A DNA stretch of 64,000 nt from Phyllobates terribilis. Its lineage: Eukaryota. Positions 1 through 64,000 of this stretch are shown one piece after another. The position numbers and the translations under genes were made by a program. Position 1 is the stretch's first letter, and every line of letters begins with the position of its first letter. The stretch lies in assembly GCF_046119375.1 (NCBI RefSeq), contig NW_027362761.1, positions 425,878,001-425,942,000 on the forward strand, read 5' to 3'. Under the pieces are notes generated by a model. It was not told the DNA's origin. It saw nothing but the letters and a program-made list of their open reading frames with translations, and made no database searches.

Positions 1-1415
1 CCAGCGCTACTCCTCCCCGTGGGCGTATTTACCCTTTGTCCGCTGCTGAGACCCGGTCCATGTCTGAATATATTGAGGAGAATCTGGCCCGGGGATTTAT
101 CCGGAAATCGACCTCCCCGGCGGGAGCAGGCTTCTTCTTCGTCAAAAAGAAGGACTGCTCACTCCGTCCCTGTATAGACTATAGAGGCCTTAACCAGATC
201 ACGGTGAAGAATAAATACCCCCTTCCGCTCATCCCTGAATTATTTGACCGTCTGAGGGGGGCTAGAATCTTCACCAAGCTGGACCTCCGTGGGGCGTATA
301 ACCTGGTCCGTATCCGTCAGAGGTATGAATGGAAGACGGCATTCAACACCCGGGACGGCCACTATGAATATCTTGTAATGCCCTTCGGTCTCTGTAACGC
401 TCCCGCCGTCTTTCAAGAGTTGGTCAATGACATCTTCCGGGACCTTCTCTACTCCTGTGTAGTGGTGTACCTGGACGACATCTTGGTCTTCTCTCTGGAT
501 CTTCTCACTCACCGGAGGGATGTTCATCAGGTCCTGCTCAGGCTCAGGCAGAACCACCTCTACGCTAAATATGAGAAGTGCCTCTTTGAGCAGACCTCGC
601 TTCCGTTTTTGGGCTACATAATCTCTCAGACCGGCCTACGAATGGATCCTGAGAAACTGTCTGCCATCCAGAAGTGGCCCCGACCAGAGGGGTTGAAGGC
701 TATTCAGTGGTTCCTGGGCTTCGCCAACTACTACCGCCTCTTCATACCGCACTTCTCTTCCCGGACTGCCCCAATCTCTGCGCTCACCTGTAAGGGCACT
801 AATCCCAGAGAATGGCCGCCCGAAGCAGAGGAAGCCTTTCTTTCCTTAAAACAGGCTCTCTCTTCCGCCCCGGTGCTGCATCGTCCGGACGGCAACAAAC
901 AATTCTTCCTGGAAGTGGACGCCTCCTCCTCTGGAGCCGGAGCGGTACTTACCCAAAAGTCGTCTTCCGGAAGAATGGTAACTTGCGGCTTCTTCTCCAA
1001 ACTCTTCTCTCCTTCTGAGCGCAATTATTCTATAGGAGACCGAGAGTTATTGGCCATTAAGCTGGCACTGGAGGAGTATCGTTACCTGCTCGAGGGGGCT
1101 CTTCACCCGGTAATTATTTACACGGACCACAAGAACTTGGCTTACCTCCAGAGCGCCCAGAGACTTAACCCGCGCCAAGCCCGGTGGTCCTTGTTTTTTG
1201 CCCGCTTTGATTTCGTTCTTCATTTTCGCCCGGCAGACAAAAACATCAAAGCTGACGCCTTGTCCCGATCCTTCCTGGTGTCTGATCTAGAGGAGGAGCC
1301 TAAGCACATCATTGATCCCGCCAGAGTAATGCAGGTGGCCCCCGTGAATCTAAATAGTCTCCCTCCCGGTAAGACGTTCGTAACAGTACCTGATCGGAAG
1401 AAGGTCCTACACTGA
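1..1415 (+). pseudogene. Gypsy pol: reverse transcriptase + RNase H, ending at a premature TGA (expected Trp) inside the integrase zinc-finger region
   Basis: RPCIDYRGLN, KLDLRGAY, MPFGLCNAP and YLDD RT motifs; DASSSGAGAVL, ELLAI and TDHKNL RNase H motifs; frame continues GHSSKLAGHAGQKKT after TGA 1413-1415. Confidence 0.93.
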
Positions 1416-2701
1416 GGTCACTCGTCTAAGCTAGCTGGCCACGCCGGTCAGAAAAAGACCCTCCAGCTTATTGCCCGGCATTACTGGTGGCCTACCCTGC
1501 ACAAGGACGTAATAGACTTTGTTTCAGCCTGTGTGTCCTGCGCCCGCAACAAGGTTCCGAGACACCTGCCAGCCGGTCGCCTCCTTCCTCTTCCAGTACC
1601 TGCTGCCCCGTGGCAGCATATAGCTATGGACTTTATAACGGACTTCCCTGTCTCTGCCGGTTGTACGGTCATTTGGGTGGTCGCTGACCGCTTTTCCAAG
1701 ATGGCTCACTTCATTCCCCTGCCGGGTCTCCCGTCTGCACCCGAGCTGGCTAAAGACTTTATCCGCCACATCTTCCGTCTCCATGGTCTGCCCCTCCACA
1801 TCGTGTCGGATCGTGGGGTTCAGTTCACCTCACGCTTCTGGAGAGCCACATGTAAGCTGCTTAACGTCACCCTGGACTTCTCCTCCGCTTACCACCCACA
1901 GTCCAATGGTCAAGTGGAGCGGATCAATCAAATCCTGACCAGTTACCTCCGGCACTTCGTTAATGCCCACCATTCGGACTGGGTGGATCTCCTACCATGG
2001 GCCGAGTTCTCTTACAATAATCACGAGAGCGAATCTTCCTCCAAATCCCCGTTTTTTGTAGTCTTCGGTCAGCATCCTCGGATCCCATTTCCTGTCTCCA
2101 CCTCTGTGGACAATCGGCTGCGGAATCTCTCGTTAGCGAATTCTCCTCCATTTGGGAGAGTACCCGATCCGCACTCCTTCAGTCGTCCGAGCGGATGAAA
2201 AAACATGCTGACAAAAAACGCCTGGATCCTCCACAATTCCGTCCTGGAGATAAAGTCTGGCTCTCGTCCAAGTATGTCCGGCTCAAGATTCCTTCCTACA
2301 AGTTAGGGCCTCGGTTCATCGGCCCACTGGAAGTTATCAAACAAATCAATCCTGTAGCCTATAAATTGAAACTCCCGGCCAACTTGCGGATCCCTAACTC
2401 CTTCCATGTATCTCTCCTCAAACCCGTGGTACTTAACTCTTTTTCCAAGTCTACAGGTACGCCTCCGGCTCCGGTTTCCGCTGAAAACGAGTTTGAGGTA
2501 GAGAACATTCTGGCCACCAAAAGGGTAAGAGGAAAGACCTTTTTTCTAGTAGATTGGAAGGGGTTTGGTCCTGAGGAGAGAACGTGGGAGCCCCGGGAGA
2601 ACATCCATGCCCCTCTCATCCTTGATAAATTTCTGTCTGGCCTAAAAAAGGGGGGCCTAAAGGGGGGGTACTGTAGCGTCGGCGTCCCTGCCTCCTGCTA
2701 G
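1416..2701 (+). pseudogene. Gypsy integrase (HHCC, DDE, GPF) + chromodomain, frameshifted near 2100-2195
   Basis: CVSCARNK, HIAMDF, VSDRGVQF, QVERINQ; then LGPRFIGP, FHVSLLKP and chromodomain EFEVENIL...FLVDWKGFGPEERTWEP in a different frame. Confidence 0.92.
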
Positions 2702-3764
2702 GCAGGGACGCTGTTCCCCTCACCTCTCCGCTCCGTGCCCGGCATCTTCCTCCCGCTCTGCTGGCAGCGCGCGCTGCTTCCCGGCCACTGTGCTTAGGGC
2801 GCACGCGCGCTTCCCCTCTCTTAAAGGGGCCGCGCGCGCCATCCTAAGGGGTCCCCGGCCAATGGCCGGAGGACCTCACCATATATAAGGCACCTCCTCC
2901 AAAATGGAGGTGCCCGAGCAATGCTGTTGCATAGCCTATCACTCTGCTTCAGCCCTCAGGTCCCGTTACCTGTCAGATTCCTGCTTGATACCTGCCTGAT
3001 ACTTGTCTATCTACTTGCATTCCTGCGGTCCGACAGTCTGCCTACCAGCCCTGCCAGTCTGTCTATGGATCTGATTGCCCGCTCACCTGGGAGCGCTCAT
3101 CTGCTACCTGCCTGCTAGCCTACCTGGAGGCTCTGCCGTCACGTGCTGTGACCACCTGCCTGTCCAGAGACTCTTACCCGCTCACCTGGGAGCGTCCATC
3201 TGCTACCTGCCTGCTAGCCTACCTGGAGGCTCTGCTGTCACGTGCTGTGACCACCTGCCTGTCCAGAGACTCTTGCCCGCTCACCTTGGAGCGTCCACCT
3301 GCTACTTGCCTGCTAGTCTACCTGGAGGCTTAGCCATCACTTGCTGTGACCACCTGCCTGTCCAGAGACTCTTGCCCGCTCACCTGGGAGAGTCTACCTG
3401 CTACCCGCCTGCTAGCCTATCTGGAGGCTTAGCCGTCACTTGCCGTGACCACCCGCCTGTCAAGAGACTGTCCCCGTCACTTGCCGTGACCTCCTGCCCT
3501 TCTACCCAGAGACTGTCCCCGTCACTTGCCGTGACCTCCTGCCCTTCTACCCAGAGACTGTCCCCGTCACTTGCCGTGACCTCCTGCCCTTCTACCCAGA
3601 GACTGTCCCCGTCACTTGCCGTGACCTCCTGCCCTTCTACCCATAGACTCTCCCCGTCACTTGCCGTGACTACCTGCCCGCCTACCCTGGGAGCCACCCG
3701 CTTCCTTACAAGGACTGCCCCTTTGTATCGTTGCTCAGAGGTTCCACCTCCCAGACCCGTTACA
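2672..3764 (+). repeat. 3' LTR (~1093 bp) of the Gypsy element
   Basis: TG...CA termini, follows the PPT; CCAAT at 2859-2863 and TATATAA at 2882-2888. Confidence 0.85.
3075..3690 (+). repeat. Tandem repeats inside the LTR: ~4 x 99 bp then ~4.5 x 45 bp
   Basis: GCTCACC at 3081, 3180, 3279 and 3378; the 45-bp unit TCCCCGTCACTTGCCGTGACCTCCTGCCCTTCTACCCAGAGACTG shares sequence with the 99-bp unit. Confidence 0.95.
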
Positions 3765-3765
3765 C

Positions 3766-4376
3766 TGTTACACAAGGTGAGGGAAAGACTAAGTGCACAA
3801 CGACGGGAAGAGGGGTAGGAAGCCCAAACCCTAGGGAAAGGGGGATTGGAGATCCCTAGGCAGATCTGACAGTCACCCTGACTCCCCTAACATCCCTAAA
3901 TAGGCTCTGCACCTATCACCAAGCAGGAAACCTAATTCCTGACTGCCCCTAGCGATAGGCCCTAGGTAGGGAGGGGACTGGATGAGCACTAGTCAGTCCT
4001 CACTGCAACTAAAGACAAACAGGTAAACAGACAAGGGAAACACTTAGCTTGAGAAGACACCAGAGAGATCATGCCAACTATCCTCCAAGTGAACTCCAAG
4101 AAGACACAAGCCGACTACAAGGACTTCAAGCCTGAACAGAGGAAAATAGAGCTATTACCGGCGACTCTCTGGAGAGACTGAAGGTATTTAAACATCCAGC
4201 AAGGGTGTGTCAATTAGCAGCAGAAGGTGGAGGTCACTGCTAGGTCCTAGAGGGAGAAAGATAACACTACACTACAGAGATGAAAAGGTCAAGAAGGTGC
4301 TTGCAGAGCCAAGCGCAATGGCCTTCTACAGCTGGATCCAGAACGACTGTCTGTCACACCTGACACACCCGTGACA
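3766..4376 (-). mobile_element. Probable solo LTR of a second Gypsy family, opposite orientation
   Basis: TGTTAC...GTGACA termini, LTR-like size (~610 bp) and composition; no matching TSD (left ACAC, right ACTC); orientation is tentative. Confidence 0.55.
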
Positions 4377-5429
4377 ACTCCTGGAACACACTATTAGCAG
4401 AAAGAATTTAGATTCTGAAATATGGACTCCTGGCTGGAACACACAATTAGAACAAACAATTTAGATGCTGGAAGGTCGATTTGACATAGGATCCTATCTA
4501 TCTGAACTAGCTGACTAGAGATGAGCGTTGTTCTACTCGAACTGTTCGCCAATCTCAAATTCGAGCTGTTTTGGGCGGTGTTCGAGCCGTTCGGCGAACA
4601 CGAACAATTTGAGAAAAATTCGGCAGTTCGAGGTTATGTTCGATAACTGTTCGTGCACCAAAATCATAACTGGATTTTTTCTCAGTAATGATGAAAATTA
4701 ATGTTAATACGCAGTTTGAGTGTACAGCGGGGTGGGGGGAGGGGCAGGGGATGGATCTCTGCAGGAACAATGAAGATCTCCATTTTTTTTTCTCTTTCCC
4801 GCATTTGCAGTGGGGAGGTGCAATCTGTCAGCCTATCAGCAGCGCACACACGGAGCGAAGTGCTTTTTTTCACACAAGCAAGGGCATGTGTCATTGGCAG
4901 TGTATGTCACATGTCCTTGCCCTATAAGACCAAGCCATTTTCCCCGTCGCCACCATATTCTCACTGCTGCAGCTGCGTGTTAGACGGCACCGCTGTTGCT
5001 GTGTGCGCTATACCTTGTTAATTTCAAGCCAATTTTCGCACAAATGTACAGATAGCTTGGGAGTAGGGAATAGTTGTGATTGCAGTCCTTTTAAGGACTA
5101 GGTTACAGCATTTCCTACGACTTTTATCAGGCAGGTCTGTGCTCTTAAATAGATAGATTGTGGGAGTAAAGACTAATTGTAATTGGAGTCCTTTTCAGGA
5201 CTAGGTTACATCAGTTCCTATCAGTTTTTGCCAGGCAGGTCTGTGCCAGTGCTGTGCAAGTTTTTTTCACAGCATTTGGCTGAATCTAGCAAAGCTAATC
5301 CTTTTTGGCCTATTGCAGAGTGTGTTAGTCAGTGGAGTAGCCTATCTGTGTTGCAAGATATACCACCTGTGTATAGAATACCAATTTTTTTACTGCACCC
5401 AGTGAAGTAAAATCTTTTGGGCATAGCAT

Positions 5430-6795
5430 CATTCTATTAGTCCATCTATACTGACCTCCATCAGGTTGCAAATTGAATATAATTTTTTTCTGCATCTAGC
5501 TCTGAAAAAATATTGGGCTTCTAGCTGTGTGTGGGACTTGTTCTATTAATCCATCTATACAGACCTCCATCAGGTTGCAAACTGAATATATTTTTTTCTG
5601 CATCTACATCTGAAAAAATATTGGGCTTCTAGCTGTGTGTGGGACTTGTTCTATTAATCCATCTATACAGACCTCCATCAGATTGCAAACTGAATATATT
5701 TTTTTCTGCATCTACCTCTGAAAAAATATTGGGCTTCTAGCTGTGTGTGGGACTTGTTCTATTAATCCATCTATACAGACCTCCATCAGGTTGCAAACTG
5801 AATATATTTTTTTCTGCATCTACCTCTGAAAAAATATTGGGCTTCTAGCTGTGTGTGGGACTTGTTGTATTAGTCCATCTATACTGACCTCCATCAGGTT
5901 GCAAACTGAATATATTTTTTTCTGCATATACCTCTGAAAAAATATTGGGCTTCTAGCTGTGTGTGGGACTTGTTGTATTAGTCCATCTATACTGACCTCC
6001 ATCAGGTTGCAAACTGAATATATTTTTTTCTGCATCTACCTCTGAAAAAATATTGGGCTTCTAGCTGTGTGTGGGACTTGTTCTATTAATCCATCTATAC
6101 AGACCTCCATCAGGTTGCAAACTGAATATATTTTTTTCTGCATCTACCTCTGAAAAAATATTGGGCTTCTAGCTGTGTGTGGGACTTGTTCTATTAATCC
6201 ATCTATACAGACCTACATCAGGTTGCAAACTGAATATATTTTTTCTGCATCTACCTCTGAAAAAATATTGGGCTTCTAGCTGTGTGTGGGACTTGTTGTA
6301 TTAGTCCATCTATACTGACCTCCATCAGGTTGCAAACTGAATATATTTTTTTCTGCATCTACCTCTGAAAAAATATTGGGCTTCTAGCTGTGTGTCGGAC
6401 TTGTTGTATTAGTCCATCTATACTGACCTCCATCAGGTTGCAAACTGAATATATTTTTTTCTGCATCTACCTCTGAAAAAATATTGGGCTTCTAGCTGTG
6501 TGTGGGACTTGTTCTATTAATCTATCTATACAGACCTCCATCAGGTTGCAAACTGAATATATTTTTTTCTGCATCTACCTCTGAAAAAATATTGGGCTTC
6601 TAGCTGTGTGTGGGACTTGTTGTATTAGTCCATCTATACTGACCTCCATCAGGTTGCAAACTGAATATATTTTTTTCTGCATCTACCTCTGAAAAAATAT
6701 TGGGCTTCTAGCTGTGTGTGGGACTTGTTCTATTAATCCATCTATACAGACCTCCATCAGGTTGCAAATTGAATATAATTTTTTTCTGCATCTAA
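5430..6795 (+). repeat. 108-bp tandem array (~13 copies) inside the hAT 5' arm, ending ~120 bp upstream of the transposase ATG
   Basis: CCATCTATA (TCTATCTATA variant in one copy) recurs every ~108 bp from 5442 to 6738; two variant unit types. Confidence 0.97.
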
Positions 6796-6914
6796 CCCAG
6801 CCTAATACCAGTTTTGGCCTAATACCACAGTTTGGCCACTCAGCTCTGCTCAGTTCCCATCCATTGTTTTTTTGTGCAAACAACTCCAGAGTTGTGAATT
6901 AGTTAACCACCAAA

Positions 6915-9900
6915 ATGAGTGGAAAAAGGCCTGCTGCTGGTGGAAAGGGGAATAGGCGTGTTGGGAAGGGGAAAAAAGGTTGTGTCCGTGGGGTAGGTGT
7001 TAAAGCAACAGTAACATCTGCAGAAGAAAGACCATCTTCCAGCCAAACTAAAATGTCTACTTCTTTTAGCGGACAATGTAATAAGATCCCTTTCTTACGG
7101 CCACGCCAATCGCTACAAATTCCAGATGAGGCACAAAAACAGCAGGTGCTTCAACGGATATCAAGTGCTCCTTTAAGTGGGCTCTCCTCCACATCAACTT
7201 CAACATCACAAATACTCCAGTCCTCAAAGGTGTCACCCCAATCGCACTTGCTTCCTCACAGCTCCCAAATCTCCAGCTGCCCGTCTGAGTATGAGGTAGA
7301 ACAGATGGATGAGTCTGCAGAGCTGTTTACTCATACTATAGCCTGGGAATCAGAGGTCGACTCCAGCGCTTCTGTGAATCCAGACGAGGAAATGATCTGC
7401 ACTGATGCCCAGAATCTTTATGAGTCGGATCCAGGACCAGACGCAGAAGGTTCTGACCATAATGTAGACCCTCATTCCCAAATTGTAACTCCTGTTGGTG
7501 GAGACAATGAGGAAGACGATGATAAGACTCAAATACCTGATTGGAGCGACAACTTTAGTTTTTTGTCAGGGCAGGAACAGGTTGGCTCTGAGGACGACGG
7601 GTGTGATAACGCACAGGGTGATGATGATGAGGTTGGAGATCCCACTTACTGTCAACCCACAGTCAGCCAAGAGATGAGGTCAGCAGAGGAGGTGGAGGAA
7701 GATGCTAGTGACGACGAGGTCAGGTTGCGCCTTCCTGGACAGAGACGTAGTACTGGAAGCACGTCAATAACTGCATCCTCAAACACAACTCTGCCTCTCA
7801 CCACAAGTCGTGGTGGCTCTTCAGGTCGCATGGGTGCTAAGCCTTGCATAGCCTGGGCATTTTTTCAGATCGATAAAGATGACCCAACTCGTGTTATCTG
7901 TAACATTTGTCAGCAAAAGCTAAGTAGAGGCCAAAAAATACATAGTTTGAGTACTTCATGCATGAACCGGCACATGGACATGAAGCATAAGTTGCAGTGG
8001 GAAGCTCAGTGTGCTACAATGCGGCCTAGCCGGCCGGGCCAACCACCGTCTGCCATATCTTGTGCATCCGCGGCCTCTTCATCCTCTGTGACTGGGGGGA
8101 CAGCAGTCACACCTGTTTTGGGGCGCAGACCTGCCACCTCTTTACCCGCAACAGCCAGCGTGATTGGCAGGTCATCATTTTCTTTGGAGGTGGTAACACC
8201 AGCTGGTGTTGAGCGCTGTCCGACATCGATAGCACCACCTTTGGATCAAGGCAACCTAACATGTCCGCCTGCATCTTCCTCACAGACCGGCAGTTTGCCG
8301 GGGACACCCTTATCAACCCCGTCTAAGCACAATAGCCAGCCCTCGGTCCCTCAGATGTGGACAAGTAAAAGACCATTTCCTCCTAGCCATGAGAAAGCTA
8401 AGAGGTTGAATTTCACCATCTGCAAGTTCTTGGCTACAGAAATGCTGCCTTTCCGCCTGGTGGACACAGAGGATTTTCGAGACCTTATGTCCGTCGCAGT
8501 GCCCCAGTACCAGATGCCCAGTCGGCACTACTTCTCAAAGAAAGGTGTGCCTGCGCTCCACCAGCATGTCGCACACAACATCACCGCTTCTTTGAGAAAC
8601 TCTGTGTGTGACAGGGTGCATTTCACCACAGACACTTGGACGAGTAGGCATGGACAGGGGCGTTACATGTCGCTGACTGGGCACTGGGTAACTATGGTGA
8701 CAGCAGGACAAGGGGCTGCTGTCCAAGTCTTGCCGTCCCCACGAGTTGAGCGTCAATCCTCTTTATCTCAAAGTTCCTCCACTGCTTCTGCCTCCTCAAC
8801 CTCCTCTCGGTCCTCCACCTGCACCCAAAGCCTGTCTGGTCATGCCACAAGCTTTCTAACTGCACAGAAGGGATCCTGCACACCTCCTTACTATGCTGGC
8901 AGTAGGGCTCAACGTCATCAGGCGGTTTTTACATTGAAATGTCTGGGAAATGTGAGTGACACAGCTGAGGAGTTGTGGTCAGCTCTGGAGAACCAATTTC
9001 ATGAATGGTTGTCTCCACTGGACCTGAAACCAGGGAAGGCCGTGTGCGACAATGCTGCAAACCTGGGTGCGGCCCTTCGCCGGGGCAATGTCACACACGT
9101 GCCTTGTATGGCTCACGTGTTGAACCTGGTTGTCCAGCAATTTTTAGCCCACTATCCCAGACTAGATGGCCTTCTGCAGAGGGCACGGTCGCTGTGTGCT
9201 CACTTCCGCCATTCGCATCCCGCAGCTCAGCGACTTACATCTCTACAGAAGTCGTTGGGCCTGCCACTTCACCGGCTAAAATGCGATGTGCCTACCCGGT
9301 GGAATTCAACTCTGCACATGTTGCAGCGATTGTGGCAGCACCGACAAGCCCTGGTGCAATACGTTCTGACGTATAGCCTGGGCCAACGAGATTCAGAGGT
9401 GGGGAAAATCACGCTGGAGGAGTGGTCTCAGATCAGGGACCTATGCACCCTTCTGCACAGTTTTGAAATGGCGACGAAGATGTTTAGTGCTGACGATGCC
9501 ATTATCAGCATGACTATTCCGGTGATTTACATGCTGGAGCACATGTTAAACAGAATTCGGAGTCAGGTGGTGGCACAAGAGGAGGTGGAGGAAGTAGAGG
9601 AGGAGGAGTTGTATGCGGAAGGGCTAACATCTGCAAGGTCCAGACGGTCAGCAGCACCAAGGCGGCAGGCATGTGAGGGTGGGGGAGATGGTTTTACCAG
9701 GGCGCATGGTAGCAGCCAAACTAGTGAGGAAGGTGCAGGAGCCCAGGAAGAAGTGGAGGACGAACTGATGGAAGACTCATCAGATGAGGGAGACCTTGAT
9801 CACATTTCTGTTGTGCGAGGTTGGGGGGAGAGGACAGAGGAAGGAAGCATGATTGTTACCTCGCCACCAACACAACAGGGACTTGGTGCTCCTGGATGCG

Positions 9901-10616
9901 TAACACACATGAGTGCCTTCTTGCTGCACTACCTGCAACATGACCCTCGAATTGTGAGAATTAGAAATAATCCTAACTACTGGGTTGCCACACTGTTAGA
10001 TCCCCGGTACAAAAGTAAATTTGCAGAAATTATTCCTGCCATAGAAAGGGATGCACGCATGCAGGAGTATCAGCAGAGACTGTTGCAGAATCTTACATGT
10101 GCTTTTCCACAAAATACCAGTGGTGCACGTAGTGAATCTCACAGTTCCAACTTGCCAACCGTGGGACCGTCAAGTGTTCAGCACTCAAACCGTAACAGAA
10201 CCACAGTATCTGCTGGTAACATCAATTTTGCGGAATCATTTCACCACTTTTTTAGCCCATCCTTTGCAAGGCCACAGGAGACAAGAAGTCTGACACATAG
10301 TCAACGCCTAGAGACGATGGTACAGGAGTATCTCCAAGTAAACATTGAAGCCACGACTGTGTCACTGGACCCTTGCTCTTTTTGGGCTTCCAATCTGGAT
10401 AAATGGCCGGAGCTAGCCACTTACGCCTTGGAGATCTTGTCATGCCCCGCAGCCAGCGTTCTGTCTGAACGTGTGTTCAGCGCTGCTGGTGGTGTACTGA
10501 CAGATAAGCGCACGCGGCTCTCCACTGATAATGTAGACAGACTCACGTTCATAAAGATGAACAAATCATGGATCCGAAATGACTTTTCTACCCCTGTGTC
10601 ATCCTGGGGAGAGTAA
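6915..10616 (+). CDS. hAT transposase, 1233 aa, uninterrupted (BED zinc finger, DDE RNase H-like core, C-terminal dimerisation domain; ZBED1/4/6-like)
   Basis: BED AWAFF...CNIC...HMDMKH; TTDTW (D, 8631), VCDNAAN (D, 9048), CMAHVLNL (CxxH), TRWNST, ATLLDPRYK, SERVFS (E, 10467); single open frame from ATG to TAA. Confidence 0.95.
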   Translation: MSGKRPAAGGKGNRRVGKGKKGCVRGVGVKATVTSAEERPSSSQTKMSTSFSGQCNKIPFLRPRQSLQIPDEAQKQQVLQRISSAPLSGLSSTSTSTSQILQSSKVSPQSHLLPHSSQISSCPSEYEVEQMDESAELFTHTIAWESEVDSSASVNPDEEMICTDAQNLYESDPGPDAEGSDHNVDPHSQIVTPVGGDNEEDDDKTQIPDWSDNFSFLSGQEQVGSEDDGCDNAQGDDDEVGDPTYCQPTVSQEMRSAEEVEEDASDDEVRLRLPGQRRSTGSTSITASSNTTLPLTTSRGGSSGRMGAKPCIAWAFFQIDKDDPTRVICNICQQKLSRGQKIHSLSTSCMNRHMDMKHKLQWEAQCATMRPSRPGQPPSAISCASAASSSSVTGGTAVTPVLGRRPATSLPATASVIGRSSFSLEVVTPAGVERCPTSIAPPLDQGNLTCPPASSSQTGSLPGTPLSTPSKHNSQPSVPQMWTSKRPFPPSHEKAKRLNFTICKFLATEMLPFRLVDTEDFRDLMSVAVPQYQMPSRHYFSKKGVPALHQHVAHNITASLRNSVCDRVHFTTDTWTSRHGQGRYMSLTGHWVTMVTAGQGAAVQVLPSPRVERQSSLSQSSSTASASSTSSRSSTCTQSLSGHATSFLTAQKGSCTPPYYAGSRAQRHQAVFTLKCLGNVSDTAEELWSALENQFHEWLSPLDLKPGKAVCDNAANLGAALRRGNVTHVPCMAHVLNLVVQQFLAHYPRLDGLLQRARSLCAHFRHSHPAAQRLTSLQKSLGLPLHRLKCDVPTRWNSTLHMLQRLWQHRQALVQYVLTYSLGQRDSEVGKITLEEWSQIRDLCTLLHSFEMATKMFSADDAIISMTIPVIYMLEHMLNRIRSQVVAQEEVEEVEEEELYAEGLTSARSRRSAAPRRQACEGGGDGFTRAHGSSQTSEEGAGAQEEVEDELMEDSSDEGDLDHISVVRGWGERTEEGSMIVTSPPTQQGLGAPGCVTHMSAFLLHYLQHDPRIVRIRNNPNYWVATLLDPRYKSKFAEIIPAIERDARMQEYQQRLLQNLTCAFPQNTSGARSESHSSNLPTVGPSSVQHSNRNRTTVSAGNINFAESFHHFFSPSFARPQETRSLTHSQRLETMVQEYLQVNIEATTVSLDPCSFWASNLDKWPELATYALEILSCPAASVLSERVFSAAGGVLTDKRTRLSTDNVDRLTFIKMNKSWIRNDFSTPVSSWGE

Positions 10617-10825
10617 AAGCTTGATGATTGGTTAAAATCACCCTACCAACCGTTTTAAGCTTTCAAATTACTAATCATGTTTATCTGTATCTTGGCTGGA
10701 AAATAATTTGGGCTTGGTAGCAGTTTGCAGCACTGATCCTATTAGGCCATCTATACTAAAGCTTCACCAGATTTAAAATTAATAATAATTTTTAGCTGCA
10801 TCTAGCCCGGAAAATAATTTTGGGG

Positions 10826-10942
10826 CTCCGAGATGCGCAAGACACATAAGTGCCTTCTTGCTGCACTACCTGCAGCATGACCCTCATATTGTCAGAATTC
10901 GAAGTAATCATGACTACTGGGTTGCCACACTCTTAGATCCCC
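10826..10942 (+). pseudogene. Fragment of a second hAT transposase (region equivalent to 9895-10003)
   Basis: LLHYLQHDPHIVRIRSNHDYWVATLLDP; sequence variants match the 29682-30905 copy. Confidence 0.9.
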
Positions 10943-12316
10943 CAAACTTTTCGATCAACCTTTTCATTTTAATAAAGACCAAAAAAATGGTCATTTTTGA
11001 AATTATAAGCATTAGCAGGTTGTTAGAAACTGAAATCAAACAGTTTTCAACTCAAAACTTTATTCTAGGTGATGTTACATTTTCACATAGGACCCCTTGT
11101 TCGAAAGGAGCTTCTGAACTCTCTCGTCCATTGAATTTGTCAGGTTTTGGATGGTTTCTGCTTCAATTGTTTTGCATGAGGACAGAATACCCTCCCAGAG
11201 CTGTTGCTTAGATGTGAACTGCCTCCCGCCATCATAGACACTCCTTTTAATGATGCTCCAAAGGTTCTGAATGGGGTACAGGTCAGGGGAGCATGGGGGT
11301 CACACCATAAGTTTGTCCCCTTTTATGCCCATATCAGCCAGAGATGCAGATGTTTTATGTGCAGCATGAGATGGTGCATTATCATGCAGAAAAATGATCT
11401 TGCTGTGAAATACACGGTTCTTCTTCTTGAACCATGGCAGGAAGTGCTGTTTGAGAAAATCCACATACATTATGGAGTTCATCTTTAGCGCCTTCAGGGA
11501 TCCTAAAGGGGCCGACAATCTCTCTCCCCATGATTCCAGCCCAAAACATTACTCCACCTCCTCCTTGTTGGCGCTGTAGCCGTGTTTGCGTGGGGTGTCC
11601 ATCAACCAGCCATCCTCCACTCCATCCATCTGGACCATCGAGCGCTGCACGTCACTCATCCGTGAACAAAACAGTTTTGAAATCAGTCTTCATGTAATGT
11701 TTGGCCCACTGGAGCCGTTTCTGCTTGTGTGAACTGGATAGAGGAGGTCGACAGGATGGCGTATGCACAGCTGCAAACCTCTGAAGGACCCTGCATCTTG
11801 TTGTTCGGGGGACGTTGGAGGCACAAGCAGCTTCAAAAACTTGTCTGCTGCTATGACAAGGCTTTTTTGCCGCTGCTCTTTCAACCTGACGTAATTGCCT
11901 GTAGGAAAGAGTCCTCAATTTGCCCTTATCAGCACGCACACATGTGTACTGTGAATCAGCTACATACTTCTTGATTGCCAAGACACTTCATCCTGATCAT
12001 CGCACAATGTTGATTGTAGTCATGCCTTGACCTAAACACTCCACAATTTGTTGCTTCTCAGCAGCCGACACATCCTTTTTCTTTCCCATTTTGGCAGAAA
12101 ATGTAGGCTGCTTAATAATGTGAGACAGCCTTCTTAAGTAGTCTTGCCTTTCATTGGACACACCTGCCAAACTAATTAGCACAGGTGTCTGCAATTGCTT
12201 ACAGTGATATAAAGAGCCCTGACACACATCACCATCAATGAGTTTAACTGACAAACAAACAAATTCTTCCCTTATCACTCCTAAACACTTTTTGCATAAT
12301 AATTTGGAACGCAGTG
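10943..12316 (-). mobile_element. Decayed Tc1 (DD34E-type) element nested in the hAT; 5' TIR retained, 3' end deleted
   Basis: TIR CACTGCGTTCCAAATTATTATGCA next to TA at 12317-12318; MGKKKDVSAAEKQQIV (ATG at 12089), VLFTDE and IIFLHDNAPSH in shifted frames. Confidence 0.88.
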
Positions 12317-12386
12317 TACATGTGCTTTTCCACAAAACACCAGTGGTTCACGTAGTGAATCTTACAGTTCTAACTTGCCAACCGTG
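12317..12386 (+). pseudogene. Continuation of the second hAT transposase fragment (equivalent to 10095-10163)
   Basis: TACATGTGCTTTTCCACAAAACACCAGTGG...CCAACCGTGG; the Tc1 is inserted at its TA. Confidence 0.88.
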
Positions 12387-14210
12387 GTCTGTATGGAATT
12401 GTTCAATAAAGGGCCCAAAATTAAGATAACATAGATGGGAGAGGTCTCTATGAATAGGAATTCCTAAGTATTTGATACCCTGTGAGGGCCAGGCAAAGGG
12501 AAAGTTGGACTGGATGGAATCCTATATGGATTTGGGGAGGGAGACATCGAGGGCCTCAGACTTCGCTGCATTGATTTTAAAATTTGACCATGTAACAAAG
12601 TGATCTATTTCAGCCATAACAGCATGGATGGATATATGTGATTGAGTGATATATACTAGGACATCATCAGCAAATAGAGAGCACTTGTACTCGGTGCCTC
12701 CCACCTCAATCCACCTAATATTGGGGTAATGGCGAATTGATGAGAGCAGGTGCTCCGTCACTAGGATGTATAAGAGAGGGGACAGAGGACATCCCCGCCT
12801 TGTCCCATTGGTGATTGTGAAAGGTGATGAAAATGTTCTGATGCACCCCCTGGGCCTTGGGACACCCGGAGCCGGACCCTTTTTGGTGGATGCTGGTGGT
12901 TGTAGTCTTCGTGGCGGCGACCCGGTTCCGTGGCTCAGGGTGGTCAAACCAGTGGCGGAACTATTTATGTGGTTTTGATGTTTAAATGTCCGACTACGCC
13001 ACCCGTGGATTGCGGTCAGAGTGAACCGCCGCTGCAGGGCAGACCGCTGAGGCTGGTGTTGTGGGTGCAGCAGAGCGTAGCATAACTCCCCACGGGAGGA
13101 GTATAGCCTCAGGGCAGTGTATGCGGAGGATGGGGGTGATGGTGCAGGGCAGCAGCAGTAACGACACGGAGTCAGTGATGCAGTCCAGGGCCTTTACTCA
13201 CAGTTCTTATTATCCAGACCACGTCTGCAGGTAACGGCTGCCCACGTCGTACTGTGCTCACCAGGTGAGGGGCTCAGACAACTCCCAGATAACTTTGGAG
13301 CGCTTCACAGGACCCCCTTTGTGTGTCCTTTGTCTGGCCTTTCTTACCAACCCTTCTGTCCGGCTGCCTCGGGCCTCCTTTTGGTAAACTTGGCGCCAGT
13401 TTCCCTGACCCTATGTGGTGCCTTCCTAGCGGGTGTAGCGAGGGGCTGCGCCACATAAAATGTCACAGCCTCCGGTTTCTAGCTGAGGGTCGTTTCCTGC
13501 CTCCACTAGTTTCGGGGACCGGTCTCCCCCTTTGGCCTGACCCCTCCACGCAGGTGGATTCGGGCGTGCAGTGGCGACTCGCCTGTCCGCACCCCTGGGA
13601 TCCCTTTATTCCTCGTTCCTGGAGCCTTCTCCGCTCCTCTTCCTTCCTTCTCCCTCTTCCAGGCCTGGGCCTCTGTTACTAGGCCCGCCTCCGGAGCAGA
13701 GCTCATGCAGAGCCCCTGCTCCCTGCCACTTCTGCTCAGACTTCTCTGCACTGAACTAAGATGGTGCTCACCTTTTATACTCCCTTCTCAATGAACCCAG
13801 GAACTGCTTCCTCCCTGCTCCTGCACTACAGGGTTCCCCTTTCTCAGTGTTCCCTCCCCCCACTCCAGCCAGGGACAGGGACTGTCGTGCCCATCTCAGA
13901 GGCATATTGGTCGCCCTGCCCCACGGCAATGTGGTGTAATGCATGCAGGTGTCAGGTCCTGATCCACACTCCATCCTTACCTGAGAGTGAGATATCACAC
14001 CTCTGGGTGAGGTGCAATACCTCTGTAGCAACCGAGCCCTCAGGGTGCTACAGTTCCATTTATCTTCAGCCTAGGTGACGTATTGTGATACAGGGCCGTG
14101 ATTTTGGCTATAAAAGGGTCCCCTAGACCCCCACCCCAAGCTTTTTAAGAGAATCATATATGGCGTGCCAGGAGACTCTATGGAATGCTTTCTCAGCATC
14201 CAACGAGAGT
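12387..14210 (-). mobile_element. L1/Tx1-clade LINE reverse transcriptase fragment, split by a solo LTR
   Basis: SLDAEKAFHRVSW (14170-14205); KINGT|FSSPFTITNGTRRGCPLSPLLY rejoins across the LTR; SLFADDVL motif. Confidence 0.9.
12839..14052 (-). mobile_element. Solo LTR (1214 bp) with 4-bp TSD GTTC
   Basis: TG...CA termini, GTTC on both sides, removal restores the L1 frame; minus-strand TATAAAA at 13773-13779 and AGTAAA at 13193-13198 suggest the orientation. Confidence 0.88.
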
Positions 14211-14316
14211 ATCTAATTACAAATTTTTAACTGCATCTAGCCCAGGAAATACTTTGTGCCTAGTAGCAGTGTCTGCTAGTCAGCGGATTATCCCGGCTGT
14301 TATGCAAGCTACACCA

Positions 14317-14587
14317 CCTGTAGTTTAGACACTTAATTTTTTCAAAGGAAATGCTTCGGGACCATGGGATACTCAGTGAAGAGCATCAGGAGGCACCCCA
14401 AGGCATAGGGGCTGGGACTGGCAGTAGGATGCCTTGCGGTGGACAGCCGAGCTCGATCCTTATAAAAGCTTTTTAACTGCAGCAGCTTTAGTGGACGCTA
14501 CTGGAGCTGGAATTACGCGGCTGCTGGCATGAGACTTGCCCTCCAATAGATCCTTGTAAATGGTTTAAAAGTGTATTCATTCAAATT
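14317..14587 (-). pseudogene. 18S rRNA-derived fragment (~270 bp, helix 18/530-loop into V4) embedded in the hAT 3' arm
   Basis: Reverse complement reads GGATCTATTGGAGGGCAAGTCTCATGCCAGCAGCCGCGTAATTCCAGCTCC...GCTGCAGTTAAAAAGC...GATGCTCTTCACTGAGT...CCCGAAGCATTTCCTTTGAAAAAATT, collinear with vertebrate 18S. Confidence 0.92.
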
Positions 14588-15432
14588 AGAGAGACAATTT
14601 AAATTAAAAAGCTTAGAGCTGCCTCCACCACAGGGGGGCTCGCTCGACCCACCAGCGGACAGGCACCAGTATTGGGAGAGGGGGGCTGGTCATCAGGGTT
14701 CACCGCGGCTCTGGCACAAACCCGGCGACACGGAGGTGGCACGGGCAGGAGCGGACTGGCCGTGTCGGCTTCTCACTTTTTGGATTTTAGAAGGGCATGA
14801 CATGCCTATATCTGTGTCTCCCCCTCCTTTTACTCCTCCACCTCTTTTATTTTCGCATGACTATATGTACTTGTCACTTTTCCATGTGTTAGTTATGTCT
14901 TCTGAGCAGTTTGTCAGCTTTTGGACACCTTTGAAGGTGTTTTCTATGTGTTTCTATGTGTTTTTGTTTGCCTGCCATTGGTTTTAACGGTGTTCGAAGG
15001 TGTTCGACGAACAGTTCAGCGAACACACGGGTGTTCGACAAACCGAACCGAACTCGAACACTACGGGGGTGGCTCAACACTATAGCTGACAATAAACTGC
15101 CTAGCTAACTGTCTGGCTACTTGCTGCAGCAGGAGCAGCCTCTCTGTGCTGTTACACTAACAAAATGGTGCCAAAAGAACATGTCCACTTTTTAGATGGA
15201 GAGGGACAAGTGACTTCGGCCGCCAATGACACAAGCCCTTGTGTCTGGACATTGTGGATGGTTTCTGCGCCCTGATTTGCTGCCGGAATCACCACACATT
15301 AAGTTAATAAAAAAAAATAAATAATAAGTCTTCCCCTCCTCTGTCCTCTCCCCACTCCATCCTCTCATCAAACATGTCACCCCCTCACATCATATAGCAC
15401 CACTATCCTAGCCAAAGTCCTAACAAAAGCAT

Positions 15433-15580
15433 TAGTGGAAACTCGATCATTTACCGAACTTTGGCCGATTTGTGCCGATTTTGAGGAAAATGCTCAGGAA
15501 TCCGAATACGAATTCGAACGTGCAATGTTCATGCTGATTTTGAGATTGGCGAACATTTTCCAAAGAAGTTTGCTCATCTA
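15433..15580. mobile_element. Short degenerate remnant of a TAGAGATGAGC-type non-autonomous hAT
   Basis: CGAA/TTCG-rich sequence ending TTGCTCATCTA; no TSD confirmed. Confidence 0.45.
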
Positions 15581-15619
15581 TAGATGTGAATTCTCATATC
15601 TCAATGTATTGTTTCAATC

Positions 15620-16330
15620 TGTGTTTTTAAGATACAGATCAGTTAGTCGTTTTGTTACTTTAAATATATACCCGTGTGTCCAAAAATTGTAGACTATCAC
15701 ATTTTGTGGTAAATTGTAGTTAAGGAAATATTCCATTAAAACAATCAAGGAATACCCCAAATTCATGTGTGAGAAGAGGCTGGATGAGTGTACCATAATC
15801 TTCCTCAAACTGGGCCATAAATATGTCTGCACATGTAGGGACCACATTAGACCCAATTGCAGTTCCCCTACATTGTATACAGAATTTCTCTTTAAATAGA
15901 AAGCAATTACAGCTCAGTATGAATTTTAAAGATTATAAAATGAATTGTTCCTGGTCAATATCCAAATGAGAGTATTGCAAAGTTCTACTCACTACCTCCA
16001 AGCCTCTCATGGTCAATACTGGTAGAAAGATTACAAATGTCAAAGGACGCCAACAATTGCCACTCCAAAAAGTCTAAACTCCTGAAGCTTAAGGTCAAAA
16101 TAAGTGCTATCCCTGACATAAGATCATGTTTTAATAGCATTATAATGTCAATATCTTGTCTAAAAAAATATTACCTGGGATGAATCCCGGAAACAATTTG
16201 ACATCTAGGGGGATTTCTTAGATATTTATGTATCTTGGGCAAAATATACAGTTTCTGTAGTTGTCCACTTACTGTACTTGTTCATTCAATCTTGACCATT
16301 TCTGGATACTAACTACGTTTTTTAATTGGT
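15620..16330 (-). mobile_element. Penelope-like retroelement RT fragment, decayed
   Basis: LYILPKIHKYLRNPPRCQIVSG, SYVRDS, LLASFDICNLSTSID and GTAIGSNVVPTCADIFMAQFEED in shifted frames. Confidence 0.85.
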
Positions 16331-16480
16331 CCACGTATACCTAAATTTTTTTGCCGTTTTCATTGACTTCTATCTGCAAAAACGCGATATTCAGGAGCGT
16401 AATGTCCATTGAGTATTTATTGGAGATTTGTTTAAACGTTATACAGAAATTCTTATAGTTCGGAAAAAATGTAGGTCTTA

Positions 16481-17000
16481 AAGGGAACCTGTCACGTCCT
16501 AGTTACTATATACACTACCCCCATTGCTTTGTTAGTGATGCAGTGTGCATCACTAACAAGCTATTTTCATTAAAATTGGTGGTAGTATAATGATTTTATA
16601 ACATTATATATACTTTGTCCTACCTGCTGTATTCAGTCATAGGGGTGTGATCCTGCTATTCAGTCATGGGCAGCACTGCATTCACTCACTGCTGGTGCCG
16701 CCCATGTATTTGAATACTGCTCCCGGCAAGGTTGTGTCTAGATCGGTCGGAGTTGATTTCTTGAGGCCCTCACTCCAGCAACTACAATCTAGTCTCCTCA
16801 GTAGTGAAGCGTCTAGATCAGAGTTGATTTTTTTGTTCTCCTCACTTTAGCCACTCCGATCTAGACGCTTCACTGCTGAGGAGACTAGATTGGAGATGCT
16901 GGAGTGAGGGTCTCAGTAACCCCCTCCGATGTAGACAGTTCAGCACTGACACCACTAGATCGGAGCTGATTCCAGGATCCTCATACTCACTGCTGTCTAG
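16481..17000. mobile_element. Kolobok/T2-type MITE fragment with internal hairpin (arms ~16745-16820 / 16850-16930)
   Basis: TTAA-AGGGAACCTGTCA left end; inverted repeat CTCACTCCAGCA...GAAGCGTCTAGATC; right end not seen. Confidence 0.6.
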
Positions 17001-17968
17001 TTGCCTCTACCGGCTTTTTAAAGATTTTCTTATGCTTTTTTTATGCAATTGCTCATGTTTTTAATGGAGCAAACATCACAAGTCAAAAATGATTTTTTTA
17101 GATTGTTATATAATTTATGTATTTTTATACTGTTATATATTTTATGGATTTGGGCAAAATTCTTTTTTTTCCTGATTAATGAAACTTACATTTTTATTGT
17201 CGCTTTATGTAACATAAAAAATTCCCCTGATCGCTGATTGTTCAGTTTTGCCAGAATGTGACTCTTCCCATTTGTCCACAGTCCTGTCCGCAGCACCGAC
17301 ATTGTGAAGAGTGGGCGGAGCTCTGCGGGCAGAGGCGTAAAAGAGCGCCCCCGACAGTCACCATAATGTACAACACAGAAGTGACAAATTATTACAGGAA
17401 TGTCTAAGGTCACTGGAGAACACTGCTGGTAATATATACATATATACAGGCATGTCCAGGGTCACTGGAGAACACTGCTGTTATCATTTCTGCCACTTTT
17501 GTGCTGTACATTCTGATGCTTCTGTCGTCTGCGCACCGTCACTGGCTGAGACTTGTGGACTTACAGGAAAATTTGAATTCTATCAAAACTGAACAATCAG
17601 AGCTATGTGTAATTTTTAATATTACAGAAAGAGATAATAAAAAAACTCACTTTATTAATTAAAAAATTTTTTTCACAAAGTGTCCGAGCTTTCTCCCTCT
17701 CACCCTTCATTAAAGGGGATATCCGTTCCACTCGTTCAGCTGCCTCTGCTGACGTTGCATCGACAGAGCGGAGGCTTCTTTTCCGCTCCATTGTGTTGAC
17801 AGGGCGAGACTGACAACGTCATTCTGACTGACAGCTGGATTCCCACTGTTATTCCCATTTTCCCACTGACCTCATATCAATTCATCTTTTGGTTTACATA
17901 AAAAAGTCTTGACAGATGTGGCCCCATCTAAAATACGTGCAATGTCCTCATAAGAAGAGGTAAATGTA

Positions 17969-19568
17969 CAGTGGGGAAAATAAGCATTTGGTACACTGCC
18001 GATTTTGCACGTTTTCTCACCTACAAAGAATGGAGAGGTCTGTAATTTTTATCGTAGGTACAGTTCAACTGTGAGAGACAGAATCTAAAAATAAAAAAAA
18101 CAGAAAATCACATTGTATGATTTTTAAATAATTAAATAGCATTTTATTGCATGAAATAAATATTTGATCACCTACCAACCAGCAAGAATTCCGTCTCTCA
18201 CAGACCTGTTAGTTTTTCTTTAAGAAGCCCTCCTACTCTGCACTTTCTGCCTGTATTAATTACACCTGTTTGAACTCATTACCAGTATATAAGACACCTG
18301 TCCACACACTCAACCAATCAATCACACTCTAATCTCTCCAAAGACTAAAGCGCTGTCTAAGGACAACAGGGACAAAATTGTAGACTTGCACAAGGCTGGG
18401 ATGGGGTACAGGACAATAGGCAAGCAGCTTGGTGAGAAGGCAACAACTGTTGGCACAGTTATTAGAAAATTGAAAAAGCACAAGATGACTGTCAATCTTC
18501 CTCGGTCTGGGGCTCCATGCAAGGTCTCGCCTCATGGGGTAAGGATGATTCTGAGAAAAGTCAGGAATCAGCACAGAACTACATGGGAGGATCTGGTCAA
18601 TGACCTGTAGAAATCTACGACAACTATCTCAAACACACTACGCCATCATGAATTAAAATCCTGCAGGGCATTCAAGGTCCCCCTACTCATGCCAGCACAT
18701 GTCCAGGCCCTTTTGAAGTTCGCCAATGACCATCTGGATGATCCAGAGGAGGCATGGGAGAAGATTATTTGGTCAGATGAAACCAAAATAGAACTTTTTG
18801 GTATCAACTCCACTCACTGTATTTGGAGAAAGAAGAAGGATGAGTACAACCCTAAGAACACAGTCCCAAATGTGAAGCATGGTGGGGGAAACATCATAGT
18901 TTGGGGGTGGTTTTCTGGAAAGGGAACAGGACGACTACACCGCATTGAAGGGAGGATGGATGGGGTCATGTATTGCGGGATTTTGGCCAACAACTTCCTT
19001 GCCTCAGCAAGAGCACTGAAGATGGGTCGTGGCTGGGTCTTCCAGCATGACAATGACACAAAAGACACAGCCAGGGCAACTAAGGAGTGGCTCTGTAAGA
19101 AGCATTTCAAGGTCCTGGAGTGGCCTAGCCAGTCTCCAGACCTGAACCCAATAGCAAATCTTTGAAGGGAGCTTAAACTCAATGTTGCCCAGAGACAGCA
19201 TCGAAACCTGAAAGATGTGGAGAAGATCTGTATGGAGGAGTGGGCCAAAATCCCTGCTACAGTGTGTATGCAAGCTTGGTCAAGAACTACATGAAACGTC
19301 TGACCTCTGCAATTGCAAACAAAGGTTTCTTTACCAAATATTAAGTTATTAAGTTCTGTTTTTCTATTGTATCAAATACTTATTCATGCAATAAAATGCT
19401 AATTAATTATGTAAAAATCATACAATGTGATTTTCTGGATTTTTTTCTTAAGATTCTGTCTCTCACAGTTGAAATGTACCTACGATAAAAATTATAGACC
19501 TCTCCATTCTTTGTAGGTGGGAAAACTTGCAAAATCAGCAGTGTATCAAATATTTATTTTCTCCACTG
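17969..19568 (+). mobile_element. Full-length Tc1 element, Passport-like (DD34E), defective
   Basis: TA flanks, ~200-bp TIRs starting CAGTGGGGAAAATAAG; transposase ~18337-19345 ([37 protein letters not shown]) with stops at 18608 and 19163. Confidence 0.93.
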
Positions 19569-19742
19569 TATGCGATAGACTCATTTGTGATATACTTATT
19601 GCAGGTTCCATGTCGTCTATGGGTACACATCTTCAGGTCATGAATGGAGTAAGACAAAAAAGCAGCACCGCATAATCCCATCCACATGACAGAAGCCAGG
19701 CAAAGATCCAAAATGGTGAGTGCACGCAATGTCAAGTTAAAA

Positions 19743-21293
19743 GAGTGATGAGCAAAAGGGTAACAATGTTTTGAACTTTTGACTTTCAGGCTCTATATCT
19801 CACCATCCACCAGTGCTTCAAACGCGAGACTGCCATCATTTAATAGACAATCATTTTCGCTATCTCATACATAAATTTGACTTTCAACTATTTAGCATAT
19901 GATTAGTAATGCAGATTGTTGTCATGTCACTGCATTGTTACTGTTGTGCTCCTGGTGGTGGTGGAAATTCTTTTCTACCTGTATACTACAAATTACAACC
20001 TGTTTTCACATTCCCTATAGCTATGTGTTATTAGGTTGATTCCCAAGCGAAAAGTCATTGATTCAAATCAAATAAGATTTCCCAAGAAAAGAGAAACAGT
20101 ATCATCCAGCTCATCGATAGCGGTCTCTCGGCCAAGAATATTGCCAAACTGCATCATGTGAGTGCCAAGACAGTTAGAAGAATATGAAATGAAGTCCTTC
20201 CATCTATTCAAAAGCCAAGAGGTGAATGTCCAGGCAAAATATCGGCTGATCACAAGGTCTATCAGTTCTGGCGTGACAAAGTCGGCTGTGGAGGTGGCTC
20301 GTTTGCTTCGCAATAGTGAGGTCACAAATGTCCATGCAAGCACTGTGTGAAGCACTTTACACAAGTCTGTGGCCCAAAAAAAGGGGAAGAAGTCTCCACT
20401 TCAATATCAAAAGAAGCGTTGGCTCAAGTTTGCAAAAAGGTATGATAAATGGACAGTAGAAGATTGGAAAGGGGTGATTTGAAGCGATGAAGCAAAAGTC
20501 AAAAGACTAGACTCTGATAGGTGCAAGTGGGTCTGAAAGAAACAGGGGAAAAAGGGGCTAACGGATCGAGAAATTGAAGGAACTGTCAAGTTCAGTGGAG
20601 GAAGCCTGAAGATATGGGGTTGTTTCACAACCAAAGGCGTTGGATACTTGACCAGGATCGATAGTGGTCTCAATGCTGAGCTATATGTTTGTATCCTACA
20701 AGACGAGTTACTTCATACACTCGAGTACTATGGGTATGAAAAGGTTGACAGTGTTCCAGCAGGACAACGACCCGAAGCATACGTCGAGATTAGCGAAGAA
20801 TTGGTTCAATGACAATGAAGTAGAGGTGCTGGATTAGCCCCCACAGTTCCCAGACCTCAACCCAATTGAACACTTGTGGGTAGAGTTGAAGAAAAAGCTG
20901 TATACATACCCAAGTGAATCAACCAGTATGCACCAACTTTGGGAATGTGCAGAAGACAAGTGGGATCAGATTTTGCTCGAGACATGCTTAAATCTGATCG
21001 GAAGTATGCCCAGAAGGATTCAGGCAGTTTTGAAAACCAAAGATGGATTTATATAATACCAACAAAATGATAAAAATAAAAAAATAGATTTTTAGGAGCA
21101 AAATAGTGACATGACAAGAATGTGCATAACTAATCATATGCTAAATAGTTGCAAGTCAAATTTATGTATGAGATACCCAAGATGAAGGTCTATAAAATGA
21201 TGGTAGTCTCACATTCTAAGCAGTAGTGGATGGTGAGATATGGAGCCTGAAAGTCAAAAGTTCAAAACATTGTTACCCTTTTGCTCTTCACTG
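19743..21293 (+). mobile_element. Full-length Tc1 element of a divergent lineage, defective
   Basis: ~190-bp TIRs (GAGCAAAAGGGTAACAATG...TGTCATGTCACT); transposase ~20070-21056 with [14 protein letters not shown] and PDLNPIEHLW, several stops. Confidence 0.9.
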
Positions 21294-21331
21294 TAATTGA
21301 TAGATAATTTGACACTATGTGGTACTATGTA

Positions 21332-22877
21332 CAGTTAGGTCCAGAATAATTTGAACAGTGATCAAATCTTTGTGATATGCCACTATTTTATATTTAAAAT
21401 GAAACAACTAAGATGCAATTGAAGTGTAAATTTTTAGTTTTAATTAAAGAGGTTGAAAAAAATATCCTGTGAAACTTTTGGAATTGCCACCATTTTCTAC
21501 AAAGCCTCGTCATTTCAGGGGCTCAAAGTAATTCTACAAAATAACTTTACCATAAATAAAATGTTCATTTTTAATACTTTGTAGAGGATCATTTGCAGGC
21601 AATGACTGCCTGAAGTCTGGAAGCCATGGAAATCACCAAACGCTGGGTTTCCTCCTTTGTGATGCTTTGCCGGCTTTTACTGCAACTGTTTCAGTTGTTG
21701 CTCGCTTGTGGGTCTTTCTGCCTTTTCTGTTAAGCATGTGAAATACTGCTCGATGGGGTTGAGATCTGGTGACTCGCCCATTGTAGAATATTCCACTTCT
21801 TTGCCCTAAAAATCTCCTTGGTTGCTTTCACAGTATATTTTGGGTCATTATCCATCTGGTCTGTGAAGCGCCATCCAATCACCCTTGCTGCATTTGGTTG
21901 AATCTGAGCAGAAAGTATCGCCCTGTACACTTCAGAATTCATCCAGCTGCTTCTGTCTTCAGTCACATCATCAATAAACACTAGTGACACAGTACCACTG
22001 GAAGCCATGTATGACCATGTCATCACACTGCCTCCACCATGTTTTACACAGTATGTGGTATGCTTTGATTCATGAGCTGTTCCAAGCTTTCTCCATAGTT
22101 TCATCTGTCCAAAGAATGCGTTTCCAGAACTGGTCTGGCTTCTTTAGATGTTTTTGACAAAGTTTAATCTGGCCTTTCTATTTTTAAGGCTGATTAATGT
22201 TTGTTTGCACCTAGTGCTGAACCCTCTGTATTTGCTCTCATGAAGTATTCTCTTTATGGTGGACTTAGATGCTCAAAAATCTGTTGTGAATTCATTTTTC
22301 TTCATCATGGAAAGGATTCTGCGATCATCCACCACTGTTATCTTCCATGGACATCAAGGCCTTTTTGAGTGTAAAGCTCACCAGCGCGCTCTTTTTTTTT
22401 GCAGAATGTACCAAACTGTTGATTTGTCCATTCCTAACATTTCTACTATCTCTCTGGTGGATTTATTTTTTTTTCAGCCTAATGATAGTTTATTCTTCTA
22501 CCATTGAGAGCTTCTTTGACCGCATGTTGTGGGTTCACATCAACAGCATCCAAATGCAAATGTCACATGTAGAATCAACTGCAGACCTTTTTACCTACTT
22601 AATTGATGAATTAATTAGGGAATAGGCCATGCAGCCCATTAAAGGGCTTTTGAGAAAATTGTAAAATTACTTTTGGTCCCTTTAAAAAGAGACACCTACA
22701 TATTCAAGAGTTGTAATTAATAAACCTGTATTCCAATTAGGATGTGAATACTCTCAAATTAAAGCTGAGAGTCTGCACTTTAAGCCCATATTGATTATAT
22801 AACTACCTTGAATATTTTTTGGTAAGCAGCTAAAATACCAAAACTTCTCACTGTCCAAAAATGTATGGACCTAATTG
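21332..22877 (-). mobile_element. Full-length Tc1 element, short TIRs, defective
   Basis: TA flanks; ~28-bp TIRs CAGTTAGGTCCA...ACAGTG; VKHGGGSVM and MDNDPK motifs. Confidence 0.9.
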
Positions 22878-24119
22878 TATGCATGTTATTTCAGTGTGTA
22901 TAGCAGTTTCAGAAAAACTCATTTAGAGTTGAAATGCTGCTGTTTTTTTGCGAAGAAAAAAAAAGGATTTACCGACCAACTGGAGTGCTGCGATGTACGC
23001 TTTTTCTATACATGAGTTTGGGGCTTATGGTTCTGAGCGGACATTGCGTGCACTCAGCATTTTGGATCTTTAACTGCTTGGCTTCTGTTTATATGGGATT
23101 ACGTAGTGCTGCTTCTTTAAATTTGTTTACAGCATACAGATATAGTTATTGTTACAAATGGTGCAAAATCAGAGAAGCTGCATTAAAGGTGTGAGTTTGC
23201 CTGTAATGTTAACTTAAGCCCATGGTTGGCAAAGTAAGTGAACATAGGGAAAACCTTGCTGTAATAAATATTCCGGACAGCTTTTGGCAGAGGGATCATC
23301 ACCTCAACAGGCAGTATCTCAGTCAATGTAGGGTCCAAGAGCTATGAACTCTGTCTTATTTTGAAGCCAAGAGTGCAATTAAATTAGTACTAAGAGTATA
23401 ATTGTAGTCCTGATCTTGGCTGAGATATCAGCCACGAAGTCCATTCCGGGATAGAGAGTTCTGCACTTGTGCCTGCAGCTTTCTTTCACCATTATACTTA
23501 CAAGGCTGTTATCTCAGCCAATCTCGTGACTCTCTGGGACTCATGACTTCAAAACAGGACCAAAGTCACAGCTCTAGACCCAATACCGATGCCGAGGTTT
23601 AAACTTTGTGCCAGTGATATTATCTTGCATGTGTGGCCTCTATCTATAAAATGTTCTTGCTAGTGTTTTGACACTACTGTGATACTGCCCCTCTAGCCCG
23701 GTCAAACAGAGACTCAAAAACTAAGGCCACATTCACCTTCACATTTTTTTTTGTCTTTTCACAGGAAAAACAAATCAAAACCAGATGAAGGTTTCTATAG
23801 TTTTTACTAGCAATACTCCATGAAAAATACATAGCTTATGGATGCAACTTGGATGGCATCTGTGTGCAGTTTTTTTTCAGAGGACCCATTCACTTGAATG
23901 GGGTGAGTTTGGTCTGCTAATCAGACCAAAGAAGGACATCTACCCTTTATGTGGACCATAAGCCACCCCCCCAGGATGAATAATCTTATAGATTATAAAG
24001 CATCTGTAATCGATTATTAAAAAACACTAACAGCACACTGTGAAGGAAATATATAATTGTAAGGGAAACTATAATATCAGTAAAATAACTAGTTAAGGCT
24101 GCATCCTACTGATTGTATA

Positions 24120-25403
24120 CAGGGCCGCCATCAGGGCATTACTGCCCTTCCTGCGGGGCCCGGTGAGCAGCAGTACAGAGGGGGCCCCCCTCTTGTGCTT
24201 CTGCTCACTGGGCCCCACGAGGGAACAAAGTGCTGAGCACCGGGTCGCCGCCTTCGGCAGCGCACACCTCGGCTCTAAGTGCTTTACCAGCGCTCTGCAG
24301 CCACGCAGCTCCCTCATACTTCTCTGGACTTCTGGTCAGGTGACAGCGCGTATGTGCCGTCACCTGACTAGAAGTCAGGAAAAGTATGAAGGAGCTGGAG
24401 CTGCACGGCTGCGGAGCTCCAGGAAAGCATTTAGCGCCGTTGCCAGGCCAGGACACCACAAGCTGAGCTGCGCCTGCAGGTGATCGTAAGTGAGGTAAGT
24501 ATGATCAAACTTTTTTTTTTTCCTTTTTTTCTTTCTAAAATTAATTAAATGGGTGAGGGAGGGAGACTGCAAGTGAATGAATGAGGGGAGTAGGCTGCAA
24601 ATGATGGAGTGAGGGAAGGAGACTGCAAATGATGGAGTGAAGGGAGGCTGTAAATTATGGAGTGAGGGGGGCTGTAAGTGATGGAGTGAGGGCAGGGGGC
24701 TGAAAATTATGGAGTGGGGGGCTGCAAATGATGGGGGAAGGGAGATGCAAATGATGGAGTGAGGGGGGACAAGGAACTGGAAATGATGGAGTGAGGGGGG
24801 GAATGAGGGACTGCAAATGATGGAGTAAGGGGGAGCATCAAATGATGGAGTGAGGGGGCTGAAAATGATGGAGTAGGGGGGAATGAGGAACTGCAAATGA
24901 TGGCGTGAGGGGGAGGGTGACTGCAAATGATGAAGTGAGAGGGGGAGGGTAACTGCAAATGATGAAGTGAGAGGGGGAGGGTAACTGCAAATGATGAAGT
25001 ACAGAATGTGGGCATTGAGGTTGCAGGAGTGTGACTGATTGAATTGGCAGAAAGAGTATGGATGCTAACTAATTTATATATTAGGTGGGGAAACTGGCTA
25101 TTTATAGTTAGTGGGGGCACAGTGGTGGATTACAATTTATATTTGGAATGGTGGGTTGCATAATAACTAATGATATTATAATTGTGGGTGCACGTCTGTA
25201 TTCAGCTGAGTAGAAGGGGAAATAGTGGGGAATGTGCTCTAGATAACGGTGTTATTTTATGCAGAGAAGAGTCCTGGCTGGAAGACTTGATGGCGGTTTG
25301 CACTGGATGAAAAAGAAAAGCGAAGATGAAGGACTTCTACTAGAGTCACTGGTGAGTCAGTGTTACCTGTAGACTTACACTATATATAGAGCTCCCGTGT
25401 ATA
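24120..25403. mobile_element. Probable non-autonomous hAT (CAGGG terminus) containing a G-rich minisatellite
   Basis: CAGGGCCGCCATCAGGG start; other end not identified. Confidence 0.4.
24550..25000 (+). repeat. G-rich minisatellite, irregular ~20-30-bp units (CTGCAAATGATGGAGTGAGGGG)
   Basis: More than 15 recurrences of the ATGATGGAGTGAG core. Confidence 0.9.
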
Positions 25404-27073
25404 CAACCCCTGGCAAAAATTATGGAATCACCGGGCTCGGAGGATGTTCATTCAGTTATTTAATGTTGAAAAAAGCAGATCACAGACATGGCACAAAACT
25501 AAAGTAATTTCAAATGGCAACTTTATGGCTTTAAGAAACACAAAGAAATCAAGATAAAAAATGTGGTACTCAGTAAGGGTAATTTTTTTCAGACCAAGCA
25601 GAGGGAAAAAATTATGGAATCAAATGGAATCATGAAAAACAAACACACAAAAGAACACTCCAATACATCACTAGTATTTTGTTGCACCACCTCTGGCTTT
25701 AATAACAGCTTGCAGTCTCTGAGGCATGGACTTAATGAGTGACAAACAGTACTCTTCATCAATCTGGCTCCAACTTTCTCTGATTGCTGTTGCCAGATCA
25801 GCTTTGCAGGTTAGAGCCTGGTCATGGACTATTTTCTTCAACTTCCACCAAAGATTTTCAATTGGATTGAGATTCGGACTGTTTGCAGGCCATGACATTG
25901 ACCTTATGTGTCTTCTTTCAAGGAATGTTTTCACAGTTTTTGCTCTATGGCAGGATGCATTATCATCTTGAAAAATGATGTCATCATCCCCAAACATCCT
26001 TTCAATTGATGGGATAAGAAAACTGTCCAAAATATCAATGTAAACTTGGGTATTTATTAAAGATGTAATGACAGCCATCTCCCCAGTGCCTTTACCTGAC
26101 ATGCAACCCCATATCATCAATGACTGTAGAAATTTGCATGTTCTCTTCATACAGTCATCTTTATAAATCTCATTGGAATGGCACCAAACAAAAGTTCCAG
26201 CATCATCACCTTGCCCAATGCAGATTCGCAATTCATCACTGAATATGACTTTCATCCAGTCATCCACAGTCCACGATTGCGTTTCCTTAGCCCATTGTAA
26301 CCTTGTTTTTTTTCGTTTAGGTGTTAATAATGGCTTTTGTTTAGCTTTTCTGTATGTACATCCCATTTCCTTTAGGCGGTTTCTTACAGTTCGGTCACAG
26401 ACATTGACTCCAGTTTCCTCCCATTCGTTCCTCATTAGTTTTGTTGTGCATTTCCAGTTTTGGAGACATATTGCTTTAAGTTTCCGGTCTTGATGCTTTG
26501 ATGTCATCCTTGGTCTACCAGTATGTTTGCCTTTAACAACCTTCCCATGTTGTTTGTATTTGGTCCAGATTTTAGACACAGCTGACTGTTAACAACCAAC
26601 ATCTTTTGCAACATTGCGTGATGATTTACCTTCTTTTAAGAGTTTGATAATCCTCTCCTTTGTTTCAATTGACATCTCTCGATTTGGAGCCATGATTCAG
26701 GTCAGTGCACTTGGTGCAACAGCTCTCCTTGGTGTGATCACTCCTTTTTAGATGATGCAGACTAACGAGCAGATCTAATTTGATGCAGGTGTTAGTTTTG
26801 GAAATGAAAATTTACAGGGTGATTCCATAATTTTTTCCTCAGAATTGAGTGATTCCATAATTTTTTCCCTCTGCTTGGTCTGAAAAAATTACCCTTACAG
26901 AGTACCACATTTTTTATCTTGATTTCTTTTAGCGTTTTTTAAAGCCCTAAAGTTGCCATTTAAAATGACTTTAGTTTTGTGCCATGTCTGTGATCTGCTT
27001 TTTTTCAACAATATTAAACAACTGAATGAACATCTTCCAAGCCCAGTGATTCCATAATTTTTGCCAGGGGTTG
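25404..27073 (-). mobile_element. Near-intact Tc1 (DD34E) with long IR/DR-type TIRs
   Basis: TIR CAACCCCTGGCAAAAATTATGGAATCAC with internal TTATGGAATCA direct repeats; left flank TA, right flank CA; 1670 bp. Confidence 0.95.
25671..26693 (-). pseudogene. Tc1 transposase, 340 codons, single in-frame TAA at codon 35 (26589-26591)
   Basis: MAPNREMSIETKERIIKLLKEGKSSRNVAKDVGC*QSAVSKIW...GRPR...IFSDE...QDDN(34 aa)IENLW...ARGGATKY. Confidence 0.93.
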
Positions 27074-27792
27074 CAATGTCACTGGTGATCCCTGTATTAC
27101 CTGTAAACTGACACTATAGACTATATACTATGTACAGAGCTCCTGTGTATAATATCACTGGCGTTCACGGTATTACCTGTACACTATACACAGAGCTCCT
27201 GTGTATAATATCACTAGTGTTCACGGTATTACCTGTACACTATACACAGAGCTCCTGTGTATAATATCACTAGTGTTCACGGTATTACCTGTACACTATA
27301 CACAGAGCTCCTGTGTATAATATCACTAGTGTTCACGGTATTACCTGTACACTATACACAGAGCTCCTGTGTATAATATCACTAGTGTTCACGGTATTAC
27401 CTGTACACTATACACAGAGCTCCTGTGTATAATATCACTAGTGTTCACGGTATTACCTGTACACTATACACAGAGCTCCTGTGTATAATATCACTAGTGT
27501 TCACGGTATTACCTGTACACTATACACAGAGCTCCTGTGTATAATATCACTAGTGTTCACGGTATTACCTGTACACTTTACACAGAGCTCCTGTGTATAA
27601 TATCACTAGTGTTCACGGTATTACCTGTACACTATACACAGAGCTCCTGTGCATATCACTAGTGTTCACGGTATTACCTGTACACTATACACAGAGCTCC
27701 TGTGCATAATATCACTTGTGTTCACGGTATTACCTGTACACTATACACAGAGCTCCTGTGCATAATATCACTAGTGTTCATGGTATTACCTG
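27074..27792 (+). repeat. 56-bp minisatellite, ~12 copies
   Basis: CAGAGCTCC every 56 bp from 27135 to 27748 (one 53-bp unit); a degenerate unit lies left of the Tc1 at 25345-25403. Confidence 0.96.
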
Positions 27793-28109
27793 TAGTGTTG
27801 AGCCACCCCCATAGTGTTCGGGTTTGGTTCGTCGAACACAGGTATATTCGCCGAACTCTTCATCTAATGATTCGTCGAACACCGTTAAAACCAATGGCAG
27901 GTAAACAAAAATACATAGAAAACACATAGAAAGCACCTTCAAAAGGTGTCCAAAAGCTGAGAAACTGCTCAGAAGACACAACTAACACATGGAAAAGTGA
28001 CAAGTACATATAGTCATTCGAAAAGAAAAGAGGTGGGAGGAGTAAAAGGAGGAGGAGACACAGATATAGGCATGTGATGCCCTTCTAAAATCAAGAAAGG
28101 CTGCAGTAA

Positions 28110-28640
28110 AAATCTAAAATCAGCCTACCAACACCCAGACGTCGTGACAAGAAAATTAAAAAAAATAAATATCTTTAGGTAGAGTGGCGGTTCCATTCAG
28201 AACACTTTCCTTACAAGACATAGTGGTATCCCCGTTGGGAGTCGTGCCAAAAACGTAACCCAATACATTCTGACTAATCCACCATTTGTCATATCCAAGG
28301 GACAGGTCAGTAAACGACAACATAGACGTGGAACCAAGTACAGTAGTATATACTGTATATCCTTTGACAAGGCAATCAGGCGGCTCAAGAAGTTGGGAAG
28401 GGGCACACTAATGGGCAAAACAAACATTGAGTGGGTGTTCCGGTTACTTACTACCTGTGCCTCCGAATAGTGTCCGCCTATTGGGCTGCTTCTGGGAAGG
28501 AGCATAGATCCTGCTCACTATTTGAGGCGTTTAGTTGCTTCCTCGAATGGGTCGTCATGGACGTTTCTAAGGGGGCACATATCAATTACCTTGACGACTT
28601 CTTATGCCTGGGCCCAAAAGATTCACCACAATGTGAATAC
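28110..28640 (+). mobile_element. DIRS/Ngaro-type (tyrosine-recombinase retrotransposon) RT fragment inside the hAT 3' arm
   Basis: NLKSAYQHPDVV, LGRVAVPF, VVSPLGVVPK, LIHHLSYP..SVND, FDKAIRRLKKLGRGTLMGK and INYLDDFL, with frameshifts. Confidence 0.8.
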
Positions 28641-29018
28641 ATGTGGTAGTCCACCTGTGAGAAGGAGAGAGCTGGAGGGACAGCGGACACCACAGAGCCG
28701 AGGGGTTAGATGGAGAACGAAAGAAGGAAAGAGGGCGAGGGAGGTAAGGGAGTACGGTGGAAGGCCGACCTGAGCTCCCCCACGTCCCTGCTGGACGGGG
28801 AACAGCCCTGGGAAGAAAAGCCGCTTGCGCATTCCTTTGAGGTTACGGGCGCGAGCGGGCAGAGGGACTACGCTGGAGTACGAAGCAGACACGGCCAGGC
28901 CGTTCCTGCCCGTGCGACCTCTGCGTCGCCGGGTTTGTGCCAGAGCCGCGGTGGACTCTGACGGCCAGCCCCCCTCTCCAAATACTGGTGCCTGTCCGCT
29001 GGTGGGTCGAAATGAGTA

Positions 29019-29288
29019 TTGAATGAGTACACTTTAAATCCTTTTACAAGGATCTATTGGAGGGCAAGTCTGGTGCCAGCAGCCGTGGTAATTCCAGATC
29101 CAGTAGCGTCCACTAAAGCTGCTACAGTTAAAAAGCTTTTATAAGGATCGAGCTTGGCGGTCCGCCACAAGGCATGCTACCACCAGTCCCAGCCCCCTTG
29201 CCTTGGGGCGCCTCCCCGATGCTCTTCACTGAGTGTCCCGGGGGCCCGAAGCGTTTCCTTTGGAAAAATTAAGTGTCCAAACCACAGG
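29019..29288 (+). pseudogene. 18S rRNA-derived fragment in hAT copy 2
   Basis: GAATGAGTACACTTTAAATCC...GGAGGGCAAGTCTGGTGCCAGCAGCCGTGGTAATTCCAG...GATGCTCTTCACTGAGTGTCCCGGGGGCCCGAAGCGTTT. Confidence 0.93.
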
Positions 29289-29681
29289 TGGTGTAGCTTG
29301 CTTAACAGCTGGGCTACTCCACTGACTAGCAGACACTGCTACTAGGCCCAAAGTATTGGCTGGGCTAGATGCAGTTAAAAATTATTATTAGATACACATG
29401 CGGTGTAGCTTGCTTCACAGCTGGGCTATTACGCTGACTAGCAGACACTGAAGCTTTGGAGCAGACCTCTGATTCCCAGGCTATAGTATGAGTAAACATC
29501 TCTTCAGACTCAACCATCTGTGTTACCCCAAGGCATAGTCATGTAAAACACAGCAAGGGGACTCCAAAAACAGTCTCCATTTTTTCCAAAAATTGTGGCA
29601 CAGACACCACTTAAGTGGCATCAATTGCCCCAGAGTTGCTTAAAATGGTTGGTAAGGTGATTTTCCAAAATCCTCAAGCTT

Positions 29682-30917
29682 TTAATCTCCCCAGGATGAC
29701 ACAGGGGTAGAAAAGTCCTTGCGGATCCATGATTTGTTCATCTTTATGAACGCGAGTCTGTCTACATTGTCAGTGGACAGCCGCGTGCGCTTATCTGTCA
29801 ACACACCACCAGCAGCGCTGAACACATGTTCAGAGAGAACGCTGGCTGCGGGGCACGACAAGATCTCCAAGGCGTGAGTGGTGAGCTCAGGCCATTTTTC
29901 CAGATTGGAAGCCCAAAATGAGCAAGGGTCCAGTGACACAGTCATGGCTTCGATGTTCACTTGGAGATACTCCTGTACCATCCTCTCTAGGCATTGACTA
30001 TGTGTCAGACTTCTTGTCTCCTGTGGCCTTGCAAAGGATGGTCTGAAAAATTGGTGAAACAATTCCACAAAATTGCTGTTACCAGCAGATACGGTGTTAT
30101 TGTTACGGTTTGAGTGATGAAGACTCGACAGTCCCACGGTTGGCAAGTTAGAACTGTGAGATTCACTACATGCACCACTGGTGTTTTGTGGAAAAGCACA
30201 TGTAAGATTTTGTAACAGCCTCTGCTGATACTCCTGCATGCGTGAATCCCTTTCTATGGCAGGAATTATTTCAGCAAATTTACTTTTGTACCGGGGATCT
30301 AAGAGTGTGGCAACCCAGTAGTCGGGATTACTTCGAATTCTGACAATCCGAGGGTCATGTTGCAGGTAGTGCAGCAAGAAGGCACTCATGTGTCTTGCGC
30401 ATCCAGGAGGACTAAGTCCTTGTTGTGTTGGTGGCGAGGTAAGAATCATGCTTCCTTCCTCTGCCCTCTCCCCCCAACCTCGCACAACAGAAATGTGATC
30501 AAGGTCTCCCTCATCTGATGAGTCTTCCATGCCCATCGCCAGTTCGTCCTCCACTTCTTCCTCGGCTCCTGCACCTTCCTCAACAGTTTGGCTGCTACCA
30601 TGCGCCCTGGTTAATCCCTCTCCCCCACCCTCCCATGCCTGCCGCCTTGGTGCTGCCGACCGTCTGGACCTTGGAGACGTTATCCCTTCCGCACACGACT
30701 CCTTCTGTACTTCCTCCCCCTCCTCTTGTCCCACCACCTGACTCCGAATTCTGTTTAAAGTGTGCTCCAGCATGTAAATCACCGGAATAGTTATGCCGAT
30801 AATGGCATCGTCAGCACTAAACATCTTCATTGCCATTTCAAAACTGTGCAGAAGGGTGCATAGGTCCCTGATCTGAGACCACTCCTGCAGCGTGATTTGC
30901 TCCACCTCTGGATCTCG
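29682..30917 (-). pseudogene. hAT transposase C-terminal fragment (~410 aa, open)
   Basis: Closely similar to residues ~825-1233 of the 6915-10616 protein, including ATLLDPRYK and SE.VFS. Confidence 0.93.
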
Positions 30918-31136
30918 CTACTATTGTTACTGTGCTTATATAGGGTATAGCATCTGCTCGTCCCTCACATTTGAGGCACATTGATTTTATTGTTGTAATT
31001 TTTAAAATTCTACTAAAATGATATTTGTCGATAACTATTGAAGTGTCCCTGTTGTGATCACCCACCATGGCTCTGGATATAGGGGTATCATTCTTTTAAT
31101 ACAATTTTTTATAGGCTCGTGTGAACCTACCCTTAC

Positions 31137-31450
31137 AGCGAACACTCCCTAAAAACAAATCCCTGTTCCTGCACGTGCACACTGACATTGGAGGAGCAGA
31201 GCGGAACGCTAACAGACAGATGCACGTTCAGTGAGAGTGCGGATACATTTTGATCTCTGGTTCTTCTCTGAAACAGCTGGTACGCTACACTTCTGGGTAT
31301 AGTGAGCAGAGGCCACAAAGTGGTCAAACATGAAATCAGGGCACGCCCGAACCCACATTGAGTGCAAGCCTACCCTGATACCATGACCGCACCACTAGGA
31401 GCCTCAACTGTTACTGTGCACACGCAAGAACAGGGATTTGAGTTTAGGGA
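31137..31450. mobile_element. MITE-like element with ~45-bp terminal inverted repeats
   Basis: CTCCCTAAAAACAAATCCCTGTTC...GTGCACA versus TGTGCAC...GAACAGGGATTTGAGTTTAGGGAG. Confidence 0.55.
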
Positions 31451-32452
31451 GCACTCACTGTGAGACAGCCAGTGTTATCAATGAAGATCAGAGACTTTGC
31501 TGGATATGCAAATCCAATGTTTAAGAGTGCACCACCGAGCCATTGTCCAAACCAAGGGTTCACCGAAAAGCCCTCAATTGCATATGGAATAAAAGTGAAT
31601 TTATATGTAACTACAACACTAACATGGATATTACTTGCATGATTTTTATAGTGGCTAAGACCCTTATATAAACATATATGTAGCTGAATTTGAATCTTGG
31701 GGGAATCAGATTCCATTTAAAGTCCAGTTGCAGGCATATCAATCGGATACAGAGGTCTTCAGAAGGCTCCTGGCTGCCATGACAGCCCATCAGCAAAGAT
31801 CCTTAACCATTTTTCCAAGCACGTACTGGTTGGCATACAGAAGTCAAAAAGGATAGAAGAAAAGATAAGATGACGGATAATTTGTGTTTCTCACACTGGT
31901 GGTGGTCAGGTTAAACCTTTCAGTCAGAATTGAAAAATGGATTCCTGCACCAGATAATGACCGACATATGTGGTTTCCAAAAGTCCGGCACCATACAAAA
32001 GGAGGTACAGGTAATGTTGGGTGAGAGAGTGAATGAATGAATGAATAATCTATTTTAAATTAAATTCATAAATGTCCTATTTGCCATCTCACACTAAACA
32101 TTTGTATGTTACTTACCATGTCTAACTGTGAAGCTTTCCATTTAGCCATTTGCTTGGAATCTGCTATGAAAATCTAGCAGGGTTTGAGATCTATACATTT
32201 TCAGAATATGCCTTACTTGCAGCAGCCAAAGTAATCTCAATAACAGGACATATTATTTATTTTCTTGTCACAGTCCTGAGATGACATTTCTCTACAAAAA
32301 CAATTATACACGGGGGATGTAGCAGAGTTAAGTGCTTTGACAGTTACAAAAGTACCTTACCGGACGTGGCACTGCCAGATTTATTCCTTCTGCTGAGATT
32401 TGTTACATGTCGTCTAAAATGCTGTTATTGGCTCTATTGCATCAGACCTTAA

Positions 32453-33115
32453 AAAGAAACCCATCACCAGGATTTACCATATAAAGTAGGGCCAGCACCT
32501 GTACGCCCTCATATACAGCATTCTAGAATGCTGAATACAAGTGCCCAATGTGCACGGCGTAACACAAAAAAGACCTTTGACTATACTCGCCTATGGGGCG
32601 GTCCGGTCCTAATCCGGCGCTTCCTCTCTTCTTTCGATCAGTCCTCCTTCTTGCTTCGTGTGGATAAGGCATCCTACATCATCCACAGTGTCCTCCATCA
32701 CTCTCCTGCGCAGACGTACTTCTCTCGGTCCTGACGAAGGTAGATCAAAGTACTGTAGTGCGCATGCGCGGGGCAAGGACAAAGAGCACTGGCGCAGGCG
32801 CACTACAATTCTGGCAGAGCAGAAACATGTACGCCAGCGCATCAGTGTGATGGAGGACACTGTGTGGATGACAAAGCAAGTAGCACACGAAGCAAGAAGG
32901 AGGACGGTGATTGCAAGAAGGGAGGAGATGACATATCTAAATCAGCAACACCAATCAGACCGGACCAGACCGTGCGTAGGGGAGTATAACAATAGCTGTT
33001 TTTTGTGTTATGCAGAGCGCATTGGGACATACATACAGCATTCTATAATGCTGTGTATGAGGGCGTTCAGGTGCTGGCCCTACTTTATATGGGAAAAACC
33101 TGGTGACAGGTCCCT
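32453..33115. mobile_element. Kolobok/T2-type MITE, largely palindromic
   Basis: TTAA flanks; ends AAAGAAACCCATCACCAGG / CCTGGTGACAGGTCCCT; long internal arms. Confidence 0.8.
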
Positions 33116-33362
33116 TTAAACAGCTACTTTATTACAAACAGATTGGCAAAGATTTTTAACTTACTTCCAAATTTTTGCAAGGATGAACGAAAGCAACAAG
33201 GAATCCATAGCATCACGCTACATAAAATTGTGCCATTTGCATGACCATTCTAGAAGTTTTACTATGGGTGAAAGTCACAAATGACCATCTTTCCAACCAG
33301 GTTAGCTGTGATGACCGCAAGATCAGTGGTGATCTTTTTTTTTTTGGACAAAGAAACATTAA

Positions 33363-33766
33363 AAAGAATCAGTCTGCAGGTTTTTGCCATTTAGTCTGAA
33401 AGCAGCATAATATAGGGCAATAGACCCTTAATCCAGAGATCTGTCAATTACTGGGCTGTATGCTGTAGTTTTAATACAATCAGTGTTTTAACTGTCTGAC
33501 TAGGTCTCATGTGCAGGTCGGTCAGGCTAATCTTTGTAACCTCATCCCCACTAGTGATTAGCAGCTTGCTGACAATGTACATAGGAAGCTGTTCAACAAT
33601 ACATAGCTGAGCATTCTGACCACTTCATCTAAAGCCAGGAAAACAGGGATTCTATTCAAACTATATCAAGCAGTTCAATAAGTGATGCATCCCTGCAATC
33701 AGGGTCTGTTTTCCTACATTATGCTGCTCTCCCATTACATAGCAAAAACCTGCTAACAGATTCCCT
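33363..33766. mobile_element. Kolobok/T2-type MITE
   Basis: TTAA flanks; ends AAAGAATCAGTCTGCAGG / CCTGCTAACAGATTCCCT. Confidence 0.75.
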
Positions 33767-34578
33767 TTAAGAGTCAATTCACATAAGCACATGCTATGAA
33801 GCCCTGGGCTAAATCACCCACAGGAACTGTCATTTCCATTTCCCAACTCAGAACTGGAGGTAAGTGATAGGGTCAAGATAGTGCATAGTATTGCTTGGTA
33901 AATACGATAAATTCAATGTGCATTAACGTTGGACACCATTTTACACCTTATATATAAAATGTACGTATCAATCTGGGGGTAACCTTGTAAATACATTGCA
34001 CTGCTTTGTCTTGTATGGATCTAGAGTAACATCCTATAGTAATTATACCAACCTACAATTTTCAGTTGCCAAAACATACACAACTCCTGATGAAGGCTGC
34101 GAAACGTATGTCAAGATGTTCCCATGGTTATCTTTCCTACCGTTGAATCATATCCAGGCCAGGCATTAAATCGTGATTTATACTATTTGGGCGGTGATGT
34201 TCTATTGTAGGATAGGGACTAATTTGCAGCTATATTGAGTTTCTTGACAAATGTACATTCCCAGCTATAAAGAAACTTTTTGCTAGATAGAAGAATCTTG
34301 TTGATCCTGTGTAGGTTTGCGCGCCCTATGTCTCTTTTCTGATTTTTCCATTTGTGTTATTACTCTCCTATGTAATAAAGATTGGTGATATTTTACTTAA
34401 CTGCTTGTGTATATTTTTGGGATCTGGATGTTGTCGGTTGGCAATATTAAATTTTTTTTGCGTTAGGTTACTTTACTGCTTTGGAATAATTGTAGGCCAA
34501 TAAAGAGCACACCATTCACAGTTCTGCTGGTTGATGTTGGGAACTGTAAGCTAGCTTGTGGTCAGATACTTCCATTAA

Positions 34579-34770
34579 GGCCACGGCCCCACTATCAGTA
34601 TTCGGTCAGTATTTTTTCTCAGGAGTGGGAGACAAAACCAGATGAGGAACAATCAGAGAAAAGGTATAATAGAAACAAGTCACCAATTCAGTATTTATCA
34701 CCCACTCCTGGTTTTAGCTCCCACTCCTGAGAAAAAATACTGACCAAATACTGATAGTGGGGCCGTGGCC
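34579..34770. mobile_element. Harbinger-type MITE, hairpin, TAA TSD
   Basis: TAA|GGCCACGGCCCCACTATCAG...CTGATAGTGGGGCCGTGGCC|TAA. Confidence 0.85.
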
Positions 34771-35646
34771 TAAATGGTCGCACAGGATTAGAAAAACACA
34801 ACAGTTTTTGAAAAAGAAATGTTCTCTAAAAAGCAGCACCACGCACATCCATTCATCTTCCCAAAAGAAATTACGGTAAACGTGCATTTTTTAAACCTCG
34901 CTCATCCATTCTAACAGTTGACATCTGTTCACAATAGCATTAGAGGCTGAGGTTAACGTTCCATTTGTTGGCACAAATGGAGCAGCATGCATCACTATTT
35001 TTGTAGGTAAAATGATGGACAAAGACCAACATGGCAAAGAGCCGTGGTCTTCATTATGAACATAGCTTTAGCTACGCACCTATAATTCAGTAGGAGTTAC
35101 TATTTCATGCATCACCACTCACAGTCTGGTAGACTGATGAAACTTTGCTGAATGCCAAAATCACCATACCAAGCCATAGATTAAGCAATATTAGGAGATG
35201 TAGCCTGCAGAAACGTGAAAGTGGTTCTTGGCTATTATGTGGGTGGAACTTGTAAATAAAAGTTACTCAACTTTCTATGTAGGTTATGTAAATTATTGAG
35301 CAAGTGCTTTAGTTGGAATTGCTACTCAATGCCTTGTAATGACACCTGACATTTAATTTCTGAAAAGCAAAAGTATCAGTAATTTCAGGCACAAAGTCAA
35401 CCTGTAAGTTAATCTGCCGTACACTTAAGGTACTGATAGAAGATCAGCATTGTACACAACATCAAAGACTTCGAACAACAATATATTCATGTTCTCCAAG
35501 AGGAAAATTCAATGTTCAGTTTATAAAATCATGATCACATACTGGTAAATCTGGCACAAAGCCTTCTTCTGTACCCTACTGGCGTAAATAACTAGGGTGT
35601 AACTTGAAATGAAACATAATGATGTGCCAAAATGGGCGAGTCATGC

Positions 35647-36231
35647 TCATTGTGCTGGATTTTGCAAAAGTGATGAATAAATAATTTTAGTAATTTGAAG
35701 AACAGTAGCATGAAGAGTGTATTGTACCATCACAGCGCCAAAGCCTTTGTAGAAGCCGAGCAAACCTTCCTCTCGCTTTATAGTGTTAATGCAGTCTCTC
35801 ATTCCCTCATACTGAGTGTTAATAGGCAACACTTCATAGCCAAGGTCTGTATTATCTATTATTGTGCGTGTTCCTTGAATGTGAAGGCGGTGCATGACTG
35901 TCTCAAGAGGAAACAGTGCGACGTCGGCACATAGGCTTGCTGCAAAATTAGCAATAAGTTCTGGGAAATAATCTTCCAAAATGTTTTGGGCAGTACTGAC
36001 TCCTTCGCATGGAATTTGGGCAGGATTCCTCTTCTTCTTTATAAAGAATAAAATAAATTTCTGAACTATAGAGCTGATCATATAATGCAGCACACCATGG
36101 AGCACAGTAGGAAATGTCAGAACGAGGAGAGGCAACAAACGTTTGCTGTGAGGCACTCCGAGTCCCATAACTCTTCCAATTCCCTCCTTTAGACAATCCA
36201 AGATTCCAGGATTGTCTCGGATGATCTCACT
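35647..36231 (-). CDS. slc25a46: SLC25A46 (mitochondrial outer-membrane carrier-family protein), last coding exon (exon 8)
   Basis: Acceptor TTTTACAG|AGTGAG; [20 protein letters not shown]...[13 protein letters not shown]...[34 protein letters not shown]...; TGA at 35647-35649. Confidence 0.97.
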
Positions 36232-36808
36232 CTGTAAAACATTTAGAACAAAAGCTGCTTTAGTGCCCCTTGTGTTTGCTCATATAAACAATCTTCTATA
36301 GAATGTCCCTGGTTAAAACCAAATGATGAAGATACACAAGATTACTGTCAGACGAAGGTTAGGTCAGCAGACTGCGCTCCCTCTCCCGACTCCTCCATAC
36401 ATGAGTGCGTGTTCAATGGAAAGAGGAGAAAGCCGATGCCAAGAACCTTTGGTAGAGGTTTAGCTCCTTGGAAAACAATACGTTCAACTATTAAAACTCC
36501 TATGGCCCCCACCCTTCTCTCCTTCAACATCATCTGTCAAAATGAGACTGGTCCACCTGATCCAATCTGAATTGTAACTTCTCTAGCAAAATTCCAATCA
36601 ATAACACGTCCACTATTAGTTTCCTTTGATGATATATTTTGAATATTTTTGCTGAAACAAGTATGCCCAAAGGTAACCTATTTCAACGGAATTTGGCAAT
36701 CCAACAGTAGCCGAGATTGGCAGATTGATTTGCAGGACTCTGGTCCATTGGCCAGGTCTGTAGTCCCTGGCCAATGGACAGGAGCTCTGCGAATCTCTTA
36801 CTTTAGAG

Positions 36809-36991
36809 CAGTGCTTCCCAAACTCCAGTCCTCACGGACCCCACAGGTCGTGTTTTCAGGATTTCCATAGTATTGCACAGGTGAGAGAATTCCTGATGCC
36901 TTGATGATACTTCCATCACCTGTGCAATACTAAGGAAATCCTGAAAACATGACCTGTGGAGTCCGTGAGGACTGGAGTTTGGGAAACACAG
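36809..36991. mobile_element. hAT-type MITE (183 bp), palindromic, 8-bp TSD CTTTAGAG
   Basis: CAGTGCTTCCCAAACTCCAG...CTGGAGTTTGGGAAACACAG with an identical 8-bp flank on both sides. Confidence 0.9.
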
Positions 36992-37235
36992 CTTTAGAGG
37001 ATCCCCGGCTTTTGAATGGCCGGGTTAGCGCGATGTCATCAAGAGCCGAGCTGGTAATCCCAGAAGGTAAGAGATTTGCAAGTCTTCTGTCCAGCGGCTA
37101 AGGACTACTTAGTCCCATGAATTGATCCATCCATCTCTAAACAGTAGAAGAAGACACAAGGTGTTCTAAGGCTTTATTTTTTTTTTATTAGAGAGCAATT
37201 TGAAATGTAGATCTTTTGCTATGTAGCGTGCTTAC

Positions 37236-37293
37236 CTGTACAGTTTCAATCAGGTTTGCTGAATAGAAGGGAGTTGCAATTACATAGACTAAA
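37236..37293 (-). CDS. slc25a46: SLC25A46 exon 7 (58 bp)
   Basis: TTTTGCAG|...LVYVIATPFYSANLIETVQ|GTAAGC. Confidence 0.95.
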
Positions 37294-37390
37294 CTGCAAA
37301 ATATAAGCATTGGGTATGTTAATAAAATAGATGCAAAAAACCAAAACAAAACAAAATGCAGAACTGCTCAGGAAATCTAGAAAGACTTAC

Positions 37391-37447
37391 CCTTTAAGGA
37401 GAATATGTCCTCCTATTTGTCTGGGACTCCATTTATGAGTAAGTTCC
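37391..37447 (-). CDS. slc25a46: SLC25A46 exon 6 (57 bp)
   Basis: TATTTCAG|...ELTHKWSPRQIGGHILLKG|GTAAGT. Confidence 0.95.
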
Positions 37448-37919
37448 CTGAAATAGAATAAAGTAAAATAATTTTCTGAGAAATTTTAGTGTATATCCAT
37501 TGACAAAAAATATGAATCAAGAAAAAAAAAACGTGATTTTGCCTTCAATTCCAAAAATACCAAGTATCCCACCTTTGCACTATAGCACAGCATTTCATTG
37601 TAATGTTCTAGGGAGTCAGCAATAAGCAATGTCTTTGTACACCTTACCACACAAAAGACTTATGGATAACATTTACAAAACTATTAAATTGTCTGTTCAA
37701 TCAGAAAAATACATTCATTTATGAATTATTTTATTAGGCTTTTTAATGTAAACATTTATTTTTTTTTGCTGGTGTATTTTGTTAGGTCATTGAACGCATA
37801 TAAATAAAAAAACCCATATATATATATGTATATAAAAAAAATAATTTGAGTTGTCACTAATCAATGGGATACAGTAGACTGACATTACTTGTTTCCATTT
37901 ATTTCTGGAGACTATAATG

Positions 37920-39264
37920 CAGGGGTGCACAGCCGGTGAGACAGAGGCCACATGTGGCCCAAGATGCCATTATTTGTGGCCCTCAACCATATGGACAGAA
38001 ACATGCTTTACTGATAGGTTAACTATACGTGGGCAGCCACACAGAAGATTAGTGGCAGCAGCTGAGGTGTAGGGACTGGCAAGTACTAATGGTGTCCTGT
38101 GTAGACATCTCTGGATGCCTCATACACCAGGAGAAAGGGGGTCTCTCGACCCATCTGGCTCCAGAAAGTAGTATGTGAATTAGGTGGCCTCAGTGTCTGC
38201 AGCTCGCTCCACTGTAGTTTATGGGAGTTCTGAAACATTAGGCAGTAATAAAAAAAACAAAACATGATCTATTGTAGAGAGGCATGTGCATGCATGATTG
38301 CTTCCTTTTTAGGACCTATTCACATAGTTTTTTTTTTTTTACAAAGATTTAGAAGTGGATTTACTGAATATCCACTTAAAATGCTTCCCATTAGTTTTCC
38401 TGCAAAATACTCAAAATAACGTAAACGTTTTTGATGGGGATTTTAGTAGCAGAATCTATTTCTAAATCCTCATCAAAAAACTGTGTAAACGTACCATTAG
38501 AGCGCTGATTTTTGGAGGTAAGAGTCCTGTAAGTAGAATTTGTATCAGGCATTTAAGGTACATACCATATTTTTCGGACTATAAGATGCACCGCAAATTT
38601 TGGGGTGGAAAATAGGAAAAAAATAATTTTTTATAAGATGGGGGTCCATCTTATAGTCTGAACAGGTAAGGTATCTTACCTGGGGGGGCTGTGGAGTGGG
38701 GGTCAGAGGAGGCAGGGTCCTTCAGGAAGCCGGTGAAAGTGGAGGAATGCTATGGACCCTGGATGTGAGAAGGCGGTGCTCCAGCAGCCGGGAGTTGCGG
38801 TTGTGGTGGAGCGGGATTGCAGGGCCCTCCGTTCCCTCCCTCAGGAACCCAGTGGCGGCAGCAGAAGAGGCGAGGTGCTGCGGGGCCAGTGTCTGGCTGT
38901 CGCCGGTGAGGCAGAGCGTAGAGTGCAGCTTTCAGGTAGCCGCAGCTATCTTCTTGAAGTCATGATCTACAGGCCACAGAGTTCACAGTCTACACATGCA
39001 ACGGCTCGGGAGGCCATTTTCCAGTAGATCACGGCTTCAGGAAGATGGCTGCAGCCACGGGAAAGCAGCGCTCGCCGCTTACGTTCGGACCATAAGATGC
39101 ACCCCCCATTTTCCTACGAAATATGGGGGAAAAAAGTGTGTTTTATGGTCCGAAAAATACGGTACTTTTGAAATGTCACAAAAGGTAATACCCTTTTAAT
39201 TTTCAGTGCGGCCCCTGTATTGGTTCAGTATGACAATTTGGTCTTTGGACCAAAAAATGTTGTG
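37920..39264. mobile_element. Non-autonomous hAT (CAGGGG start), right tip eroded, with a nested TA element
   Basis: Flanks CTATAATG / CTATAAAG (7/8 match); subterminal GGCCC motifs. Confidence 0.5.
38565..39162. mobile_element. Tc1/mariner-superfamily (pogo/Tc2-like) non-autonomous element
   Basis: TA|CCATATTTTTCGGACTATAAGATGCA...TATGGTCCGAAAAATACGG|TA. Confidence 0.85.
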
Positions 39265-39519
39265 CTATAAAGCCTCCTTCACACAAGCCAAACCACAAAA
39301 AAGGAACAAATCTTGTCATCAGTTTTTATCTCTATAGGTCCCACTCCTGGATTAGCGTATTAGAAATATAGATGCAAAATACTGACTAAAATCTACAAGT
39401 CTAAATAAGACTTGACTTTCATGCAGGCTCACAAGCAGAGCATGCATCTTTCCCAACAGATAACAGCTGTTGTATACAGCCATCATCTGCATCTAATAGC
39501 TGCGCGTGGAGAGGAGGTC

Positions 39520-39860
39520 CACTGACTTATGGATGGGAGGCTGGCATTGGGGGCCATCATAATGAGTGAGGGGCTGGCTGTGGGAGCCATCATATAAAGT
39601 GGGGGCTGGGATTTGGGGGGCATCATACTGTGGCCATCATACTGAGTAGGGCGTAGGCTGTAGAGGTTATCATACTGAAGGGCAATGATACTGTGTAGGG
39701 GACTGTGTGGACCATGATACTGTGTGGGGGGTTATGGAAGCATCATACTGAGATGGCCATCATACGGTGTGTATGTGGGAGGGTTGTGGTGACAATGATA
39801 CTGTATGGGGGCATCATACTGAGTAATGGCTGTGGGGGCATCATGCTGAAAGGCGTGGGG
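39520..39860 (+). repeat. Degenerate G-rich minisatellite (GGGGCCATCATACTG core)
   Basis: About 10 recurrences of CATCATACTG/ATGATACTG. Confidence 0.7.
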
Positions 39861-41014
39861 GGTAGTATAGTGTGTGTGTGCGTGCGCGGAGGGGGGGGCA
39901 GGCGTTAAACTTTATAATGGACATGAAAGTGATTTCATGGGTGAGAACACTAATGGGCTTCAATACGGGCATAATTACTGAGCGAGTGGGTCCCAATCAT
40001 CAATTCTCTCTACGGCCCTGAGCGGGCGATCGAATAACTACAATAAACATGACCCACACCCACTAGGTAAAGGGCATACAACTAGTACTAAATGAAAAGA
40101 ACCATAGCTCTGGGACCATATTGAGGATTTAAAAGAAAAGAAAGAAAAAAAAATCAGGAATAAAATAGGAGCGAAAAGCAGCCACTTTTAACCTGGTGCC
40201 ATGTCCACTTTAAATTCATCTTCAGCCCACTCATCACTTGTAGCAAACTTTAAAGTGTTAAACCTTTAGTGTTTTAGACAAGTGTGCTGTTCATTAGACT
40301 TTCCATCAAAACCAGGCTCTGGAATGTACAAGGAGAAAAGATCTAGTGGGAAGCTCAGTACTTGGGTAAAATCCATGTCACCGTCAATGTTGCCGTGTTG
40401 GATTTTACTTAAAGGCTCACATTCCACCAATAGACTTGTATGCACGGGCGCCGTCCGATATACGCTGCCAATTGCAGCATACAGAGATTTCTGTCATATC
40501 GACTCGGTATGAGAAAATAAATGCTAGGCGGCACTGCTCCATAGTATAACATTGTGTTTCGTCCACATATTTTTCATAGGTATGCACACGACTGTGGAAA
40601 CAGTCAGGATGGATGCCAATGCATCTGTCCACCACAGGGACTCTTTGGAAAGAAATGTATATCGCATGATCTATGTTTTTGCAGTAATTCTGCTGTGCTT
40701 TCCTGTATAGTTAAGCAGTGTGCAGGTGCATAGAACACATCTTTGGCCTTTGCCTGGTGAATGGAGTCCCTCTGCAATGTTACGCTATATTTCAGGAAAA
40801 AAGCCCAATGCATACTGTAGGCTGTATACTGTAGGCCAGGGGCACAGAATCCGTGTGCTCCTAACCTTACCGGACTGCGCTGAATGGATTGTGTGTGGAC
40901 AGCAGCTGCCATATTATGACCCCGTACACATTTACACTGCAATATTCACTATCAGGTAGCAATAGTGTTATGAGCGATAACCAGCCAAAACTGACAAAAG
41001 CTGTATAACCATTA

Positions 41015-41164
<150 letters not shown>

Positions 41165-42814
41165 CTAACAAGACAAAAACAATATAGACGCTGCAGGAGC
41201 AAGAGAGATACTGTAAGAAAAAAATCAGACAGAATAGTACCAGAGGTCATCCATACATGTATTAATGGGGGGAACATTTAGGAAATGGGACCACACAAAT
41301 CTGTGCAGTTTTTATGATCTGGGCCATGGATATACAACTGATGGTATTACACAAAAGAAGTCCTGAACATTGCCTTCTGGCCTTGGGCTAAGGCTAGGTA
41401 GAGCAATGTATAACGAGCGTCTCCGAGAAGCCCAAGGTCTAAAGAGCGATGGTTCTCTATATGGACGGCATGTGCTCTGGTAACCGATCACAGCATCTCC
41501 AGGCACCATCACTAGTCACACGGCGTGGCTATGAGCATCATATCATTCTCAACGGATTATACACAAATCAGCATATTTGTTGACTAATAGGTCAAAGGGC
41601 AAGGTCATCAGAAAATTACCTATTGTTTAAATCAAGTTCAAGTTACTTGTATTTTTTTTCATAGCACGATCTTTATTAAAAAAAAAATAAAAAAATTCAT
41701 GATCTTAAATTTTCACAGTGGCCTCTGGGACTTTCTTACATTCATACTTCCGGTCTTTTCAGGAAGAATTTTCAGCAGACTCCTTATCAGCATAGGCAAG
41801 ATTACAATAACATGCAACACCTCTATGCAAAGCTGATGGCACAGGATCCACCAATCACAATAGGTAATGGCACAACTGAGCCTGCTCCCCCCCCTCATTA
41901 GAAGCTTCAATAGAAAAAAATAGGGAGGGCCCAAGTGAGTCTATTGCAGCTAATGTACATGAGCATTTCAACAAACAGCAACAGTCTACAGAAGCCTCAG
42001 TGGCCAATTTTGAAAAAAAAAAGTACATTTTTAATAAAGATATTGCAATAAACATTCCTCCCAAAACATCACCACATCGTGAATTAAATCAGTTTTATTG
42101 CTACTACTGTGCACGAGGATGACCCGTGGATGTAAAACTATTTCTAGTGAATATACGCCTCCAGTAGTGACCGTGTGCTTCCATTGTTCATCAAGAGCAA
42201 ATGATACAGAATATTCACGCACCTCCACGGTTTATGCAATCTTGCTGCTGCATTCAGGTTACTTTTATGAAGTCACCGGCTCGCAGTTATGAAAAACGGC
42301 TTAATGCGCTTCAGGTCTTTAGTGTACTTATTGGCATCTTAGGGTGCTTTCAACACAACCAGGACACATTCGTTCCGCTGACACAATTATAGTCTATGGC
42401 TCCGACGGGCGCATATGCCCAAATCCAGTTTTGCAGGGGGTTTGGATGTAAGCCCTGGCAGGAGCCACTGAACAGGTGCCCAAATGCAGTGTGAACGCAC
42501 CCAGAGTGACAAATGTGGCGCAAATGATGCCAGCACACCTTTATGCATGGTAGTACACTTCCAAATTTTCAATAAATGGCAGAGATCAATGTCAACTTTT
42601 GCAAAACTTGCAACTTTTTATGCATCTTAATTGGTACAGTTTCAATAATAAACAAAAGCGAAAGATCAATGGGAATGTATAAATGTGCGCAACATGTCTA
42701 GAATATGCGAGGTTTATGCAACAATGCAATCAGAAATAACATACTTCATGCCAAACGTTACCCCTTTTCTCGTCATTTTTCAAATGGAATAAAACATTGA
42801 TAAATTTGGCATGA

Positions 42815-43176
42815 CGGGGTTTTCCGACCTTAGCCTACAATCTGCAGACACCCTATGTGACTGAAGACTTGGGACTTCTCACATAGCGTACAGATTCTCC
42901 GATGCTGGTGGTCATGTGACTGAAAGTGTGCGATTTACATACTTCGGCCACATACTGACTAGACAGCGTCCGGCCTCGCTCAATACACTTGCATTGAGTG
43001 TTGTCGCGTCCATGTAGTCGGTATGTGACCGCATGTATACAAATCATATACTTGCAGCCATGCGCCCGCCGACAGAGAATCCTCACAGCGGGCAGTGTGC
43101 GCGATGTGAGGAATCACTAGTCTGCAATCACACAGTGACTGCAGACTTGTAGCCTGAGGTGGGAAAACCCTCTTAA
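42815..43176. mobile_element. Kolobok/T2-type MITE
   Basis: GGGGTTTTCCGACCTTAGCCTACA / TGTAGCCTGAGGTGGGAAAACCCTC-TTAA; left TTAA eroded. Confidence 0.65.
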
Positions 43177-43691
43177 GCATTTGTAACAATGAAATTCTGC
43201 AATTGGTGCAAACACAATGATAGACGTCTCCCACTGTATCAGTGAGTGTATGAAGTAATCTACGCCACATTTATCAGAACTGTCAAACAATGAAAGCCAA
43301 GCGCTGGCTGCCATCTCAACTTCCTGCTAGACGATCCTTGTTGCACATAGCAACCAATTAGAGCTCAGATTTCATTTCATAATCTGCTTTGGAAAAATTA
43401 AAGCCGAGCTCTGATTGGTTGCTATGTGGCCACTATGAAATGCAGGACTCCGAAGAGTAAATGTGAGAAGAATGGCTTCACAACGTAAAGCCAAAAGTGC
43501 AAGGCAGCATTATAGGACTTGTGCTGGGCTAGAGATGGGTCTCAGCAAAGAGCTCCATTAACAAGCAGAATTTAGAATACAGCTCAGCAGGCTGACTACA
43601 AGGATGGACAATTTTACATGGTTTTTAATAAAAAAAATTAAAAAGAAAATTGAAAATTAAAAATAGAATTGACAGAAGCTTTCACACGTAC

Positions 43692-43769
43692 CTGTGTCTT
43701 GGTAAAATTATACATAATATTCACAATGCTAAATGGAGACAAGTGGTAATTCCTTGCATGGTAGTTAAC
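43692..43769 (-). CDS. slc25a46: SLC25A46 exon 4 (78 bp)
   Basis: TTTTCAG|[26 protein letters not shown]|GTACGT. Confidence 0.96.
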
Positions 43770-44019
43770 CTGAAAAGAAACATACAAATCAGAAGTCATC
43801 ATATATTATTATAAAACCAAATTATTGCAGAAATTTAAAGGGATACTCCCTATGCCATAGGAAGTCCTGCCAATATTCTGATCAGTGGATAAGTGCAGGT
43901 CGGACCTCAAACTCCCCCCAATCCTGAGAAAGACGGGCCTGATCTTCATGTTAGGTCACAAGCTAGTCTCAAAGCAGAAACAGAAAAACTGCATCCTTAC
44001 AGGGTTTATTTTTCATTAA

Positions 44020-44342
44020 AGTGACCCTCCATCCTGGCACTGAAAGGGACTATACATTTTTCAAGTATACTCACCCTACCTGGTCTTCTCCACTGAGACA
44101 TACAGTGTCCAAGATGGCGGCCATTGGGAGCAATGGCAAGTTTAAACCAGTCCTCCAGAGCACTGGAATGGCAGGAGAGGCTTGGTGCAAGCTCAACACT
44201 GTGCTCAGACACTGCAGCGCTCATCTTGGATACAGCAGGACCAAAACGTCAGTTCTAGTGGAGACAAATGGAGAGCACCCAGTAGGGTGACCATAAATGA
44301 CAAATGTGTAGTCACTTCTCAGTGCCAGGATGGAGGGCTGCT
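44020..44342. mobile_element. TTAA MITE (Kolobok/T2-type)
   Basis: TTAA|AGTGACCCTCCATCCTGGCACTGA...TCAGTGCCAGGATGGAGGGCTGCT|TTAA. Confidence 0.8.
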
Positions 44343-45297
44343 TTAATTGTTGTTCATTTTTACCAAATGTGGAAAAAAGAGAAATATAACAAGTTAAAAA
44401 GTACATAAATTACAAACACCCCAGTGCACTTTCCTCCCAAAGCATCTTATTGGTGAAATAAAAAAAGTTAGAACAAAAGCTAGAACCAAAAAGTACTTAA
44501 AGAGCATCTATCAGTAGTATCAACCCTCCTAACCCGTATATATGGGCATGCAGGTTAAAAAGAAAGTTGAACAAAAAGATACCTTGATATTGGTGATCCG
44601 ATGTTTTACTCCAGAGAAATCTATATTTTTCTTAATATGTAAATGAGCTGGCAAGATCTATGGGTCAGACATAGATCTCCCAGAGAATCTGCCTCTTTTA
44701 AATGGAAGGGGGTATTAACAGTATGAGACATGTAATGATTGACAGTTGTAATGATATTTAGAAGAGTTGATCTTTGTCTCATTACAAACACTTTTACAGC
44801 TGCAGTTGTCCTCTTTAGTGCTGTCAGCGCTGCGGTAACTAACACTTCTTCAGCTTCTCACAGATAGCCAAGTGGGGGGGGGGGGGGGGGCAATACAACA
44901 GAACTTTGTCTTCTTACAAACACATCTGTATCTGTCCTTTCAGTACCCCCCACACTGGCTGTGTAAGATAAAAGCTAAATACGTGTTAGTTGTAGTCAGG
45001 CACTGCTCTGCAGCTGAGCTGACCGCTCTATGAGAGGACAGCGGAAGCTGCAGTGGAATGAGAAAGCTCAGCTCTGCTGTACTAGGTTATAATCACACAC
45101 AGGTCTGCAGTGAGATCAGGAAAGCAGACTGTCAGTCATAACATGTCTGACACTGGTAACGCCTCCTTTCATTTAAAATAAGCTCTAGAGTTAAACTCAG
45201 AGAGATCTGTGTCCGACCCAGAGATCATAGCAGCTCATTTACATACTAAGAAAAGTGTGGATTTCTCGGGAATACTACGTCAGATCGCAGATATTAA

Positions 45298-45658
45298 AGG
45301 GGTATTCCCATCTCCAAGATCCTATCCCAATATGTAGTAGGTGTAATAATAATAATATTAGCAAATACCTCCAATTAGAAATGTACTATAGTATTTTTGA
45401 TTCACTATGCCACTTACCTTATGTGCAGGCATCACAGGACCTTAGGTATCCATGGTTATGACCACTAGCAGCTAGCGAACTGTGACTTTATAAGTGGACG
45501 TAACCATGGATACCTAAGGTCCTGCAATGCCTGCACATGAGGAAAGTGGCATAGCAAATCAAAAATACTATACTACATTTCTAATTGGAGGCATTTGCTA
45601 ATATTATTATTACACCTACTACATAATGGGATGGGATCATGGAGATGGGAATACCCCT
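45298..45658. mobile_element. TTAA MITE, near-perfect palindrome (361 bp)
   Basis: AGGGGTATTCCCATCTCC...GGAGATGGGAATACCCCT; arms ~160 bp. Confidence 0.92.
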
Positions 45659-45911
45659 TTAAGGTATCATTTTATTCAACTTTCTTTGATCTGCATGCCC
45701 TTGTAGACGGCTTCGAAGGTTTGCTCCTATAGACAGATTCCCTTTAAATTTTCCCTAGATTTATGAAATAGAGTATTTTCTCAATAAGCAGAAATCCAGC
45801 TTCAGTGGCCACAATACGACTGGTTGTATCAAATCTGATCTCGAATTGGAACAATAAAGACAATAAGTGAACTTTTTTCCCATTAGCCAAATAATCTATG
45901 ACTGTGCCAAA

Positions 45912-45955
45912 ACACATGCAGTGACACATGCAGTGACACATGCAGTGACACATGC
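45912..45955 (+). repeat. 12-bp tandem repeat (ACACATGCAGTG) x ~3.5
   Basis: Direct read. Confidence 0.9.
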
Positions 45956-46281
45956 GACCAGATTTAAACAAAGCGGGCAACTAGCGATGTTTCAGAGAAC
46001 ATATAATATGCGAGTATAGTATACAGAATGAAGGATGATCAAGCAAATTGTTCTTGAAGACAAGTTTTTCTTCAATCAAGAAAGTAATGGCGCAGATTAA
46101 AAAGCAGATTTCTTCAGCGAGACACTCAAATATTTTAGACTAAATAGAGCACGCACTACAGCATTCTTTTCAGCAAAGGCATTAGTAATACTCCACAAAT
46201 ATAGTCAAAATAGCTCATATGACTGAACTATAGATACCAAAATTCAGATTGATAAATCAACTTCACTTTACAATTTGTTAA

Positions 46282-47629
46282 AGGGGAATCTGTCAGCAGG
46301 ATGTCACATCTCAAACTATTTATATGTGCATGTAGCTCTTTCAAAGACAAGTTCAGCAATACCATTCCATGGCCAGTCCATTCCTCCGTTACTGAGAAAT
46401 CTGCGTTTGAATTGATATACAAATGAAGCCAACAGCTGAAGCCTCTGTCACTCCGGCTCTATTACACACCAAGCGCAGCCTTTTCCTACTTGACTGACGG
46501 CTCCTTTGCCTGAGGTCACACAGCATCTTGGCTGTCAGTCAAGTAGGAGGCGTCGCTGGGTGGGGAATAGAGCTGATGTGACAGAGGTTTCAGATCTACC
46601 ATAGCCTTTAGCATATCAATTCAAACGCTGATTTATCAGTAATGGAGGAAGAGACTTGCCATGTAAAGATATTGCTGGCCTTGTCTTTGAAAGAGCTACA
46701 AACACACTATAGCTAGTTTAGGGGGATTGAATCTTGCTAAGGCTGTGTGCCCACGATGCGTTTAAGCGTTTCCGCAGCGGCAATTCCGAGGCAGAAACGC
46801 ATAAAAAACGCATGGTAGTAGGCCTGCCATGTTCCCCAATGATAATCCGGGTGTGCTGTGCACATGCTGCGGAAATTTCCGCTGCGGATTATCATTGCGG
46901 AAAAAAATGCAGCACTACCAATTATTTTGCGGAAGCGCTGCGTTTTCGACGCCATTGACTTGCATTGGAACGCATGGAATCCGCATCACTGTATATGTAC
47001 ATGCGGAATCCAAGCGTTTCAATGTGCGGATGGTACCCGGGTGTGGAGGAGAGGAGACTCTCCTCCAGACCCGGGTACCATAGAACCTGTAAAAAAAAAA
47101 GAATAAAATAAAAAGTAAATATGATATTTACCTTCTGATGGCCCCCGGTCTCCTTGTCTTCGCTTGCCGGCAGATCGCGGTGGACTGAAGGACCTGCGCT
47201 GACGTCATTTAGTCATGTGACGGCAGGTCCTTCAGTGTACCGCGAGCTGCCGGCAAGCCAGGACGGATCGAATCAAGACTCCGGGGGCCATCAGAAGGTA
47301 AGTATAGATTTATTTTTTACCATTATTTCGGTCACACTATATAAATCCATGCCGTTTGCATGGATTTATATAGTGTGACCAAGTTGACAAGCACTTTCCA
47401 AGTGATGCTAAAATCGCCTGGAAAGCGCTTGTCAATCCACATGCGGAAATGCATGTGAAGAACGCTCCACATCCGCTTGTCCCTGGCAGGAAAAACGCAT
47501 GTACATTCCGCATGTACAATCCGCATGTACAATCCGCATGCGTTTTTTTCTGCCAGGGAGATGCAGAAACGCTCAGGAAAAAATCTGGAGCATTTCTGCA
47601 TCATGGGCACATAGCCTAACAGATTCCCT
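46282..47629. mobile_element. TTAA MITE carrying a nested Harbinger-type element in its right TIR
   Basis: TTAA|AGGGGAATCTGTCAGCAGG...TGC(TAA)[insert](TAA)CAGATTCCCT|TTAA. Confidence 0.85.
46741..47616. mobile_element. Harbinger-type non-autonomous element, TAA TSD
   Basis: GGCTGTGTGCCCA...TGGGCACATAGCC; many TCCGCA/TGCGGA subterminal motifs. Confidence 0.85.
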
Positions 47630-49133
47630 TTAAACAAACATTTACAGAGTACTTGTCACAAGGACTGTTTTTTTTTTTTTTTTAAATCCGCAATACAGTT
47701 CCAGAGAAATGGGCCTTTTCATTTGGTGCCAATTTTTTTATAGTCTTTACCATGGGAACGGTGCTCACAGGGTAATAATTCAGAGCATTCTAAAGGCATG
47801 CTCCCAAAAATTCTATGAACCATTGGTAAAGACCAGAAAAATTAGCCCTACTTGAAAAGGCCCATATCTCTGAAACTGTTGACATGAAACAAATGAATAC
47901 TCAGGGGTACAGTGGGAATAAAATAAAATCTGGTCCCCTTAAACCTGGTAACAGGTCCTCTTTAAATATAATGAGTCATTGTAATATGAAGAACGTTAAA
48001 TTTCCATTGGTAATTATTATCCCTCAGTCTGATGACCTTTAGAGTTAGTTGCCAAGTAAGCAAAAGTCTATTGTGTTTTTTACCTTATTCTATATTACTT
48101 ATGTATCCAATGACTACATTTTCCCTATTGGTCTTCTTCAGAAAACCTGCCTCCAAACCAAAAAAAGTATTAAATGAATGGGGGGGTTGGTAATCCTCCT
48201 TTGTGAATTGGACTGAGATCCAGACAATAAGGAGTATGACCAGAGCATTGCGTAGGAGACAGGAATTGTAAATCCCAGCTTCAGATGAGCCATTGGCAAG
48301 GATAGGCCAGTCTAGGCATGAACCTCCTATATAGAGTGAAACCAAAAATATTCAACATAAAAGCGGTGCCAATAATGTCACAAGTTCTGAATACATGGCA
48401 AAGTATGCTCTGCCACACCGTGCAATAGGATCGAAAAATTGTTGAAATTATGCAACTTCTCATGTTTATATTGCCCACGCCATCTCGGAATTAATCATCT
48501 GTGTTTGCTGTATTGATTGATGGGCAAGCCCAGTGCATTTTTTCTTGTAAATTCACATTACTTCCGAATGATATGAATATTCTAGATATTTGATACTATT
48601 ACAGAGGCACTTCATATCCAACCATCGCAAAAATATTTTTTACATGTAGCAACAGCCAGTAAAGTCATAAGTTCTAGGGAACGCTCAGGCCACGTAGATA
48701 CCGGACAACAAGGTAAATAAAGGAACATAACATTCATAACCACTTACAAGGGATGGTCTGTTTTAATATAATGTAATATTCCAAAAGGTCCGTAAAATCA
48801 ACATTACTTATTCTCTGCCACTTTATAGAGACGCCTCTGCACTGCTCAGTGCAGGTCTTTTCTGTCAGGTGGACAGCAGCGATGCCACCATGACAGTACA
48901 TGTCCACTGCAGCCAATCACCTGGTTCAATAGTCCCATGCAGTCTACCTAAGCATCACCACCAAGCAAGTGATTATCAGCATCGGTCCTGTGCTGTAGGT
49001 GTGACATCACCTCTGCAGCTGTATTAGCAGCGGTGAAGCGGCAGGCGCGCTCCTTATTTTTAAGGGCGGCAATCCTTTGGGTTGCTTGAGCTGTCACCTT
49101 CAGAACGCCAGAACTTAGTCTTCCATCAATGTA

Positions 49134-50115
49134 CAGTGGTGTGATAAAGTGTTTGCCCCCTCCGTGATTTCTTATTCTTTTGCATGTTTCTCACATTTAA
49201 ATATTTCAGATCACAAAACAAATTTAAATATCAGACAAAGATAACACAAGTAAATACAAAATGCAGTTTTTAAATAAAGGTCTTTATTATTAAGGGAAAA
49301 AGAAATCCAAACCTACAGGGCCCTGTGTGAAAAAGTGATTGCCCCCTAAACCTAATAACTGGTTGGGCCACCCTTACAAGCAACAACTGTAATCAAGCAT
49401 TTGAAATAACTGGCAATGAGTCTTTTACAACGCTCTGGAGGAAGTTGGGCCCAGTCATCTTTGCAAAATTATTGTAATTCATCCACATTGCAGGGTTTCA
49501 GAGTATGAACTGCCTTTTTATGGTCATGCCACAGCATCTCAAATCGGATTAAGGTCAGGACTTTGACTAGGCCACTCCAAAGTCTTGATTTTGTTTTTCT
49601 TAAGCCATTCAGAGGTGGACTTGCTGGTGTGTTTTGGATCATTGTCCTGCTGCATAACCCTCAGCGCTTCAGCTTGAGGTCATGAACAGATGGCCGGACA
49701 TTCTAGATGTAATGGGACATACACCATCCAAAATGTTAAACTTTTGTCTCGTCAGTCCACAGAGTATTCTCCCAAAAGTCTTGGCGGTCATCGAGATGTT
49801 TTCTGGCAAAATTAAGACGAGCCTTTAATGTTTTTTTTTTTTGCTCAGCAGTGGTTTTCATCTTGGAACTGCCGCTTTTGCCCAGTCTCTTTCTTATGGT
49901 GGAGTCATGAACACGGACCTTAACCCCTTTACCACCGAGGGGGGTTTGCACGTTAATGACCAGGACAATTTTTACAATTCTGACCACTGTCACTTTATGA
50001 GACAATAACTCTGGAAAGCTTCAACGGATCCCACTAATTCGGAGACCGTTTTCTCGTGACATATTGTACTTCATGATAGTGGTAAAATTTCTTTGATACG
50101 AGTTTCACACCACTG
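49134..50115 (-). mobile_element. Internally deleted Tc1 element with a piggyBac-like end fragment inside
   Basis: TA|CAGTGGTGTGA...TTTCACACCACTG|TA; KARLNFARKHLDD..FWENTLWTDETKV; TTAACCCCTTTACC at 49920. Confidence 0.8.
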
Positions 50116-50775
50116 TAGATATACGAGTGCTTGCTTTTGCAGTACAACAATCTTAAGCAAACCCAATTTTGAATACATATGTATTAATTCATTTTTGGGG
50201 AGTTGATGAAAAACCAATTTAGTTTTAGATTTTTTTACTTTTCTTTCTTCACCAATGGTTTAAGTAAAGTGATAACTTTATTATACAATCTGTTATTATT
50301 GTGTTTTGTTTTAACACTTCTGCAATAAAATAAAAAAGGTGTTTTTTTTATTTTTTTTATTTATTTTCACCCTTTTTACTTTTCAGCAATTTTTTTTCAT
50401 TCCAATAAGATTTTACAATGATCTGCTCACATCTGGTTTGTCCAATGCTGTGGTATCTCAGTATCTCTAACTATTATTGCCTGTAAGCAATTAATTGGCT
50501 AGCAATCTGTTAGGATGTGCCTAAGGCCTCATTCAGACGTCAGTTTATATCACGCATGCAATTCATGTCTGTGATTTTCACAGCCCTTTAGACTTGTATG
50601 GATGAGTTTCACCCGTGCACTTGATGAAAAAAAATGTTACCAAAAAAATTGGAAAGGTCTCCGTGATTTATTTGCAGATACATGGTAAGCAAAAAACCAA
50701 GAACATTTAAACAACTCCATAGAGTATAATACATGTACTATGTTCTATCCGTGAAAACTATGAATAGAAGATGTA

Positions 50776-51417
50776 CCATATTTTTCGAGCTATAAGACGC
50801 ACCTAGGTTTTAGGAGGAACATAGAAAAAAAATTGAAGGGGGGGGGGGGGGGTAATTCTGCTGCTGACACTGTTATAAGGGTAATGTCCCACAATTCTAT
50901 ATGAATATCCCCCATCCTGGTATGCATGCCCCCCCCCCAGCATCCCCCATCGTGGCATGCATGGGCCCCCCCAGCATCCCCCATCCTGGTACGCATGGGC
51001 CCCCACAGTATCCCCCATCCTGGTACGCATGGGCCCCCCTGCATACCCCATCCTGGTACGCATGGGCCCCCCCTGCATACCCCATCCTGGTACGCATGGG
51101 CCCCCCCTGCATACCCCATCCTGGTACGCATGGGCCCCCCCTGCATACCCCATCCTGGTACGCATGGGCTCCATCCATATCCTGGTAACCATGGCCCTCC
51201 ATCACACTACACACAAAAAAAAAATTATACTCCCCTTCCCTTTGCTCCAGTGCTGCGCCCTGTTCTGCTGCCAGCAGCTGATCTCAATGTGTAAGCTGCG
51301 CATGACGTCACTGCCATGTGCCCTCACACGGGACTATGGGGGTGAGGAGCAGGGAATATTCATTTTCCTCCAAAATTTTGGAGGAAAAAAGTGTGTCTTA
51401 TAGTCTGAAAAATATGG
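50776..51417. mobile_element. Second pogo/Tc2-like non-autonomous element with an internal ~33-bp minisatellite (50909-51185, ~8 copies)
   Basis: TA|CCATATTTTTCGAGCTATAAGACGCA...TATAGTCTGAAAAATATGG|TA; unit CCCCATCCTGGTACGCATGGGCCCCCCCTGCATA. Confidence 0.87.
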
Positions 51418-52551
51418 TAAGTGAAAAATGAAGTTGTTAATAAAGGCCTAAGGCTGGGATTACATGGGCATATTTTACGGTCCAGACACGGACTACAATG
51501 CATGGACTGACTGTGGGTCAGGCACATATGAGGTTATAAAGTTTGCGTTAGAAGACCGGTGGTCATCTTGAGCATGACTGTCTGTATAGGAACTGGGTAG
51601 AGGGATCTGCAGCACCACATGGTAAAACATGCCACCAAACGCATATGGTGGGTCACAGTTTTCAGCCTTCTGTCACAAAGTCTATGCAGCCAAAAGTTTG
51701 AGGAAGAAGGCAAAAGGTTAAAGCTGAGCTACTTCTACACTGCCAAGTAGCTTCAGGGATTAACCAGAATTGTGCCACCTCTGACTTCAGATCTTGCATC
51801 AATCTCAGCATTTTTCCTGTGCCATTACAAATTATACCACCGCATCATGACAGCTGACTCATCGACCAGTCTGGGCATTAATGTTTTTTAAAACTTTTTT
51901 TTTTTTTGTTAATGTGTACAGTAGTGCCAAAAATATCACCGGTTCTGACTGCTGTACATTGCCAAGTATGCTCTGCTACAGATAGTCAGCTATAAAGCAG
52001 ATAAAATATTGCAACACAAAACCTTTGCTGTTAGTTTGTAGATTTTTCATACCCTATTTTACGCATTATTAATCAAGAAATTTCCTTAAGGTTCTTGTAG
52101 AAACACGCACAGCATCTACAGTGAATAATTACAGCTACGTAGCAGGAATTCCTTAAAGCCAAATATTGGCAGCTATTCACTACATGACATATGATGCCGG
52201 ACTATCACAAGCAAAAGCATTACAGGGGATCCCCCTTCCACCTTTTTTTCTTACTCTAAAGGCTTGGTCTGCGCGAAATCAAGGGAATTAGCATTACTTC
52301 ACTCCTTTTACATTGCCCTACGTTTTTTAACATGTCTGTAGTGTGATGCTGCAACTACAGCATGCAGACCGCTGCAACCAATCACTGGATTCAGTGGTCT
52401 CATGCAGTGTGCATGACCGAGCTGAGGGATTTGCTGCAGCGTTCACACGATGTACTCGTGATGTCAGCACTGTGCGGCAGACACAGTGGGTAAGGAATGC
52501 TGATTTTTTTATTTTTACAGAGACCAAGCCATTAGAGTGAAAAAGATTTAA

Positions 52552-52884
52552 AGGGGTATTCCCATCTCCGAGATCCTATTCCAATACGTAGTAGGTGTAA
52601 TAATAATATTAGCAAATACCTAGACTTAGAAATGTAGTATAGTTCTTCTGATTCGCTATGTCGCTTACCCCATGTGCAGGGCATTGCAGTAGCTTATCCA
52701 TGATTACGACGACTCATATAGTGACAGTTAGTTTGTTAGTGGTCGTAACCATGGATACCCAAGCTACTGCAATGCCCTGCACATAGCGAATCAGAAGAAC
52801 TATACTACATTTCTAAGTGGAGGTATTTACTAATATTATTAAACCTACTATACTGCATATTGGGATATAAGTTGGAAATCTCCT
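52552..52884. mobile_element. Second copy of the 45298-45658 palindromic TTAA MITE
   Basis: Same AGGGGTATTCCCATCTCC start, TTAA flanks. Confidence 0.9.
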
Positions 52885-53344
52885 TTAATGGTTTTGCTTA
52901 CCTTATAATGTCGATATGAAACCGTCTAATATCAAACATCACGTAGTGATTAGCGGCCAAAAATGGATTGCTGGAATTCCAGCAATGTACCATACTTATA
53001 ACTTTAGACCTCTTCACTTTAGCCCCCGAGGATCTTTCTGGAAGTATCTAGAAATATGTCAAGTACTAATTCTTACAATAAGGTGGAAAATTATTAAACT
53101 CACAGCAAACATTTGCACAATGTTGGAGTCATTTTGCTCAGAGGTGATGCTGATGTACACGGCACAAGTCCGCTGAGCCCAGTGTTTCGCTGCGGCTTTC
53201 TTGCATCACTACTGCAGCCATGACAAAAACCGAGAGGCAGCGCTGGAGCGGAAGGGGATAGGCAACTCTGATTTTAACTATTTTTGTACAGATTAATCCT
53301 TGAGAGTAAAAAAAAAAAATAAAGCTAGAAAAGTTCTTTACACT

Positions 53345-54210
53345 TAAAAGAAAATCTGTCAAGTCCAGAAATGCTATTTACCTGCAGATATAGTTAAAAC
53401 ACAAAATTTGAGCTTGCTATAAGTTGGTATACATGCAGCACATAAATGCATGTTTCACAATGGCCATAAATCAGAAAAACCTACAAGAAGCAAAATGATC
53501 AAAAACCCTGCTGTAAATAAATAAAAAGCAAGTGCATTTAAATAAAATAGGGTTCTTAGTAACACTGTTTTTGATCATAAATAGTAGATAAGCCATCCCA
53601 CCGCGACAATTTGAACCCATTAGGGATAGTCCTACACTGTCTAATATTAAAAACCTTACCATGTGTCAAAGTCGACCTCTGTGTGATTAAGGCCAGACAA
53701 AAGGATAGGGTCCCGAACTGCACTTGCTTTTTATTTTTTGTTCATTTTGATTCTTGTAGGTTTTTCTGACTCATGGCCATTGTGAAACATGCATTCATGT
53801 GCTGCATGTATACCAACTTAAACCAAGCTCAAATTTTGTGTTTTTTCTTTGGATTTTTGCTAACCTGGGTGTGGCCTCCCTTCCTAGAGCCGGATAATAC
53901 ATTTAAAAAGCTTCCCTTGGCTGGTGTTTACAGTTCTGGACCCGATCCTTTGTCTGCCCTTATTCACACAGAGGTCAACTTTGACACATGGTAAGGTTTT
54001 TAATATTAGACAGTGTAGGACTATCCCAAACGGGTTCACCTTGTCACGGTGGGACAAGGTGACAAAAACAGTGTTACTAAGAACCTTATTTTATTTAAAT
54101 GCACTTATTTTATTTATTTACAGCAGGGTTTTTGTTCATTTTGCTTCTTGTAGGTTTTTCTGTTTTTTTCTGGAGATATAGTTGTAATATCCACTGTACC
54201 TGCAGATTAC
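53345..54210. mobile_element. Rearranged foldback TTAA MITE
   Basis: 53393-53715 has reverse-complement partners at both 53718-53850 and 53935-54160. Confidence 0.7.
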
Positions 54211-54211
54211 A

Positions 54212-55856
<1,645 letters not shown>

Positions 55857-56029
55857 TTATTTAATAAGCTGACCAAACTATTAGGTATATAGCACAAAAA
55901 ATGTTCATAACTAAACACAGCCTTAAAGGCAAAAGGAGGTGAAGAGTAAAAATAAAGGGCTATCCCATTAATATTACATTACTAATTATTACATTATTAA
56001 TATATTACTGAGATAATGACTTTTGTGTC

Positions 56030-56196
56030 TTCATTGGCTGTAAGCCATAATCATCAACATTAACAGAAATAAACACTTGAAATAGATCACTCTGTTTGTA
56101 ATGACTCTATATAATATGTGAGTTTCACTTTTTGTATTGAAGAACTGAAATAAATTAACTTTTTGATGATATTCTAATTTAGTGAGATGCACCTGT
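56030..56196. mobile_element. Tc1 terminal fragment
   Basis: Ends GAGATGCACCTG|TA; AT-rich TIR-type sequence. Confidence 0.6.
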
Positions 56197-57350
56197 ATGT
56201 CCTTACAAAGTCTAATATTATCCAATCAGTGCTGACATGATCAGGCAGTATAGGGTTAAACCGCATTGACAAGAATGGCAAAACCCAGTTGTCAATTAAT
56301 TCAAACATACTCAGGAAAAATAATCAAGAGAACAAAACAGAGTTATAAGAATAGAAGAATTAGAATTATAGTACTATAGGGAATAGGAGTATGTACTAAA
56401 GTCTAAATGTCAGGAAAGGCGACATTCTATTAAAAGGTTGGGATCAAAGGGAGCCTGCAGATATAGGATTAATCTACAGGTTAATAGTGTTATGAACATG
56501 CCCATCCACAGTACTGAAAGTGCAGCATCTGGGAGGAAATTAACTATTTCTCTTGGGAGCCGCCGGCTTTCAGTCATGTAGGAGTACCGGCACGTCTTCA
56601 GTCCTTACTCACCATACTGTGTGCGGTAGCAGTCAGCCATGTCTCAGATCTTTGACTGACAGCCGTCTCTGCAGTGATGCACTGCAAAGTTGGCTATCAG
56701 TCAGTGCCGGGTCGTTGATTACAGCCGCCCACTGTGTACTAAGCGGTGACAGAAGCCGCATTAACATGCCTGCATTACCGAAAGCTGGCGGCTCTCAGGA
56801 GACAAAGTTCATTGTCTCCCAGGTGCTGCACTTTCAGTACAGTGGGTAGGCACCTTCATAACACTATTAACCTGCAGATTAACAGCGTTAATGGACATGA
56901 GAGGTTCCCTTTTAGTACAAATACATTTACATCTATCTATATTTATACCATGCGCACATTAGGGTCATTCCAGTCTACAAAAGTCATCACTATCCAAATA
57001 GGTTATAGTTGTTTTAATTAGCGTGCAACCCTCTACTTTAATCCACACTGATCACACATTAAGGCCCTGAAGTCACTAGAGTCGGAGTCAAATGGCAAGA
57101 CAGGTTGGGACTTGCCCAGTCATTCAAACTCCCACAACTAATGATTGGAGTGGCAAGGCACATGTCCGAGGGGGCCGCACCATCTGACTCCTCTGAGCTG
57201 CGGTCTTGTGAGCAAGGGGGAATGTGAGACACACGTTTTCCATTCTGGAGCAGCAGGGCCCACAATAATCTATCATTCGTCACCTGGAGTACACAGGAAT
57301 AGCCCTTTAAAACTATTACACATTACATGAAAGGTCCCAAACGGGTATAC

Positions 57351-57393
57351 CTTGCAAGTCCAATGCCAAATCCAGCAAACCGGCTGAGCTGTT
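57351..57393 (-). CDS. slc25a46: SLC25A46 exon 2 (43 bp)
   Basis: CTTTCAG|..EQLSRFAGFGIGLAS|GTATAC. Confidence 0.96.
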
Positions 57394-58857
57394 CTGAAAG
57401 AAGAACAAGAACATGAGAAATACAGCGACAACTGGATCATTGATAAAAGTTTCCTTTTTAACTACAGAACAAGCCATCTGCAAAAATAGAAGTGTATAAT
57501 CTTAATCATAGCGGGGTTATAGCACGTGGCATTCAGGTGTTAGGACGCCACCGATGTCCATAAGGACCGTTCTCTGGGTATTCATTTTTAATAGTTGATG
57601 TATGCTTAGATGTCATTTCAGGTATAGCAAGTTATCACCTAGTCACAAGATCAATAAGGACTACAAGACCAGTGGGGGTCTGATAGCAGAAGCCCCCTCT
57701 GATCACCAGAACGCATGGGTGCGGCCACTCCATTTAACCTTCCTGAGACTGCTGGAGATAGATGAGTACTGCAGTCCTGTCAATAGACAATCACTTGTTA
57801 TCACCAGAATACCCCATTTAAAGGGAAAGTGTGAGGTTCCCTACCTGCCCTAAACCAGCACCATAACGTTATCAAAACTGCAATAAGTATATATAATCTT
57901 ATAGTGGTGGTTTGGGGCAGTTCGTGATAACGGGCTTACTAACAACAGTGGTAGTTACAGAAACCCTACAATATAAAAGATTTCAAAATGTGACTATTGC
58001 CACAATAAAAAAAAAATCTGATTTCAGCACACAGTCAAATAACATTGTGATTGATGAGTGCAGGTGGTCACAAATCCTACACGGTGTTTTTACAGCAGTC
58101 AGGCACACTGATATCATATTATTGAGAAAGGACTGACAGCAGTCTAAAACCTTTCTTACCTAGCCACATTCAACTCTGAGATGGACGCGAGCCACAACCA
58201 GCCAACCCCACTCTCCAGAATAGTGACAATCAGGATACATTACCGGTGTGATGACTGTCAAAGTTTCACCATAAAACACACACAGACTGAATGCCCCCCT
58301 CCCTGGCAGTGTACCTACATCCAAGGGTTCCCATTTTACCCCTTTTTGGTATACCTGTACCAGGCACTGTTCCATCCAGCTTCAAGCACCCTCAGATTAA
58401 CAGTATCTTCCCATTTCTACCCTGCCAGCATGTGCACATCCATATTTGCCCTTCTGTACAGGGCTGCTTTTAAAAGTCACCATCTGGAGACCTTCTCTTC
58501 ATGGTTGCTAGACCTGGTGCTAATGCACCAAGCTGGCAGTCACGAGTTTCACATCGTGGTCCATAGGTCAGGACCCCTGGTCTATAACATGAGGAGTGAT
58601 TAGTCCTGGTTGATGATTTAGTACATGCTTGCCATATCATTCACCTTCAGCAGTCATACCACTTCATGAAATTTGATAGTTACCTGCAATGTTCCGGCAC
58701 AATAAGAAAACAGAAAAAGTGGTAGGTTAGAAACAAAGTGCCAGCGCCATTTCTTCTCAATAGTAAAGTATGGAAAAATCCGCTCTGCCAATCTTGTCCA
58801 TTAAAATTAGGAATGAGCAATACAAAGTAATATTTCCCAACATTTTGGGGCTGCTTA

Positions 58858-59728
58858 AAGCTATGTTCACATTGGAGTTTTTTTTCCCCAGAAGATCTTC
58901 TCCAAAATGCTCCTCAAAAACACTTGAAAAACTCTCCCAATTCATTTCTTTAGGAAATCTGCATTTCTGTTCATATGTGATTTTTGAGCTTTAGTTTTCC
59001 TGAAGATGTTATGAAAAACTGGTGGAAAAAAGTGCAGATCACTTATTTGTAGCAGATTCTGATGGAAATTTCTCCAAACTAAAGGTTGCAAAGAAACGAT
59101 TCAGGTTTGGAAACCCTGAAGCAGTTAAAAGAAGAGACAGGATCCTTCTTCGGGTGGCTTCTGCTTCTCTAAAGACGCTTTTACAATGCGTCTTTTTCCC
59201 GTGGTCACTTTTAAAAGTAGAAGACACTTCAGGATTCGCTCCATTTCTCTGGAGTTTTGTAAGCCTGAAGTGTCTTTTTTAGCATTCTTTTGGTCATTTC
59301 CTGAGCATTTTTTCGAGCCAGCTTTTTTATTGTGTATGTTGAGTTTTTGGGGTGTCTGTATTGTAGTTTCCCAGACTTTTTTTTTTTTTAAATTTCCATT
59401 AAACAATGAAGAAGACATTAGCAATTTTTTTAAAGCAAAAATGCCAACAAAAAAAACTCAAAAAGATGCTCGGGCTTCTTTTTAGCTTTCCCACTGACGT
59501 TTGTTGTAAAGAATTGACTGTCTTCCTAGTGGGAAAAAGCCAGTGGAATACACGTTAGATCTTTTAAACACTTGGCTTCTTATGAAAACCTCAAAAGCCA
59601 GAACATATACTGTAAACAGCTAATTGCTTTTACATACAAATGGTAGATCCATTCTTTTGAGTGTATTTGGAGAAACTTTTTCGCTCCAAAAAAGCCAACG
59701 CAGGAAAAAGACTCAGTGTGAACATATC
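58858..59728. mobile_element. Probable Harbinger-type non-autonomous element
   Basis: GCTATGTTCACAT...GTGTGAACATATCC ends, A/T-run-rich interior. Confidence 0.5.
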
Positions 59729-60403
59729 CTACTACTTGACTCTCACAAGCAGTTTGTATAAAAAAAATGCATGTGTGTATTCATACTAAGGGTATTATTT
59801 TTGTGGATTTTTTGGATAAAAAATCCAAAGTTAAAAAAGCAATTCTAAAAACTTTAGTTGCATTCTGTTCATGGTTTTTGCTTATGGGACACTCTGCTTC
59901 AATCGATGCAGAAATCAAAGGTAGAAAAAAAAACAGCACCGTGTGCTCTGAACTTATTTTCTTACTGGTATGTTTTTTCCATGTGATTTTTTCTTTGTAG
60001 AAAAAGCAGCAACATGTCAATTCTTGAAGCACTATAAATGTAACTACTGAGTAGAGATAAGTGAACTGATTCGCAGGTCTATGGTCTAGTGGCCACGACA
60101 ATATTCCATGGCCGTGGGGCAGGAGACCTGCAAGCCACCTTCTGCTTGGCAGCATCTCCGGTTCCTCGTCCGATTAGTAGACATCATGAGTGCGCCACGT
60201 GGCAATCATGACCTTGCAGTGAGCTTACAAGTCAGAAGTGTCACTGAGGATTCAAGCATGCAGGAGACTGATTGCAGGTTTCTCCCCTCATCAAGAAGCC
60301 ATAAACTAGTGATGTGGCCAATGGACCACAAAAAAAAAAAAAAAAAAAATCCAAAAAGCGATACAAATAATTTATTAATCTATCATTACTGGAGAACCCC
60401 TTT

Positions 60404-60780
60404 AAAGGGGTTGTCCACTACTCAGACAAGCCCTTCTCAATCACTAGTTTCCCCATGTAAAATAGTAACAGTTTACACTCGCTTCCAATGCCGGCGCCAT
60501 TCCAGCAATGTCGGTGCCTGCTGTCCAGGGGCTCGCGTTACAGTGTTACATAATGAGAGCCCTGCAGTCAGAGACTCTTTTCTTCTCACTTTCTTTGGTT
60601 GGAACGGACATCCAGAAGAAAAGTGCAACAGTACGTTCACTTCAGAGGAGATTGACCCCCAGAAGAAGCGCCAAGGAGAACAGGTGCCGACATCACTGGA
60701 GGACCAGAGAGACGTATAGATGCTATTATTTTATGTGGGGGGATATGATGATTGAGAAGGGGTTGTCCAAGTAGTAGACA
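60404..60780. mobile_element. TTAA MITE
   Basis: TTAA-AGGGGTTGTCCACTACT...CCCTTCTCAATC and inverted GATTGAGAAGGG...AGTAGTAGACA. Confidence 0.7.
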
Positions 60781-63700
60781 TTCATTTCTTGGAGCCATCA
60801 GCTCAGCCTCTTGGCACCTGGGTTATTGACCAAGCCTTTCATTGTTGCCCTACGCTTCCTCCATAAGTAGCCCCTGAGTGATGATTGTTGGTCAGACATC
60901 CTTACATAACAGTCATACCATTTTACTGTGAGTCAACTGTCCAGCTCATTTCCATAGAAAACTATAGTTTACTGCTACACAGATCTACAATTATGCAAAT
61001 ACCCTCATTTATTTCTACGTACTACATAAAATAATGAATCAGTCAGCAGCCTCTGATGCAAAGTGAATGCAAAAAAATGCTAAATTCAAGGAAAACCTGT
61101 ACATGTTATTTCCACCGGTGATTCTCAGGCTGTGTTCCCACCTACATTGGGAGCTCAGACAAAGATTCTGCGTGGACAAAAGAGAGCAGCATATGCCGTT
61201 ATTTTGTCTGGTGAAATGACAAAATTCATAATGCTCAATTGGGTCCATCGTCGCTGATGTCAGGGAGACAGTACTTCTGTTACTTCCGTTGTTCTGTTTC
61301 TATGATGGTGCAGAACAATGGAAATAACCAATGCAGATATGAAATAAAAGCCTTAAACGCCCACTGGTCGTTGGCACCACGTGTCTCCACTGGATGCCAT
61401 AAAACAGAAGATAGGGGAACAACCTGCAGGTGTGAGTCCCAGTTCTGGTGACAAAACCATGCGAGGTCCACATGAGTTAATAGTGCTTCTCCATAGACGC
61501 CAGCACTTTACCTTTACTTTTTGGGAATGAGCTATAGCCCAAATCCCATTTTGGAGGAACCCTTGTTTAGCGCCCACTACTTTACCTATCCAGAGGCATT
61601 TACAACATGTCCGCATATTATGGCTGCAAGGTTTTACTGGAGAATACATGAAAGGCCCGTTCAATACCTATAAAAAAAAAAGTTTATTACATCCGACGCT
61701 CTCACTTATAAAAAAACACTATGGACTTCTCTCCACTCACCTGACCTTTGCCTACAGCAACACAATGTCTTATCAATAGTAGTATGATTACCTACTGAAC
61801 CCTCTACAGTGTAGAAATTAACAGCAGAGGTTACAAAAACTAAAGATAAGGAATCATGTGAATCTTTGAAGAAAACTCTCCCTTTGAAGTCACACAAGTA
61901 GTTTATTAGACAGGAATGGAGATTTCTTCAAACACCATTCAGGTGAAGGGGACAAATGCAGAAATCTGTAATCATCTATGTATACTGTTGGCCTCAAAGA
62001 GGACCTGTCACCATGTCGGAGGTGGACAGTTTTTGCGTTTTTTTTTCCTTCTCGCTTCTCCCACAAGTGGTTTTTTTTTTTTTCATTTATTTATTTTTTT
62101 AATCCACCATATAGTTCCAGAGATATGGCCTTTTTATTTAGGGCTATTTTTATGGTCTTTACGAGGGTGCATGTCTTCAGGCTGCTCTGCATAATTACTG
62201 TGAGACACATCCCTTTGAAAGACCTAAAAAATAAAAATAAAAAAAAGGAGAAGCCTATATCTCTGGAATCATATACAAAATAGAAAAAAAAATTTGCAGC
62301 ATGGGCTAGTCTAGTCTCCGATCTACAGACCAGACTCGTGCATGAAACAGCAGGTATCGTCTACACAACTATACACAACTATAGTCTGCAGGAGTCACTC
62401 CTTTGTGAAGTTCAGTGGCCTTCTGAACTTAAGGGAATCTGTCAGCAGGATTACGCCTCCTACGTCATCAAATGATCATGTAGGTCATAGGAAGCTGAAT
62501 AAAAAGTTATCTTGACATCTGTGGTCCAATGTCTTATTCCAGAGAAACCCATGTTTTTCTTAATATGTAAATGAGCTGTTAAGATCTATGGGCCGGACAT
62601 ATATCTCCCAGAGAATATACTTATTTTAGATGAAAAGAGGGGAGATACTACCAGTGTGAGACAAGTAGATCAGATTGTCAGTAATTACGTCTCACACTGG
62701 TAACTCCCCATTCATTCATTTCTAAAAATCTCTGAAGTCAAGTTCTTAGGGAGATCTTTGTCCGGCCTAGAGATCTTAACAGCTCATTTGCATATTTGAA
62801 AAACATGGCTTTCTCTGGAATAAGACATTGGTTGGCAGATATCAAGGTATAGTTTCATTCAGCTTCCTATGACCTACATGCCCATATAGACGGCTTAGGA
62901 GGGTTGATCCTACTGTGCATCCCTTCATGCCACCAACACAGCTCTAACCTGTCAATCCAGGGCCTCCATAAGGCCTCTAAATGTGTCATGCTGCTATCAC
63001 CTATTTCAAACATAGGAGATGGCTTCAACATCAGTGGGGTATCCAACCACTAGGACCCCCACTGATCTAAGAATTATTACCTGTACTTTGAATAGGAAAT
63101 AAAGGGGTATTCTAGTAAGAGGTTCAAGGGAACCTGACAGCAAATACATTGTGCCCAATCCGTGGGCAGCATGTATCAGACATTGGCTGTTTGACTGTAG
63201 CCACGTATGTTCGACACTGAAAAGCAGCGGCGTTTCAGAAAAAAAAAAAAATTAAATCCACGAGGCAACGAGCCACATGGGAGACTAGTCATACAGGTGG
63301 GGCCCCAGCAGCTCCTCACCCACTACCAACGACTGTCAGATCTCTCCCTGCGGTTTATAAGGAGAGATCCGAGAGTGACTAAAGGTATTCAAAGGCGTTT
63401 CCCCACATTCAGTCCTCAGGGGCATACCGCTCCCTGCTGCCAGGCTTCTTGATTGGTGTGGAGTTAGAAGGGCAACGTGCTACTAAACAATATTTCAGGA
63501 TTGTGGCCTGGCTGAGAAACCAGACCGAACTGCGCACTCTCTGAATCTGCAAACAGAGGCAGCTGTGAGGAAGAAAAGCAGGGACACAAACTCACCAGAT
63601 CGAGCAAACTATATAATACACAAAAGCCTCTTGCCTAGGACAACAGTCGCCTCTGAAGTAGCGGTGACAGCAACAAGCCGTACACTACAGAATTCAAAGT

Positions 63701-64000
63701 CCGTCTGTTTTTTACAATTTAGAGGATTTTCAATAAAAGAGGCAGCCGAGTCACTTGTTTTTATAAACTATTTGCAATGTTATCCCTTGAATAAGAGGAT
63801 ACGACCTCTTTAAAGAACCTGTCAGCTGATAAGACCGCCCACAGATTGTATCGGGCACAGGCTGTACGACACCAGCCAGATACGTTTGACTCTGAAGCAC
63901 TGCGGCTGGACACTAGTTGGACAGGCAGGTCCCCAGCGGCTTTTCTCCGCCCGCTGCCCTGGATTGACCAGCCTCTGCCTATGTGTGCGGTTACTATGCT

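Follow-up and report, generated by a model that had tools for sequence, protein, structure and literature searches.

The stretch of DNA analysed here (hereafter the window) comprises 64,000 nucleotides of contig NW_027362761.1 from Phyllobates terribilis and holds, at positions 4516–15082, a composite hAT element of 10,567 bp lying between two copies of TAGCTGAC. Its features, in order along the forward strand, are as follows.

4508–4515, forward: left 8-bp target-site duplication (TSD), TAGCTGAC, abutting the 5' end
4516–4526, forward: 5' TIR of 11 bp; the sub-terminal stretch behind it is rich in TTCG as far as about 4700
5432–6794, forward: tandem array of 108-bp units, 12.6 copies with 96% matches, upstream of the ORF
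6915–10616, forward: hAT transposase ORF, open, 1233 aa, with zf-BED and hAT dimerisation domains
10820–10942, forward: relic of a second hAT ORF, piece 1, equivalent to 9883–10005
10943–12316, reverse: Tc1/mariner passenger, broken, with four in-frame stops, one frameshift and one end missing
12317–12387, forward: relic of the second hAT ORF, piece 2, equivalent to 10094–10164
12388–12838, reverse: L1-type reverse-transcriptase fragment, downstream part (Pfam RVT_1), with one stop
12839–14052, no strand assigned: TG..CA insertion of 1214 bp with a 4-bp TSD (GTTC), splitting the L1-type fragment
14053–14210, reverse: L1-type reverse-transcriptase fragment, upstream part, with one frameshift
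14211–15082, forward: hAT 3' end, with 81–88% identity to the corresponding end of the copy at 27.8–29.4 kb
14284–14647, reverse: 18S rRNA-derived piece (Rfam RF01960, 65.6 bits)
15072–15082, reverse: 3' TIR of 11 bp
15083–15090, forward: right TSD, TAGCTGAC, abutting the 3' end

The two copies of TAGCTGAC sit directly at the element ends, as the original prediction of a perfect TSD had it. The chance of this 8-mer at a fixed position is 1.4e-5; it occurs three times in the window against 1.76 expected, and is therefore informative by position only. The TIR pair (TAGAGATGAGC / TAGTGTTGAGC) is imperfect, with 9 of 11 bases matching, and both sub-termini carry clusters of TTCG (11 in 4516–4700 and 9 in 14950–15082, the window average being 2.4 per kb). 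An 8-bp TSD, TIRs of 11 bp within the 10–25 bp usual for hAT elements, and termini of the YARNG type (TAGAG/TAGTG) all agree with that superfamily as PMC3942097 and PMC3014272 define it, and the ORF has a BED finger, a predicted DDE triad, CxxH and RW motifs and a dimerisation domain. The composite exceeds the typical hAT length of 2.5–5 kb (PMC3942097), to which hobo_AC of Anolis carolinensis is a published exception (PMC3014272). At this one site, the TSD fits two of the four consensus positions of the hobo/Ac target NTRNNYAN, as given in PMC3014272. The target itself (15091–15585, reverse) is a reversed, diverged hAT-like 5' end, which matches the 5' end of the composite at 74% along 47 bp and at 67% along 96 bp, and is moderately repetitive in sequencing run X4 (see below).

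The protein encoded by the ORF matches the Hermes transposase (E 3e-19) but is twice as long, with long low-complexity inserts. All of 13 aligned homologs keep D712, E1185, H734 and W796, and 12 of the 13 keep D573 and C731; C731 and H734 form the conserved motif C731xxH734. The first catalytic Asp falls outside the Hermes alignment; from its conservation and the motif around it we take it to be D573, which gives a predicted catalytic triad of D573/D712/E1185. The claim of a 3.7-kb ORF with its catalytic residues, free of stops and frameshifts, thus holds at the level of sequence prediction. The closest full-length homologs, of which the named ones are anuran BED-hAT proteins annotated as 'ZBED6-like', are 38–46% identical, poison-frog protein fragments reach 71–89%, and the protein collection searched contained no identical transposase; these matches point to a frog as the most likely host.

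The other half of the element is best understood from its junctions, from which the order of assembly is readable. Beyond the stop codon, at 10658–10835, lie two diverged 108-bp units, and diverged units recur near 14222–14342; at about 10820–10825 a 108-bp unit adjoins the relic ORF in what we regard as the chimera junction, with only some 4 bp of shared sequence there. The number of downstream 108-bp units differs among copies (joints 10758–10658 in X4). The first relic piece is 88% identical to the element's own ORF and 93% to a second hAT copy at 30 kb, the second piece 94% and 96%, and in this small sample nine sites group with the second copy and four with the own ORF, which may hint at a chimeric origin. 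The Tc1 was inserted at a TA at 12317, within the relic ORF, and its far end is gone together with about 88 bp of that ORF; its stops, frameshift and lost end bear out the description of it as eroded. The L1 fragment was also correctly recognised (RVT_1 match, split by the TG..CA insertion), and the 1214-bp insertion with its GTTC duplication is, by anatomy, a putative solo LTR. The diverged 18S piece was rightly identified; its listing among the passengers of this element needs amending, in that the second hAT copy also bears one (29010–29103, by Rfam) while having no Tc1, L1 or LTR cargo. The 18S piece is therefore an older family trait that predates the split of the two lineages and stands outside the Tc1/L1/LTR cargo. 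Taken together, the 3' half would be what remains of an older, decayed copy of a sister hAT, attached to a younger ORF.

The second hAT copy (27793–30917, reverse) is 5'-truncated, with an open frame of 411 aa whose DNA identity is 91.7%. A stray bit of the 5' part of the ORF (equivalent to 7292–7376) is fused to its 3' end, it holds an insert of about 780 bp at 28100–28880, and it adjoins a 56-bp tandem array (27127–27794). Elsewhere, the window begins with a broken Ty3/Gypsy pol with integrase and chromodomain (1–2700, forward), behind which comes an LTR-like region containing a 99-bp and a 45-bp array; a further TG..CA stretch, at about 3767–4376, may by eye be a solo LTR. Two more Tc1-like elements (17967–19570 and 25404–27073, the latter with a 305-aa open frame) have inverted repeats of about 200–220 bp (91–92%). 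There are many palindromic MITE-like elements, including 16747–16929, 32453–33117 and 45294–45662, and an exon with a mitochondrial carrier domain (35647–36279, reverse), presumably resembling SLC25A46.

To what extent other copies carry the same cargo can be judged from public sequencing runs compared with positions 6850–16450 of the window. Eight runs labelled as organism A contain 0.84–0.92 of the words of this region and six labelled as organisms B–E contain 0.66, the share that a divergence of about 0.8% across the whole element would give; two runs typed 'RNA?' (X15 and X16) contain 0.62–0.64 and those labelled F and G 0.18–0.19, and no run recorded as RNA is listed as containing the region. 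We do not claim horizontal transfer, as the 0.66 shared by B–E would come equally from close relatives or from frog DNA in the sample of another organism. Four of the 24 runs were aligned at 95% likeness, namely the DNA runs X4 (organism A), X9 (organism B) and X13, the last two among the six B–E runs, and the RNA run X21. A single read among 12.7 million came from X21, whose sample is labelled as another organism, which makes it a poor guide to expression in the host. The exact 24-nt pattern of the 3' end was found at no locus in metagenome contigs or in viral contigs.

In X4, each of the 26 bins covering 6850–15195 has a summed depth of 1.5–2.8 million, and the four flank bins past the 3' TIR then have 10,618, 83, 17 and 17. 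Summed contig depth is not copy number, and the figure of hundreds to thousands of copies is our inference. X9 and X13 yield long single contigs whose depth (299–517 and 42–77, respectively) is alike over ORF and cargo, and the flank of the window copy is absent from the contigs of both. The ratio of cargo to ORF depth is 0.92 in X4, 0.70 in X9 and 0.86 in X13. Counting a junction as bridged when one contig has at least 31 letters on each side, five of the six junctions named in the original prediction are bridged in single contigs (10942 in X13; 12387, 12839, 14052 and 14210 in both X9 and X13), and the sixth, 12317, is spanned by 30 letters.

Minority forms also occur. Some contigs leave the element after 10824 (43 in X4, one in X13) or before 14211 (five contigs), and a deletion form joining 7358 to 14267 (depth 2607) resembles the structure of the second hAT copy. 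In 12 contigs (depth 5504), 12834 is joined to 14053 with exactly 1218 bp missing, representing either free L1 copies or a stage before the LTR arrived. Two letters near-fixed in X9, at 9904 and 11278, are below 1% in X4, hinting at a separate sub-lineage burst.

We favour, with a probability of about 0.8, the reading that the composite is one copy of a frog hAT family, young and high in copy number, in which the dominant form is cargo-laden and likely moves as a single 10.6-kb unit by means of its predicted transposase. The copy in the window descends from that form and has decayed slightly. The proposal that the element moved as a cargo-carrying unit is thereby supported, with the passengers and junctions belonging to the dominant form in all three DNA runs.

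The alternative that survives best is that the composite was mobilised in trans, with the ORF lineage and the cargo-bearing 3' half being for the most part separate high-copy elements that are sometimes joined. The interval 10694–10876, which includes the joint at 10820, is bridged by none of the contigs listed, and the link between ORF and cargo is directly visible in the window alone; the exits at 10824 and 14211, the cargo depth of 0.70–0.92 of ORF depth and a transposase known as a prediction would likewise suit such an arrangement. However, in each of the three DNA runs the bin that contains the ORF–cargo junction matches the adjacent bins in depth, a contig of X13 begins at 10876, already within the relic piece, and ORF and cargo are equally diverged from the dominant form (figures below), all of which makes this alternative unlikely. 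Multiplication by tandem or segmental duplication, in place of transposition, is very improbable. It would draw on the fact that flanks are visible for the window copy only and that the composite contains a tandem array of its own; yet depth stops in the bin containing the 3' TIR, the 15 best-supported joints of 105 include none at 15082, whether head-to-tail or read-through, and the window copy, about 0.7% from the dominant form, nevertheless has its own TSD in an unrelated older repeat.

Relative ages can be assessed from the eight longest pieces per run (the best 8 of 55 and 8 of 87). Among these, the window copy differs from the dominant form of X13 at 17 of 3190 positions in the ORF and 32 of 4025 in the cargo and 3' end (Fisher p 0.20), and from that of X9 at 17 of 3085 and 30 of 3308 (p 0.11), neither contrast being significant; the distance is 0.5–0.9% in ORF and cargo both. 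The Tc1, in turn, is identical to its nearest open relative (P0022, 337 aa) at 290 of 336 aa, or 14% apart at the amino-acid level; this relative may be of another species, and 14% is thus an upper bound on decay. A contig of X9 over 11027–12346 has eight differences and no gaps, and none of the differences touches the stops at 11999, 11990 and 11302; these stops and the frameshift near 11490 are therefore features of the dominant form. Most Tc1 lesions are thus common to both, the stop at 11654 alone being peculiar to the window copy. Since the Tc1 is more decayed than its host copy and its lesions are shared, the passengers were dead before the burst and were amplified with the element. That they are older than the last jump, as had been proposed, agrees with the 290 of 336 aa set beside the 17 of 3190 ORF bases in X13. 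The Tc1 protein at 11490–12089 is 85% identical to a protein of the fish Metynnis hypsauchen, equal to the best unnamed matches, and the passenger is possibly of a horizontally spread Tc1 lineage.

These results leave ordinary later nesting, whereby a lone hAT copy collected the Tc1, L1 and LTR after landing, with scarcely any credibility. The nested anatomy (TA site, GTTC duplication) would fit by itself, and nested insertions are common in coding elements according to PMC3903597. The original prediction had named two outcomes that would speak for it, every other copy lacking the passengers and junctions, and passengers no more diverged than the hAT. Neither was found: the junctions and Tc1 lesions are those of the dominant form in three of three DNA runs, and a distance of 14% (aa) separates the Tc1 from its open relative, against less than 1% for the host copy within its family. 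Moreover, the Tc1 occupies the duplicate relic ORF and not the element's own. The run data refute later nesting unless the high depth is an artefact.

The description of the ORF as pristine does not stand. In the ORF there are 21 differences from the dominant form among the 40 of 71 differences listed, 14 non-synonymous and 7 synonymous, a split not distinguishable from neutral (p 0.20) that fits neutral decay; 18 of the 21 are common to all three DNA runs, and 12 of these change the protein. Codon 682, for example, reads Asp in the window copy and His in 12 of 13 homologs. An open frame at such an age has a likelihood of about 0.44 (no stop after 20 substitutions, with substitutions only counted). 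Against the second hAT copy, dN/dS is 0.46 over 408 codons, as expected for lineages selected while active. That the ORF might be a ZBED-like gene which the host has domesticated and selection maintains open, with old junk alongside, has in its favour the 'ZBED6-like' annotation of homologs and 1233 open codons, and is hardly to be believed given the high copy, the TIRs and TSD, the neutral-like split and an open frame that is unremarkable at this age.

The cargo-laden family that we favour would have arisen in four steps. As the anatomy shows, an older copy of a sister subfamily, with the 18S piece already aboard, received the Tc1 within its ORF and gained the L1 fragment, into which an LTR element landed, and everything then decayed. 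A template switch or recombination near 10820 may have fused a younger 5' end and open ORF to this wreck, so that the 3' TIR of the chimera would have come from the wreck. Depth and divergence show that the chimera was then amplified whole, and the TSD, the TIR-bounded depth and known hAT chemistry suggest that this amplification proceeded by cut-and-paste transposition. Copies of hAT elements are gained by the usual replication-linked or gap-repair routes. We put forward only tentatively, and with some doubt, the further idea that this chimera, cargo included, displaced its lean parent in competition and became the source element of hundreds to thousands of 10.6-kb copies, in a burst that would be ongoing in more than one frog lineage, given the letters at 9904 and 11278 near-fixed in X9, a run labelled as another organism; the 3' end from the older subfamily may itself have driven the element's success. 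If this reading is true, the burst would have turned the dead Tc1, the L1 and 18S pieces and the LTR into false 'young families'. Repeat landscapes of this frog would score the old passenger Tc1, L1 and LTR as young high-copy families, and the 18S piece could yield stray rDNA signals.

Several known systems invite comparison. Passengers have spread on DNA transposons elsewhere: in PMC6887750, MER6 is a mariner MITE carrying a V-SINE piece, and differs in being non-autonomous; in PMC3538342, a likely autonomous, 5.6-kb hAT of Pyrenophora transduplicated H3L, its cargo being a gene. Pokey (PMC10946416) also contains rDNA-derived sequence, in its case repeats from the spacer rather than 18S. Nested insertions usually accompany lower abundance (PMC3903597), and the accessible text of PMC11152451 assigns 3.91% of a poison-frog assembly to hAT, such composites being unmentioned there. 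A literature search that lay mostly outside subscription papers, Repbase/Dfam and supplements found no paper on this frog hAT family.

Pack-type behaviour had been suggested for the element. Animal Pack-TIRs, e.g., Pack-hAT-N8_XT, are described in PMC8277862 as captured stretches of host DNA, short (median 224 bp), not derived from TEs and traceable to a parent, only four being multicopy (three of the four in a frog), and template switching is proposed there for their origin. The composite works like a multicopy Pack-TIR in that foreign DNA between TIRs would be multiplied by repeated transposition, and to that extent the suggestion stands; it fails on the cargo, which is the wreck of a sister hAT and not captured host sequence with a unique parental copy. 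Its sole host-derived component, the 18S piece, is old. Whereas Pack-TIRs of that account have few copies, the composite is high-copy by depth (with a TSD visible at the window copy only), and next to its open transposase ORF lie 3.4 kb of wrecked TEs.

The closest parallel is hobo_AC (PMC3014272). It is an autonomous hAT of 9–15 kb, 1.12% from its consensus, with an 11-bp TIR (TAGGCTTGMTC/TAGGCTTGAGC) that is identical to the 3' TIR of the composite at 9 of 11 positions. It bears older Chapaev, Bov-B, CR1 and SINE fragments without having lost replication, includes chimeras from inter-element recombination, and its cargo is viewed as captured genomic filler, with seven structures among about 25 long copies. 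The likeness, that of a young, large hAT with older TE fragments of both classes in many young copies, is one of architecture and implies no sequence kinship. With so direct a precedent, the composite is not unusual for an autonomous vertebrate hAT, as had been supposed, nor is it unprecedented: it is the same kind of system as hobo_AC, described in 2010. Among vertebrate hATs of autonomous type it is the second example, this one from an amphibian, of good replication at more than 10 kb with dead passengers, and a predicted transposase whose natural load in a vertebrate is 10.6 kb would be a candidate large-cargo vector, a use also proposed for hobo_AC. In contrast to hobo_AC, the composite has its cargo nested in a relic hAT ORF, a single structure seems to predominate, the number of copies seems far greater (by summed depth, not copy count), and an 18S piece and a 108-bp array are added. 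Distinctive here are an order of assembly that can be read, the seeming predominance of a single high-copy cargo-laden structure, the 18S piece and the variant of the dominant form in X9.
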